Source of the DNA: Yuukianura sp. NJ FZ-2021
Lineage: Eukaryota
Direction of reading: 5' to 3'
Assembly: GCA_046563655.1 (NCBI GenBank)
Contig: CM102287.1
Coordinates: 7,006,001-7,070,000, forward strand
Length of the DNA: 64,000 bases
In this document: in pieces, positions 1 to 64,000 of the stretch
How positions within the stretch are numbered: position 1 is the stretch's first letter
Layout: each line of letters opens with the position of its first letter
Notes under the pieces: model-generated
The model's database searches: none
The model's input: the letters and a program-made list of their open reading frames with translations, nothing else
What the model was told of the DNA's origin: nothing
Position numbers and translations under genes: made by a program

Positions 1-50
1 CAAAATCGTGAAAACTTTAATGCATTCGGTTTTGTTATGATTTCTTTCAG

Positions 51-2713
51 GGTGACCTTGTTCGGAAGATGAAAGAAGACGGAGAACCTGACATCGACGT
101 CAAAAAAGCTGTTCATGAATTGAAGAATCGTAAGAAGATACTGGAAGACAAGGAAATGGAACTGACCATAAAGCATGATGACTTTGACCGCGGAAGGATG
201 GAAGATCTGCTGAAGCGCCGTTTCTTTTATGATCATTCCTTTGCTATTTACGGAGGTGCGAAAGATTGAATAAGCGACTCAGTGATTGTAATTGTTATAA
301 AATGAAAAGATGTAAATGAGAGCACCACGGTATTGTAAAATTTTAGGTGTGACGGGGCAGTATGACTTCGGTCCGATGGGATGTGCAACGAAATCCAACT
401 TTCTGAATTATTGGCGTCAGTTTTTCGTTCTTGAGGAAGCCATGTTGGAAGTTGACTGCAGTATTTTGACTCCGGAACCTGTCCTGAAAGCATCCGGCCA
501 CGTAGAGCGTTTTGCAGATCTAATGGTCAAGGACTTGAAAACCGGGGAGTGTTTTCGCCTGGATCACCTGATCAAAGCTACGTTGGAAAAAATTTCCAAG
601 GACAAAACAACAACCCCCGAAGTGAATGGTAAATACTGACAATTTGATAGTTGTGCGATACTTCTTTACTTAATATTACGACCACAAAGCAATTAAGCAT
701 GCACTGACTTTTGACTTTGGATTTGTTCATGTTCAGGCAGAATAGCAACCGTACTATCAACTCTTGATGGACTTACGAAAGACGAAATGGCTGCTTTGAT
801 GGAGGAATTTAAAGTCATCTCTCCCGTAACTGGAAATGAACTAACCCCACCTTTGGAATTCAACTTGATGTTTCCAACGTCAATTGGCCCAACTGGCTTA
901 GTCAAAGGATATCTTCGACCTGAAACAGCGCAAGGCATCTTTGTTAATTTTAAACGTTTACTGGAGTTCGCTCAAGGAAAGCTACCATTTGCTGCAGCAC
1001 AAATTGGAAATTCATTTCGAAATGAAATTTCCCCGCGTTCCGGTCTTCTTCGTGTCCGCGAGTTTACCATGGCCGAGATTGAACACTTTTGTGACCCATC
1101 TGACCTTTCTCATCCAAAGTTCAAGCTTGTAGAAAATACCCCAATGGTACTATACTCTGCTTGTGATCAGATGGACGGAAAGAAGCCAAGCACGATTACC
1201 ATTGGCGAGGCCGTGCGAACCGTAAGTTTTTTTTATCAATCAATCATGTTTGGAAAAAATAAGATTTATATTTCACAAGTACATGTTCATTTCTAGAAAC
1301 TAGTTGCGAACGAAACTCTTGGCTACTTCTTGGCCCGGATTCAGCAGTTTTTGCAAAATTGCGGCGTTCACCCCGAAAAACTCCGCTTTCGTCAACACAT
1401 GTCTAATGAAATGGCCCATTATGCTCGAGACTGCTGGGATGCAGAGTGTCTTACTTCATACGTACGTAAAACGAATCGGATAAGATATGATTTGCGTAGC
1501 TGCTATTGCTATTCCGTAATGTAACGCTTATCCTCCTATGTACCAAAACAGGGTTGGGTGGAATGTGTTGGTTGTGCTGACCGGTCAGCTTATGACCTTC
1601 GACAGCACACAATTGCAACTGGTGTAAAACTCGTAGCGGAACGAAGACTTCCAGAACCAAAACTGATAAGCCAGCTTGTCCCTACCCTGAACAAGGCCAC
1701 TCTTGGTAAAGTATTTAAGCAGGATGCCAAGCTCATCTCTGATTATGTCCACACTCTTGAACAAACTGATTTGGAGAAAATTGAGAAGACGTTGGCGTCA
1801 GATGGGTAAGCCTAAAAATAAACTCACTACTTCTAGGAATGATGTTTATTTTGTTTGATTTGTTTTTGTAGATCCGTTGAATTAGCAATTGGTGAGAAAT
1901 CGTTTAAATTAAGTACTGGAGACATTTCCATCCATCGGACAGAGAAGCACACTCACGTCGAAGAGTTTGTGCCGAATGTGATCGAACCCAGTTTTGGGAT
2001 TGGTCGCATTATGTACTCAATTTTCGAACACAACTTTAAAATTCGAGAGCAAGGAAAGAAGGAAGATGTAGTGAGATCGGTAAGTTAATTGATGATGAGA
2101 ATTTTTTGTTGTTTAAATCACATTATTAGTAAGCGTTCATTGTTTTCTTATTTAGTACATTTCACTTCCTCCAATCATTGCACCGGTGAAATGTTCCGTG
2201 CTTCCATTGAGCAACAAAACTGAATTTGATCCGAAAATTGCAGAAGTAGTTAAAGCATTGCGAAAGTATGAAATCTCTGTCAAGGTAGACGATTCAAGTG
2301 GATCAATTGGAAAAAGGTTTGCTTGGGACGAACTTAATTTTTAGTTTTTCTAAAAACAGTTGATTCAGAGGAATATTTATTTCATTTTAGATACGCAAGA
2401 ACCGATGAAATCGCAATTCCTTTTGGAGTTACCATTGATTTTGAAACTTTGAAGAATTCTACTGTAACTCTGCGTGAACGAGATTCGACGCTGCAAGTTC
2501 GTTTGGCGGTAAGTTTTTCTCTTTGCTTCGTTGATGCGCATGTTTTGGTTTGTTTGATACGTTTGGAATTGGATTTAATTGAATTTTATAAATCCTTTTA
2601 TGCCTTAGATTGATCAAGTTGGCTCCACGGTACGTGATTTGTCAAATGGCACTGCAACGTGGGAGAACGTGATGCAACGATTTCCAAAATTTGAGTCACA
2701 AGATCTCGCTTAA
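51..2713 (+). CDS. GARS: Glycyl-tRNA synthetase, multi-exon, 5' end outside window
   Basis: Exons splice via GT-AG introns. They encode the WHEP-like end ([10 protein letters not shown]), [19 protein letters not shown], motif 2 [17 protein letters not shown], motif 3 [10 protein letters not shown] and the anticodon-binding domain ([17 protein letters not shown]). Stop TAA at 2711-2713. Confidence 0.97.
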
Positions 2714-2939
2714 GGCTTTTGTTGTATGATTTATTAATTTAGGCGCAGATTGCAGGAACTTAGCTTTATCATACTCAATTGAGAATTCAAACTTTTTAAA
2801 AATTGGTATTGGTCTCTTTTGTCAATAACACTCCTTATCCTAAGATTTTCCAGAATTCAAAATCTTACGATTCAATTGATACAAAAAGAGATGATAGGCG
2901 CAGGTCATGACAGACGAAAGAAGTGTGTTTTGCAAAGCT

Positions 2940-2953
2940 GTTTCCATGGTTGT
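2940..2953 (+). promoter_or_regulatory. Candidate RFX X-box upstream of IFT57
   Basis: GTTTCCATGGTTGT lies ~185 bp before the IFT57 ATG. One half-site is good (GTTTCC-AT) and the other is degenerate. X-boxes are typical of ciliary genes. Confidence 0.4.
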
Positions 2954-3125
2954 AGAGTTGTGTCTGACTTCTAGTAGTATCCGCAAAACACAACAACGAT
3001 CGATCTAAAATTACTCATTCATGGCCTGCCCAGCGGATTGAAATAGTTGAAAAGCGACTGCTGCTGCTGCCATTGACATTGGATAATTGCAGCTCAATTC
3101 GAAGGATTTACGCACCTTGTAAACA

Positions 3126-4971
3126 ATGGCCGACGTTCTGGACGCCGAGGATGACTTTGCGGCTAACGGTGAGTGTGAAACCAGTTTATCATTGAATGCT
3201 ATCCTTCTATCGGATTGATTTAACTAACTTGATTTATTGATAGTTGCTGCATACGTTCCTGTTGAGAAAATGTTGAAGGTTCATGACAAGCTACATCTTC
3301 TAAACTACGAAGTGGACTTCATCAAGATAACGAAACTCCCGCGGATTCATCGTCTCTACTTCGCTTTCCCTACAAATCCGGGTGAACAATACTACAATTT
3401 CGTGATGCTCTGCGCCTGGCTGATCAACAAAACAAATCAGCGCATGGAAGTTCCACATGAATATGACGACCCCAACGACGTCATCGACAAAATATTGGAT
3501 CATATCAAGCAATTAGTAAGATCCAGCATAATTCCATTGCAAATTCAAACCATTCAAAGACATGTTTTACATTTTTGAACGAATGTTGTAGGGTGGTCGT
3601 GTGGACTTCTCAGCAAGCAAACTGAAGCCTGGATTTGGTCCTGATGTGATAAGTGTCCTGGATGTCCTAACGGATCGAGCTCTTCAAGGATACACACTGG
3701 AACCGTACGTGGCTGTAACAGAAATAGTACTAACAGTATTGAGGCAATTGATTTCAGTACAAGTTGAAATTGTTCATTTACTTTTAGTGTCATCGTTCCT
3801 GAGGATTTGAATTCCACGGAAGATGGGTTTGACGACAAGGAAATTAATTTGGCACAGATTGAGGAGGAAATGGCTCTACTCTATGAAGATGACTGGAAAG
3901 ACGACGAAGTTGTTGTAGTGCCATCCTCGGCTTTGGCTAAGCCCGCGGTAACCTTCACATCTTCAAAAGAAAATGTCTTTTTAGTAACTGTTTTACTAAC
4001 CAATTTTTGTTTCTTGTTTTTTAAGGGAGAAGACCAGAAACTTATTGAGTCGAACGTGTCAGTGGAAAATTGGCGTCTGGAACTGGAACGCGTCTTGCCT
4101 CAGTTGTCACAGCCGATAAAAATTGAAGGTAAAAAGACACGAGACAACGATTTTCATTTAATCTTATTGAAGGAAGTAAAGTCGGTTTTGCTGTTACAAC
4201 GCCGTAAACCGTGGGTTGCATGCGTTAGTGGCTAAACAATGGCCGCTCATTTGAAAAGGCTAATATCAGTATCTCCTAAGATTCTAAAAATTCAAAAACT
4301 TCAACGCTTTCTGGATTATTTCAGAAAACTTTAGTTGGAGAACCAGGACGATGCAAATGAAGGCATGCATGGAGGAAATTCAAGACGTTCTTGGACAGCT
4401 CAAGAAACCACTTCAGCGACTGAACACGGATGTGAAAGAATCAGTAGAGAAAGTACGCGGGAGAGAAACAAACTTAAATTCGCATCTGGATGGTGTCATG
4501 TCAGAGTTTGTGGTTAACAACGTAAGTATCCAGAATCCAGAAAACATTCATTGAATTCGAGTTTGAAAATTTGAATTTTGGGTTCTCTTTATCAGCGAAG
4601 ACTACAAGAACTTCGGGAAAAACAACGAAAGGTGACCGCTGAAGTCAACGAAAAGAACAAAACTCTTGCACGTTTGTCTGACGAAGTTGAAAGTGCACGA
4701 CGAAAATTAGATGAGCGTGGAAGTATGATGGCCGACGGAGGTAAAAACGAAAAGAAAAACATCATTTTTGAATTCAAATTTGAAATTTTTGAAAAAATTT
4801 TAAAAGTTAAAACGATTTTTTGTCAAAGCTCCCGTTGCACAAGCTCGGAAGGATTTGGCTCTTCTCAAGAAGGAAATCAGTGACATGGACGTCGAAATTG
4901 GAGTGATGGAGCACTGCATCCTCAAATCAATGTTTCATGAGCAGATGACTACATTTGAACAAATGAAATGA
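3126..4971 (+). CDS. IFT57: Intraflagellar transport protein 57
   Basis: Multi-exon. Motifs: KLHLLNYE, YFAFPTNPGEQYYNF..LCAWL, EYDDPN, WRLELERVLPQL, a coiled coil, and the C-terminus MADGAPVAQARKDL..DMDVEIGVMEH. Stop TGA at 4969-4971. Confidence 0.92.
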
Positions 4972-5197
4972 ACACAATACCAAGTGAAGTCAAATTCATA
5001 CTTAAAAATGTCAATCGGTTAACGTTCTGAAAACGTACTGACGCGAGAAATATGTAATTAGCAAAATTATTTATTTGATTTTCTTAGAAACCTCTCTTTT
5101 TAGTAGAACATGCGGTCTTACCAATTGCCCTACAATTCTTACAAGTATTTAGTTAAACACATTATGGGTTTACATTTTGATAGGAATTGAGACTGGT

Positions 5198-8100
5198 TTA
5201 ATTAAACTTGCAATTGGAAAAATCCATTTCCGGATGCTGTTCCATAAACTTTTTCAACATATCCTGCTTCTTCTGTTCCTCAGACGTTGGTTTTCCCATT
5301 TCCTTTTGACGTTGATCATACATCATTTTCTCCACCATTGAGCGCGTTTCGCCATCCAAATCCCCGAGTTTAGACGGTTCCGGATTAATTTTCCTAGTTG
5401 CAATTTCAGGATCAGTCAGCACAAGCTTATTCCACCACTCCATTTTGTTAATTTTCTCAAGCGTGATGAAAATGATCTTCTTGTCTTCAAGAACCCAGGA
5501 TGATTCTTCCAACTTGATTTCATGTGCCAATTCTCCGTCAATAATCGGCGGTTCATTCTTGATTCCAACTTTCAAATGACGCTTTTTAAATTCAACCACC
5601 ACCATGTTCGACTTGAGTGGAAAGTATTTGTCCATCGGCACTCGGAGCTGAAATTGACACACAAAAAATTAGCAAATTGAGTTTTAATTCCAAAACACGA
5701 CCAAAAATTTGTGCAAATTTTCAACAACCAAGCAAACAATTAATTCATGTCCAAAAAGAGGAGTTTAACATCATGCTATCCGTGATGCTCAAGACCTCCA
5801 AACTGACCTCTTTTCGTCAATGTTTTGAGTGATTATTAAATAGCGAAAGCTATTTAATAATCTGATTCACGTCTGTCTGTCTGTCTGTCTGTATGTCTGG
5901 CTATCCGTCTGTGCAACAAAAAGATCTCGGAAACTACTGGTCCGATTTTATCCGGGTTTTCACCAATCGACATCTCATGCCTGCCGCCAATTCAAGTTTA
6001 TCTTTTTTTCCGGGTTTGTGACCTTTGACCGGGTCAAAGGTCAAGGTCATTGACCTTTTCAATATAAAACCGGGAACATGACCCTAACAAAAGTTGTTCC
6101 TCTCATTGAGGGGAACAACTTTGGTATATGTACCATGGGTCTGTGACCCCTCCAAGGGGGTCAAAACCGGGATCAAAGGTCAATCTCCCGACACACACAG
6201 TGGATTAGATATGGGAAGCCGCCTATCCAATGCTAAGACCAGTCCATGCCATGGAGCCTAATACTCCAGCAAACATGGCATAAGGTACCCCACTCCTCCT
6301 GGGTGGGGCAGAAAATTGGGGGGGAACCCACCCCTACTCCCCCCGGGGGGGGGGGCGGAAAAGTGGGGGGGGGAACCTACCCCCACTCCCCCCGGGGGGG
6401 GAGGGGCGGAAAAGTGGGGGGAACCCACCCCCACTCCCCCCCGGGGGGGGGGCGGAAAAGTGGGGGAACCCTTCCCCACGCTCCCTGGGCTGCGGAGCGA
6501 AAAAGTAGAGGGAATCACCCGGGGGAAAACTGTCTTTTGGCTTGAGCTATTTCGTTATGCGCGGTTTACAACCGGTTTATTTCTTATTCCATTAAATTCT
6601 ACTATAAATTCAATTGTTAATTGTAAAGTGTCCCCCAATTGAAATCCCATTTCAATCAAATCTCCAAATCCCACTGCAAGTTTCCATTGTTTTGAAGATG
6701 CATTTTAACAATACCGCCGTTGTTCGCTCTGTCTCATCATCATTTGAAGTTACGGAAAAGCGAAAGGGAGAATCAGTAAATGCATCAAAAAATGAGGTCA
6801 TTGCTGAATTCAAATCAGGAGGGAACATTCAAAACACCTTCGGATCGTTTCGTTTGTTCCTTTTACACAAAGCGCGGCGACATTATTCTTTTAGTAAAAT
6901 GTAAACTTTTATGTAGAACAGGGACAGAAGAAGATCTTCCAACCCCTCCCTATTTGCTGCTGTTTCCTTGACCGTGTAGCATCTAATGTTAATCTCGGTT
7001 TCAAAGAATCAGAGACTCTAGGTCAATGCCATTTACCTGGGCTGTGTTTCATTTGAATTTTTTGAAAACTCCAACACAAAACAACCTTGAACTTGGACTT
7101 TTTTCAATTACTTCAATCTAGTAAAGCCTTAAAGCTACTTTTTTCTTGAATCTTACACATGCCTCAACCCAGTTTTAGTAGAATAGTCGAAGCCTATGTT
7201 CAAAAATCCCAAACCTTACGCTATTTCAAAACTTCTAACCAGTAGTCGTTCGGAGAATCTCAAACTAGCATCATCCCAGCAGCATTTCTCCAGAAGCGAC
7301 TCCATTCTATCTCCAAATCGCTCCAAAATCTGCTTTTTCATACTTAAACCCGCAAAATCATCAGCACTGATCTCAAAAATAGTCGCTGCTACTCAACAAA
7401 TGGACGGCGTGAACAGAAGCATGGAAGTCTTCAAACCGGTAACCATACTGCTTTTTAACTTTAACTTTATTATCATTAGTCATTCAATGAAAAATCCCGG
7501 CATTTACGATTCATCCTTGAGTTTAAGGTAGAAAGGGGTTACTTTTTAGTGTTATTTTTCAATGAGAAAGTGCCAGAATCGTAAAACGTTTTCCTTGACA
7601 AGCGCCAAAATCTTTTTTTCTATGTAAGGGCATCGCCTTTAACACTTAACCTAACAGGAACTTCTCAGGGTTGATTTCTATTTATTCAAAAAATTCTTAT
7701 GTAACTATTCTTATCATCGTCTTCATCCCGTCATTCTCTCATTTTGGTTTGCTTTCCACTTAATACCGACAGGTATTTCCTACGAATAAATCATAAACGT
7801 AAACGCACACTGTATAAAATTAGTCAGTTCTGTTAGCATTATCACCTACTCACATCTTACAACTTGGCAAGGGCTCATCAGCATCATCTCTCATCTATCC
7901 TACCTGCCCCTTCTTACATAACTTATGCGTTGTTACTTCAAGACAAACGTCCTCAGAGGCATTGTTTCTCAATTTACTTCATTCCAATTGTATTGAGTCA
8001 GGCAACAACCAAGTGACATGAAAGTCCCATAGAACGCTACCACTAGTACATTGACAACTGCTGCAAGCAAACGTGTTTTGCAAGCGGCATTGGCAATGGA

Positions 8101-11100
8101 AGATATTGACATTTGAAAGCTTGCAATACTGGGAATGCAAGCTCAATCAACCTGCAAACTCAACTTGTACATAAATTACAAATTTCAATTAACGGTAACG
8201 CAAATTCAAAGTTTCAAATAAACTAGATATTTCCATGTTTCTGTCTAATTTCGAAAACAGTAACCACATTTAGTACCGCTGTTGTGTTAACGCAATGCAA
8301 ACTGCTCATTTGCATATTGCAAACCGAACTGTACTTCTGTTAGTGTAATCGATGTGAAAATCTGCACGTTTTTTTCGTATCCTCATAAAATTCCCCCTAA
8401 AAAATTCATATTTAACGTTTCCTTTCCTTGGCGGAACAGCAGAAGACATTGGATTTCGGCCTGTAATTTCATATTTTCAAGGCACACGGAAAATGTAAAA
8501 TCTGAATCTGAAGGTTTAGCACAAATATTAATGCGCAAAGACATAAGACATCCTGTGACCCTTGACCCCTATTGGTTTGACAAACACGGGGAACAATGCA
8601 GTTCCTACCTAAACTAGTACTTGGTACATCATAAACTTCGAAGGCCTAAAATCTAATTAACCTGTAAGGTTGACCGGAGGAGGGCGGAGGTCAATAAGAG
8701 GAAACCCAGTACTGTCCCCTCTTCAAAATTAAAATTATTAGACATAACACCTCGACTGGCGGAATTTAATACTTTCAAGTCGTGCATATTAATTTCACCT
8801 TATTCCAAATTGCCAAATTGAATGTTGCCGCCATGCCTACCCCAAGCAGGGAGTATCCCTATAACCTATCCCTTCAAGTCCTCACCTTAACACAAGAAAC
8901 AATGCAGGGGGTCATTAAATCTTCACTTTCAATTCTTTACTCCTCAATTTATTCCCATTCCCATAAACTTCCTACGCCAAAACAAGAGACAGTCGTTCCT
9001 TTGTACCTCAAATTGTTAGAAATTAAATTTGGAAATATGTGCGCACGAGTCTATCATCCAAAACCACAACTTTTACATTATTAACTTACTTTCCATTATA
9101 AGTCTACAGTGTACGTTTGCAGTGTTTTCATAAACTCTTCACATTTTTCTTAAAAAGTGAGCTGTTTCTGAGAAAAACTTTAACTTTGCTGTAAATTGTC
9201 TAATTTCAAACTACGTGATCGGCGCTGCTTGTTACTAACTATACTAACGCGTTTTCAACGTAATGCTGCAATATTTTTTTGGTACGCGGCGGCTCACACG
9301 CGTGCGTGTCGGTCTCACCTAAATCACTTCTGCATATTAGGTAATCAGTTTCAGTTTTGTGTTCTTAGCACACTTGACTGACAATTACATAACAACAATT
9401 TAGTAAATGCCAAACACCTTTTAGTTCAACTTGTACTTCTCTAATCTTCAACATCATAAAGTGCCTGGTATTCATTAAGTGTAAATGACAAGTGGAGTTC
9501 AATCCCTGATTCCTGCGGTTACTACTCATGTTTTGTGTCTCGTGGCCCGTAGCGTAAAAAGCGTGACTGAAATCGAAATCTATTCATTTCTCCGTCAAGC
9601 CTCATCACTTCCGATTATAAACTTCTTAAGCAACAATCAAGTGTGCCTCAAGCTAGGCCCACTTATAGTAACTTTTTTGCAATTTGCCAAATTAAGCAGT
9701 GATCTAGTTCATGTGCGTTTTGAAAGTTAGTCATTAGTTGTATAACATTTTATAACTATTTTACAAAGCAAACGTAAAATTGTAAAATTCATCTCTAAAT
9801 TTAAAATTCACAAAGCATGAGTTGATCGTTGATCTGTTGCGTGTTGCATTTGCATTCGAATCAAGGGTGGCCCCATGGACTTGACTTGAAAATTTAAAAT
9901 GAAGTAATCAAATCATCATAGTAAGTGACAGTAGGTAATTTCGGTTTTCTGACGGTGATGGTGATGGTGGATTGTGCTACAAGTTTCAATCCACAATACC
10001 AGACGGTAGCAAAAACAGTTTCGGTTTTCATGTATGGTGGATGGTACTAAGTTAATTTTTTGCGCCCAATTCGAGTTCCGGTTAAGGTGAACCCGAAATG
10101 TTTCTCTTGTAAACAAACGCTGTAAACATTGTCGCATATACGTTTTATTGAAAAATCAATATACCCGGATATACATTGGGTGGTTACAATCATGTGTAAC
10201 CACTGACGTCATTTGTAACCACCGACGTCATCTGTAAGCACTTACGCCATTTGTAACTACTGACGTCATTTGTAACCACTGACGCCATTTGTAACCACTG
10301 ACGTGACGTCATTTGTAACCACTGACGTCATTTGTAACCACTGACGTCATTTGTAACCACTGACGTCAATTGTAACCACTGACATCAATTGTAACCACTG
10401 ACATTAAATATATTCCAAGCCACAATGCAACCACGCAGTGATCATATGGCGTTCCACACCGTAACCACCGACGTCATCGCAAACATACAGTTTACATGAC
10501 GTCAGTGGTTACTGTGGGTACAACAGGAACAACTCCAGCTTACTCCAACTTTTCCGTCGAAAAAACAACCGACGGTTACATACGTAACCTCACCTGGAAG
10601 ACACGCCTTTTTTTTTACTCGCGGGTACAAGCACCATAAAGTTTACTTCAACCGTGAATTTAAAACTCAACTTCGTTTTCGCGGGCACCGAAAGTCTCAT
10701 TCTCCCCCAACACAAAGGGACTCCTACCGTCCCGTCCGGAGCAGAGACGGGTTTCAGAAAAAGGCCCAAAATACTCTCATTTCGGATGGTAGGATTGTAG
10801 CTACCATCACCATCACAGTCTACCATCCGTTTTTCAGAAAACCGAAATTGTCTAGTATCACGCCTGCTTCAAACTACTAAATACAAATAAGAATTCGAAA
10901 CAATACGTTAAGGAGAGACAGGAGGTCAATAAAAACAACGCCAAAGAACGTTTTGTAGACATGGCAACGACTGAGAATTGAGAAATCCCACATTACGTAA
11001 TCACGCAAAACCCGGAGGGGTGGATTCTTAACGATTGAAATTTTGCACAACTCATACTAGCTCGCGAATCACTGCGTTGGATTTCAAATTTGAGGCTCCT

Positions 11101-13577
11101 TCGCGGGTTTTTCTAAATGGGTATGGCGAAGTGGATAAGCCACTTCTGAGACTCAATTCTCAAGTCGCCCCAACTCTTAGTGACGTAATGCGAAATAATA
11201 AATTGTAAACAAGAAATTCGTGAACTCTGACCCAATCTTCTGGTGCAATTCCTGACTGATTGGTAAGACCCTCAGAAAACTACGACCACACTTTTCGCAT
11301 TAGCACACGCTAATAAACAGCACACCTGACGATTATTTGACGAAAACAGGACCCTTCACCCAGAAAACTTAGGTTTTCTGGGTTTTCCCAGGATTTCAGA
11401 AACATCTTCCAGAAAACCTAAGTTTTCTGGGCGAAGGGTCCTGTTTTCGTCAAATAATCGTCAGGTGCGCTGTTTATTAGCGTGTGCTAATGCGAAAAGT
11501 GTGGTCGTAGTTTTCTGAGGGTCTTACCAATCAGTCAGGAAGTGCACCAGAAGTCTAATGGGAAAATGGGTAATAAGCGAATCTGTCCATCGTAATCTTA
11601 ACGCAGAAGATTCTTTCCGTTTTCAAATTCATTTTGACCATATAAAGAAAAAACACAGAAACTTTTGACCGAGAGTCACAAACAGAAAAATTGGGAACCA
11701 AAGCATAAAATTTTTTCCACCTCCTTTCCTCTCAAGTGTTTATATTGACCAAGATTCTTGAAATTATCGTTGTAGAAGGTAAAAAAAATCGTTTAACTTC
11801 CAAAGTTGGTCAAAGTCACTCTTTTCATTATTCAGAGCTTTAGGAGTACTAATGTCTAACCCCTTAACGCCTCAATGTTTTACTGGTTTGTTTACTCCCG
11901 TCAAAGTGTGTCACTTGACTTGAGTTCTCCTGATGGGGGAACACACTACGACGAGACATTTCCCCCCTAACCAACCATTAATCGTTAAGTGTGCCGAGGA
12001 GTATCATCGTTTAACACGTTTGTCTTTACCCTCCTAATAGATTTCAAGGCGATTGGATCATCAGAATCACAACAACTCGGATCAGACGCACGGTTTTGCT
12101 TTTATACCGTTTCCAAGAATTCCGAGACCACGTCAAACTCCGCCAGTACCTCCAGAGAGAAGAGAAACTACTGGATTAGGACTGGCTGGATCAGGCTCAC
12201 TGACACTATTGCCCTATGGACAGGGAACAATGGACATCCATCACCAATCGCACACTCAACTAAGCCAACCATCTACTGTCACTAGCATCAATTCTAGAAG
12301 TCTTCGAGCTGCCAATGCCGCGACACTCCTTGATATTCAACCGCCGAACTTATATCATCAAGTTGATGTCAGTGAAAAAGAACATTAGCATTTAAGTTTT
12401 TAAAACTATTCTCGTTTACCACAAAATTCGCTTGATGTCTCCTATATATTCCAGGACGCTCACAACCCGCTATGTGCAAAATGTCACGGGGTAATCCTAT
12501 CCAAAATGGAGGAAGTTTCACCTGAAGGGTCAATTCCTCTTGGAAAAAGTGACACGTCTTGGAGCTATATCTACCCTATTCATCATCCTGCTCTTCAGCG
12601 CAACAACTCCATCGGTACACCTAAAACTGAGTCTATAAGTTCCTGTGTAAATTGATCTTTAAATTTTAACTAGGTGGATTCACACTAACAGGTCAAGACA
12701 GTCAGAAATCCAATCGGAGTTGGTTGGCTAAAGCTTGCTCGAGTCACAAAATTGCTTTGGTTGTGTCAACGTTTTCGTTCCTCGTAACTATTGGACTGAC
12801 CATCACACTCATCTTGATGAAAAGTAACCTTTGAATGTAAAAAATAATATCATATTAAGTTAATTATGTTATACCTAATGTCAATGTTTTACTTTAGACA
12901 AAGGAATGATGGAACCAATGTAGAGATGACGCTTAGGACAGGTTGTGATTATCGGAGCAAGACGAAACACGGCTGGCTTTCTACAAATATGTACAAGACT
13001 TCAACTTCAAGATGTTGTTCAAATTAAACTGGACGTGTGTTGCGACACACTTTAGTTACCATTACTTGTTACCACCGGTAAACTTAGGTTATGTAAATTA
13101 GGATAACGACAGGTCACTATGCTTTAGGTGAACTTAATGCTTTTTAAAAAATGTATAGACGAATTGTAAATATGAACTCTTATGTGCAGCAAAAGTCTTC
13201 AAGGGCCCCAGTTTTAAACTTTTTGACGTTTTTAAACCTCTTTTTTTTTATTCTATTGAAGTAACTAGCTTTCCTTACCGCGTAATTTTCGTACACTCTA
13301 ACCGTTTGGGGTTATGTAAATAAATAATTGATCAGGAGTAACAGATTTACCTCGATTTCGGATAACGTCTGTACCCAGGAGTAGTTGGGAAGATCGCAGC
13401 CATTTCCAGAATTCGGCTTAATCTTTCCTGCAAAAACCCAGCAATTTTTAAATTGAAACACAATATTAATTTAATACAGTTAATTTTACCTTTCTCCTCG
13501 TCTTCTTCTTCAGACTTGACCTTTTCGTCTTCTTCTGCACTTTGCGCAGGCAAAGGGATGGACTCTCCAGATGACAT
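5198..13577 (-). CDS. nudC: NudC nuclear migration protein (CS/p23 + NudC-C); exons 13577-13490, 13427-13351, 5647-5198
   Basis: The spliced product reads [78 protein letters not shown]. Splice phases are consistent. Confidence 0.92.
5833..6585 (+). mobile_element. Non-autonomous Helentron/DINE-1-like (HINE) element
   Basis: In order: 5' palindrome TTATTAAATAGC-GAAA-GCTATTTAATAA, (CTGT)n microsatellite, ATCTCGGAAACTACTGGTCCGATTT core, central G/C-rich tandem repeats, subterminal GCTATTT (6546), 3' hairpin CGGTT-TAC-AACCG, T-rich end. Confidence 0.65.
6283..6480. repeat. G/C-run minisatellite (~50 bp, ~4 copies) inside the HINE-like element
   Basis: Repeats of CCCCACTCCCCCCGGGGGGGGGCGGAAAAGTGGGGGGAACC with variable homopolymer lengths. 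Confidence 0.85.
9925..10861. mobile_element. MITE-like element with imperfect TIRs
   Basis: AATTTCGGTTTTCTGA (9937-9952) is the exact reverse complement of 10834-10849, and the match extends imperfectly outward. GGTGATGGTGATGGT/ACCATCACCATCAC are also inverted. No TSD found. Confidence 0.55.
10196..10402. repeat. 20-bp minisatellite (TGTAACCACTGACGTCATT[T]), ~10 copies
   Basis: Direct tandem copies are visible. There is a further copy near 10461 and an inverted copy at 10497-10512. Confidence 0.92.
11237..11553. mobile_element. Foldback/MITE-like long inverted repeat
   Basis: Arms 11237-11381 and 11409-11553 (145 bp) are reverse complements with ~3 mismatches around a 27-bp spacer. Confidence 0.8.
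12041..12923 (+). CDS. Uncharacterised single-pass membrane protein nested antisense in the NudC intron (5' end uncertain)
   Basis: Four exons (12041-12367, 12455-12614, 12674-12823, 12898-12923) join in frame via GT-AG sites. A hydrophobic segment [23 protein letters not shown] lies just before the stop. Confidence 0.55.
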
Positions 13578-14507
13578 TGTTACCGATGTTCAGAGTAGGA
13601 AAAGCACTGTGTGAAGTGTTAAATCCTCAAATCCAACACAAAGATGACACGAGGTACTAGCAGCAAATCGATTCCTCTTATTATGCCCTCTTGTTGGAAT
13701 GATCGATTAAATTGGCAAATGGAAACGGCTTGAAAATTACTAGAAAATTGAATAGAAATCAACAAAGAAACACATTGCCGATGTTATAGCGGTTGAAGTA
13801 AACTCTAACGACAATCACTGTAATCACAGTGTAGACATAGTGTAAGCACTTTTTAGTATGGCGACGTTGATTGCCTACGGTAGATTAGTTGTAACCAGAC
13901 CACAATCGATACATAGCGTGTAAATAATAAATGGAACAGCTAATTCCTTAATTAAACTGTAACCAGGTGATTATAACCAGCGTTAGCCAATACTTGGCTG
14001 TAAATACGGCATATCATATATTAATATAATATATATAAATACCTATGTTTGATCTACCAAACACAACGTTACTGGAAAAGACGGTTAGGGGAACAAATTG
14101 ATGTAACCCGCCCCTCGCATAACTACCAAATTATCAGAATCATACGCAGAATTAAGGAGTAACGCTCATCAGTTTAGTCGCACGCTGTAGTCACTCCAAC
14201 CATTTTGTATGACGGTGACAGGTTATTATGAGTGGCCAGCCTCTGTAAACTTAACAAGCCCAATCGAAGTGGTAACAGAAGAAGCTGCGGTTGCACTGAT
14301 GATCATGAAATCTTAACCCAACCATTCATACTACAACACGAAGAGGAGCTACTATTCCGCATACACTACAGAAATCGGGATACCTTGCGATTAGTACTGC
14401 TAAAACTCATCGCGAGCAAATACGGAGTGAGTCGAGATGTTTAGCCAAAGAGCATTCAAATTAAAGGCAAAAAGTGGGTGGAGAAAAATTATTGTTTAAT
14501 TTGATTA

Positions 14508-15832
14508 TTAAATTGTTTTAGATTGTTGTTTTGTACCACCGTATGTTTTTGGTAGTTGGCTTTTGGGAATAAGATTGTCCAAGTAGTCCCATTCTGTCGG
14601 ATCAGATCCGTACAGCTTCAACGCTCTCAGGGTACCTGGGGACATTAGTCCTCGCACTGAAATTAAAAATTAAGTTTGTTTTAATTTTTTTTTGACAACC
14701 AAAATTGCATTGAAAATTTGAAAATGCTTACCTAAATTGGCAAGTGAGTCGAAAGCTTTCGGTACTAAAAAATAAAATATTGCATTACCAGTTTTACTTC
14801 AACGAAATTATTTAGAAGCGGTAGAAACTTACCGTTGATTGCCATAATGTTTCTGCAAGAATTGGTGTAGTAATTTTCATAATTTTGTACAAACTCCACG
14901 AAAAATGGAATGCCTTAAACCAAATTGCCGTTTAATTATTAAGTTAATTCCGAGGAGTTACGTTAATGTGTATTTACATGCTAAACACCCGTGTTTCCTC
15001 AGCGAAAATCCATTGTAGTTAGCAAGCATAATCCACTGACTAACTTTGGGGTTTGTATTGTGAATTTCCATAGCCTGGGTGAGCATTTTCTCCAACATTT
15101 GAATCATGTACCGATGCAATTCCTCACCTTTTCCAGCAATCATTACTCTCCGCACGTCCCATTTTCCAAAGTCAATTAAAGCAACTAAAAATTAAATTGA
15201 CTAGAAATAAATTTATTAAATAATTAAGAATAATGAGTTCATTAGCGTTAAGGAACTAGTGCCAATTTACTTGGGCTGCCTGCAATGTCATGATAACTGG
15301 TGTCATATTCCATGTGCTTGTCCAGGAACGCATTCTTTTCAATTATGGTTTTGTCAATATTGTTGTTCTTCCTCCATTTTATAGCCTGATTTAAAAAACA
15401 AACTAAATGGACAAATTATTTCAATTATTTCGAAGATTTAGTTTTGTAGAATTTTGCCTTCAGCAATTTTGTTTTGGCGTCTTCCAAGTCAAACTTGCGA
15501 TCTGTAAAAATAGACGTAAAACGAAAGCTTCTCAAAGCCTCAAAGTTTCAAAGCTTCTCTTTCAACTTTTTTTTTGAAATTTTATGTAACATTTTTGGAG
15601 GGATAACCTTCGATCCAACGCATTAGAAAGACATCAGTGCGCATGAGCGGTAAGTACAATTCGTTTTCTACCATGGGTCTAAACTAAAAAATCGGTTTTG
15701 TTTAATAATATTTGTAGAAAATCAATTTGATGTTACCTTTTCGAGTGCCTCTTTTCCTTCTTTTGTCAAATTTTGGGAGTAAAGACAAGGTATAATTCCA
15801 AGCACTACCAAAATGAGCTTAAGAAAATCCAT
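14508..15832 (-). CDS. SEC14/CRAL-TRIO lipid-binding protein with N-terminal signal peptide (paralogue 1)
   Basis: Leader MDFLKLILVVLGIIPCLYSQ, then TDVFLMRWI..RKFDLEDA, AIKWRKNNNID, FGKWD, NGFSLRKHGC and C-terminal SQLPKTYGGT. Confidence 0.85.
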
Positions 15833-16293
15833 CGTATGGAGAATTTGAATAAAATTCGTTTTCCAGGTTCGTAATTTGCTTGACGTTGTGTTGCAAGGCC
15901 AATCTCAATCTGATCTCTAGTAAGATGATCACTGATCGATCAGCGATTGATTCCAGTTCCAGCATTGAAAACAGCAGATATAACCAAGGCCAAAGTAGTT
16001 CATTTTTATTACAACTATTTTACATAATGGTCCACGAAAAACTTGTTCTGTGAAAAGGAAACTGCGAATAAAATAGTAAAGTACTTCATCAATTACAAAA
16101 GAAGTGCATTTTTTTTATTGAAATTGGCTGGATTCGAGTTTCCAGAGACAATAAGACAGAATAATTTTCGTTAACTCAAGTTTTAAATGTGTTATTAAAG
16201 TAAAGTACAAAACTGTAGTCTGCACACTAGCTTAACCTAACATAACCTAACACGTATCGACTATCCTTGGACGCTTGTGTTTTGAGGATTCTA

Positions 16294-16581
16294 TTAGTTC
16301 ATCTTCGGATCCGGTTCTGGGTTCGTACTTGTTCGGTTTGTCCTTGGGCGAGCCACCATCACCAATTCTCCATTAGAGGATGTTCTTTTCTTCTCCTCCA
16401 GTCTGGATTCCTTTTTCGTACCAAATGCTGCTGTAAAACGGAAATGAATTATCAAATTTTTTAATGAATTACAAATTTTAAAACAAAGGGTAGCTTAAAA
16501 CCATATTCTTTCGGTGTTAGATTTAAAAAAGAAATTAAACCTACCCTTCTCTGTCGATGCTGCTGAAACGCAACTTCCCAT
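16294..16581 (-). CDS. Candidate 57-aa N-myristoylated/palmitoylated microprotein (exons 16581-16545, 16430-16294)
   Basis: MGSCVSAASTEK|AAFGTKKESRLEEKKRTSSNGELVMVARPRTNRTSTNPEPDPKMN*. Donor GTAGGT and acceptor TTTTACAG are in phase. Confidence 0.55.
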
Positions 16582-17410
16582 TGTTAAAATTTCTCTGTTT
16601 CGTTTTGCCCTCCGAGCTATTTAATTTCTGTAAACGGAATGCTTGATTATGTTCATTAACTTTATACAGTCCAATTTACTTTTGTTTGATCAAGCAATGA
16701 CTGATTGTGATTATGAAATTCACGTCATGTTATTGTAAATCAGCTTCCGATGAATCATCGTTGCCCACTTTCAAAATCGAATCTGAGATAGGGACGCTAC
16801 GCAAACGAAGTATGTAACGTACTTTTTACATAGGCGTTGTTATTAATTATGTGATGATAAATAATGACTAATAATAATAATCATAGAAATACGTTTTTGA
16901 TATATTTCCTTTCCAGACCATTCGTCACAACAATTCAAGGAAAATTCAAGGATTTAAAATATGTAATCTCTAATAAGCAGCATTAGATTATTGAAGTTTC
17001 ATAAAGTCATGAACTTGGGACCAATCTAAACGACGAAGGTTTCTCCCAGAAAGGCTAGCTCCTGTTGGACAAGAACGTGTTTCCGACGATTTATGTCATA
17101 CTTGCTCACTTCATGTCATTTTACACAGAGACACAATTTCCCGAATCCTACTGCGCGCGTAACCAAGGAGCGTTGTACGTGTATTGTTAAATTAAGGTGT
17201 CACTGGGTCAACTTCTCCGAAGAAACGTCCTTGTCATTCATTTTGGGCAACCCTGAACCTGAAAAATGACGTTTAATATATCTAGTTCTCTCCAAAAAAG
17301 AACACGTTTTTGTCTCGAACAGTTATAAATATCTTCTGCCTGCATCAATAATCGTAATAAATGTTGGACTTATTCAAATTATTCCTTTAAAGTAACATAT
17401 TTGGTTGTTT

Positions 17411-19339
17411 TTACTCAAAATTAAATTTGTCGTGTTTCATTTGTTTAGCCAGAAGAAATTCTTCTCTAAATTCTGTTTCCGTTTCTAAGATTTGCACCCC
17501 ATTGGCCTTCGCTTCTTCAAATTCTGAAATAATCTGTTTCTTGAGACTTCTGTTCGTTGCATTTGTAAGTAATACACCCAGGCCTTGCTGCAAAAAGTAC
17601 AACTGCCTTCCTTCAAAATAAAAAAAAGGCTTTCAGATTTAAAATTCGTGTGATTTTAAATTTAAACTTTAAATAACGCTAACCTCGATGTGTAGTAAGT
17701 CCTGGGGCAATGACTTCAAGAAGCTGTAAATTTTTCCGACTGAGTTCGGCAAGCCGGTTCGCCAGATTCAATTTCAGTTCATCCTTTGCTCGTTGCTTTC
17801 TTTTGCCACCAGAATTCATCTGTATAGACGACGTTTCGCTTGCCAAAATATATGAAGTTCTCTGAAGTATTTCTTGTTCGATTTCATGAATCAAGTAATG
17901 GTTAGCATGGAGCTGTGGAGTGAATTTCGTTCTAAGCGTTTCTAGCTTGAGAACTGCCGCCAAACTATTTTCGTCTTCAATTTCGTCCTTTTCTTTTCTG
18001 ACCTTGGCCAACAGCGTCTCAATGGCTTGAACTGAGGTCAAAGGGCAACTGCCTCCCGTAGAGCATCTCCATTCTGAGAATTCGTCTAGAGAGTTCGTCG
18101 GTAGCAAATATCCGGAACAGCAATGGAGACAAGCGACACTAGAAAAGTTCGAACCGAGTTCCGACGGGTCGGAGCAACGGAAACAACAGCATGCAAAGTA
18201 TTTCGACTCCTGGGAGAATATTGTAATAGTTAAGCGCTGACCAACGCTGTTGCTCTGGTACGTTTCGTTGCCTTACCGTACTGGCCAAAGTTATTATTAG
18301 CTAAGCTTTATTTGTCTTACCTGAAGATGTCGGCGTCGTTCCAGCGTTCCGAGAATTGTTTCAGAATAGGGCTGAGTGATTGACTCCCCTTTAGAAATAT
18401 TTCGCAATGCTCTGAGGACATACTTTGATTTGCCATTAATCTGCCATTTTCCATTTGGGATACAGTCGTGAGCTGGCATACTGGCATAGTAAAACAGGTA
18501 AGACCCAAATCGACACTGCACCGACGCACTGCCCATATTATCTTCAGTAACAAAGGCATTTGTAGCTAGGACTCCTAGGACATGGTCAATTTCTTCAGAG
18601 TTAAACTCTATCAGTTGACATACTTTATGGATGAATTCTATGGCAGATTTTGACAAAAGTTGACCTCTGTGTGTTTTGTGTCTTTCGGTGACATGGCTCT
18701 GGAGGTCACGAATTCTTGTCCAATGAGAGGGATGATGATTTTTGAGCAAAAGGCATCGTAGAACTAATACTTTTTCGTACATGTGCACTTCTCGCTTACT
18801 GAAAGGCTTCATATAATTCTTGGCAAAAATTTGACACTCTTGCGCATGAATCGGATTCTAAAATTTTGATTTTTCAAGGATTAGTACCGTTACTACTCGT
18901 AAGTATTTTTTTTTATTGTTCAGAAAATTATTTTTGGAACCTTTTGACATTTGAGGTGAATTGGCCATCGACATTTGGTGCAATTTTCATTTTCATTTTT
19001 CATTTGTTGGTAACAACCTAAACACAGCGGATGAATAGCAGCACGACCATTTGGGCCAGAAATTATCGGATCCTCTGTGAGTATCACTTCCCCTGCGCTG
19101 ATTGGTCTACTGGCTACTAAATGTCTTCCAAGAACTTCGTTTTGAACAATCCTTCCAGGGAAACACTCTGTGCGATGTCGCTTCCAGTCTTGACGCTGAT
19201 GATCTTTGGAACAGTAGTTGACCTTGACACAATTTGCACAAGAACTAGGCGATGGTTGTCGACACACTTCGCATGGAAGAACGCTATTGGCGCCAGATGC
19301 CTGTGCATCCGCAATTGTCCAATTTTCCAAGGAACCCAT
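17411..19339 (-). CDS. SET and MYND domain protein (arthropod SmydA/msta-like)
   Basis: MYND finger (CANCVKVNYCSKDHQRQDWKRH), split SET (GRHLVASRPISAGEVIL; AHDCIPN; GTLERRRHL), post-SET YFACCCFRCSDP, and APGLTTHRG. Confidence 0.9.
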
Positions 19340-20216
19340 ACTCCGCGTGTGTCTCCGAAGTTTTGCACAAATCGTGCAAAACAATATGACAAAAATTTGC
19401 ACAAGTTTTATACTACTACAGGGCGTTAAAAATTTGCACAACTTCTGAGAGTTTTAATAGAGGTCATGATTTAGAAATCTTTACTGTATCGTATACTACC
19501 GTTTGAGTGTCGAAAGATTTTGTAGTGGCCAAAAGCTCTCTATTTTGGGCTTTTTCTAGTCCCTTGTTCTTGTTCTAAAAATAATCTGCTAAGATGAATT
19601 CCAGTTTTAATTTAGAAAGGAACAAAGGGAGCCGAAATAGGAACAAAAACATGAGGACGCGGAGCGCCTGGCGTTTTTCTCCTTTCCTGCTGTCATGTGT
19701 CATGTCAGTCTTCCAGATTTGAATTATAAATGCAGAAATCGAAGTAAAATTCCGCAATTTCGATTTCTTATGTAAGTTGTAACAGCCATTCTACATATTC
19801 GCAATCGATGCCATTTTGAAATACGTTCTGGAATGGAGTTTTCAAACAGAATTCTATTTCTAAAACATTATAAAAAATACAAAATACAACTATTAAAAAA
19901 ATATTCTCGTCTTAGTTGTTGGATCTAAAGCAAATTTTTTCACGCAGTTTAAAGAAGATAAATTAAGTCGTTTTGAACCAGAGTTTATTATTATGAGCAA
20001 TGTGAAATATTTCCCGGAATTTTATGCGAAATTGAAATAAATTAAATATGACCACAACATCGGACCGGAAACCAGGAATTCTAACTAAAGCATTTTGTCT
20101 TTTAAAATTAGTTACAAGGGCAAAGCAACTTTTTCCAATTAGGAACACTATACCAATGAACATTAAAACCAAAGTACACTTAAAACATAGAAGTGGAACA
20201 GTGAATTTTTCAAAAA

Positions 20217-20581
20217 ATGAAACTCATCTTAAGGTAAGTACACTCTTAACTCGCATAGTGGGACGTTGCGATACCCTGATCTTTATATTTTCTTTGTCAA
20301 GATATACGTGGCTCTATTATGCTATTTGTCTATTGGGAATTGTTGACCTTGTGGTAAGTACGTATCGAGTGAACCAGTATTACTACCGTCCAGAGGTCAA
20401 AGGTCACGTGAAAGAAAAGAAACCGACGACCCACTGTGTTAAGCCCCATGGAACTTGCGGAAGTGCGACGGGAGTGAATAAGTGGTGCTGCCCTCCCATG
20501 ACCTGCCAGGCACAAACTCCTGGAGGACGTAGGCGCTACAATGGCAAAAACAGGAAGATTTGCCGATATGCTTACGGATAA
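20217..20581 (+). CDS. Secreted knottin (ICK)-like peptide A (exons 20217-20233, 20302-20581)
   Basis: Leader MKLILRYTWLYYAICLLGIVDLVVS. Mature region has six Cys: C-X6-C-X9-CC-X4-C-X18-C. Confidence 0.75.
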
Positions 20582-21056
20582 CTCTGACGCGCATTAGTTA
20601 TAAGAATTGACAAAAATAAACAAGAGTTATTCACTGAAATGCCAGTCTTGTAATAAATTTCCTTTTCGGGTGAGGGTCTGGCAAAGGTCAAAATCAAATT
20701 CACTTTCTATTAAACATCAAGACATAAATTAGAGATGCCCGCAAGGTTTCCTACTTTTCGAATCTGAAATTTGAATACTTCTAGTCAAATGGTTTTTATA
20801 AATAGTTTCACGGTTTCAGGAAAGAGAAATTGTGGGAATTTACTGAATTCGTCGTGGAGCTTCATTTTTTTTTGTATAATAAATTAGTTTTAATTAGATC
20901 ATAGGTTTTGCGGAACGGAAATACTCCCTGCTCAAACCGCATTCATGGCCTCAAAAAATGCTTAAATAGTTATAGCTCGCAGTTATTATTTTAAAATTAG
21001 CTAAATTCGATCCCCGGAAAAGCACTGTAAAAAAAGCTGACTCAAATAACTGAACA

Positions 21057-21573
21057 ATGACAACCAAAGCTCACGCGTAAGCCACTGTTAATTTAACAAC
21101 CATAGCAAATTACACGATAATTAAGAAAATAAGAGTCACGGAGCCGTTTAACCATTAGAACTATACAATGCTCAAAATCATTATCTTTAATTTAAAAAAG
21201 AATTATAATAGAAAGAGCTTCCTGACCATAAGTTAATTCTAAAAATCTTTATTATTTTAATTTTTTTTACAAATTCGTGCGTAATTTTTGTTTAATAAGG
21301 TGTTTGGGGCTTGTCCTGGTCATTCCAATTTTGATTTTGGTGGACTCTGTCGTTTTTGCAAATGCACAGCGGAACTACAATGCTTTGTCTCCAGAGGTCA
21401 AAGTTCACGTAAGCGAGAAGCAACCGACTCAATGTGTTAGAGCCCACGGAACTTGTGGAGGTCCAGGATTCGGAAGCAAATGGTGCTGCCCGCCCATGAA
21501 GTGTCAAGCCGACGCACCAGGAGGGCGCAGACGCTACAACGGCCCCACCAGGAAGACATGCCGCCATGTCTAA
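21057..21573 (+). CDS. Secreted knottin (ICK)-like peptide B (exons 21057-21076, 21300-21573)
   Basis: Leader MTTKAHACLGLVLVIPILILVDSVVFANA. Mature region CVRAHGTCGGPGFGSKWCCPPMKCQADAPGGRRRYNGPTRKTC. Same phase-2 intron as paralogue A. Confidence 0.75.
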
Positions 21574-22189
21574 ATTTGTTAAGTTACAAATCTAACAAAA
21601 TTAAAGACATATATAAATGTTGCAAAATAATACGAAAAGCTTACAATTTTCGGATCTACTTAAACAATTTATGAAATTATGCAGATAAATAAAATTTAAA
21701 TATAAAACGCAGATTTATTTCTAATTTGGGACCAAAGTATAGACGTGGTGTGATGTCTGTCATTTTTTATAAAAAGATAAAAGACACGAGGAAAAAATAG
21801 TTTGTGTTCAAAAGTGAAAACTTTTTAAGTGCGAGATGTCATAACCACAACCAGTGCAGGTATAACAGAAATATGCACATGACATTTCATTGTGACCTTG
21901 GAATTAAAAGCACATCAGGGTCAAAATGGCAAAGTGCGAAACACTTTTTGACATTCCAGTTTATCAAAATGGAATGATGATAGCAACTGACTGAGATTTA
22001 AACCAACCAAAAGTGTTAACTTAATCGGTATTTTTTAATTCCTGCCTTGCCTTGTGCAGTACAATAGTACAATAAATAGTAAAATAGTAATTAAATAATG
22101 CAATAGTACAATAGTACAATTCTGTTTTAAGGTTAAATTTTAGTTAAATTTCAATTTAATTTTAAAGTTTGGACAGTCTTAATTTCAAA

Positions 22190-25061
22190 ATGAAGTTCCT
22201 TCTTCCTTTGATTGCGCTTCCATTTCTTTTGTTTCCATCTACAAGATACTTCTTTGTATACTACCACAGAGCGTTTAATTATTACTACGACTATGTCGAA
22301 ACTAGTTTCGAGAGTGACATCGAAGCAGAAAATTTCGACTTCATTGTTGGTAAGTCAATTTTAAACTTTTAAGAATTAAAACAAATACAAAAACATTAGA
22401 CGAAAATTTTTAATATTACGACACACAACTTGTAGTTGGTGCTGGAAGTGCTGGAGCAGTCGTGGCTTACAGGTTATCGCAACACTATAAAGTTCTTCTA
22501 CTGGAGGCCGGTGGTGACCCGTCTGGTCTGTCCAGCATTCCTGGATTCGCCCTTGACTTACTTGGATACAAAGAGCATGACTGGGACTACAAGTCAATTC
22601 CACAGAAAAACATGGCTTTGAGTCACGACAATCAGGTTAGCGGCAAGCTAGCTCTAATTAGAATTGACTATATTTACAAATTAACCTTGGTGACCTTTGA
22701 CCTTTCAGCAAATTTCACACAACAGAGGAAAAGTCATGGGAGGCTGTAGCACCTTGAACTACATGTTGTACTTGAGAGGCCATCCACTGGACTATGACAA
22801 CTGGGCTAACATTACGCAAGACTCGAGTTGGAACTATGAAAATTTGTTGCCATATTTCAAAAAGTCGATCAAAAAGTACAATGGACAATTTCAGGAAAAT
22901 AGTAAGATTTCACATTGGAAATTTAAAAAAAATTGGGTATTAAAACTTCTATAATTGAAACGTATTTTTAGAAAAGCATTACGAAGGATCTCCCTATGGA
23001 TTTTTAACAATTGAGCAAGTCAAGTGGGACAAAATGCGAAAAACCTTGTTACAGGCAGGAGCGGAGTTGGGACTTGGAACGGATTTCGATGCTAATGGAC
23101 CACAAACTTCTGGTAAGCACTTTTCACCCAATTTTGAAAATTTGATGAATTTGAAGTTTGAAATGCAATTTTTCATAAAAAGTTTTCTCGATAGGTGCAA
23201 AAACACTTGAGGTCACACAGAGACTAGGAGAGCGTCTGTCAACTTACGCAGGAATTTTTGAAGGAAAGTCATTGAAAAATCTTCGTGTTTCAAAATATTC
23301 TCATGTGTCGAAGGTATGAAACAACCTAAAAATTCAAAAAATTGTGCGATTTTTCTATCTCTGTTGAAATTTGAGTAACATCAATTAATGTTAAGGTAAA
23401 ACTGGATTCAAGTGGACGTGCTGCAGGAGTTTGGTTTTATAAACATGGAAAGAGGCATTTTGCACGAGCTTCCAAAGAAGTAATTCTCAGTGCTGGAGCC
23501 TTTGACTCACCAAAATTACTTTTGCTTTCGGGAATTGGTCCAACAGCAGAACTGAAATCTCATGGAGTAAGTCAATACAATTTCATAACAAAATTCAGTT
23601 TGAAAGATCAAATGTATAATGGAATCAATTTTTTCAGATAAAACAAAGAGTGAACTTACCAGTGGGAGAAAACCTTCAAGATCATTTCGGTGCTATTCTA
23701 CTGTCATTTTTAACAGCAAACGGAACATCTATGATGGTAGAACGAGACGCTGGTCTGGGAGACTTTTATGACTATTTTGTACATGGAACAGGTAGACTCT
23801 TCTTGTTTGAAATTTCAAACAGTTAGTTATTGAAAAGCTTTCTTTCAAAATTTAGGTTTTCTAACTGCGCCGACAGCCCTCAACGGTCAATTCTTTGCAA
23901 CAACTTCTGGAGTGAAAGGTGTTGATTGGCCTGATATCCAAGCACTGTTTGCTCCAGTTGCACCTTCCAACTTTTTGATTGATAACTTTGGAGATGCTTT
24001 GAGCATAAAGAAAGAAGTGTTTAGAGAGGTCATAACACCTATCCATGGTAGAGATGGATTAACTGTAATCACGCTGTTAGTAAGGCCAAAGAGCAGAGGT
24101 CAGTTGAGCCTCAAAGACAAAAATCCGTTTTCAGATCCATTAATAGGTAACCAACGTCTTAATTCTTAAGAGAATTTTGCGATCCAACTAAACTGGGTGT
24201 TTTTTAAATTTTGAAATTTAATTTCGCAAATCAAAGGAAAAACATGTTGCTACTTGCTATTTTTGTTTTTAGATCCAAGACCATTTTCTCATTCAGATGA
24301 TATGAAAACACTAATAGAAGGTAACCACAATAAAAATTTACTGAATCACATCACCCAAATACGTTAAGGCCTGAACTAATTATATTATTATTCTTAAAAT
24401 TATGAATTAATGCATTTTTTTAATCATATAGGAATCAATGCAACACTTCGTCTAGTAGAAGAATCGAATGCGTACAAAGAGTTGGATGCAAAATTTAATC
24501 CAATTCCATTTTCACAATGTAGTTCACACAAGTTTAGAAGTGATTCCTACTGGGAGTGTTACGTAAGGCATACAACATATGCAATTTGGTGAGTCATTAA
24601 TTACCAATTAGAAATCTTTATGAAAGTTTTCCAAAAAATCATAAATAGCACATTTCGTTTGGCGTTAAACATAAGACTGATTTGAATTTGATGTAGGCAT
24701 CCCGTGGGAACATGTAAAATGGCACATCCGAAGGATCCGTCGGCTGTGGTAGACTCACAATTACGGTAAATAGATTCTAATTATAAACTCACTTAAATAG
24801 GAACAACATTTTGTCTTTCTGCCAAAAATTGAATGTTTTTTTTTAAATTGTAATAGTGTTCTTGGAACTCGTGGTTTGAGAGTGATAGATGCTTCTATAA
24901 TGCCAGTCATTGTCAACGCAAATACAAATGCACCGGCTATTCTTATAGGAGAAAAAGGTGCTAGCTCAATTTTGGAGTATTGGGCTAGTCAGTACTTGGT
25001 GTGCAACTTCTTGGAGCCGTTGTTAGTTGCTTACCGTCGGAAATGTTTTTACTCAAATTAA
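22190..25061 (+). CDS. GMC oxidoreductase (glucose dehydrogenase [FAD, quinone]-like)
   Basis: [76 protein letters not shown] and [16 protein letters not shown]. Confidence 0.95.
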
Positions 25062-25196
25062 TTTTACACTTAAAATAATGCAAACAAGGTTATTAAAAAT
25101 TGAAAATTTGAAATAACATAAGAAATTTCTGTAACAAATTTCGGTAGTAATACCACAAAGTTCATTGTGTCTTATATAAAACAAGCATTTCTAAGT

Positions 25197-26588
25197 TTAT
25201 CCGTTCAGCTTGTTCTTCACCTTACCACCAAACCGTTTGGGGAGCATGTCAAGGTCAATATAGTTCTCCATTTCTTTTGTCCACTCACTCCGGTCATATC
25301 CAAGCGTTATTATAGCTTCTCGTGTTGAAGTAGACATGAATGGCTGCATAACCCTTGCTACCGTATCATATACCGCTGGAGCTGAAAATAATCCCCAATC
25401 ATAGTTTTTGAGCTACTTGTACAACCAGCCTCCGAATTTGAAAACATTACGGTAACTGGCTATTAAATTAACATATGAGTTTGGAATAGTTTAGAACCAG
25501 AGTTTTTTCCTTACTGTTAATAACAAAAACCTTGTAGAAGTTGTATGGGTAGTACAGCTCATGATGCGTCACCCATGAAATATATAGTGGAATACCTGTA
25601 AATTGAGACATACGTGTATAAATTTTAAGAAGTACAGACTATAATGATTAAGGAATTGTAATATTTTTAAATGTACTAAATTAATAATAAGTTCAATGCT
25701 AACATGCGACACATGCTGACTTCCGTAGTGAAAATGTAGCGAGATCTGGTATCATTATAGACATAGTACTGTCACCAGTTAAGTTGAATGAAAGTACTGC
25801 CGTCATTTTCTCCAAGTATTTCGTGCGATCCGCAACCTCTGATATCTTGCCAGCCAGCGCTTTTTTTCGTATGTCCCATTCTCCGAAAGGTACTAATACA
25901 ACCTATAGTGTTCCCAAAACAATTAAATTTTTTAAACTAAAGAACTAACAATAATAAAGTTAGCGTTAGTACGTTTTTGAATTGGATGTTTACCTGGAGC
26001 TCCATTGCGAGCTCGATGTGAAAAATCTAGCACGTAGTTTTTGGCCATGTCAGGTGAAACTGCTACCAGAGTTAAGTCATCAATCCGTCTAGCCTTTCTC
26101 CATTCCAACGTCTTAAGTACAAGAAAAAATTCCGCACATTCAAAAAACTGTTGGAGTGATGATTTGATTGAGTTTTCATCAATTTCAAATTTTTAGATAC
26201 CTTTTCTAGGCCTCTCCTGGCCTCGACATCATTAAAATTTTTAGCTAAAAAATAACGTTCATGTTAAGCGTCTTTTGTTAAAAATTTTGAGAATGTTTGG
26301 TGATGACTCCATACCTTTTACCCACTTTACCAAGTAAGCATCTGACTGCATGTAGGTTGCTATGAGTCGGTGGCCCACAGCAGCCCTCAACTACAGAATG
26401 ACCAATTTCAATTTAAGATTAGTTGTTTCATTAATTACAATCTTTTTAAACATTGTCATTTTCAATTTACGAAATATAGGCATTGCCTTGTCTACTGCGA
26501 CTTTTTCCTTAGCTGTGAGAACTGGAGGTTTGCAGTCACAGAGAGTAAGTATAATGCAAACTCCAACCAAGGACGGCTTTAGAAACAT
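25197..26588 (-). CDS. SEC14/CRAL-TRIO protein with signal peptide (paralogue 2; two atypical splice junctions)
   Basis: MFLKPSLVGVCIILTLCDC-KPPVLT, YMQSDAYLVKWV, PFGEWDIRKK and MLPKRFGG. Exon-by-exon homologous to paralogue 3. Confidence 0.75.
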
Positions 26589-27543
26589 TGTCGCAGAGCT
26601 GTAAACAGTTTATTCTGTTTCACAATTAAAACTATTCACAGACAAATTATTTTATCACTTTTTTGGTGTAGCGAGAGTTAGTGGCTGAAATTTCGACAAG
26701 GTTGTATTTGATGAGGTTACGGAGGCCAGACTCAATAAGAATTTGGTTGTGCATAACAATGTTGTCTTGTCGTGATTTGAATAACTCATTCTGCGAATAT
26801 TTAGCAATTATAAGCGGATTAATTGGCAACTGCATTTTGTACTTGGCTTCGGAAGAATTTCAAATTAAACAACAAGAAGAACTTGTTCTTTAAATGAATC
26901 AAAGGCTGAAGTTTAAGTTCCGAGAAATTTCGGACTTGCATTTTTTTTAGCAAAGCCAGAGTATTAAATTTACAACTTCTTTGGAAATAGTAAGTCCGTA
27001 TGAATGAGCATGGATTTGGCGTTCAAAAAATTATTACCATTTTTCAAGAAAAGAATTCTGCTGTTTCTACATACTACTTCTTGTTGACTTCCAACAACTA
27101 TCATTGTGTTGCTGAAAACTGGTTTGCTTACGGACTACTATCTAAGTAATGGAATAGCAATTAGATCCAAGAGACAGCTTCCACTTTGTGGTGCCAACCA
27201 TATTAACTCTTTGTAATTTATTCTTTAAATAATATACATCGCAATAACGAGAAATTGTTGGAGTTATTATATTAATTTACTTGTTTAATAGATTTTAAAA
27301 AGACAAGAAGTAAGGCGTATGCAAGAATAAGCTACGGTTCACGTTTTCTGGTGCCCCGTATCGGCGTGGTAAGAGGTCAAGGTCAATGGTTTCACCGATT
27401 TTTTGCCCATTCCGATAGAACTAAGATTAAATATGAGCTATGGAAAGTCACTCTAAATTATTTAAGATTGATCCAGCTTTTTTTTGCATACACTGAATAT
27501 GAACCAAATTTTAAACAAAAACTGACGGAAAATGTATTGAATG

Positions 27544-28939
27544 CTATACTAGTTTTTTCCCTTTCTTATTCTTTCCGGTACCGCCAAATCGTATGGGGAG
27601 CGTATCAAGGTCGACTGTTTTGGCAAGTTCTTTGGTCCATTCTTCTCGGTCATATCCAAAAATGAAGAAGGCGTTTCGGGTCGCCGTAGACATCAACGGT
27701 TTAATCAGATTCGTTACTCTCACAAAAGTAGACGGTGCTGAAGGTAAATATTTAAAGGATAAATATACTAAATTATAAATAATAAATATAAAAAATAGAG
27801 TAAGTTCTTATGATTTAAGTAATATTTCAAACCATTGATCCCCACGATTTTGTAGAAATTGTAAGGGTAGTACACCTCATGATGTGTCACCCAAGTTATA
27901 TAAAATGGAAGACCTAAAATTCAAAACATTCCCCTGCATAAATAAGTTACTTAAACACTTGCGAGAAAAATACGTTTGGCTAGGTATACTAAATTGAATT
28001 ATGTTAGCTAGCATGGGAATGACACTTACAGGCTACACAAGCTGATTTCCGAAGTGAGAAACCATTCGCATCTGCAAGTGCTAGAGTCTTTGGATCTCCG
28101 GTTAAGTTAAACGACAGTTGCGCCGACATTTCATCCAGGATATATGCACGCCGGTTAAGTTCTGAAAGTTTTCCAGCTAGACTTTTCTTACGCAAGTCCC
28201 AATCTCCAAAAGGACACATAGCGACTGCACATTTTAAAAACACATTATTTCATCAAAGGTAAAAAATACATACATATAGCAGGTTGTTTTGAATTTTGAA
28301 ACTTCAAGTTTCAAACTTGAATGTTAAAATACAATTATTTGTGAAGGTTAGAACTCATTAGTACTGGGAGCTCCGTAAATATCCCGATATGAAAAGTCCA
28401 CCACGTATGCTTTGGCCAGGTCAGATGGGACGTTTTCAAAAGGCAAATAGTCAATTCCTTCCGATTTCCTCCACTGAAGAGTCTGTAATATGATTTCAAA
28501 GAAAGTCGAGATCGAAAAATAACGAATTATTCCTTCTTGTATGTTATTATCAAGATAACCACTACCTTCTCCAAAGCTGTCCTGGCTTCAATATCGTTAA
28601 AGTTTTTGGCTAACAAAATAATTTTCATAAATGTCTTTGTTTTTAATCCTGTATATTTCAGTTTGCATCTTACCTCTCACCCACTTTACCAAATAGGCAT
28701 CTGACTGCATGTATTTTAACGTAAGCTTGTCGCCTAAAGCAGCCCTGAGCTACATGAAAAAAAAATCATTTATACTAAATAATTTATTACATTCCCTAAA
28801 AAAATATTTAAATGAAAAAAGAAATAATGTTTACCTTTTCTACTGCAGTTTTTTCCTTTTCTGTAAGCACTGGTGGTTTTCCTTCTGAAAAACTTGCTAA
28901 AAAGAAGCAAGCGGAAAACAACCAAAATGCGACAAGCAT
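27544..28939 (-). CDS. SEC14/CRAL-TRIO protein with signal peptide (paralogue 3)
   Basis: MLVAFWLFSACFFLASFSEG-KPPVLT, YMQSDAYLVKWV, PFGDWDLRKK, DANGFSLRKSAC and LPIRFGGT. Confidence 0.85.
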
Positions 28940-30230
28940 TTTTGCAATTATGGAAAATTAGTAGCGTGACAAATGAAATGAGTAATTGAATAAAAACCGA
29001 ATATAAAAAAATTCCTTCAGTTTATGTTGGCAAACTTTGATTAATGTAGCAGCTAGGGCCAGAGGCATCCCTTACAGTAAAGATAAAATTCTGAAAATTT
29101 TGCTACATTTTCTACTTATAGTTTGAAGGAATTCAAGAGGGTAAGACTTTGAAATTGAAGTGTGAAAAAAATCACACGTATTCTGAAGTCTCCCTAATGT
29201 AGCATTTTGTGATGCACTTGATTCCTTAGTAATGCTCGTTATGGATTATGGGAATGACTTTTTGTCAGTGTGGTCAGATTTTATACGTTCAGTAGTTGTT
29301 TTGGAATTATTTTAGTGTGTTTAGTCATACCATTAAATGTAAAAAACTTGTTTTTTTTAACAATTTACTTCTGAGAAATGGAGTCGGTAACCCCACTTAA
29401 CTTAACCGCGCCATTTCTAACTAAAACTTGAACCAAATGAACTGAAAAAAAACAAGGCTTTAAAAACCAAATGGAATTCATTCGAATTGGGAATCATTTG
29501 CTTACAAAATTGTTAAAAATTTTGAAAATCAATAAACTTGTGAGGTGAATCTAGTCAAATGAAAAATCGTTATTTCGTCTAATCCTGTGAACTTGACCCA
29601 GTATTTAAGCGCTTGGTCCACGTTATGTCTAACTAATGGTTTTAAGGATTTATATACAAGGAAAAAGGTTTATGCGCTAAAATCAGTTTAAAGTCCATCT
29701 CAACTAATCCTCAAAATCTTAAATTTTATACTTTTTAAACTGATTCAATTTATTTTGTAAATTATTACACAGAGTACGATTTTGTTAAAAAAAATTCTGC
29801 ATTGACTTGGCTATCAGAGTTTAATTTTTTTTTTGGTAATCATTAATAATTAGAAAGCCAAACTTCCTCTCTCCCATTATCTATTCCACAATTATTTTAC
29901 AAAAACGAATGTTCTATAGCGATAATTTTTACAAATTAAGAAGCTATTCAAAATTTGAAACAGAATTTTTTTTTTTGCTAATTGCGTAAGACAACAATAA
30001 GGCACTAACTTCACCTAGGGACTTAGTAGCAACACGATAATTTATTCAAACTTAAACTTGTTTTAGCTGAAGCTACGTGATCAGAATTTTGGTCCACTTA
30101 TTGCCGATTTTGAATTGCGTAACGAATGGTTTTATTTTATAAAACAAAGTTTTTTTTTAAAAAGTTACCCTGCAAGTTATTAAGCTAATTAATAAAAAAT
30201 AGTACCACTTCTCCATTTTAGTTTGCGTCA

Positions 30231-30263
30231 TATATAAAAGTGATTTGCACGTGTAGTTCATTC
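30231..30263 (+). promoter_or_regulatory. TATA box plus Inr-like core promoter of the EF-hand gene
   Basis: TATATAAAAG at 30231 with TCATTC ~27 bp downstream. The paralogue has TATAAAA (31248) and TCAGTC (31277) at similar spacing. Confidence 0.45.
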
Positions 30264-30318
30264 TGAAGTAGAAGAAATCAGCTTGAAATAATCTTCACGT
30301 CTTACGATAGGAACGGAA

Positions 30319-30846
30319 ATGTCTGTTTCAAGAAAGATAAGTTCTGCTACCAAAACATTTAAGCACGACTACAATAAGCCATTGTCAGAAGATGACTTGG
30401 AACAAATCCAACAAATTTTTAGATCTTCGTCAACCTACAGAAAATCCAAAGAAGACGGAGAAGAGTACATTTCCAGTTCAGAAATTCCAGAATTCCTTGA
30501 TGCAATCGACTATCATAAATCAGTGGAACAATTGGCGGAGTATGCCGCTTTTTGGAACAAGTATTACGACGGGAAGATTCCCCTATCAAAACTGATCGAA
30601 GGGTTTCGAGTATTGCACGAGACACCGCAAGTTTCAAAAGTTGTAGCTTCATTATACGATACTAACCGAGATGGGATAATTTCGGAAACGGAGTTCAAAG
30701 AATTCGTGCATCTGATGGCAACTCATGAACCGAAGTTGAAAGAGTTTACTTTTGCCAGGTTCGTGAAAGAGGCAGACACAAACAAAGATGGCGTCGTGTC
30801 TCTCGAGGAATTCTCTAAATGGGCTGAATATAATCTCAAGGTGTAG
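30319..30846 (+). CDS. Intronless calmodulin-like EF-hand protein (175 aa)
   Basis: Canonical C-lobe loops DTNRDGIISETE and DTNKDGVVSLEE; degenerate N-lobe. Confidence 0.9.
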   Translation: MSVSRKISSATKTFKHDYNKPLSEDDLEQIQQIFRSSSTYRKSKEDGEEYISSSEIPEFLDAIDYHKSVEQLAEYAAFWNKYYDGKIPLSKLIEGFRVLHETPQVSKVVASLYDTNRDGIISETEFKEFVHLMATHEPKLKEFTFARFVKEADTNKDGVVSLEEFSKWAEYNLKV

Positions 30847-31351
30847 CATAGTTTTTGTAAATGTATTTTCGGAGAGCTGCGGTTAATCACCATAATAGCA
30901 TAATTTTTTTTTTTCGAAATTTTGACAACTGCAATCGATACTCCTCTAATTTCTCATTTTTCGTTAGGTTAGATTTGGTCAACACTCTTCAACTTCTTAA
31001 AAAGCATGTTTCTATTTTATGAAACGCTGATTTGCATTATTAGTTGACTAAATTTTTGCAAATAAAGGTGATTGGCATTAAACAACTAATAAACCCGCAA
31101 TTTAATTAAGTTAGTTGCTACTTTTAAACAAATCTCTTCTTGTTTGAGGTCAACGCGTCTGCATTTCTTCTAAATACATATAATCTTTGTGGTTAGAAAA
31201 CAAGTATGCTTTGATAACCTCAAAACGTCTGTACTCTGTAATAAGCTTATAAAACCAAGGAATGAATGTTTCAGGATCAGTCTAAGCTGTTGCTATTGAA
31301 ATTGCCAAAGTGACACACGTTATTGACGATTTGGTGTTCTTTGCTCATTTT

Positions 31352-31855
31352 TTTTAGCTTTTTAAATCGCATTTCAATTGCTACCAGAGATTTTAGTAAA
31401 CCGTACACCGCCGAAGAGGTGGAGGAACTCAAACAAATTTTTCGACGTTTGCCGACCTACAAAAACGAGGGTACATTACGAGCCAAGATGAAGGAAACTT
31501 ATTCAAAGCAATTGGATTGGAACGAACACCGGAGCAGGTTGAAGAATACAAAGCATACTGGGACAAACATTTCGGAGGGATCATCACAGAATCAAAATTC
31601 TTGGAAGGATGTCAGTCCATTTACAGTATGGCAAAAAGTTCACTCTTTGCCGCTTCTGGATACGACAAAGATGGAGATGGATTCATTTCGACGGAGGAGT
31701 TTCAAGACTTTTTGCACCTCATGATAGTCCATGAGCCGAAGTTGAAAGGCGTCGATTTTGAAAAGTTCGTGGAGGAAGCTGACTCGAACAAAGATGGCAG
31801 AGTTAGCATTGAAGAATTTGCCATCTGGCTAGAAAAAACTCTGAACCCGGAATAA
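31352..31855 (+). pseudogene. Frameshifted paralogue of the EF-hand gene
   Basis: Homology runs in one frame (KPYTAEEVEELKQIFRR) and switches frame near 31461-31472 (GYITSQ..DKDGDGFISTEE..DSNKDGRVSIEE). No ATG at the homologous start. Confidence 0.65.
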
Positions 31856-32629
31856 TTTTAGCAAAGCTCAATTTGCGTCACATATTTTTTAATCAACTAA
31901 TCTGGCTGAATTAATTAAGTAGAAGTTGATACGTAATTAGAAGTTGTGTAAACGTTCTAAAAAAAATAGAGTCGCTTGAACAATTTTCAGGAAAAACCAG
32001 TTTCTACACAGCATCTTGTTTTAATACTCAATGGGGCTTGATGGTAGAAGTTTTGAGAGAGTTATATAAAACGATTAATGAATTGTAAGGTCCGTTTGGA
32101 ACCTTGAATAGTAAGAGCAATTAGACGCCATTTTTTGAAGATTTTGAATTACATTTCAACATAGTCTTAAAACATGTTGAGCACAAACTGTTCAAAACGA
32201 TGACTTACGCAAATAAAGAAATTGTAATTTAAAAACTCTTTTCAAAACCAAAACGTAAAATCTATTTATCTTTTGTTGATTAATAGAAATTGTTGAGAAC
32301 GCTTAAATACTTTCAGTATAACCAATTTTCGATATCTAGCTCGAGAACATTGCAAAAAAAAACACAAAAAGAACAAAAAAAGAAAGAAAGAAGACCAATC
32401 ATCGTTAAAGTTTATGAAGTAATTTTTCAAATTTTTTTATTTCAAATTGATTCAAATTGAATTATAGTAATGTTAAAGTAAATTGACTTTCTCCAGCATC
32501 GTAAAATGTAATGTGGGTTTATGATTGCCATTACGGTACGGCTTCCCCGCTTCCTAGTCTTGGATTTGAATGAGTCCAACTCGCTTACATTCTGAGCGTA
32601 CGGTTTTGTATTTAAAATAAAAATCCAAC

Positions 32630-35600
32630 ATGGAACTGTTCAAGCGTTTCGTCGCCAATATTTTCGTAATTTGTTCAATTTTCGACCAAATTACTTGTGA
32701 AGATTCATCGTGGAAAGAGGTAACTCTATCATTCAATTTAGAAACAAACTCGTTTCTTACAAAACTATGGTTTTTCAAATTAGATAACTTTAGTTTTGTT
32801 TTCTTTTTCTTTCCTTTTAGGACCACGTTCCAGTTCCGATGAAATATCCAATGAAGGCGGATAGTTTTGCAAACTATCTTGAATTTGTGAACACCCTACC
32901 AGACGCTTTTGGCAACATCCGTGGCACGACGACGGCGGACATTATCCAGAGGGGTGCCGAAGTTGCATATAATACTTCAAGTTTCAAGGCCTACTTTTGC
33001 CAAATTGGGTATCAATTCAAAGGGTTCGGGGGCAACATGATCCTTTGTTCCAGACTCAACACGGTTATTGGCAATCGCTTTGAATATGGTGACAAGAAGT
33101 GCATCAAAAACAACTGTGACCTCAAGCTACATTTGGAACCAGGAGAACTTGAAGATGAACCTCCAGAAGATGATGATATTCTGACTAACGTTATTGAAGG
33201 ATCAGAACCTGATCCATCAACTGTAAATACCTCAACTCTTTTTGACTGCTACAATGATAAAATGTGAGTAAAGATTACATTTAGCATGAGAAACTTCACA
33301 GCAGTTACTCAAATTTTTCACTTTTTCTTATAACAACTTAAATAGGAATACTTTGGTTTTTGATGTATCGATGATGTTTTGATGATAGTGTTTGTGGTGT
33401 ATCCATTTGCACAAAACATGGAGTTCATGGTTTTGGACAGGACGACTACGCATGTGCAACTAGCAGCGGTGGTAATATGGTGCAATGCGAGGAATGCTTA
33501 CCAGAAAAGTCATGCAGTAGCTACCAGTATGCGTGCGGGATGGTGAGTATTGTACCAGATGAGGGAGAGGAAACCGAAGGCGTCATTTGCTGTTTAAACA
33601 CTGAACTGGTATACAACTTTACAAATCTCAATTTTAGCATGAAATTGTTGTTGGTTTAGATTAGAAAATTTCTAAAAACGCGAGGTTAAAATACTATATG
33701 TGAAAAATTTCAAGTTTTCATTTTATAATTACAACTTCTTCATAATGTACTTACTTTTCATAATTTGCATTCAATTGTATTTTGGTTATAGAACGTCGTG
33801 CTGGTACCCGTCTCTGATCAAACGCATAAAAAACCCACCTATGGAGCTGCACAAATTAATGAAACAATTGAAAAGTACTTTAACGATTCTGGGCGTCCTC
33901 TGGCGGGAATAGATTTTCATGAGGAAGGCGATGATTTTGTTTACTCCGTTTGTCCGCCAGACTACTTTGTCCAAGGCTTCAACGGTGAAACACTTTTGTG
34001 TACCAAAGATGTCCAAAAAATTGACGTTAGCTACGACAATGACAATCGAAGACAATGTCTCCAGCACTTATGCTTCCCAGATGCCCCCGAAACTGGCTGT
34101 ATCAACTCAACTTCCAATTCTCCAAAGTACTTTGTTTGTTCAAATGACTACGTCACGAAAAGAGTCGACCTGAGCGTTCAAATTGTTTGCCAAGATGGTG
34201 GGATTCCAAATGAAGAAAATGTATTATCCAACCATGGTCTTTCGTGCGACCCTGACAGTTCATGTCCTGGCAATTCGAAACCGTGTGGTGTCATACAACG
34301 CGAAACTGCAAGGGATCAAGTTCTTGGATTGATTTGTTGTGATCCTGCAAACGTAAGATATATTTGTATTTAAAGTAATGTAATAATATTAAATATTAAA
34401 AGTGGTAACACATTGTGTAACATTTTGAAATATATTCATTACTACATTCTTAACTTTTTAGACAGCAGAGGCTCTGAAGGCATATATGAATGAACGCAAA
34501 CATGAATTCGAATACTTCTACAAACGTATAGCGGTAAATCATTATGCATTTTAACAAAAGAAAAAGTTCTTACAGTTGATTTCCGCTAAATTTTTTACAT
34601 GGGCAAATTATCTTCACCTACAAAATAAAAGTACCTATTTTTTTTTTTGGCAGATGGAACGTCAAACTCTGACTGTTGAGAATGATACAAATGAAGAGTC
34701 CATGCTGTTTAATGAAAAAATTCAAGATTACATGTATCCTGACGATATCTTACAACAGTACTTTGTGCCACTGTATAACAGGAAGATGTGGGCATACCAT
34801 AAAATTACTGACTTTAATTTTCCAACAACCCTCATCATGTGTCCAAATAATACGTACGTTCGTGGGATTCAAACAGCTCCGCTCTATGGCGATGCCTACC
34901 AAATCCTATGTAGTGAAATGGCTCCACTTATGGAGAAATATGAACAGAAATTGTTCAACACAGAGCACATTTGTCCACAATTGGTTCTACAGCCCGGCTT
35001 TCACCTTGCCGCTTGCGGACCTAACACGATGCATTTGCAATACGAATTCTGTACGGACGGGTACTACTATCTCTATTCCGTAACTCAGGGAATGGCAAAC
35101 AAGTGCGTTCAAAATCCCTGCGGAGAAAACACGGCCGTTTGTGGTATTACTAACTACAAATATGGACATGAACTGCTCGTAATTTGTTGCGAGGTAAAGT
35201 TTTTTCGCTAAACGTTAGCTTGACTTCATTTTGAGAAAAAACTAAAAACAATCATTGAATAACTTGAAAAAACTTAAACTTATACATTCTTAGCACCGCC
35301 AGCCAGAGCCTCTTAACCTTCCCGAGCTTTTGGGTCCAGACGGTAACCTCAACGATGAAGCCATAACATTTGTGTTGAAACGGCTCGCTAAAGAGTATCA
35401 GGTAATGTTTGAACGCGCAGATATTGAAATGCGTAGCGTAAAAATCCGGAAAAGTGAGACAAGTAGATTCTAAATTTAGATGGAGAATAACGGACGACGT
35501 GGTACAGACGAACAAGTTATTGATTACCATCGTCAAAAGCATGTAAGAAACTATATTTTATGTCAGAAAATATATAAAACTTGGATACTTTGTGCATTTA

Positions 35601-36327
35601 CAAAAACTAGTACAGAAAAACCATCTTATAACAACAAAGTTGAAGTGACGCTTAGAGTTGCTATAAGAGGGGCCTTTCTGTATGTTTCCAAAAAATTACA
35701 CCGAGAACAACATATCAGATAAATAAGGACACATTCGTTTTAAATTTGTTTTAGTACTTGTCGAGAACACTATTCGCAGCCACATTGGACGACTACAGGT
35801 CCGCGCCAGTCAATGAAGCAATCACTAGCGGGTCAACGATTCCAGATGCACTTAAAGCAGCTTCTGGACAAAACGGTTACGAGTATTGGCTGATCGATAC
35901 ACGCTACGACATGTACTACAACCAACCAGAAGCACTCCGTGCTGTTCTATGCCCAACAAATATGTTTGTCCGTGGATACGCTCCGCCTAACAGAGTTCTT
36001 TGCTCAGAGGAAGTACCGATTTTTGGGAAGGTATACACGACAATCCTAGGAGCAGAATCCACTTGCATTACTTCTGGTAGCACAGGATTACACGATTCAT
36101 TTAGCTGCTCCTTACGCTCGTTGATGCCGTCACACAACCAAGACGCCTACTTCTGTGTGCGCGGCTTTTATGGCCGTACCTCACCCACCTACGACACTGA
36201 TCCCTTGTGCACTAACGGCTACCAATGCTCGAACAAGGTCAACGGATCCAAGATTTGTGGATTGGTCACAGTATCAACCAATCCATCTGCAAATTGGTTT
36301 AAAGTTATATGTTGTAATGAAGTGTAA
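32630..36327 (+). CDS. Secreted protein with four copies of an uncharacterised Cys-rich module
   Basis: In-phase exons: 32630-32719, 32821-33263, 33389-33608, 33792-34352, 34462-34533, 34654-35193, 35294-35401, 35480-35542, 35755-36327. Leader is hydrophobic and each module ends CG..(G/L/K)(V/L)ICC. Confidence 0.7.
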
Positions 36328-36611
36328 TATCGAGTGAATTATGTTTAGTGAATGTACATAGGAACGTTGCCAAAAAAAATTAAATTTTAAATTTTACGTA
36401 CTATTGACGTAATGAAGCTTTCCAAAGGTTAAACTTACAAAAATTTTTGCTGCAATGGCTTAAATGTGATACCCCAGTAAGAAAGATTATTGTTTTCGTA
36501 TATTTTTTGAACATTTCAATTTTAATTAAATTTTATTCAAAGTTCCAGTTTTTCATGAAGTTTAACATTTATTTCAGCCACCCTCCAGTCCCAGTGGCAG
36601 ACAACTGTTTA

Positions 36612-36650
36612 CTGCTGCTGCTGATGCTGCTGCTACTACTACTACTGCTG
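36612..36650. repeat. (CTG)n/(CTA)n trinucleotide microsatellite
   Basis: CTGCTGCTGCTGATGCTGCTGCTACTACTACTACTGCTG. Confidence 0.85.
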
Positions 36651-36707
36651 GACTGAGAACTTGAGCTGGAGCTGGAAAACGAAGAGTGTTGATCACCTTT
36701 GAAGCAA

Positions 36708-36839
36708 ATGGACCTTGACCAGTCGTACTGGGTGAGAGAGCATGTGGACATCTACTTCTTCGTTTTCGCTGTACTTGCTGCTATCAACATCGTGATTCCA
36801 GTGACCTTGATTTGGATATGTCGAAAATGCTTTTTCTAA
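36708..36839 (+). CDS. Candidate 43-aa single-TM small ORF
   Basis: MDLDQSYWVREHVDIYFFVFAVLAAINIVIPVTLIWICRKCFF*. In-frame stop upstream and AATAAA at 36843. Confidence 0.35.
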   Translation: MDLDQSYWVREHVDIYFFVFAVLAAINIVIPVTLIWICRKCFF

Positions 36840-36989
36840 ACCAATAAATCATTGTTAACAACATCAATTAATCAAACTCTTGAACTCCATCCAACAAACC
36901 CATAATACCTTTTACTAAATGCCTCCAACATCACTGCAATAAGGTGGGAAATCCAAAGGTTAGGTGTGGGTTAAGGAAGTGGGCCCCAC

Positions 36990-37294
36990 TTGAAATGAGC
37001 CCGAATTGCATCTTTGATGAAAGCACCTTCGAGTTCTTCAGTGTCCCATCTTCCTCCAGTTTTTCCAGTTTGTTCCGGATGTCTGTCAATGCCTTTACTA
37101 CAACGGGATCCGTGTCATAAAGTCTGACCTGATGACCTCCAGAGGCAAAGAGCATTGCCCAAGACTTTCCAATAAGACCGCTATAATAAGATCAAACAAT
37201 ACAAAATGCAATGAGTTAATATCGCTAAAAAGCATCATCAGTGACTCAGTGAAACTTACCTCCCGAGAATGGCTACGATCACTTTGTTCTCCAT
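36990..37294 (-). pseudogene. CRYL1: 5' fragment of lambda-crystallin / L-gulonate 3-dehydrogenase
   Basis: Two exons give MENKVIVAILGS|GLIGKSWAMLFASGGHQVRLYD..LEEDGTLK. No downstream exons (QECVPE, HPVNPP) were found in the window. Confidence 0.75.
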
Positions 37295-38000
37295 GCTACC
37301 GATGCACTATGGGAAATGAGAAGAGAATGTGTTTCAACTTTTACGTGCAAAGTGAATGGAAAACCTGAAACACATTCCCTCTATATCTCCCACTGTGCGA
37401 TGCCTTGTATCGTATCTAAGTTCTCAGATTCGAGTATTGTAAACTGTAAATTTGACACTGAAATCTTGTTCCTTTGAGATTTCCGCTACCAATCTTCAGA
37501 CCCCAGAAAATGGAACTGGACATTCAATTCGTCTTGGCCGGAGCAGAAGAATCTGAAACAGTCAGAGTCAGAATTTATTAGGCAATAGGTCAGAGGTTCG
37601 GATATCAAGTAAGGCCAAGCTGAACACGATAATTTGTCATGTCTTGGTGTCAAATTTATCAAAGGACTCACTTCAGAGAGTGTACTGTTAAGTCGAAATG
37701 TCAACCGAAATTTTGCCAATGGTATGCTGCTTTATCAAATTTCAAAATTTTTGCGGTGTGTAGATTGGGTATGAATGTAGTATTTCGTTTTTTTCCCCGC
37801 TATTTTTAGAACAAATGAATGGAACTATACATAACTGTTTACTTCATACAAAAGTACTAATACTTGGACAACAATGGATGAGCATTGCTATACTGTCCAG
37901 AGGCAGGCCACCCCTTCCCCCCCCCCCCCCCTCGTCCCCCCTCCGAACTTTCTGGAAGGTTCGGCTATATCGAAAACCGATCATAGCCAGTAACAGTCTC

Positions 38001-41000
38001 TGTTTGTAGAATTGCCCTATTTTCAATTCTACTTTTTCGGAAAAACAGAAACTCCATCTTTAGTTTTAGAGTTAAAACTTTTCATTTAAATTTTAGTTTA
38101 AAAACCCCCCTCCTACTCACATACCAAAAACCCCCTAGGTTATATTTAAAATTACAACTACGCAGTTAGTTTTAGACTCTGTCTTTTTCCCTTTCTTCGA
38201 CTCTTAGTCGTCCTTAGAATTCAGAACAAGCAGGTCATGTCCCTTGTCTCTAAGTTTTCGACCTCCAATTAACTATCAATTGTTAATTGCACTTCATTAA
38301 TCGATTAATTAAATAACGGGTTAAAAGCCCTGATTTATATGGACTTCTGACTCTGGCTTGTCCATATTTATTCCTAAAAAAGTTCAGTACTTCACTGAAC
38401 ATAAATTTTCCATATAATCAAAAGTACATTCAGCCCTAACCTCCACGTGTTCAAGATGGCCGCCAACAGTGTTACACCACCAGCCTTACCTTACGCTTCT
38501 TCGGTTTTTGGACTCAAGCTGTTCAAGACCAGAGCTGGAAAGTTTCTGCACTCACTGGACCCTAGTTCTTGGCAAGTGTCATCAGTGGACGTTAGTGTTC
38601 AGGAGAACAATTTCTTCAAAATCCAGTCAGATCTCCATTACTGGAAGCAAAACCTCATCATCTCAAGTTCACTGGAGTCTGACAGTGAGAGTGCTTTCCA
38701 AGAACAGGAAGAACTCCTTGAACAGTGTGAAACGATTGTTTCAAAGTGTCATTCTGCTATTCTCATGGCCAAGGAATCAGTTTACAACGCCATGATCAAA
38801 AGGGAACAGGATTCCAACATCCAGGTCAAAGGTCAGTCAAACGATCATTTTGATTTTAAGCTTGAAAAAACCAAGCCGCCTACTTTCAATGGGGACTACA
38901 CTGCTTGGCAAGACTTTTCGGATTTATTCAAAGCAGCAGTCATCGATAACCCGAAAATTTCTGGCGCTCAAAAATTAGTCTATTTGAAAAATTCTTTGAT
39001 TGGAGACGCCGCTTCTATCGCCTCATCTTTTCCACTGAATAATCTCAGCTTCCAGGAAGCTTGGGATCTCGTTGAAAAACGATTCAACAAGAAACGGGAA
39101 ATCGTCTTTTCTCATCTTCAGAAGCTGTTTTCGCTCCAGTCAGTTCCAGATTCGTCAAAAGGAATTTTGAAGCTTGTCGACACTGTCAATCAGTGTCTCC
39201 GTTCCTTGCAGATCCTTGGAGTGGACGTTTCCCAATGGGATTTGTTCATCGTTTACTGGGCCCATAACAAACTTGACCCAGAAACGCGGAGACAGTGGCT
39301 TCTGACCACTGACGACAGCCTCCCAACACTTTCTCCGTTTTTGGAATTCTTGGAAAAACGAGCAGATGCCCTTACACCTACTTCGTCTTCCAAACCGAAA
39401 ACAACTGCTCCTACTTCAACTGCACATCATACAACTACAGAAGAAACGAAGACCAAACGTTCGTGTCCTTCGTGCGGAGACAAATCCCACAAGATCTTCA
39501 AATGCCCGGAATTTTTGAAACTGACTCCTCATGACAGATCGAAGATTTCTCGGGAAAAGAAGCTCTGCACCAATTGTTTGGCTTCAAGTCACCAAATCAA
39601 AGAGTGCAAAAGTGAAGGGGTATGTGCAAAATGCTCAAAGAGACACAACACCCTTCTACATTTTGACACTCCAGCACCACATCTCACTCCCAAATCATCA
39701 GGGTCAACTTCCGGGTCAAATCCAAGAAATGAACCAGCAGGAAGTTCAGCACCCTCAACTCCTCACTCAAGTTCATCTTCCGACGATCATGTCGAATCTC
39801 ACCACTCGTCAGCAACCAACACCACTAACAAAGTGGTTCTCATGGCTACTGTTGTTGCCAGGGTCATTGACTCAAATGGAGACCTTCAACAATGTCGAGT
39901 CTTCCTGGACCCTGGATCAGAGTCAAACTTCGTCTCCGAGTCTTTTGCTGAGCGCTTCAACCTTCGCCGTCAGAAATCCTGCGTCAACGTCACAGGAATT
40001 GGAGGTTCTACTGGAGGCTCAACTCGTGGATTGGTAACATTCAAGTTACATTCTAAATTTGACAACTTCATTTTTCCAGTTAAGGCTCTGGTACTCCCCC
40101 GTCTCACCGGCCTCTTACCACGAGCTAAGTGCCAAGGTACGTTCACGCACCTACTTGGACTGTCACTTGCAGACCCAGACTTCAACGTCCCATCACCAGT
40201 GGACATCCTACTGGGTGCTGAAGCCACGTCCCAAGTACTTCTCCCTGGCCTCAAATTTGGACCGTCTGGATCACCCACCGCTCAAGATTCTCGATTCGGG
40301 TGGTTTCTCACAGGAACGGCTCCATTAAGCCAGCCTCACACCTCTACGTTCACCGTCAGTTCCTGTCACGCTTCCTGTGACCCAAACGATCACTGTTTGG
40401 AGACAGCGATTCAACGCTTCTGGGACCTTGACGACCCCTCTCCATCTGCCTCAAACTTTTCTCCCGACGAACAGGAATGTGAAGATCATTTCCTTCGCAC
40501 TTTCACTCGAGATTCAACGGGAAGGTACGAGGTCAACTTACCATTTTCAAGTTCCGGGGTTCTGGGGGAATCTGAGAAAAAAGCCGTTTCCTGCTTTCTC
40601 TCCCTGGAAAAACAGCTCGAACGAGACCCCGTCCTCAAAACAGCGTATCACAGCCAGATTCAAGACTACTTGTCAAGAAACTGGATTGAACCTGTCCCTG
40701 CTGCTGAACTTTCATCCGACAAAAAAGTGAAAGTAATCACAGTCAACAATCAAGAAATTTTTCTGCGTCCCTTTTACCTCCCTCATCATGTGGTTGTAAA
40801 ATTGGACAACTCGACTACAAAATTCAGAATTGTGTTTAACGCCAGTTCAAAAACCAATTCTGGAAGTTCCCTCAATTCACTTCTTCATTCCGGTCCGAAA
40901 ATTCAAACCGACCTACACCCACTTCTAATGCGGTTCCGTACCCATCCCATTGCGTTGTGTGCGGACATCGTCAAATTCTACAATCAAGTGAAAGTTTTCC

Positions 41001-44000
41001 CGCCACACTGTGACTTTCAACGCTTCATCTGGAGGCAGCAGAAAGGTGACACTTTCACTCATTTTCGTTTTTTGAGAGTGACTTTTGGCGTAACTTCCGC
41101 TCCATATCTCGCGATCCGCGTTTTACGCCAACTGGGGGAAGACTTCAAGGTCAACTTTCCTCTCGCTCACTCTGCAATCAAAGATGACTTTCTCGTGGAC
41201 AATCTCCTGTCAGGTGAAAGTACCATTGAAAAAGTCATGGAACTCAAGTCTCAACTAGAAGAAGTCCTATCTCAAGGTCAATTCCCTCTACAAAAGTGGG
41301 CCTCAAACTGCCCTGAAGTCCTGCAATCACTTTCTCCAGAAGAGCGGGAAAGTTTGTCAATGGACATTCGACTTGACGAATCAGTCAAGACAATCGGTCT
41401 GTTTTGGCATCCAGCCTCAGACACTTTTGGAGTGAAGATTTCACCGCCACCAACTTTCGCTACGCCAACTACAAAAAGAGAAATTCTCTCCCATGTCGCT
41501 CGGGTCTTTGACCCACTTCAGTGGCTGTCACCAGTCACAATTTCTGCCAAAATCCTTCTTCAGTGCCTCTGGAAGGAAAAGATTGGCTGGGATGACCCCA
41601 TCCCTCAACACTACGTCAAAAAGTGGCTGAAATATTCATCAGAACTTGAGCTACTTCGAGACTTCCGTATCCCTCGGTGTGTAACTTTTACTTCAGTTCC
41701 AGACTCATTCACTACCGTTCATGACCTCATTGGTTTCTGCGACGCAAGTAACCAGGCTTATGCCGCTTGCGTGTATCTGAGGTCAAAGTGCGATGGTCAA
41801 GTTAAAGTTCTACTCATCGCCGCAAAATCAAAAGTTGCTCCAGTTGGAGGAGAAACGACACCTCGTCTCGAATTATGCAGTGCCGTCCTCCTTACTCAAC
41901 TTGTAAACATGGTCTACACTGCCCTCACTTCAACCAAGGTCAACATCTCAACTGTAATCTGCTTCACAGATTCGACGGGAGCGCTTGGTCAACTCTTCTC
42001 TGAAGAAAAACAAACCGTCTTCGTCGCAAATCGAGTACGGAAAATCAAGAAGAGTCCCATTCAAATTCATTGGTACCATGTACCAGGGGATGTAAATCCA
42101 GCAGACCCATGCTCCAGAGGAATCTCTGCTTCCGTCTTTCTCCAGCATCCGACATGGCTCCACGGACCAACATTTCTTCAGTCGGAGGATCTACCCCCTC
42201 AACCCTACACTCAACATGTCGTAACTTTTTCTGCCGAAGTTGACCCCGGGTCAACATTCTACTCAAATGGAATCATCCGCCTCATCAAGTCAAAATCCTC
42301 TTTTGTCAAGATGAAGCGACTCCTATCATACTGGATTCGGCTTCAAAACAGATTCAGAAAAGGAGCGATGCCGACATCTGGACCTCTCACAACAAAAGAA
42401 TTGGATCAGGCTCAACTTTCCCTTGTTAAAGTTGTCCAGCAAGCCTGTTTTCCGGAAGAGATTTCTTTCTGCTCAAAGAAAAAACCAGTCAAAGGCAACA
42501 TCCGGTTCCTTTCTCCGTTCTTAGACGAACATGGCATCCTTCGAGTCGGAGGAAGACTGCAGATGTCGGCACTGGAGTTCCGAACCCGTCATCCAATTCT
42601 TCTACCGAAGTGCCGTACCAAGCCGAAGTCGACCGAAGAGAAGATTTTCAGGCGATTCACTCTTTGTGTCGCTCGACATTTTCATCAAGCTAATTTACAT
42701 GCCGGTCCAAAACTACTCCTGTCACTCATCAGGTCCGAGTTTTGGATTCCCAGAGGAGCTGACTTGTGCAACCGCATCTTCAGGACATGCGTCATCTGCT
42801 ACAAACAGCGTCCTCAGCCAGCCACTCAAATCATGGCACCTCTCCCTGCGTCTCGAGTTACCCCAGACTTGCCATTTCTCAAAGTTGGACTGGACTACGC
42901 AGGCCCCCTCAAGATTGCGATGATTCCAGGAAGAAAGCCACGACTTCTCGACGCCTACGTCTGCGTGTTCGTTTGTATGACCACCAAGGCCATACACTTG
43001 GAGTATGTCGGAGGTCTCTCAACCCCTGATTTTATCGCTGCCCTTCAACGCTTCTGCTCAATCAGGAATACACCCTCTGACATCTTCTGCGATGGTGGAC
43101 GCAATTTCCTGGGAGCAAAGAACGAACTGGACGCTCTCCAAACCCTGCTCTCCTCTCCAGAACATCAGCAGAAAGTAGCCCTTTTCGCCACTGGAGAAAA
43201 AATCAACTTTCACTTCAGCCCCCCTTATGGACCACATCATGGAGGGATTTGGGAAGCTGCGGTCAAAAGTATGAAGCTTCATCTGGCTCGAATTGTTCAA
43301 GGTCATCACATCTCCATTGAGGAACTGATCACTTTACTTGCCAGAACTTCAGCAGCACTTAACTCCCGTCCTCTCTCACCAGTCTCAGATGACCCCAATG
43401 ACTTCGAGGCTCTTACGCCATTTCACTTCTTGTCGCTGCGTGCTCCCAAGTTCATCCCAGAAGAAGATGTCACCTCAATGAAGTCACACCGGACTCGATG
43501 GGAACACGTACAGCAAATGGCCCAGCACCTCTTCAAGCGTTGGAGCACAGACTTTCTCCAGTCACTCCAACAGAAACACAAATGGCTCCAAATCAAGCCC
43601 AACATTGCCAAAGGAATGATGGTTCTAGTCCAGGACATCGATTCTTCCTTCAAACATAAGCGCTGGACCCTTGGACGAGTGGAGGAGACATTCCCAGGAC
43701 CAGACGGAAACATCCGAACCTGTGATGTCCGAATTCCAGTTCATGACGCTGACATCAAGTCAAAACCAGCCACTAAAATCTTCAGACGTCCCATTACTCG
43801 CCTTTCTCCATTGCCATTGGACGATGACGTCACTTCCGCCTTCAGCAGCATCAACTAGTTTAAGTTTTCATTTTCAAGTCAAAGTAGAGCTTAGATTTTA
43901 AGTCAAATTTAGATTTACTTTAAAAATTTAAGTCTTTCACTTATTCTTAATTGTAAGTTTCATACTTCAATTGTACAAACATTCATTTTCATTTTTCAAT

Positions 44001-44460
44001 TTCTTAAAATCAATTTAGTTCAGACTTTGGTGGATTATTAATCCACCAAGGCCGCGGAATGTTTGTAGAATTGCCCTATTTTCAATTCTACTTTTTCGGA
44101 AAAACAGAAACTCCATCTTTAGTTTTAGATTTAAAACTTTTCATTTAAATTTTAGTTTAAAAACCCCCCTCCTCCTCACATACCAAAAACCCCCTAGGTT
44201 ATATTTAAAATTACAACTACGCAGTTAGTTTTAGACTCTGTCTTTTTCCCTTTCTTCGACTAGTAGTCGTCCTTAGATTTCAGAACAAGCAGGTCATGTC
44301 CCTTGTCTCTAAGTTTTCGACCTCCAATTAACTATCAATTGTTAATTGCACTTCATTAATCGATTAATTAAATAACGGGTTAAAAGCCCTGATTTATATG
44401 GACTTCTGACTCTGGCTTGTCCATATTTATTCCTAAAAAAGTTCAGTACTTCACTGAACA
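38001..44460 (+). mobile_element. Full-length BEL/Pao LTR retrotransposon, element 1
   Basis: 401-bp LTRs (38001-38401, 44060-44460; TGT..ACA; ~5 substitutions), 5-bp TSD GTCTC and a single intact ORF. Confidence 0.97.
38456..43858 (+). CDS. BEL/Pao Gag-Pol polyprotein
   Basis: DUF1759-type gag (PTFNGDYTAWQDF), three Zn knuckles, protease LDPGS, RT (YLPHH, RIVFNAS, LVDN), RNase H (GFCDAS, PRLEL, TDS, NPAD) and integrase (DYAGP, CDGGRNF, WEAAVK). Confidence 0.96.
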   Translation: MAANSVTPPALPYASSVFGLKLFKTRAGKFLHSLDPSSWQVSSVDVSVQENNFFKIQSDLHYWKQNLIISSSLESDSESAFQEQEELLEQCETIVSKCHSAILMAKESVYNAMIKREQDSNIQVKGQSNDHFDFKLEKTKPPTFNGDYTAWQDFSDLFKAAVIDNPKISGAQKLVYLKNSLIGDAASIASSFPLNNLSFQEAWDLVEKRFNKKREIVFSHLQKLFSLQSVPDSSKGILKLVDTVNQCLRSLQILGVDVSQWDLFIVYWAHNKLDPETRRQWLLTTDDSLPTLSPFLEFLEKRADALTPTSSSKPKTTAPTSTAHHTTTEETKTKRSCPSCGDKSHKIFKCPEFLKLTPHDRSKISREKKLCTNCLASSHQIKECKSEGVCAKCSKRHNTLLHFDTPAPHLTPKSSGSTSGSNPRNEPAGSSAPSTPHSSSSSDDHVESHHSSATNTTNKVVLMATVVARVIDSNGDLQQCRVFLDPGSESNFVSESFAERFNLRRQKSCVNVTGIGGSTGGSTRGLVTFKLHSKFDNFIFPVKALVLPRLTGLLPRAKCQGTFTHLLGLSLADPDFNVPSPVDILLGAEATSQVLLPGLKFGPSGSPTAQDSRFGWFLTGTAPLSQPHTSTFTVSSCHASCDPNDHCLETAIQRFWDLDDPSPSASNFSPDEQECEDHFLRTFTRDSTGRYEVNLPFSSSGVLGESEKKAVSCFLSLEKQLERDPVLKTAYHSQIQDYLSRNWIEPVPAAELSSDKKVKVITVNNQEIFLRPFYLPHHVVVKLDNSTTKFRIVFNASSKTNSGSSLNSLLHSGPKIQTDLHPLLMRFRTHPIALCADIVKFYNQVKVFPPHCDFQRFIWRQQKGDTFTHFRFLRVTFGVTSAPYLAIRVLRQLGEDFKVNFPLAHSAIKDDFLVDNLLSGESTIEKVMELKSQLEEVLSQGQFPLQKWASNCPEVLQSLSPEERESLSMDIRLDESVKTIGLFWHPASDTFGVKISPPPTFATPTTKREILSHVARVFDPLQWLSPVTISAKILLQCLWKEKIGWDDPIPQHYVKKWLKYSSELELLRDFRIPRCVTFTSVPDSFTTVHDLIGFCDASNQAYAACVYLRSKCDGQVKVLLIAAKSKVAPVGGETTPRLELCSAVLLTQLVNMVYTALTSTKVNISTVICFTDSTGALGQLFSEEKQTVFVANRVRKIKKSPIQIHWYHVPGDVNPADPCSRGISASVFLQHPTWLHGPTFLQSEDLPPQPYTQHVVTFSAEVDPGSTFYSNGIIRLIKSKSSFVKMKRLLSYWIRLQNRFRKGAMPTSGPLTTKELDQAQLSLVKVVQQACFPEEISFCSKKKPVKGNIRFLSPFLDEHGILRVGGRLQMSALEFRTRHPILLPKCRTKPKSTEEKIFRRFTLCVARHFHQANLHAGPKLLLSLIRSEFWIPRGADLCNRIFRTCVICYKQRPQPATQIMAPLPASRVTPDLPFLKVGLDYAGPLKIAMIPGRKPRLLDAYVCVFVCMTTKAIHLEYVGGLSTPDFIAALQRFCSIRNTPSDIFCDGGRNFLGAKNELDALQTLLSSPEHQQKVALFATGEKINFHFSPPYGPHHGGIWEAAVKSMKLHLARIVQGHHISIEELITLLARTSAALNSRPLSPVSDDPNDFEALTPFHFLSLRAPKFIPEEDVTSMKSHRTRWEHVQQMAQHLFKRWSTDFLQSLQQKHKWLQIKPNIAKGMMVLVQDIDSSFKHKRWTLGRVEETFPGPDGNIRTCDVRIPVHDADIKSKPATKIFRRPITRLSPLPLDDDVTSAFSSIN

Positions 44461-44711
44461 GTCTCCATTGTTTTCCATATAGCAGTCGCTGCTTAGAAGC
44501 AGTAGAAGTTCACTGTCTTTCTAGAACCTTCTCGAAGGTTCTCGTTGCGATGTCGTCGGTCGCCATTTTGAAATCCCGCAGTGATTCTTAGAAACCCGGC
44601 CTGGGTAGACGTACTTTACGTTCCTCGCAAAAAAAAACGCAAAAGTTTCTCTTTTTTTTTGCAACACCGTGCAAATTTCGTTTGTGCGGAACAATTTGTG
44701 AGCGACCAGTG

Positions 44712-45380
44712 TCAATGGACAAGGACGACGGATGACATGGACATACTCACGGTGGACAAACTGTAAAGTTCAAGGGCCATCACTGTTACCTGGATATTTC
44801 CGAAGACTTCAAGACCCGACGTCGGTAAGTTGCCAATTTTTTTTTGTTTAGCTTATCCTTTTCTATCGTAATGGTTGACTTCAACTTTTGCGAAGTCAAT
44901 CTCTGCTTGACCAATCTTCAATGGACAAGGAAGGACGACCTGGGATGCCCTAACCGTAACAGTACTCACCGTGGACATACTACAGAGCTCAAGTGCCAGG
45001 ACTGGAATGTGGATATTTGCGAAAACCACCACACGGCGGCAAGTTTTTGGCAACTTCATTTCAGCTTCTCTTTTCCTATCACAATCGCAATGTTTGACTT
45101 CTTTTGCGAAGTCAATCTCTGCTTGACCAATCTTCAATGGACAAGGAAGGATGACCTAGGACACCCTAAGTACTACCTGTGGACAACCTACAGAGCTCAA
45201 GTGCCAGGACTGGAATGTGGATATTTGCGAAAACTATGAAAACCCACCAGACGTCGGCAAGTTTTTGGCAACTGTTGATGTCAGCTTCTCTTTTCCTATC
45301 GCAATCGCAATGTGTTTGCGTTCTTTTTGTGACGTCAATCTCTGCTTGACCAATCTGCAACGGACAAGGAAGGATGACCT
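44712..45380. repeat. Degenerate ~210-bp tandem repeat (about 3 copies)
   Basis: CAATGGACAAGGA-type anchor recurs at ~44713, 44919, 45135 and 45358. GTCAATCTCTGCTTGACCAATCT and TGGATATTT.CG also recur. Confidence 0.85.
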
Positions 45381-45381
45381 A

Positions 45382-45498
45382 CCGTGTGCTCATCTGCTAA
45401 CTTTAAAAACTTTGCACGTGACCCTTTTTTCTCCTTTAACTCAATGAGAAAAAAAGGGTCGGCGGGAAAGTTTTTAAAGTTAGCAGATGAGCACACGG
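45382..45498. mobile_element. 117-bp MITE, Tc1/mariner-type (TA TSD)
   Basis: 32-bp perfect TIR CCGTGTGCTCATCTGCTAACTTTAAAAACTTT flanked by TA. The neighbouring repeat unit shows the empty site GATGACCTAGGACACC (~45150). Confidence 0.9.
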
Positions 45499-45500
45499 TA

Positions 45501-46180
45501 GGACACCAAAGGCTCTTTTGATAAGTTTTTCGCTCTGTTTCCTCTTACGTTTCACATCTCTCACGGTAGATTCAAAATTTCACGCCAAGTTTTCTGCCAT
45601 TGTTACCGGCAAAACTTTGAGACGATGTTCACTCCAAGTCTGTCGCTCAGTTCAAGGCCTCTGGACTCTGCCAAATCCGCTACTTTGTTCAACAGTTCTT
45701 TATCGACTCGGCGCAGAGAATCCAAGTGGAAGTTGACAACAGCCGAGAGACATTTGATTGCAAGTTCAGCGTAAAGGGGAGAGTGGACGTGCTTGTTCCA
45801 GTGCTGGAATCATTTGATGAACGTAGGAAACCGGAATTAGCATAATGCTTTGTTCCAACTCTACTGCCTTGATAGCACTTAAACTTAGCACTTTGGTCAT
45901 GAAATCATTCAGTGTCTCAGCACCGTAGGCTTGAAGGAGAGGTTGTTCGTCGGCACTGTCTTTGAATACATCAAGGAGCTTCGATGAGTTTGTCAGCCTG
46001 TTCAGACCAAATTCGAAATTTTCAAAAAAAAAATCTTTTCTAAAAGTTGCAAATTTTGGAATTAGTTTTTGGAAATTACCATTTTTTCAGTATCAGCTGT
46101 TTGTAGACTTGGTAGATTTGGATTTTTAGTGATGGCTTCTTTCTCCATGTCATCTTCCCTCTCTCGTTCTCGTTCATCTT
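45501..46180 (-). pseudogene. WDR3: Frameshifted C-terminal fragment of WDR3/Utp12 (Dip2)
   Basis: EREREDDMEKE..TADTEKM|ADKLIEA/LDVFK..PLLQAYG..IKAVELEQSIMLIPVSYV../ELAIKCL..DRLGVNI../KRKRKQSEK resembles the Utp12 domain. The intron is retained and there are several frameshifts. Confidence 0.7.
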
Positions 46181-46538
46181 TTTGCAAACACGAATTAACT
46201 GTTAAGGTGTGTTTCCGATGCACGAATATGAATAATAACAATTTGAAAGTACATAAACATGATAAGCACATGGAGCAACCAATCGGGTATGTCTTTTCCT
46301 CCGAAAACCAGATATTTCAGACTGTGCCGATTCGCAGGTTTTTACGAGTGTTATATTATAGGCATTATGTTACGAGTGTGGATAATATTTTTATCCGGTT
46401 TTATCCATAGGGACGGTTTTAGAAATCATGGGAAAAAAACTTGAAAAAATAAGGAATTTGAAATAGCGAATAGTCACGTCAATTTGCAATTGTGTAACAG
46501 GTCAACCAGGCATTTCTTTTCTCAGATTTTCAAAATTT

Positions 46539-49500
46539 TAGACTAATTCCGAATTTCGTTTTTCATAACTCGAATCTCAACTTAAAAAATTTACTTAACG
46601 TAGCCGAAATTTCTTAAAACGCAAAAAGTGAAAACAACTCTTTTCTAAATAATATTTCTAAATTTTTGACTAAACCTTCTCTGCACCATCACTTAGGAAC
46701 ACATACTAAATCCCACAACCGAAACCTACGGAATCACTTCTTGGCGAATGTGTCCATGCACAGATCGTTTCAAAGTCTCAATCCGCATTGGTTCGGGGAT
46801 GTGGTAAAAAAACTTAGTCCCTGCGTCTCTTGCTTGAATGCGCAGCAGAAGTGTTATTATTAGAGTTAACGAGACTTGACTTGACGTTTAACGTGACTTT
46901 CGGTTTTTTTCTATAAGCTAGAACATACGGCATTGTAGTAGATTGGGCGCGAGGACGGATCGAGGCTTGCAAGTAGCTGTTCAGGTGACACAGGGCAGGG
47001 AGGGGTGTGAATCTCTCTCGGTAAGTCCGGAGTGTGCCAGTTCGAGTGAACTGGGGCCGGAATCTCGAGCGTAGTCATTGACTAGTCCTCTGTCGTATGT
47101 ATCTTCGTGTAGACTAATTCCGAATTTCGTTTTTCACAACTCGAATCTCAACTTAAAATATTTACTTAACGTAGCCGAAATTTCTTAAAACGCAAAAAGT
47201 GAAAACAACTCTTTTCTAAATAATATTTCTAAATTTTTGACTAAACCTTCTCTGCACCATCACTTAGGAACACATACTAAATCCCACAACCGAAACCTAC
47301 GGAATCACTTCTTGGCGAATGTGTCCAGGCACAGATCGTTTCAAAGTCTCAATCCGCATTGGTTCGGGGATGTGGTAAAAAACTTAGTCCCTGTGTCTCT
47401 TGCTTGAATGCGCAGCAGAAGTGTTATTATTAGAGTTAACGAGACTTGACTTGACGTTTAACGTGACTTTCGGTTTTTTTCTATACGCTAGAACATACGG
47501 CATTGTAGTAGATTGGGCGCGAGGACGGATCGAGGCTTGCAAGTAGCTGTTCAGGTGACACAGGGCAGGGAGGGGTGTGAATCTCTCTCGGTAAGTCCGG
47601 AGTGTGCCAGTTCGAGTGAACTGGGGCCGGAATCTCGAGCGTAGTCATTGACTAGTCCTCTGTCGTATGTATCTTCGTGTAGACTAATTCCGAATTTCAT
47701 TTTTCACAACTCGAATCTCAACTTAAAAAATTTACTTAACGTAGCCGAAATTTCTTAAAACGCAAAAAGTGAAAACAACTCTTTTCTAAATAATATTTCT
47801 AAATTTTTGACTAAACCTTCTCTGCACCATCACTTAGGAACACATACTAAATCCCACAACCGAAACCTACGGAATCACTTCTTGGCGAATGTGTCCATGC
47901 ACAGATCGTTTCAAAGTCTCAATCCGCATTGGTTCGGGGATGTGGTAAAAAACTTAGTCCCTGTGTCTCTTGCTTGAATGCGCAGCAGAAGTGTTATTAT
48001 TAGAGTTAACGAGACTTGACTTGACGTTTAACGTGACTTTCGGTTTTTTTCTATACGCTAGAACATACGGCATTGTAGTAGATTGGGCGCGAGGACGGAT
48101 CGAGGCTTGCAAGTAGCTGTTCAGGTGACACAGGGCAGGGAGGGGTGTGAATCTCTCTCGGTAAGTCCGGAGTGTGCCAGTTCGAGTGAACTGGGGCCGG
48201 AATCTCGAGCGTAGTCATTGACTAGTCCTCTGTCGTATGTATCTTCGTGTAGACTAATTCCGAATTTCGTTTTTCACAACTCGAATCTCAACTTAAAAAA
48301 TTTACTTAACGTAGCCGAAATTTCTTAAAACGCAAAAAGTGAAAACAACTCTTTTCTAAATAATATTTCTAAATTTTTGACTAAACCTTCTCTGCACCAT
48401 CACTTAGGAACACATACTAAATCCCACAACCGAAACCTACGGAATCACTTCTTGGCGAATGTGTCCAGGCACAGATCGTTTCAAAGTCTCAATCCGCATT
48501 GGTTCGGGGATGTGGTAAAAAACTTAGTCCCTGTGTCTCTTGCTTGAATGCGCAGCAGAAGTGTTATTATTAGAGTTAACGAGACTTGACTTGACGTTTA
48601 ACGTGACTTTCGGTTTTTTTCTATACGCTAGAACATACGGCATTGTAGTAGATTGGGCGCGAGGACGGATCGAGGCTTGCAAGTAGCTGTTCAGGTGACA
48701 CAGGGCAGGGAGGGGTGTGAATCTCTCTCGGTAAGTCCGGAGTGTGCCAGTTCGAGTGAACTGGGGCCGGAATCTCGAGCGTAGTCATTGACTAGTCCTC
48801 TGTCGTATGTATCTTCGTGTAGACTAATTCCGAATTTCGTTTTTCACAACTCGAATCTCAACTTAAAAAATTTACTTAACGTAGCCGAAATTTCTTAAAA
48901 CGCAAAAAGTGAAAACAACTCTTTTCTAAATAATATTTCTAAATTTTTGACTAAACCTTCTCTGCACCATCACTTAGGAACACATACTAAATCCCACAAC
49001 CGAAACCTACGGAATCACTTCTTGGCGAATGTGTCCATGCACAGATCGTTTCAAAGTCTCAATCCGCATTGGTTCGGGGATGTGGTAAAAAACTTAGTCC
49101 CTGTGTCTCTTGCTTGAATGCGCAGCAGAAGTGTTATTATTAGAGTTAACGAGACTTGACTTGACGTTTAACGTGACTTTCGGTTTTTTTCTATACGCTA
49201 GAACATACGGCATTGTAGTAGATTGGGCGCGAGGACGGATCGAGGCTTGCAAGTAGCTGTTCAGGTGACACAGGGCAGGGAGGGGTGTGAATCTCTCTCG
49301 GTAAGTCCGGAGTGTGCCAGTTCGAGTGAACTGGGGCCGGAATCTCGAGCGTAGTCATTGACTAGTCCTCTGTCGTATGTATCTTCGTGTAGACTAATTC
49401 CGAATTTCGTTTTTCACAACTCGAATCTCAACTTAAAAAATTTACTTAACGTAGCCGAAATTTCTTAAAACGCAAAAAGTGAAAACAACTCTTTTCTAAA

Positions 49501-52500
49501 TAATATTTCTAAATTTTTGACTAAACCTTCTCTGCACCATCACTTAGGAACACATACTAAATCCCACAACCGAAACCTACGGAATCACTTCTTGGCGAAT
49601 GTGTCCAGGCACAGATCGTTTCAAAGTCTCAATCCGCATTGGTTCGGGGATGTGGTAAAAAACTTAGTCCCTGTGTCTCTTGCTTGAATGCGCAGCAGAA
49701 GTGTTATTATTAGAGTTAACGAGACTTGACTTGACGTTTAACGTGACTTTCGGTTTTTTTCTATACGCTAGAACATACGGCATTGTAGTAGATTGGGCGC
49801 GAGGACGGATCGAGGCTTGCAAGTAGCTGTTCAGGTGACACAGGGCAGGGAGGGGTGTGAATCTCTCTCGGTAAGTCCGGAGTGTGCCAGTTCGAGTGAA
49901 CTGGGGCCGGAATCTCGAGCGTAGTCATTGACTAGTCCTCTGTCGTATGTATCTTCGTGTAGACTAATTCCGAATTTCGTTTTTCACAACTCGAATCTCA
50001 ACTTAAAAAATTTACTTAACGTAGCCGAAATTTCTTAAAACGCAAAAAGTGAAAACAACTCTTTTCTAAATAATATTTCTAAATTTTTGACTAAACCTTC
50101 TCTGCACCATCACTTAGGAACACATACTAAATCCCACAACCGAAACCTACGGAATCACTTCTTGGCGAATGTGTCCATGCACAGATCGTTTCAAAGTCTC
50201 AATCCGCATTGGTTCGGGGATGTGGTAAAAAACTTAGTCCCTGTGTCTCTTGCTTGAATGCGCAGCAGAAGTGTTATTATTAGAGTTAACGAGACTTGAC
50301 TTGACGTTTAACGTGACTTTCGGTTTTTTTCTATACGCTAGAACATACGGCATTGTAGTAGATTGGGCGCGAGGACGGATCGAGGCTTGCAAGTAGCTGT
50401 TCAGGTGACACAGGGCAGGGAGGGGTGTGAATCTCTCTCGGTAAGTCCGGAGTGTGCCAGTTCGAGTGAACTGGGGCCGGAATCTCGAGCGTAGTCATTG
50501 ACTAGTCCTCTGTCGTATGTATCTTCGTGTAGACTAATTCCGAATTTCGTTTTTCACAACTCGAATCTCAACTTAAAAAATTTACTTAACGTAGCCGAAA
50601 TTTCTTAAAACGCAAAAAGTGAAAACAACTCTTTTCTAAATAATATTTCTAAATTTTTGACTAAACCTTCTCTGCACCATCACTTAGGAACACATACTAA
50701 ATCCCACAACCGAAACCTACGGAATCACTTCTTGGCGAATGTGTCCATGCACAGATCGTTTCAAAGTCTCAATCCGCATTGGTTCGGGGATGTGGTAAAA
50801 AAACTTAGTCCCTGTGTCTCTTGCTTGAATGCGCAGCAGAAGTGTTATTATTAGAGTTAACGAGACTTGACTTGACGTTTAACGTGACTTTCGGTTTTTT
50901 TCTATACGCTAGAACATACGGCATTGTAGTAGATTGGGCGCGAGGACGGATCGAGGCTTGCAAGTAGCTGTTCAGGTGACACAGGGCAGGGAGGGGTGTG
51001 AATCTCTCTCGGTAAGTCCGGAGTGTGCCAGTTCGAGTGAACTGGGGCCGGAATCTCGAGCGTAGTCATTGACTAGTCCTCTGTCGTATGTATCTTCGTG
51101 TAGACTAATTCCGAATTTCGTTTTTCACAACTCGAATCTCAACTTAAAAAATTTACTTAACGTAGCCGAAATTTCTTAAAACGCAAAAAGTGAAAACAAC
51201 TCTTTTCTAAATAATATTTCTAAATTTTTGACTAAACCTTCTCTGCACCATCACTTAGGAACACATACTAAATCCCACAACCGAAACCTACGGAATCACT
51301 TCTTGGCGAATGTGTCCATGCACAGATCGTTTCAAAGTCTCAATCCGCATTGGTTCGGGGATGTGGTAAAAAACTTAGTCCCTGTGTCTCTTGCTTGAAT
51401 GCGCAGCAGAAGTGTTATTATTAGAGTTAACGAGACTTGACTTGACGTTTAACGTGACTTTCGGTTTTTTTCTATACGCTAGAACATACGGCATTGTAGT
51501 AGATTGGGCGCGAGGACGGATCGAGGCTTGCAAGTAGCTGTTCAGGTGACACAGGGCAGGGAGGGGTGTGAATCTCTCTCGGTAAGTCCGGAGTGTGCCA
51601 GTTCGAGTGAACTGGGGCCGGAATCTCGAGCGTAGTCATTGACTAGTCCTCTGTCGTATGTATCTTCGTGTAGACTAATTCCGAATTTCGTTTTTCACAA
51701 CTCGAATCTCAACTTAAAAAATTTACTTAACGTAGCCGAAATTTCTTAAAACGCAAAAAGTGAAAACAACTCTTTTCTAAATAATATTTCTAAATTTTTG
51801 ACTAAACCTTCTCTGCACCATCACTTAGGAACACATACTAAATCCCACAACCGAAACCTACGGAATCACTTCTTGGCGAATGTGTCCAGGCACAGATCGT
51901 TTCAAAGTCTCAATCCGCATTGGTTCGGGGATGTGGTAAAAAACTTAGTCCCTGTGTCTCTTGCTTGAATGCGCAGCAGAAGTGTTATTATTAGAGTTAA
52001 CGAGACTTGACTTGACGTTTAACGTGACTTTCGGTTTTTTTCTATACGCTAGAACATACGGCATTGTAGTAGATTGGGCGCGAGGACGGATCGAGGCTTG
52101 CAAGTAGCTGTTCAGGTGACACAGGGCAGGGAGGGGTGTGAATCTCTCTCGGTAAGTCCGGAGTGTGCCAGTTCGAGTGAACTGGGGCCGGAATCTCGAG
52201 CGTAGTCATTGACTAGTCCTCTGTCGTATGTATCTTCGTGTAGACTAATTCCGAATTTCGTTTTTCACAACTCGAATCTCAACTTAAAAAATTTACTTAA
52301 CGTAGCCGAAATTTCTTAAAACGCAAAAAGTGAAAACAACTCTTTTCTAAATAATATTTCTAAATTTTTGACTAAACCTTCTCTGCACCATCACTTAGGA
52401 ACACATACTAAATCCCACAACCGAAACCTACGGAATCACTTCTTGGCGAATGTGTCCATGCACAGATCGTTTCAAAGTCTCAATCCGCATTGGTTCGGGG

Positions 52501-55437
52501 ATGTGGTAAAAAAACTTAGTCCCTGTGTCTCTTGCTTGAATGCGCAGCAGAAGTGTTATTATTAGAGTTAACGAGACTTGACTTGACGTTTAACGTGACT
52601 TTCGGTTTTTTTCTATACGCTAGAACATACGGCATTGTAGTAGATTGGGCGCGAGGACGGATCGAGGCTTGCAAGTAGCTGTTCAGGTGACACAGGGCAG
52701 GGAGGGGTGTGAATCTCTCTCGGTAAGTCCGGAGTGTGCCAGTTCGAGTGAACTGGGGCCGGAATCTCGAGCGTAGTCATTGACTAGTCCTCTGTCGTAT
52801 GTATCTTCGTGTAGACTAATTCCGAATTTCGTTTTTCTCAACTCGAATCTCAACTTAAAAAATTTACTTAACGTAGCCGAAATTTCTTAAAACGCAAAAA
52901 GTGAAAACAACTCTTTTCTAAATAATATTTCTAAATTTTTGACTAAACCTTCTCTGCACCATCACTTAGGAACACATACTAAATCCCACAACCGAAACCT
53001 ACGGAATCACTTCTTGGCGAATGTGTCCAGGCACAGATCGTTTCAAAGTCTCAATCCGCATTGGTTCGGGGATGTGGTAAAAAACTTAGTCCCTGTGTCT
53101 CTTGCTTGAATGCGCAGCAGAAGTGTTATTATTAGAGTTAACGAGACTTGACTTGACGTTTAACGTGACTTTCGGTTTTTTTCTATACGCTAGAACATAC
53201 GGCATTGTAGTAGATTGGGCGCGAGGACGGATCGAGGCTTGCAAGTAGCTGTTCAGGTGACACAGGGCAGGGAGGGGTGTGAATCTCTCTCGGTAAGTCC
53301 GGAGTGTGCCAGTTCGAGTGAACTGGGGCCGGAATCTCGAGCGTAGTCATTGACTAGTCCTCTGTCGTATGTATCTTCGTGTAGACTAATTCCGAATTTC
53401 GTTTTTCACAACTCGAATCTCAACTTAAAAAATTTACTTAACGTAGCCGAAATTTCTTAAAACGCAAAAAGTGAAAACAACTCTTTTCTAAATAATATTT
53501 CTAAATTTTTGACTAAACCTTCTCTGCACCATCACTTAGGAACACATACTAAATCCCACAACCGAAACCTACGGAATCACTTCTTGGCGAATGTGTCCAT
53601 GCACAGATCGTTTCAAAGTCTCAATCCGCATTGGTTCGGGGATGTGGTAAAAAACTTAGTCCCTGTGTCTCTTGCTTGAATGCGCAGCAGAAGTGTTATT
53701 ATTAGAGTTAACGAGACTTGACTTGACGTTTAACGTGACTTTCGGTTTTTTTCTATACGCTAGAACATACGGCATTGTAGTAGATTGGGCGCGAGGACGG
53801 ATCGAGGCTTGCAAGTAGCTGTTCAGGTGACACAGGGCAGGGAGGGGTGTGAATCTCTCTCGGTAAGTCCGGAGTGTGCCAGTTCGAGTGAACTGGGGCC
53901 GGAATCTCGAGCGTAGTCATTGACTAGTCCTCTGTCGTATGTATCTTCGTGTAGACTAATTCCGAATTTCGTTTTTCACAACTCGAATCTCAACTTAAAA
54001 AATTTACTTAACGTAGCCGAAATTTCTTAAAACGCAAAAAGTGAAAACAACTCTTTTCTAAATAATATTTCTAAATTTTTGACTAAACCTTCTCTGCACC
54101 ATCACTTAGGAACACATACTAAATCCCACAACCGAAACCTACGGAATCACTTCTTGGCGAATGTGTCCATGCACAGATCGTTTCAAAGTCTCAATCCGCA
54201 TTGGTTCGGGGATGTGGTAAAAAACTTAGTCCCTGTGTCTCTTGCTTGAATGCGCAGCAGAAGTGTTATTATTAGAGTTAACGAGACTTGACTTGACGTT
54301 TAACGTGACTTTCGGTTTTTTTCTATACGCTAGAACATACGGCATTGTAGTAGATTGGGCGCGAGGACGGATCGAGGCTTGCAAGTAGCTGTTCAGGTGA
54401 CACAGGGCAGGGAGGGGTGTGAATCTCTCTCGGTAAGTCCGGAGTGTGCCAGTTCGAGTGAACTGGGGCCGGAATCTCGAGCGTAGTCATTGACTAGTCC
54501 TCTGTCGTATGTATCTTCGTGTAGACTAATTCCGAATTTCGTTTTTCACAACTCGAATCTCAACTTAAAAAATTTACTTAACGTAGCCGAAATTTCTTAA
54601 AACGCAAAAAGTGAAAACAACTCTTTTCTAAATAATATTTCTAAATTTTTGACTAAACCTTCTCTGCACCATCACTTAGGAACACATACTAAATCCCACA
54701 ACCGAAACCTACGGAATCACTTCTTGGCGAATGTGTCCAGGCACAGATCGTTTCAAAGTCTCAATCCGCATTGGTTCGGGGATGTGGTAAAAAACTTAGT
54801 CCCTGTGTCTCTTGCTTGAATGCGCAGCAGAAGTGTTATTATTAGAGTTAACGAGACTTGACTTGACGTTTAACGTGACTTTCGGTTTTTTTCTATACGC
54901 TAGAACATACGGCATTGTAGTAGATTGGGCGCGAGGACGGATCGAGGCTTGCAAGTAGCTGTTCAGGTGACACAGGGCAGGGAGGGGTGTGAATCTCTCT
55001 CGGTAAGTCCGGAGTGTGCCAGTTCGAGTGAACTGGGGCCGGAATCTCGAGCGTAGTCATTGACTAGTCCTCTGTCGTATGTATCTTCGTGTAGACTAAT
55101 TCCGAATTTCGTTTTTCACAACTCGAATCTCAACTTAAAAAATTTACTTAACGTAGCCGAAATTTCTTAAAACGCAAAAAGTGAAAACAACTCTTTTCTA
55201 AATAATATTTCTAAATTTTTGACTAAACCTTCTCTGCACCATCACTTAGGAACACATACTAAATCCCACAACCGAAACCTACGGAATCACTTCTTGGCGA
55301 ATGTGTCCAGGCACAGATCGTTTCAAAGTCTCAATCCGCATTGGTTCGGGGATGTGGTAAAAAACTTAGTCCCTGTGTCTCTTGCTTGAATGCGCAGCAG
55401 AAGTGTTATTATTAGAGTTAACGAGACTTGACTTGAC
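46539..55437. repeat. Tandem array of near-identical 570/571-bp units (15 full + 1 partial)
   Basis: TAGACTAATTCCGAATTTC recurs at 46539, 47110, 47680, 48250, 48820, 49390, 49960, 50530, 51101, 51671, 52241, 52812, 53382, 53952, 54522 and 55092. A diverged copy of the GC-rich part sits at ~55555-55781. Confidence 0.98.
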
Positions 55438-55948
55438 ATTAGAAAAAAGTAGAAAAAAGGTAGAAAAAATTGCTTGGGGCGAGATTTTTTTGAAAACAGG
55501 ACTTACTGCCAAACCTCTTAAAGGAAAAGTATTTCGTTGCTATGGCAACTTTGATTTAACGGGACTTTCAGTTTTTTCTTATACGCGAGAACATACGGCA
55601 TTGCAGTAGATTGGGCGCGAAGACGGATCGAGGCTTGCAAGTAGCTGTTCAGGTGACACAGGGCAGGGAGGGATGTGAATCCCTCTCGGTGAGTCCGGAG
55701 TGTGCCAGTTCGAGTGAACCGGGGCCGGAATCTCGAGCGTAGTCATTGACTAATCCTCTGTCGTATGGATCTTCGTGTATATTTAACGTGACTTTCGGTT
55801 TTTTTCTTTCATTAACTTATCGTTTGTTGTATTTTTAACGGGACTTTCGGTTTTTTTCTTCCATTGACTTATCTTATATAGGTTTCCCTTTTGAGCAGTA
55901 ACTCCAGTTCCAGCGGAGCGGGGACCTTACCCCGGAAACAAAGGGGCC

Positions 55949-56014
55949 ATTGCACAACGGTCTACCGTGTTGCTCGGTACTGATGAGACACTAGCAGTCA
56001 GAAACCGTTGCAAT
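55949..56014 (+). ncRNA. Type III hammerhead ribozyme (candidate)
   Basis: Stem III CAACGG/CCGTTG, GUC cleavage triplet (C55962), stem I TACCG-TGTTGCT-CGGTA, core CTGATGA, stem II GAC-ACTAGCA-GTC, one extra A, then GAAA. Confidence 0.75.
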
Positions 56015-56190
56015 AGTAGCCATTCTTGAATTAAGATATTTATTAACTTAAAACTAAAAAGGAAAAAAACAAAAAAATCGAAGTTTCGAAGTGTTACGTT
56101 TACTTAATCCAAATTAATAAAAAAAAATATAAAATGGGCTTCGGAAAATGTATTTTTATTATCAAAAAATTGACGAATCGTGAACCCCTC

Positions 56191-59100
56191 TGTTCAGGAA
56201 CTTTCAACCTGAACTTTTACTGAATTGAAATAAACAAAAGGGATCTGACCAAATCTGAGAAGTTCAGATCAATCAGGGCTTTTAACCCTTGGTTTAATGA
56301 ATGAAAGTTAATTAGAACAATTAATTGTTAAAGAGAGGTGAGAGCGAGTACTTAGACCTGTACTTGAAGTGACAACGTGCTAAGATCGACTTAGAGCTAA
56401 CAGAGCAAAAGAGAACAAAAGAACAAATCTAACTGCGTAGATGAGGGAGGGGCTAAGATGCCTGAAAATGAGGGAATTTTGAACCTAAATTTAAGCGGTA
56501 ATTTTAAACTAGAAAACCGAGTGGAAGCGGCTTGGGCAATTCCACAAACATTCCCCGGCGTTGGTGGATTTAGGAAATCCACCAAGGAAAACTGGAAATT
56601 AAAGCGGAAACGAAAACGGGGTTGCTTGTGAAACCGCGCACAAGCGCAAGAAACTTAAATTTTAGAAGGAGAGATAGGCTTAAATTTAAGTTAAATCTAA
56701 ATTTTAAAGAAAATCTAAATTTAAAACTTAACTCTAAACTCTACTCGAAATTGAAAAGAAAAGAGCTACATCTAGTTGATGCTGGAGAATGCTGCGGTGA
56801 CGTCATCATCGATTGGCAGAGGAGCAAGTCGAGTGATGGGGCGTCTGTAGACTTTCGTGTTGGGTCCCTTCTTGTCGGAGTTGTCGACTGGAATCCGAAC
56901 GTCGCAGGTTCTGACTCGTCCGTCGGGCCCAGGGAAGGTGGCTTCGATACGTCCAAGAGTCCAGCGCTTGTGCTTGAACGAGGAGTCGACATCTTGGACG
57001 AGGACCATCATTCCAGTGGCGAGATTAGGCTGGACTTGGAGCCACTTGTGTTTCTGCTGGAGAGATTGAAGGAAGTCGGAGCTCCAGCTTTTGAAGAAAT
57101 GCTGAGACATCTGTTGGATCAGTTCCCAGCGGCTGCGGTGTGACTTCATTGAAGTCAAATCCTCTTCCGGAATGTACTTAGGAGCACGGAGAGACAGGAA
57201 GTGGAATGGAGTGAGTGCCTGGAAATCATCGGGGTGATTTGAGACAGGCGTCAGAGGTCTGGAATTCAATGCAGCTGAAGTGCGAGCGAGGAGAGTCACA
57301 AATTCTTCCAGTGAAATATGGTGACCTTGAACAATTCTGGAGAGGTGGAGCTTCATGCTCTTGACGGCCGCTTCCCAGAGTCCACCATGATGGGGTCCAT
57401 AAGGGGGGCTGAAGTAGAAGTTAATTTTCTCCCCAGTTGCAAACAGCGTTACTTTGTGCTGATGTTGAGGAGAAGACAACAGCGTTTGAAGGGCTTCCAT
57501 CTCGTTCTTAGCGCCAAGGAAGTTCCGTCCTCCGTCGCAGTAGATTTCTGCTGGAGTGTTGCGGATGGCGCAGAAGCGTTGGAGAGCCGCGATGAAGTCT
57601 GGAGTGGAGAGTCCTCCGACGTACTCCAGATGAATGGCCTTGGTAGCCATGCAGATGAACACGCAAACGTAGGCGTCGATTAGGCGTGGATTCCGTCCTG
57701 GAATGAGGGCAATTTTGAGTGGACCTGCGTAGTCCACGCCAACTTTCAGGAACGGGAGATCCGGAGTCACACGAGCGGTGGGCAGAGGTGCCATAATTTG
57801 AGTGGTATGGTGAGGTCGTTGTTTGAAGCAGATCACGCAGGATTTGAAGATCCGAGTGCAGAGGTCTGCTCCTCTTGGAATCCAGAATTCCGAGCGGATG
57901 AGTGAGAGTAGGAGTTTCGGTCCAGCGTGGAGGTTTGCTTCATGGAAGTGACGAGCCACAGCAAGGACAAAGTGACTGAAGATTCGGTCTTCAGTTGAAG
58001 TAGGCTTGGAATGGCACTTTGGTAGAAGGACTGGATGACGGCTGGAGAATTCGAGTGCCGACATCTGGAGTCTGCCTCCTACGCGAAGGATGCCATTGTG
58101 GTCCAAGAAGGGAGAAAGGAACTTGATGTTGCCTTTGATTTGCTTCTTCTTGGCGCAGAAGTCGAGTTCTTCGGGAAAACAGGCCTTCTGGACTTCCTTG
58201 ATGAGGGCAAGTTGAGCCTGTTCCAGTTCGACTGAAGTGAGCGGTCCAGAGGTCGGCATCGCTCCTGTTCGGTGGTTGTTCTGGAGTCTGATCCAGTAGG
58301 CGAGAAGCCGTTTCATTTTGGAGAATGATGGAGTTGACTCGATGAGACGCAGAATTCCACATGAGGCGAATGTTGCACCAGCTCCGAGCGAGGCTATAAA
58401 AGTTGCAACATTTTCAGCGTAAGGTTGAGGGGGGAGATCTTCTGCCTTGAGGAAATCTGGTCCGTGGAGCCAGAGTGGATGAATGAGGAAGTTGGAAGGC
58501 GAGATTCCCCTTGAGCAGCAGTCAGCAGGGTTCAGCTCTCCCGGTACGTGGTACCAACGGGTAGTGACTGGACTATTCTTGATTTTTCGGACGCGATTGG
58601 CCACGAAGACTGTCTGCTTCTCAGTAGAAAAGAGTTGTCCGAGTGCTCCAGTGGAATCTGTGAAGCACAGAACAGAAGAAATTTTAATTTTTGTAGAATT
58701 TAAGGCTGTGTAGACGCTGTTCACAAGTTGTGACAGAAGTACGGCGCTGCACAGTTCTAATCTTGGAGTTGTTTCTCCACCGACGGGAGCAACCTTGGTT
58801 TTGGCTGCGATGAGCAGGATTTTGACCTCGTCCTCGCACTTTGACCGCAGGTAGACGCAGGCGCCGTACGCGAGATTTGACGCGTCGCAGAAGCCTATGA
58901 GGTCGTGGGTCACAGTAGAGGCGGGTACTGAAGTAGCGAAAGTCAGACATCGAGGGATGCGGAAATCGCGAAGAAGTTCAAGTTCAGAGGAGTACTTGAG
59001 CCATTTCTTGACGTAGTGATGAGGAATGGGATCGTCCCATCCTATTTTCTCTTTCCAGAGGGACTGGAGTAGAATTTTGGCGGAAATGGTGACTGGACTG

Positions 59101-62100
59101 AGCCATTGAAGAGGGTCAAAGACCCGAGCAACATGTGAAAGGATTTCACGTTTGGTGAATGTTGAGAGAGATGGTGGTGGAGAGATTTTCACGCCAAAAG
59201 AATCTGAGGCTGGATGCCAGAAGAGCCCAATGGTCTTGACAGATTCGTCAACTTGAATGTCCATGGAGTAGTTTTCCCGCTCTTCTGGTGAAAGTGACTC
59301 GAGTACTTCCGGGCAGTTAGAAGCCCATTTTTGAAGAGGGAACTTGCCCATGGTGAGAACAGATTCAAGTTGAGACTTGAGTTGGATGACTTCTTCCGTT
59401 GTGTTTCCGCCTGAGAGTAGGTTGTCCACAAGGAAGTCGTTTTGAATTGAAGCGTAGGCGAGAGGGAAGTCTTCTTTGCATTCTTCCCCCAGTTGGCGTA
59501 GAACGCGAATGGCCAGAAATGGAGCAGTGGTTACGCCAAAAGTCAAACGAAGAAAACGAAGATGAGTGAATGGTTCACCCCGGTCTGGTCTCCACAGAAA
59601 ACGTTGAAAGTTGCAGTGTGATGGAGAGACCTTGATCTGATTGTAAAATTTTACAATGTCAGCACAGAGTGTGATGGGGTGAGTGCGGAAGCGCATGAGC
59701 AGTGGATGAAGATCCGTCTGGATTTTTGGACCAGAGTGGAGAATGGAGTTGAGAGAGTGTCCGGAACTGGTTTTTGACGAAGCGTTGAAAACGATCCGGA
59801 ACTTTGTGGTTGTATTCTCCGGCTTTACAACCACATGATGAGGTAGGTAGAACGGAGAAAGAGAGAGTTGAGTTCCATTAGCTGATGTGACCTTGACCTT
59901 CAGATTCGGAGAAAGTTCAGCGTCAGGAATCTTCTCGACCCAGTTTCTGGCAATGTAGTCCTGGATCTGAGTGTGATAGGCAGATTTGAGGGTAGGGTCC
60001 TTGTCGAGCTGACGTTCCAGTGAGAGGAAGCAGGAAGTTGCTTTCTTCATGGATTCCCCCAGATCCCCAGAATCTTTAAATGGTAAGCTGACTTCATACC
60101 GTCCAGTTGAGTCGCGGGAGACGGTACTCTGGAAGTGACTTTCAGCTTCCTGATCATCAGCCGTAAGTTGAGGTGATGGAGGAGATGGATCCTCAAATTC
60201 CCAAAATCGCTCAAGTGATGCTTCCAAACACTGATCGTTTGGATCACAAGAAGCGTGGCATGAAGTGACGCAAAAAGTTGAGGTGTGACCCGGGCTTAAC
60301 GGGGCTGTGCCCGTAAGAAACCAGCCAAAACGAGAGTCTTGTGCTGTAGGAGTTCCAGAAGGTCCAATTTTGAGTCCGGGCAGGAGCACTTGAGCGGTGG
60401 CTTCTGCGCCGAGTAAGATGTCAATTGATGACGGAATGTTGAATGTAGGATCGGCCAGAGACAGGCCAGTCAAGTGCGGAAATGACCCCTCGCAGTTGGA
60501 GCGTGGAAGTAGTCCAGTCAGACGAGGCAGAATGAGAGCCTTAACAGGAAAAACAAAGTTATCAAAACGTGAGTGTAAATCGAATTTTACCACTCCCTTT
60601 GTAGAACCTCCAGATGAACCACCAATTCCAGTCACGCTGACGCATGACTTCTGTCGCTTCAAGTTGAAACGATCAGCGAAGGCTTCAGAGACGAAGTTTG
60701 ATTCGGAACCGGGGTCCAGAAAGACACGGCAGAGTTGACGATCCCCATTCCGGTCAATGACTCTTGCGACGACAGTCGCCATCAGAACCACTTTGGTAGT
60801 GGTGGTCGTAGAGGACGAGTGATGGGATTCGACGTGAACGTCAGAAGATGTGGTTGAGCCGGATGCTGAGGGTGTTGTTCTTGCCGGTGAAGAATTTTTA
60901 GAAGATGAGCCAGGAGTTGACCCGTTTGGTTTAGGATGAAGAGGTGGGACGTGAGTTTCAAAGTGTAGAAGAGTGTGATGCTTTTTTGAACATTTAGCAC
61001 ACACCCCTTCACTTTTACACTCACGAGTCTGATGACTTGAAGATAAACAATTAAGACAAAGTTTCTTCTCACGGGCGGCAGCTGATCGGTCGTGAGGAAG
61101 TAACTTCATGAAATCCGGACATTTGTAGATCCGGTGATTCTTGTCGTTACACTGAGGACAGGCGAATTTGGATTTGGTTTGCGCTGTAGTAGTGTGATGG
61201 ACAGTGGGAGAAGAAGTGGTTGATTTTCCCTTTGATGACGATGATGATGTTGGAGTGAGGGCGTTGGCTCTTTTCTCCAGAAACTCCATGAACGGAGGAA
61301 GAGTAGGAAGTTCATCGTCGGTGGTCAATAACCACTGTCTTCTGGTCTCCTGATCGAGTTTCAAGTGGGCCCAGAAGACGATGAAAATATCCCAATGGGT
61401 GACATCCACGTTCAAAATCTTCAAGGAGCGAAGGCATTGGTTGATGGTGTCCACCAGTTTCAGAATTCCTTTGGAAGTATCTGGAACTGACTGAAGAGAA
61501 AAAAGTTTGGTTAGATGGGAAAACACAATTTCTCGTTTTTTATTAAAACGTTTTTCGACCAGTTCCCATGCTTCAGCGAAGCTGAGATTGTTGAGAGGAA
61601 ACGACGAAGCGATTGAAGCTGCTTCCCCAGTGAGAGAGTTCTTGAGGTAGACGAGTTTTTGAGCACCGGAAATTCTGGGATTCTGGATGACGGCAGCCTG
61701 GAATAGATCCGAGAAGTTCTGCCAATCGGTGTAATCGCCATTGAAAGTCGGTGGTTTAGTCTTTTCGAGCTTAAACTCAGATTCAATGTTCAGCGTTTCA
61801 ACATTTCTGGTAACTTGAGTATGGGTTTTAGGAGTAATTGACTCACGAGTTGAAAGAAGGATGAGATGGATGGTCTCGAACAGATCATCGCAGTCCTCAA
61901 GTATGGATTCGACATCCTTCCAAGAATCGTCGTCTGATGAGCTGAACACTTTGTCGATGTTTTGTTTTATGAAGTTCAGTTCGTTTTTAAGTTCAGTGAA
62001 CTTTCCTTCCTTCACTGAAACTTCACATGATGTAGTAGGGATCCAAACACTGGGAACAAGAGTTGTTTGGAAACGAATTACACTTTTGTGTAATCGTTTG

Positions 62101-62574
62101 AGGCTGAAGATGGTTGTAGCACTGGTTACCATGGAATCACTGGTAGAGGCCATGATTCACTGATAGAGTCACTGATAACTTGAAAAGGTTAATTTTAGAT
62201 GATCTGAAAAACAATGTTCAGGAACTTTCAACCTGAACTTTTACTGAATTGAAATAAACAAAAGGGATCTGACCAAATCTGAGAAGTTCAGATCAATCAG
62301 GGCTTTTAACCCTTGGTTTAATGAATGAAAGTTAATTAGAACAATTAATTGTTAAAGAGAGGTGAGAGCGAGTACTTAGACCTGTACTTGAAGTGACAAC
62401 GTGCTAAGATCGACTTAGAGCTAACAGAGCAAAAGAGAACAAAAGAACAAATCTAACTGCGTAGATGAGGGAGGGGCTAAGATGCCTGAAAATGAGGGAA
62501 TTTTGAACCTAAATTTAAGCGGTAATTTTAAACTAGAAAACCGAGTGGAAGCGGCTTGGGCAATTCCACAAACA
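56191..62574 (-). mobile_element. Full-length BEL/Pao LTR retrotransposon, element 2
   Basis: 360-bp LTRs (56191-56550, 62215-62574) look identical by eye. 5-bp TSD CCCTC and an intact ORF. Confidence 0.97.
56772..62153 (-). CDS. BEL/Pao Gag-Pol polyprotein (1793 aa)
   Basis: Same domain order and motifs as element 1. Both proteins end DDDVT(S/A)AFSSIN. Confidence 0.96.
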   Translation of the reverse strand: MASTSDSMVTSATTIFSLKRLHKSVIRFQTTLVPSVWIPTTSCEVSVKEGKFTELKNELNFIKQNIDKVFSSSDDDSWKDVESILEDCDDLFETIHLILLSTRESITPKTHTQVTRNVETLNIESEFKLEKTKPPTFNGDYTDWQNFSDLFQAAVIQNPRISGAQKLVYLKNSLTGEAASIASSFPLNNLSFAEAWELVEKRFNKKREIVFSHLTKLFSLQSVPDTSKGILKLVDTINQCLRSLKILNVDVTHWDIFIVFWAHLKLDQETRRQWLLTTDDELPTLPPFMEFLEKRANALTPTSSSSSKGKSTTSSPTVHHTTTAQTKSKFACPQCNDKNHRIYKCPDFMKLLPHDRSAAAREKKLCLNCLSSSHQTRECKSEGVCAKCSKKHHTLLHFETHVPPLHPKPNGSTPGSSSKNSSPARTTPSASGSTTSSDVHVESHHSSSTTTTTKVVLMATVVARVIDRNGDRQLCRVFLDPGSESNFVSEAFADRFNLKRQKSCVSVTGIGGSSGGSTKGVVKFDLHSRFDNFVFPVKALILPRLTGLLPRSNCEGSFPHLTGLSLADPTFNIPSSIDILLGAEATAQVLLPGLKIGPSGTPTAQDSRFGWFLTGTAPLSPGHTSTFCVTSCHASCDPNDQCLEASLERFWEFEDPSPPSPQLTADDQEAESHFQSTVSRDSTGRYEVSLPFKDSGDLGESMKKATSCFLSLERQLDKDPTLKSAYHTQIQDYIARNWVEKIPDAELSPNLKVKVTSANGTQLSLSPFYLPHHVVVKPENTTTKFRIVFNASSKTSSGHSLNSILHSGPKIQTDLHPLLMRFRTHPITLCADIVKFYNQIKVSPSHCNFQRFLWRPDRGEPFTHLRFLRLTFGVTTAPFLAIRVLRQLGEECKEDFPLAYASIQNDFLVDNLLSGGNTTEEVIQLKSQLESVLTMGKFPLQKWASNCPEVLESLSPEERENYSMDIQVDESVKTIGLFWHPASDSFGVKISPPPSLSTFTKREILSHVARVFDPLQWLSPVTISAKILLQSLWKEKIGWDDPIPHHYVKKWLKYSSELELLRDFRIPRCLTFATSVPASTVTHDLIGFCDASNLAYGACVYLRSKCEDEVKILLIAAKTKVAPVGGETTPRLELCSAVLLSQLVNSVYTALNSTKIKISSVLCFTDSTGALGQLFSTEKQTVFVANRVRKIKNSPVTTRWYHVPGELNPADCCSRGISPSNFLIHPLWLHGPDFLKAEDLPPQPYAENVATFIASLGAGATFASCGILRLIESTPSFSKMKRLLAYWIRLQNNHRTGAMPTSGPLTSVELEQAQLALIKEVQKACFPEELDFCAKKKQIKGNIKFLSPFLDHNGILRVGGRLQMSALEFSSRHPVLLPKCHSKPTSTEDRIFSHFVLAVARHFHEANLHAGPKLLLSLIRSEFWIPRGADLCTRIFKSCVICFKQRPHHTTQIMAPLPTARVTPDLPFLKVGVDYAGPLKIALIPGRNPRLIDAYVCVFICMATKAIHLEYVGGLSTPDFIAALQRFCAIRNTPAEIYCDGGRNFLGAKNEMEALQTLLSSPQHQHKVTLFATGEKINFYFSPPYGPHHGGLWEAAVKSMKLHLSRIVQGHHISLEEFVTLLARTSAALNSRPLTPVSNHPDDFQALTPFHFLSLRAPKYIPEEDLTSMKSHRSRWELIQQMSQHFFKSWSSDFLQSLQQKHKWLQVQPNLATGMMVLVQDVDSSFKHKRWTLGRIEATFPGPDGRVRTCDVRIPVDNSDKKGPNTKVYRRPITRLAPLPIDDDVTAAFSSIN

Positions 62575-62800
62575 CCCTCTTTGCAAATTTTTAATTATTT
62601 AGGAAATTTTTTATTTCAAATTTACTACAAGGAAGTCAAGTTTCTCTAGGACATTAAATGGACATTGTTATTTGTTAAATGAGATCTAGGTTAATTACTG
62701 CAATGAAGAAATTATTCTTTTGCTGCTTCCTAGCTTTCATCAGTTTAATACTCTCGTACTTTCGGAGCTTGCGGTTTTAAAGTAAAACGAGGAATCCAAA

Positions 62801-64000
62801 ATGAAACTTTTGCTAAGATATTTCATCTTCAAATTTTTGTTACTTCCTTCAACTTTTGAACAAACTTGTGGTAAAGGCAAAGGTACAACATGGAATGATG
62901 TAAGTGTATATTTTTGAATTCCAAAAAACTATAAAACGTTTTCTAAATTTCAAATTTCTATAATCTTTTCACCATCCAAAATACAATTAATACATCTATA
63001 TGACTATTGCATTACATAAACACTCAGATATGTATAATAGTTGAGCTTTATTTAGAAACTAAGTTACTTTTTCAGTGGTTAACCCAATCTTTCATAATGT
63101 TTAGATACATGTTGCGCTACCCAAGCAACATCCACTGACGTCGGATACGTTTGCGAACTATCCAGCATTTCTGAAGAACTTACCGGATGCTTTCAGCAAC
63201 ATCCGAGGGACGACCATTGCCGATATCATCCAGAACACGGCAGTCGGTTCCGAACTTCCATATGATGATTCTAGTTTCTTCAGCGCCTATCCATGCGAAG
63301 ATGGATTTGAACTCAAAGGCTACGGAGACGATTTTGTCCTTTGCTCCAGAATGAGCACGGTTGTTGAAAACCACTTCGAATATGGCGACAAGAAGTGTGT
63401 CAGAAACTACTGTGATTTGAAAGCACTCAACGAAATTGACCAACCTGGAGAAGGTTCGGTTGACGAAGATGTTGTGAACAACAATGTTCGAGGATCAGAA
63501 GCCGATCCAGAAACTTTGTGCCCTGCAAATTACACCGCTCCTTTTGATTGCTACAATGACAAAATGTAACGAAACATTCACTTTAGCATTAACTTTGAAG
63601 TTTTAAACGGTTTGTTCAATTTGTTTCACTTTTTTACATTAGAATTTAAAGATGTTTGTCTTGGTTTTAGTATATGTAGCGCCACCATTTGTACCAAACA
63701 TGGAATTCATGGCTTTGGAGAGAACGGATACGCATGTGCAACTAGCAGCGAGGATAACATTTTGCAATGTCTGGATTGCTTACCTGAAAAATCATGTCAG
63801 AGTTACCAATATGCTTGTGGTGTGTTAAGGATTACTATGCCTGGTGGAGGAGATGAGACTCAAGGCTTAATATGCTGTTCAAATACAGTTCTGGTAACGC
63901 TTTCACATTATTTAAGTGCAATTCTTGCATTCTAAATTCATTTTTAAATTTTGATTTCAGGACGTCGTGCTGGTACCCGTCACAGACCCAACGCACAGAA
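62801..64000 (+). CDS. Paralogue of the Cys-rich secreted protein (runs off window end)
   Basis: Exons 62801-62899, 63105-63565, 63671-63893, 63961-. Shares FANY..LPDAF.NIRGTT.ADIIQ, FEYGDKKC, CTKHG.HGFG and CLPEKSC.SYQYACG, with the same intron positions. Confidence 0.8.

Follow-up and report, generated by a model that had tools for sequence, protein, structure and literature searches.

How would an LTR retrotransposon begin reverse transcription if the tRNA primer site that usually follows the 5' LTR were missing? The question is raised by a 64-kb window (the whole stretch of DNA that was analysed), which contains two intact BEL/Pao elements, E1 on the forward and E2 on the reverse strand, composed as follows.

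38001..38401, forward strand: 5' LTR of E1, 401 nt, TG..CA, delimited by offset comparison with 44060-44460.
38456..43858, forward strand: gag-pol of E1, a single intact ORF of 1800 aa.
44060..44460, forward strand: 3' LTR of E1, 401 nt, with 5 differences from the 5' LTR.
62215..62574, reverse strand: 5' LTR of E2, 360 nt, TG..CA, identical to 56191-56550.
56772..62153, reverse strand: gag-pol of E2, a single intact ORF of 1793 aa.
56191..56550, reverse strand: 3' LTR of E2, 360 nt.

Both elements had been assigned to BEL/Pao in the first-pass annotation, and Pfam searches bear this out. The group is recognized by a Pao-type peptidase/RNase H Pol (Peptidase_A17), DUF1759 in Gag and DUF5641 after the integrase. 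All three were detected in the two elements, with E-values of 2.5e-49 and 1.7e-48, 1e-29 and 6.5e-29, and 8.8e-23 and 2.8e-23, respectively. The TG..CA ends of the LTRs and the target site duplications (GTCTC in E1, CCCTC in E2) conform to the TG..CA ends and 4-6 bp duplications of BEL/Pao, and a comparison with the Protein Atlas agreed with the assignment. The proteins of E1 and E2 are 74% identical, and DNA contigs from four sequencing runs show the family to be multi-copy. Because both elements are young and intact, with LTR pairs that are 98.8% (E1) and 100% (E2) identical, their leaders represent functional versions.

After the LTR-terminal CA, E1 reads TAAATTTTCCATATAATCA and E2 reads TTGTTTTTCAGATCATCT. 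As the first reading had claimed, neither element has a TGG-initiated primer binding site (PBS): the leaders contain zero TGG between the LTR end and the ATG, and a primer site for the 3'-CCA of a tRNA is therefore impossible. The 18-nt PBS complementary to a tRNA 3' end, which is part of the usual description of BEL/Pao elements, is absent from both. This feature is descriptive and not defining, so that membership of E1 and E2 in BEL/Pao is decided by their proteins. No tRNA gene was found in the 64-kb window, and Rfam searches of both LTR-leader regions gave nothing close to the thresholds, the sub-threshold noise consisting of Intron_gpI (17 bits; cut-off 50) and DdR1 (24.7 bits; cut-off 70). 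Two other places were considered as primer sites and rejected, both being too distant from the LTR: the TGG at the start codon, which is not common to the elements, and TGGTCTAC.., located 40 nt into the leader of the metagenomic relative L001 (see below) and likewise unshared.

What occupies the expected place of the PBS is a short sequence complementary to the element's own LTR. The segments involved follow a conserved block and are here called A (in the LTR) and A'' (in the leader).

38318..38330, forward strand: conserved block GGGTTAAAAGCCC, in which a small hairpin is possible (GGGTT/AGCCC).
38331..38343, forward strand: segment A of E1, TGATTTATATGGA, which may be a self-primer or form the 5' side of a long helix.
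38402..38408, forward strand: spacer TAAATTT of E1, separating the paired leader segment from the LTR end.
38409..38420, forward strand: segment A'' of E1, TCCATATAATCA, pairing with A from within the leader, at the expected place of the PBS.
62287..62299, reverse strand: segment A of E2, TGATTGATCTGAA, immediately following the block (62300-62312).
62198..62208, reverse strand: segment A'' of E2, TTCAGATCATC, 6 nt past the LTR end.

In E1, 38331-38343 pairs with 38409-38420 over 12 bp with one bulged T; in E2, 62287-62298 pairs with 62198-62208 (plus-strand coordinates) over 11 bp, again with one bulged T. The sequences and coordinates first reported for these pairings all proved correct on re-reading, as did the single bulge in each, and the earlier caveat that the pairing lies 6-7 nt from the LTR end stands (7 nt in E1, 6 nt in E2). 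It had also been claimed that the sequence changed while the pairing was kept. The LTR segments of E1 and E2 differ at three paired positions, and 3/3 are double complementary changes (T-A to G-C, A-T to C-G and G-C to A-T); one terminal pair is lost in E2. The leaders of the two elements otherwise do not align, and MAFFT sets the leader arm of E2 one column out of register; the pairs were therefore tabulated by script. Among the rows listed for contigs of the four DNA runs, none has a variant inside 38331-38343 or 38409-38420. At the level of sequence comparison, the LTR-leader pairing with its compensated changes is confirmed as real.

Segment A has a second possible partner, A', within the LTR itself.

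38360..38367, forward strand: segment A' of E1, GTCCATAT, able to pair with A in place of A'' (8 bp, 15-nt loop).
62266..62272, reverse strand: segment A' of E2, TCAGATC, the equivalent of A' in E1.

The two partners of A are mutually exclusive, as had been proposed, and two of the three compensated positions co-vary in A' as well.

Could the complementarity be fortuitous? When the whole LTR was compared with the leader in RNAduplex, segment A ranked first as pairing partner in E1 and E2 alike. If the LTR segment was restricted to the 16 nt that follow the shared block, mononucleotide shuffles of the leader reached the observed energy in 4 of 2000 cases for E1 and 6 of 2000 for E2. If any part of the LTR could pair and the leader was limited to its first 30 nt, the counts were 26/500 (E1) and 1/500 (E2), and the comparison of the last 130 nt of the LTR with the whole leader was not significant (92/500 and 34/500). 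Segment A was picked post hoc in E1 and E2, after the pairing had been seen, and the two elements are related; independent weight is thus carried by the three compensated changes and by the relatives described below. That the pairing is functionless, reflecting either random complementarity in an AT-rich, low-complexity LTR and leader or an old partial duplication of the LTR end, appears improbable. Such an origin would be compatible with the direct repetition of A' and A'', with the post hoc definition of a segment in two elements of common ancestry and with the weak tests on free LTR segments (92/500 and 34/500, as well as 26/500 in E1), but it would have to account for the compensation of all three differences in otherwise non-aligning leaders, the co-variation of two of these positions in A', and the occurrence of the pairing in young and intact elements, whose leaders are hence functional.

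A metagenome scan retrieved seven relative loci, and the conserved pairing, which the first-pass annotation had proposed to seek in further family members, has counterparts in L001 (whose LTR end is uncertain) and in the L004/L003 family. L001 shares 55% amino acid identity. At the end of and after its counterpart of the conserved block, GGGTGCAAAACCC, it has 13 nt, CGGAAAACTTCGA, for which a 12-bp partner with one bulge exists downstream. This partner is the best downstream match and was equalled in 0/2000 shuffles, and the pairing sequences are quite different from those of E1 and E2. The 3' LTR of L001 is cut off; if the LTR ended at ..CCGAACA, the most E1/E2-like choice, the partner would lie inside the LTR. 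In the more distant L004/L003 family (35% amino acid identity), a perfect LTR complement of 9 nt begins 2 nt past the LTR, the end of which is confirmed by L007; the matching LTR segment begins 85 nt before the LTR end. The length of this complement was equalled in 16/5000 shuffles, and by energy with the LTR segment free 189/500 shuffles reached the observed value. These independent matches in L001 (0/2000) and L004 (16/5000) argue further against chance, to which the presence of three partners for segment A of L001, two besides the best one, would be better suited. The pairing comparison covers four elements in three lineages: L002 has no second LTR and its LTR end is unplaceable, and L005 and L006 lack the 5' region. 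No relative was detected in a viral contig collection by two protein scans and one DNA pattern scan, or in a genome contig collection by a protein scan. An 18-nt pattern had 23 matches in the genome contigs, which were dismissed as chance as 0/23 were LTR-like beyond the pattern.

Several details recur across these lineages. TTT immediately precedes the paired leader segment in E1, E2 and L001, and the 1-nt bulge in the same three elements is always an extra base in a homopolymer run of segment A. The longest unbroken pairing runs are 7 bp in E1, 8 bp in E2, 6 bp in L001 and 9 bp in L004, and segment A is separated from the LTR end by 71-85 nt in E1, E2 and L004. The differences among the leaders also bear on the idea that the leader binds a host RNA by something other than a tRNA 3' end, for example an internal tRNA fragment or a small RNA, which A merely resembles. 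Half-tRNA priming is known in Ty1/copia lineages (PMC6317226 and PMC3592414, each in part), and the tRNA gene search, which spanned the 64-kb window alone, leaves room for internal tRNA fragments. However, because the leader segments of E1, E2 and L001 differ, one would have to invoke three distinct host RNAs, with the LTR matching every one of them at the same position, and the co-variation of A and A' would be left unexplained. We consider this possibility very improbable.

The surroundings of segment A bear on what the helix may do.

38308..38313, forward strand: ATTAAA hexamer of E1, just upstream of the shared block.
62317-62322, reverse strand: ATTAAA hexamer of E2, read from the sequence.
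38382..38400, forward strand: 7-bp hairpin GTTCAGT/ACTGAAC at the LTR 3' end of E1, placed like a U5-IR stem-loop.
62216..62238, reverse strand: hairpin GTTCAGG/CCTGAAC at the LTR 3' end of E2, from sequence and predicted fold.

The conserved block has four exact copies in the window, one per LTR. It falls inside the sole 45-nt stretch common to both LTR families and is predicted as a hairpin in the computed folds. Contigs from the four DNA sequencing runs show 38305-38348 to be common to several LTR subfamilies. L001 has AATAAA at the place matching the ATTAAA of E1 and E2, and the hexamer precedes A by 17-18 nt in all three elements; it may serve as a poly(A) signal or belong to an AT-rich, TATA-like region. 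At the other end of the LTR, GTTCAGT..ACTGAAC occurs within E2-like surroundings in a contig that belongs to a third subfamily, a compensated change from G-C to T-A. Minimum free energy and centroid folds of E1 and E2 are alike and combine an A:A'' closing helix with the LTR 3'-end hairpin (z-scores of -3.4 for E1 and -1.35 for E2). A:A'' closes a stem around the final 58-72 nt of the LTR, ending in the conserved hairpin.

Placed at the position of a missing primer site, the A:A'' pairing suggests that these elements prime their own reverse transcription as Tf1 does. That E1 and E2 represent a BEL/Pao lineage without tRNA PBS and with Tf1-like self-priming is the explanation we favor, tentatively and at slightly less than an even chance. 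Segment A would form the 5' end of the genomic RNA or lie close to it, and would fold back onto A''. The RNase H of the element would then cut where the duplex ends on its 3' side, separating ..GGA/..GAA from the conserved CTTC, and the freed 3'-OH would prime minus-strand DNA synthesis as in the fission yeast element Tf1. The LTR-internal A:A' hairpin might hide the primer in RNAs or contexts not destined for reverse transcription, such as the 3' copy or an RNA under translation. The more elaborate proposal that this BEL/Pao lineage does without a host tRNA, with the primer supplied by its own RNA, as a 5' fragment that terminates in A, and the bulged duplex plus A:A' as a built-in switch, is possible but should be held more loosely.

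The promoter motifs complicate self-priming. If TTAAAAG in the conserved block were a TATA box, transcription would begin approximately 19 nt past the first base of A, so that A would belong to U3 and be missing from the 5' end of the RNA. If ATTAAA/AATAAA served as poly(A) signal, the end of R would be close to A, and little R, if any, would follow the primer to support strand transfer. Judged from these motifs, transcription could start at A, upstream of it or about 19 nt downstream. We also infer that a PBS recopied from its primer in each cycle should lose the bulge unless the bulge is selected. The 6-7 nt spacer and the conserved bulge are a poor fit to the Tf1 pattern. The weak tests with a free LTR segment (92/500 and 34/500, and 189/500 by energy for L004) are also counted against self-priming.

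Alternatively, A:A'' may be a selected RNA helix that is not a primer, the true primer being something else. In one form of this explanation, a U5/R-leader stem gives the initiation region its shape. In another form, with A in U3, the leader would pair with the 3' LTR copy of A, and this 5'-3' cyclization, similar to CYC5/CYC3 of Ty1, would bring the 3' R beside the site of strong-stop synthesis; in addition, the role of a switch would fall to the A:A' hairpin. What the compensated changes and the shuffles demonstrate is pairing and not priming, a conserved bulge is common in structural helices, and the three-way co-variation of A, A' and A'' fits two exclusive folds. The TATA-like TTAAAAG would set A between TATA box and start, i.e., in U3, but the corresponding block of L001, GGGTGCAAAACCC, is not TATA-like, and L001 has an AT-rich, TATA-like run that precedes the first base of A by about 30 nt. 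A precedent exists in Ty1, which for its reverse transcription requires long-range pairing of the PBS-adjacent region with the 3' end of the RNA (PMC3592414, in part). However, a purely structural helix would leave E1 and E2 without any primer site, as the 6-7 nt spacer is too short and the leader has no TGG, and in L004/L003 the complement begins 2 nt past the LTR, exactly where a primer site is expected. On balance, we regard a structural, non-priming role as less likely than self-priming, but as the foremost rival to it.

If self-priming by E1 and E2 were true, it would be the first case in a third superfamily of LTR retrotransposons, and the mechanism would occur in all three. In the accessible portions of the literature on self-priming, Pao and LTR retrotransposons, no claim of self-priming in BEL/Pao was found, and the proposals of self-priming are confined to lineages of Ty3/gypsy and Ty1/copia; primer sites go unmentioned in the main BEL/Pao survey. 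The finding would contradict the ICTV picture of Belpaoviridae as tRNA-primed and support self-priming as an ancient or easily re-evolved trait among LTR retroelements. The idea of a self-primed ancestor of LTR elements has been raised (PMC3601003), and a self-priming BEL/Pao lineage would bear on it. Annotation pipelines that require a tRNA PBS, or at least 10 bp of perfect self-complement no more than 5 nt from the LTR, would miss or misjudge E1 and E2, which are young, intact and multi-copy elements.

How do E1 and E2 compare with known systems? They share with ordinary BEL/Pao elements the single gag-pol ORF (Peptidase_A17, DUF1759, DUF5641), TG..CA LTRs and a 5-bp target site duplication, but differ in having no 18-nt tRNA primer site. 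The ICTV profile of the Belpaoviridae gives an 18-nt PBS for tRNA-Arg or tRNA-Gly and tRNA-primed replication (PMC8742986, in part), and the element Achilles has an 18-nt tRNA-Tyr site immediately after the LTR (PMC4580426).

Cyclization of the Ty1 type is defined by one arm beside the PBS and another found only close to the RNA's 3' end (U3 or 3' UTR). E1 and E2 resemble it in that a segment at the PBS position pairs with a segment also present near the RNA 3' end. In contrast to these elements, Ty1 has a primer site for tRNA-iMet, and the LTR arm of E1 and E2 may also sit at the 5' end of the RNA. In Rous sarcoma virus, U5 pairs with the leader around the PBS, and a U5 hairpin adjoins the PBS. 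E1 and E2 similarly have an LTR segment complementary to the leader and a hairpin beside the PBS position, but retroviral stems present a tRNA-bound PBS, whereas E1 and E2 have no tRNA site. Such U5-IR and U5-leader stems of Rous sarcoma virus are mentioned in PMC5445492 (in part).

Self-priming is established for Tf1, Tf2 and Tj1 (PMC4600332 and PMC5341516, each in part) and predicted for the plant Tcn1 (gypsy) and TAR (copia) lineages (PMC6317226, in part), so that it would have arisen or persisted in more than one superfamily. As in Tcn1 and TAR, self-priming of E1 and E2 is deduced from an LTR complement just after the 5' LTR. The survey of these lineages demanded a perfect match of at least 10 bp located 0-5 nt after the LTR (PMC6317226, in part). 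E1, E2 and L001, with an interrupted duplex and a gap of 4-7 nt, fall outside this range, and L004 is 1 bp short of it (9 bp at +2).

The resemblance to Tf1, Tf2 and Tj1 comprises the missing tRNA PBS, a short stretch of the own LTR complementary to the sequence at the PBS position past the 5' LTR (in E1 and E2 with a 6-7 nt gap and a 1-nt bulge, and also in L004), arms that are 78-91 nt apart, and a stem-loop at the U5 end between these arms. A U5-IR-like stem-loop is reportedly required in Tf1, and the hairpin predicted in the folds of E1 and E2 would be its in silico counterpart. The duplex itself differs, since it contains the conserved 1-nt bulge and starts 6-7 instead of 0-5 nt after the LTR, and the LTR arm as RNA 5' end and its cleavage by RNase H are putative in E1 and E2. 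In self-priming of the Tf1 type, the first bases of the mRNA (start of R) serve as the complementary segment, RNase H frees this primer from the RNA duplex, and the primer RNA is carried on the strong-stop cDNA. Tf1 is said to need perfect complementarity over about 11 nt (PMC5445492, in part), and no unbroken match of this length is found in E1, E2, L001 or L004. Moreover, the Tf1/sushi clade belongs to Ty3/gypsy and has the corresponding type of Pol, often with a chromodomain, whereas the Pfam profile of E1 and E2 is that of the BEL/Pao superfamily. Any mechanism held in common with Tf1 would thus be convergent or ancestral, and not a sign of membership in this clade.

Repeat and LTR comparison identified two full-length LTR retrotransposons in the window, inverted relative to each other:

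38001-44460, + strand: element 1 (E1), full-length LTR retrotransposon
56191-62574, - strand: element 2 (E2), full-length LTR retrotransposon

Each element has one uninterrupted gag-pol ORF (1800 aa in E1, 1793 aa in E2), and because both ORFs match the Pfam profiles Peptidase_A17 (Pao), DUF1759, DUF5641 and Integrase_H2C2, E1 and E2 are assigned to BEL/Pao. Their proteins are 74% identical. The E1 LTRs (401 nt each, five differences between them) are flanked by the target duplication GTCTC and those of E2 (360 nt each, identical) by CCCTC; only one stretch, 45 nt long with 84% identity (E1 38304-38348), is common to the LTRs of both. No further copies or solo LTRs were found elsewhere in the window. 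Between the two elements, a 570-bp unit is repeated 16 times in tandem (46807-55774; copies 99-100% identical, the last 75%); separate from this array, and just after the 3' LTR of E1, lies a 216-bp repeat in 2.3 copies (44885-45381). Some 60 nt before the point where E1 is inserted is a long C-rich tract (37913-37945, runs of up to 15 C). An inverted repeat at 11237-11553 (145 nt, 98% complementary, arms 27 nt apart) could be a foldback or MITE-like element.

The first-pass annotation, whose sequences and coordinates all proved correct on rechecking, had reported that neither element has a TGG-initiated primer site. TGG is indeed absent from both leaders, which extend from the 5' LTR end to the gag-pol start codon, and any primer ending in CCA is therefore excluded. 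Beyond the CA that ends the 5' LTR, E1 continues with TAAATTT and TCCATATAATCA, and E2 with TTGTTT and TTCAGATCATC. Segment A, the 13 nt of the LTR after the shared GGGTTAAAAGCCC block, reads TGATTTATATGGA in E1 and TGATTGATCTGAA in E2, and the claimed pairing of this segment with the element's own leader is present in E1 (TGATTTATATGGA/TCCATATAATCA) as well as in E2 (TGATTGATCTGAA/TTCAGATCATC). A and its leader partner, A'', form a duplex with a single bulged T in both elements; it has 12 bp in E1 and, with one terminal pair lost, 11 bp in E2. The sequence was said to have changed while the pairing was kept, and all three paired positions of A that differ carry double, pair-keeping changes (in a common register, T-A to G-C, A-T to C-G and G-C to A-T). 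The alternative partner proposed within the LTR, A', is found 16-17 nt downstream of A (GTCCATAT in E1, TCAGATC in E2) and co-varies at two of these three positions.

The best duplex between the whole LTR and the whole leader falls on segment A in both elements. With the 16 nt after the block fixed against the first 30 nt of shuffled leaders, the shuffles that reached the observed energy numbered 4/2000 (E1) and 6/2000 (E2); with the whole LTR free against the first 30 nt of the leader they were 26/500 and 1/500, and with the last 130 nt of the LTR against the whole leader 92/500 and 34/500, which is not significant. As E1 and E2 prompted the hypothesis, these two alone cannot test it. From segment A to just beyond the leader segment the same architecture is predicted for both, in which A:A'' forms a closing helix around the 3' part of the LTR and a 7-bp hairpin at its end takes in the terminal C of the LTR (z-scores -3.4 in E1 and -1.35 in E2).

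DNA contigs of four runs (X1, X2, X4 and X5) revealed a multi-copy family. The deepest part of the stretch examined is a 44-nt LTR core at 38305-38348, which consists of a hexamer, the block, segment A and ACTTCT (depth peak in bin 38308-38358); loose contig ends occur at 38304/5, 38318 and 38348. At least four different sequences precede this core in the contigs, so it is common to several LTR subfamilies that otherwise differ. The terminal hairpin of one subfamily reads GTTCAGT..ACTGAAC, compared with GTTCAGG..CCTGAAC in E2, a compensated change. Among the rows listed in the contig tables of the four runs, none is a variant inside the two pairing arms.

Relatives were sought by scanning public collections, and the metagenome scan gave seven loci. 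In one of these, L001 (55% protein identity), the contig covers the last ~180 nt of the 5' LTR and the leader. The counterpart of the shared block is GGGTGCAAAACCC, and the 13 nt at its end and after it, CGGAAAACTTCGA, are unrelated in sequence to those of E1 and E2. Their best downstream partner, TCGAAGTTTCCG, forms 12 bp with one bulge and was equalled by shuffles in 0/2000; two further, weaker alternative partners exist. Because the 3' LTR is cut off, two placements of the LTR end were considered. If it lies at ..CCCAACA, as preferred by MAFFT, the partner begins 4 nt past the LTR, an arrangement like that of E1 and E2; if it lies at ..CCGAACA, the candidate most similar to the LTR ends of E1 and E2, the partner falls inside the LTR. 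The gag-pol frame of L001 is broken once (ORFs 223-4095 and 4131-5549), so either this copy is slightly damaged or the contig contains an error at 4095-4131. All three family members also have a hairpin immediately 5' of a short purine tract and the 3' LTR:

44029-44059 of the window, + strand: hairpin of E1, GGTGGATT..AATCCACC
56551-56583 of the window, - strand: hairpin of E2, GGTGGATTT..AAATCCACC
5802-5840 of L001: hairpin of L001, GGCAGAT..ATCTGCC

Next come AAGGCCG.GGA. and TGTTTG, the start of the LTR, in all three; in L001 the stem sequence has changed with the pairing kept.

A second, more distant BEL/Pao family from metagenomes (35% aa identity) is represented by L004 and L003, with L007 as an LTR relative (77%):

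1672-1980 of L004: region of this family
48-518 of L003: region of this family
3072-3369 of L007: region of this family

Its LTR end, ..CCTATTCA, is confirmed by three copies. The leader begins TGGTTTTATTCG, and its 9 nt from +3 are the perfect complement of GAATAAAAC, an LTR segment beginning 85 nt from the LTR end, in a 26-nt block identical in L007. In L004 this length was equalled by shuffles in 16/5000, and the energy-based test (189/500) was not significant. GAATAAAAC overlaps an AATAAA. After TGG the leader is, in our judgement, unlike the complement of a standard tRNA 3' end. The independent matches in L001 and L004, like the compensated changes, are hard to reconcile with chance or a relic duplication, which we regard as improbable.

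In E1 and E2, a conserved pairing connects an LTR segment with the expected primer-site position, where a tRNA 3' end is unusable. The simplest mechanism using all these facts would be self-priming by the principle outlined for Tf1/Tf2/Tj1 (PMC4600332; PMC5341516). The element's RNA would itself provide the primer: a 5' fragment ending in segment A would anneal to the leader segment, RNase H would cleave at the end of the A:A'' duplex, and the resulting 3'-OH would prime minus-strand DNA; the A:A' hairpin may be a means of hiding the primer. Going by a paper's title, Tf1 reportedly needs a U5-IR-like stem-loop. Because several points do not fit, self-priming is our preferred but only tentative reading; the observation of the first-pass annotation stands, and its interpretation as self-priming or an RNA switch is supported in part. 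The conserved block contains TTAAAAG, which, read as a TATA box, would place the transcription start about 19 nt into or past segment A. If the AT-rich run that precedes the block were the promoter instead, transcription would begin near or at the first base of A, a reading that suits L001 best (TATTTAT ~30 nt upstream). The same run contains ATTAAA (E1, E2) or AATAAA (L001), and R would end close to A if this were a poly(A) signal. The spacer between LTR end and paired leader segment in E1 and E2 (6-7 nt) exceeds the 0-5 nt that surveys assume (PMC6317226). Each of the three family members has the bulge, and in every case the LTR arm carries a homopolymer run that is one base longer than its counterpart (TTT vs TT, TT vs T, AAAA vs AAA). 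For Tf1, complementarity must reportedly be perfect (PMC5445492), and a primer site recopied from its primer in every cycle should, by inference, lose a bulge. A structural helix without priming, either a U5/R-leader stem or, if A lies in U3, a 5'-3' cyclisation, would account for the bulge as well as for the two mutually exclusive folds but would leave the elements with no primer site; it is rather less likely than self-priming. Priming by some host RNA that is not a tRNA 3' end is very improbable and would require three different host RNAs, each mimicked by the LTR.

For cyclisation, CYC5/CYC3 of Ty1 offers a precedent (PMC3592414), a likeness conditional on A lying in U3. Ordinary BEL/Pao elements are described as having tRNA primer sites, in contrast to the TGG-less leaders of E1 and E2: the ICTV profile gives tRNA-primed replication and an 18-nt site for tRNA-Arg or tRNA-Gly for Belpaoviridae (PMC8742986), Achilles has an 18-nt tRNA-Tyr site (PMC4580426), and a tRNA-Asn site is predicted for an Anopheles Pao-Bel element. 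A BEL/Pao survey nowhere mentions primer sites, and our literature searches brought up no report of a self-priming BEL/Pao element. The mechanism is established for the Tf1/sushi group and, in plants, predicted for the Tcn1 (gypsy) and TAR (copia) lineages (PMC6317226). By protein, E1 and E2 are members of BEL/Pao outside the Tf1/sushi clade; if they self-prime, they have the mechanism in common with Tf1/sushi but not the lineage.

Follow-up and report, generated by a model that had tools for sequence, protein, structure and literature searches.

Type I hammerhead ribozymes predominate in animal genomes, and type III hammerheads in plants (PMC7229834, PMC7761336; these reviews, as well as PMC7936874, PMC3088659 and PMC4209133 below, are cited for the portions of their text available to us). 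Elements with type III hammerheads are nevertheless mentioned in insects (PMC7761336). In de la Pena et al. 2021 (PMC7936874), type III hammerheads in which loops I and II form Watson-Crick pairs are described both from the deltavirus-like RNAs of toad and termite and, as isolated motifs, from the DNA of Drosophila pseudoobscura, Coptotermes, Cryptotermes and several dipterans, the D. pseudoobscura case being credited to Perreault 2011. According to a 2026 preprint, an invertebrate kolmiovirus carries type III hammerheads. Given that type III is already in print for insect DNA genomes (PMC7936874), its presence in an animal is less surprising than the initial annotation of this locus had claimed, although its statement that animal hammerheads are mostly of type I agrees with the reviews.

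Two structural varieties of type III hammerheads are relevant here. The insect ribozymes have a long helix I (an internal loop and an approximately 20-nt hairpin), a 6-bp helix II and a GCCR/YGGC loop-loop pairing (PMC7936874). In the classical fast type III ribozymes, including the classical members of Rfam family RF00008 (Hammerhead_3), helix I typically has 6 bp and a loop of 6-8 nt, helix II has 4 bp and a loop of 4 nt, and the contact between the loops is of a non-Watson-Crick kind (PMC7936874). More broadly, according to Perreault 2011 (PMC3088659), pseudoknots between stems I and II probably occur in about 40% of hammerheads, and they are common in type III hammerheads whose stem I exceeds stem II by 2 bp (legend to Fig. 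S4).

The window, i.e. the whole 64-kb stretch of arthropod DNA analysed here, contains a single type III hammerhead motif, with the following features.

55949..56014, plus strand: whole hammerhead-like motif with extended stem III (from sequence)
55955..56010, plus strand: core motif, matched by RF00008 (model positions 1-54 of 54) and by our own descriptor (profile and descriptor scans)
55955-55961 / 56004-56010, plus strand: inner part of stem III, 7 bp including A15.1-U16.1
55949-55952 / 56011-56014, plus strand: distal part of stem III, beyond a 2-nt bulge, 4 bp
55960..55962, plus strand: GUC triplet, with the predicted cut between C55962 and U55963 (from sequence)
55963..55979, plus strand: stem-loop I, UACCG / CGGUA with loop UGUUGCU (stem 55963-55967 / 55975-55979, 5 bp)
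55980..55986, plus strand: CUGAUGA box, C3-A9 (from sequence)
55987..55999, plus strand: stem-loop II, GAC / GUC with loop ACUAGCA (stem 55987-55989 / 55997-55999, 3 bp)
56000, plus strand: extra A between C11.1 and G12 (from sequence)
56001..56004, plus strand: GAAA box, G12-A15.1 (from sequence)

Direct reading bears out the complete core (CUGAUGA, GAAA and GUC), the three pairing stems and the type III topology reported in the initial annotation: helices I and II are closed by loops, helix III is open, and the G10.1-C11.1 pair is G55987-C55999. The cleavage triplet fits the RUH rule (GUC), A56004 pairs with U55961 as A15.1-U16.1, and stem III is exceptionally long (7+4 bp). The junction C55962/U55963, which we take to be the predicted cut, is assigned by hammerhead numbering and agrees with the earlier prediction of cleavage after C55962. 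The spacing of the core is not canonical: A56000 is lodged between stem II and GAAA, which should directly follow C11.1. The motif is seen by our descriptor only when a 1-nt insertion by stem II is allowed; the same scan finds no type III motif on the minus strand of the 64-kb window, and the window holds no second hammerhead and no paralog of the hammerhead region.

Compared with RF00008, a family that includes viroid, satellite RNA, plant retrozyme and bacterial type III hammerheads, the motif has the same order of elements and the same core boxes and aligns over the full length of the model, but differs in its score (28.0 versus 48.5 bits) and in the extra A at 11.1/12. The comparison with the insect type III ribozymes (PMC7936874) was made by description rather than by sequence: an arthropod host, type III topology, an isolated genomic motif and a first stem I of 5 bp are common to both, and the Watson-Crick contact between the stem I and stem II loops of the insect ribozymes has a candidate counterpart here. 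Unlike the insect ribozymes, the motif has a plain loop I of 7 nt and a helix II of 3 bp that is likewise closed by 7 nt; the UGCU/AGCA complementarity and the extra A also set it apart. Judging by its sequence, it is a compact form of the known insect-type Watson-Crick type III hammerhead, with plain loops, a 3-bp helix II and the extra A. The hammerheads surveyed by Perreault 2011 (PMC3088659) offer further parallels, namely, the 2-bp difference between the stems, a short stem II (2-3 bp is common) and the existence of rare core insertions; the insertion at 11.1/12 sets the motif apart from the hammerheads described in the available text of that survey, where the repeat-borne eukaryotic examples are mostly of type I.

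The complementarity of loops I and II noticed earlier is indeed present in the sequence: UGCU (55971-55974, loop I) can form four Watson-Crick pairs with AGCA (55993-55996, loop II). A Watson-Crick run of at least 4 arises with P = 0.06 in random 7-nt loops and with P = 0.15 when these two loops are shuffled. Stem I (5 bp) exceeds stem II (3 bp) by 2 bp. As far as can be told from the pairing potential, the candidate contact is of the Watson-Crick kissing or pseudoknot kind of Perreault 2011 and not of the classical type III kind; the equation with the contact of fast natural hammerheads, made in the initial annotation, thus does not hold (PMC7936874, PMC3088659; available text).

The extra A is an unusual feature of the motif. 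To put it in context, hammerheads with the same stem I can be compared. Type II hammerheads of this kind occur at 44 viral loci (34 distinct sequences), and stem II is in register in all 34; not one of these 34 distinct natural sequences carries a base between C11.1 and G12, in agreement with the earlier remark that an A before GAAA is atypical. The single apparent type III viral example with the same stem I (L095) has a canonical core as well. An extra base between A9 and G10.1, on the other side of stem II, is compatible with activity in a viroid hammerhead. The hammerheads of Penelope-like elements likewise conserve an additional base at this junction, on the strand opposite to A56000 (A9/G10.1; PMC4209133). 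The natural core insertions named in the available text of Perreault 2011 (PMC3088659) are A6a, with low activity, U13a, which is tolerated, and two bases near C3, which leave the ribozyme nearly inactive; an insertion at 11.1/12 is not among them. By analogy with the opposite strand, it is plausible that a bulged A56000 is tolerable. Still, we found no precedent for an insertion at 11.1/12, and this is the main reason for doubting activity.

This raises the possibility that the motif is a decayed relic, descended from an active type III hammerhead but unable to cut at a useful rate because of the inserted A and the pairing between CUGAU and GUCAG. The insertion falls at the most conserved junction (G10.1-C11.1 / G12), where none of the 34 natural examples has an extra base, and the core insertions named by Perreault 2011 range from tolerated (U13a) to poorly active (A6a) or nearly dead (near C3). 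The predicted folding points in the same direction: the hammerhead fold has -14.1 kcal/mol versus -17.3 kcal/mol for the predicted minimum free energy (MFE) structure, which is a different fold that pairs CUGAU with GUCAG and hence favours inactive pairing. This CUGAU/GUCAG helix is possible because of the extra A. Against decay stands the retention of an extra base on the opposite strand of the junction in the Penelope-like elements (PMC4209133), and the other genomic copies described below also bear on this question. Overall, we consider decay unlikely.

A more general concern is chance. A search of the whole window against Rfam gave no match at the gathering score, and a 601-base search at E<=10 gave no match to a type I or type III hammerhead; the sole row from the hammerhead clan in the latter search was a partial match to the type II model, at 13.8 bits. 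RF00008 aligns end to end (55955-56010) on a 74-base slice, with 28.0 bits and E = 1e-4, an E value that belongs to that slice, as the match appears only in the 74-base search where the filters are lax; the gathering threshold of RF00008, 48.5 bits, is not reached. The Rfam hammerhead search suggested in the initial annotation therefore brought no confirmation, the score being 28.0 against 48.5 bits. Matches to other Rfam families over 55700-56300 are weak and far under their thresholds.

The chance expectation was estimated from random sequence, where a motif was counted as at least as good as ours if it had an exact CUGAUGA and stems of at least 5, at least 3 and at least 7 bp. A random strand of 3 Gb contained 18 such motifs (about 6 per Gb), 7 of them insertion-free and 11 with an insertion, which corresponds to about 8e-4 motifs in a window of 64 kb and about 2 in a genome of 200 Mb. 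A descriptor with looser stems picked up 44 motifs in 40 Mb of random sequence (about 1 per Mb-strand), 12 of these without an insertion. With about 2 chance motifs per 200-Mb genome, the motif by itself proves nothing genome-wide. The folding energy is unremarkable, with a z-score of -1.0 and 23 of 200 shuffled sequences folding equally well.

Together with the sub-threshold RF00008 score and the core insertion, which recurs in 11 of the 18 chance motifs, these figures agree with an alternative in which a chance hammerhead-like string resides in a low-copy repeat that is repeated for non-catalytic reasons, for example, as a mobile-element fragment, and undergoes no self-cleavage. Several properties run counter to this alternative, which we regard as unlikely although by no means negligible. 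The four outer pairs of stem III, the complementarity of the loops (P 0.06) and the 2-bp difference between the stems all go beyond the descriptor, the outer pairs and the complementarity having been counted post hoc. The strongest points against it come from other copies of the motif.

To survey other genomic copies, contigs of four DNA runs, three from one sample (possibly the one from which the window derives) and one from a second organism and a second study, were aligned to 55780-56190. In all four runs, the summed contig depth rises over 55934-56017, by up to about 15-fold; these depths are sums over contigs, to which other organisms may contribute.

Run X1: flank depth 386, peak depth 4428
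Run X2: flank depth 434, peak depth 6435
Run X3: flank depth 62, peak depth 320
Run X4: flank depth 3.9, peak depth 25.6

Among the matches listed, at least six contigs are similar to the locus solely across the hammerhead block, with flanks unlike the locus and 4-6 differences each. Some other genomic copies have a longer block in common with the locus.

55955-56010, block-only contig, run X1: exactly the span of the RF00008 match, with unlike sequence on both sides
55941-56014, two block-only contigs: 4-6 differences each
55941-56008, block-only contig: 4-6 differences
55938-56008, two block-only contigs: one is a 929-nt contig from the second organism, at about 5.6x local depth
55880..56046, plus strand: longer block common to some other genomic copies (from contig matches)

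Of the longer copies, contigs that start at 55880 number two per run and have an upstream flank unlike the locus; X1 and X2 contigs match 55880-55969 with 6-7 differences and another upstream flank, and one X2 contig matches 55979-56045. The initial annotation proposed a search for other copies and their flanks. In the contigs of these four DNA runs, the motif does occur in several copies, and the hammerhead is the block that the copies have in common, which speaks for a real ribozyme family. The depth peak and the block-only contigs therefore point to a low-copy dispersed family whose members share essentially the hammerhead. Such block-limited sharing is what is expected of a conserved functional module and not of an accident within a longer repeat. 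Indeed, the ending of similarity at or near the hammerhead ends, on both sides and in several contigs, is unexpected for a chance string, and the copies read retain the GAA and CCGU elements. The greater summed depth on the 5' half of the block than on the 3' half counts in favour of the chance explanation. It is the contig depth peak over the block that lifts the motif above chance.

The differences between the copies are informative within the region that they cover. Substitutions less than about 20 bases from the end of a matching piece apparently go unlisted, so the variant tally presumably covers the 5' half of the copies, and loop II, GAAA and the 3' strand of stem III lie outside it. 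Two kinds of difference reach at least 10% of the depth: T>C at the final base of loop I (55974) and 1-base deletions in stem II and loop II (55987, 55989 and 55992). Among the contigs listed, GUC, stem I and CUGAUGA show no substitution at or above 10% of the depth. In the most abundant of the other copies, 55987 (G10.1, if taken literally) and 55992 are deleted. In run X2, a loose end after 55986 reveals a copy with GGCA in the loop II region, and the same loose-end read has GAAU in place of GAAA. It is possible that this GGCA would pair with the common loop I variant UGCC, which would be a compensatory change from U-A to C-G if both occur on one molecule.

These differences also bear on decay. 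With deletions in stem II and loop II, and GAAU in one copy, some copies may be dead, and the stem II indels and the GAAU read count in favour of decay. No indel at the extra A (56000) is present among the contig differences listed, however, so this A appears to be ancestral to the family rather than a private lesion. Moreover, the copy in the window (55949-56014) has the best stems among the copies that are readable, another point against a relic.

Taken together, we regard it as moderately probable that the motif is a genuine type III hammerhead, one of a small dispersed arthropod family of roughly at least ten copies, and that it probably still cuts. If so, a transcript of the plus strand would fold into a three-way junction, with G56001 (G12) as the general base for the 2'-OH of C55962; cleavage of the C55962-U55963 linkage would leave a 2',3'-cyclic phosphate and a 5'-OH. 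The four Watson-Crick pairs between 55971-55974 and 55993-55996 would align stems I and II side by side, which would let the cut occur at low Mg2+, with A56000 presumably bulged out of the junction between stem II and the core. By analogy with other repeat-borne hammerheads of animals, the likeliest role would be transcript processing in a family of repeats or mobile elements. Here, any RNA that reads through from the adjoining array would be cut by the ribozyme.

The hammerhead lies between a tandem array and a retrotransposon.

46539-55437, plus strand: 570-bp tandem array, about 15.6 units, >99% identical (self-comparison of the window)
55555-55779, plus strand: separate copy of the 225-bp core of the array, 94% identical (self-comparison of the window)
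55782..55873, plus strand: two solo 25-nt boxes, each followed by a CATTRACTTATC-like motif, without the RNA segment, just upstream of the hammerhead block
38001-44460, plus strand: BEL/Pao LTR retrotransposon, element 1 (Pfam domains)
56191-62574, minus strand: BEL/Pao LTR retrotransposon, element 2 (Pfam domains), with 360-bp LTRs 100% identical

The core of the array consists of a 25-nt upstream box and, about 58 nt further on, an RNA-like segment with strong folding (about 140-165 nt; -52.6 kcal/mol for 151 nt). No Rfam family matches the 570-bp unit at E<=1, and a CUGANGA box is missing from both of its strands; the unit resembles a multicopy small-RNA gene outside the catalogued families. 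The 25-nt box has 18 matches in the window where 0 are expected (15 in the array, one in the divergent copy and two solo). Here, the box lies about 20 nt upstream of the common block, and two longer paralogs differ in the 30 nt upstream; we give low weight to a role of the box as a promoter of the snRNA type for the hammerhead block. A motif similar to that after the solo boxes (TTTATTAACTTA) follows the hammerhead block at 56039-56050, and in other hammerhead copies CCGT is followed directly by ATTAACTT. The motifs of the CATTRACTTATC/TTTATTAACTTA/ATTAACTT type may be a common 3' signal, or a coincidence.

The hammerhead begins 170 bp past the last array core, which ends at 55779 on the same strand, and ends 176 bp before the LTR, which starts at 56191, so it belongs to neither the array core nor the LTR element, in agreement with the placement given in the initial annotation. 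The position beside the array stands as described there, but a functional link with the array is not borne out, the flanks of the other copies being unlike this locus and the array unit lacking CUGANGA. Homology between the hammerhead unit and the array cassette was considered and found unconvincing (the MAFFT alignment is patchy, 20 nt of it agreeing at about 80%; BLAST E values of 11-78). A tRNA or SINE origin was likewise dismissed, as ARAGORN found nothing in 55400-56300.

The two BEL/Pao elements are 74% identical, lie in opposite orientation on either side of the array and retain intact gag-pol frames of about 1800 aa; they encode the Pfam domains Peptidase_A17, DUF1759, DUF5641 and Integrase_H2C2, and their neighbours in the Atlas are mostly from Arthropoda, which assigns the window to an arthropod. 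The 100% identical LTRs of element 2 (56191-62574) and its 5-bp target duplication (CCCTC) indicate a recent insertion. At 56046/56047, one contig in each of the four runs follows the window to 56046 and then continues in other sequence, and the depth in run X1 falls from about 366 to about 199 beyond 56046. This break suggests a structural polymorphism, or a second haplotype without the sequence from 56047 onward, perhaps including the LTR element.

Before the LTR insertion, about 800 bp separated the 3' end of the motif from the start codon (62803) of a downstream gene, in the same orientation, that encodes an apparently secreted cysteine-rich protein. Cysteine-rich, apparently secreted domains without a Pfam match are encoded in repeated exons at 32821-36327 (plus strand) and 62803-63935 (plus strand), the downstream copy having a first exon that resembles a signal peptide (ATG at 62803, GT donor at 62901). 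The flank beyond the LTR insertion is 62-67% identical to 32420-33831, a paralogous locus, and the similarity to this paralogous cysteine-rich locus stops short of the hammerhead. Elsewhere in the window, fragments of host genes at 787-1296, 5198-5662, 18297-19441 and 30319-30846 correspond to a class II tRNA synthetase core, a CS domain, SET plus MYND (SMYD-like) and EF-hand exons, and confirm an ordinary eukaryotic chromosomal setting.

A hammerhead on a repeated non-coding genomic family with an adjoining tandem array resembles the situation in retrozymes. Unlike retrozymes, the window contains one hammerhead and no motif-bearing flanking direct repeats, and the retrozymes of animals have type I hammerheads. 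An LTR retrozyme, with two hammerhead-bearing direct repeats around 600-1000 nt of non-coding sequence, does not match the single type III motif in 64 kb; nor does a non-LTR retrozyme, which consists of tandem units each with a type I hammerhead, match the adjoining 570-bp unit, with neither CUGANGA nor an Rfam match at E<=1.

No relatives outside the two organisms were found in the metagenome, viral and prokaryote collections. With a pattern specific for the family, the scan of metagenomes gave 10 loci, of which nine are coding or chance matches and one is an unrelated type I hammerhead (L038); prokaryote genomes gave 0 loci, and viral contigs gave 5, all chance or coding. When viral contigs were scanned for type III motifs that carry the same stem I, 13 loci came up, nearly all of which are type II hammerheads plus a stray downstream GAAAC. 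The string that comprises stem I and the core, GGUC-UACCG...CGGUA-CUGAUGAG, is identical in 32 phage loci (IMG/VR), in type II hammerheads with stem I UACCGG/CCGGUA (L001-L032, L048-L091), which counts in favour of a genuine ribozyme motif. These ribozymes differ from the motif in being circularly permuted, with stem II open, in their canonical spacing (34 of 34) and in residing in bacterial viruses. The stem that they have in common with the motif is no evidence of common descent. Most of these widespread phage hammerheads are located just upstream of a gene start.

The strands of the analysis can be joined in a more ambitious, and improbable, scenario that combines a new core variant, an arthropod type III repeat family, a possible tandem retrozyme-like copy and the end of a small-RNA-type unit. 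Under this scenario, an extra base between C11.1 and G12 would be tolerated in a natural hammerhead core; the contig from the second organism (at least 929 nt, about 5.6-fold depth) could be a tandem, retrozyme-like element; and the ribozyme would end a transcription unit of the small-RNA type that shares the 25-nt box and a CATTRACTTA-like downstream motif with the 570-bp array.

Type III hammerheads with Watson-Crick loop pairing are already known in insect DNA, and the motif described here, as its sequence suggests, is probably a genuine added member, one that Rfam missed in ordinary searches. If the motif is inactive, it cautions that chance alone yields about two full-looking hammerhead motifs per 200 Mb. 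Should it be active, compact type III hammerheads with a Watson-Crick loop-loop contact would gain an arthropod family, and the junction between stem II and G12 would be seen to tolerate an inserted base, which would help descriptors that now miss such variants. The finding would gain weight with proof that the 11.1/12 insertion is active, or with evidence that the copies form an animal type III retrozyme-like family. An active motif would also provide a small, easily assayed case for the function of dispersed hammerheads in animal genomes.
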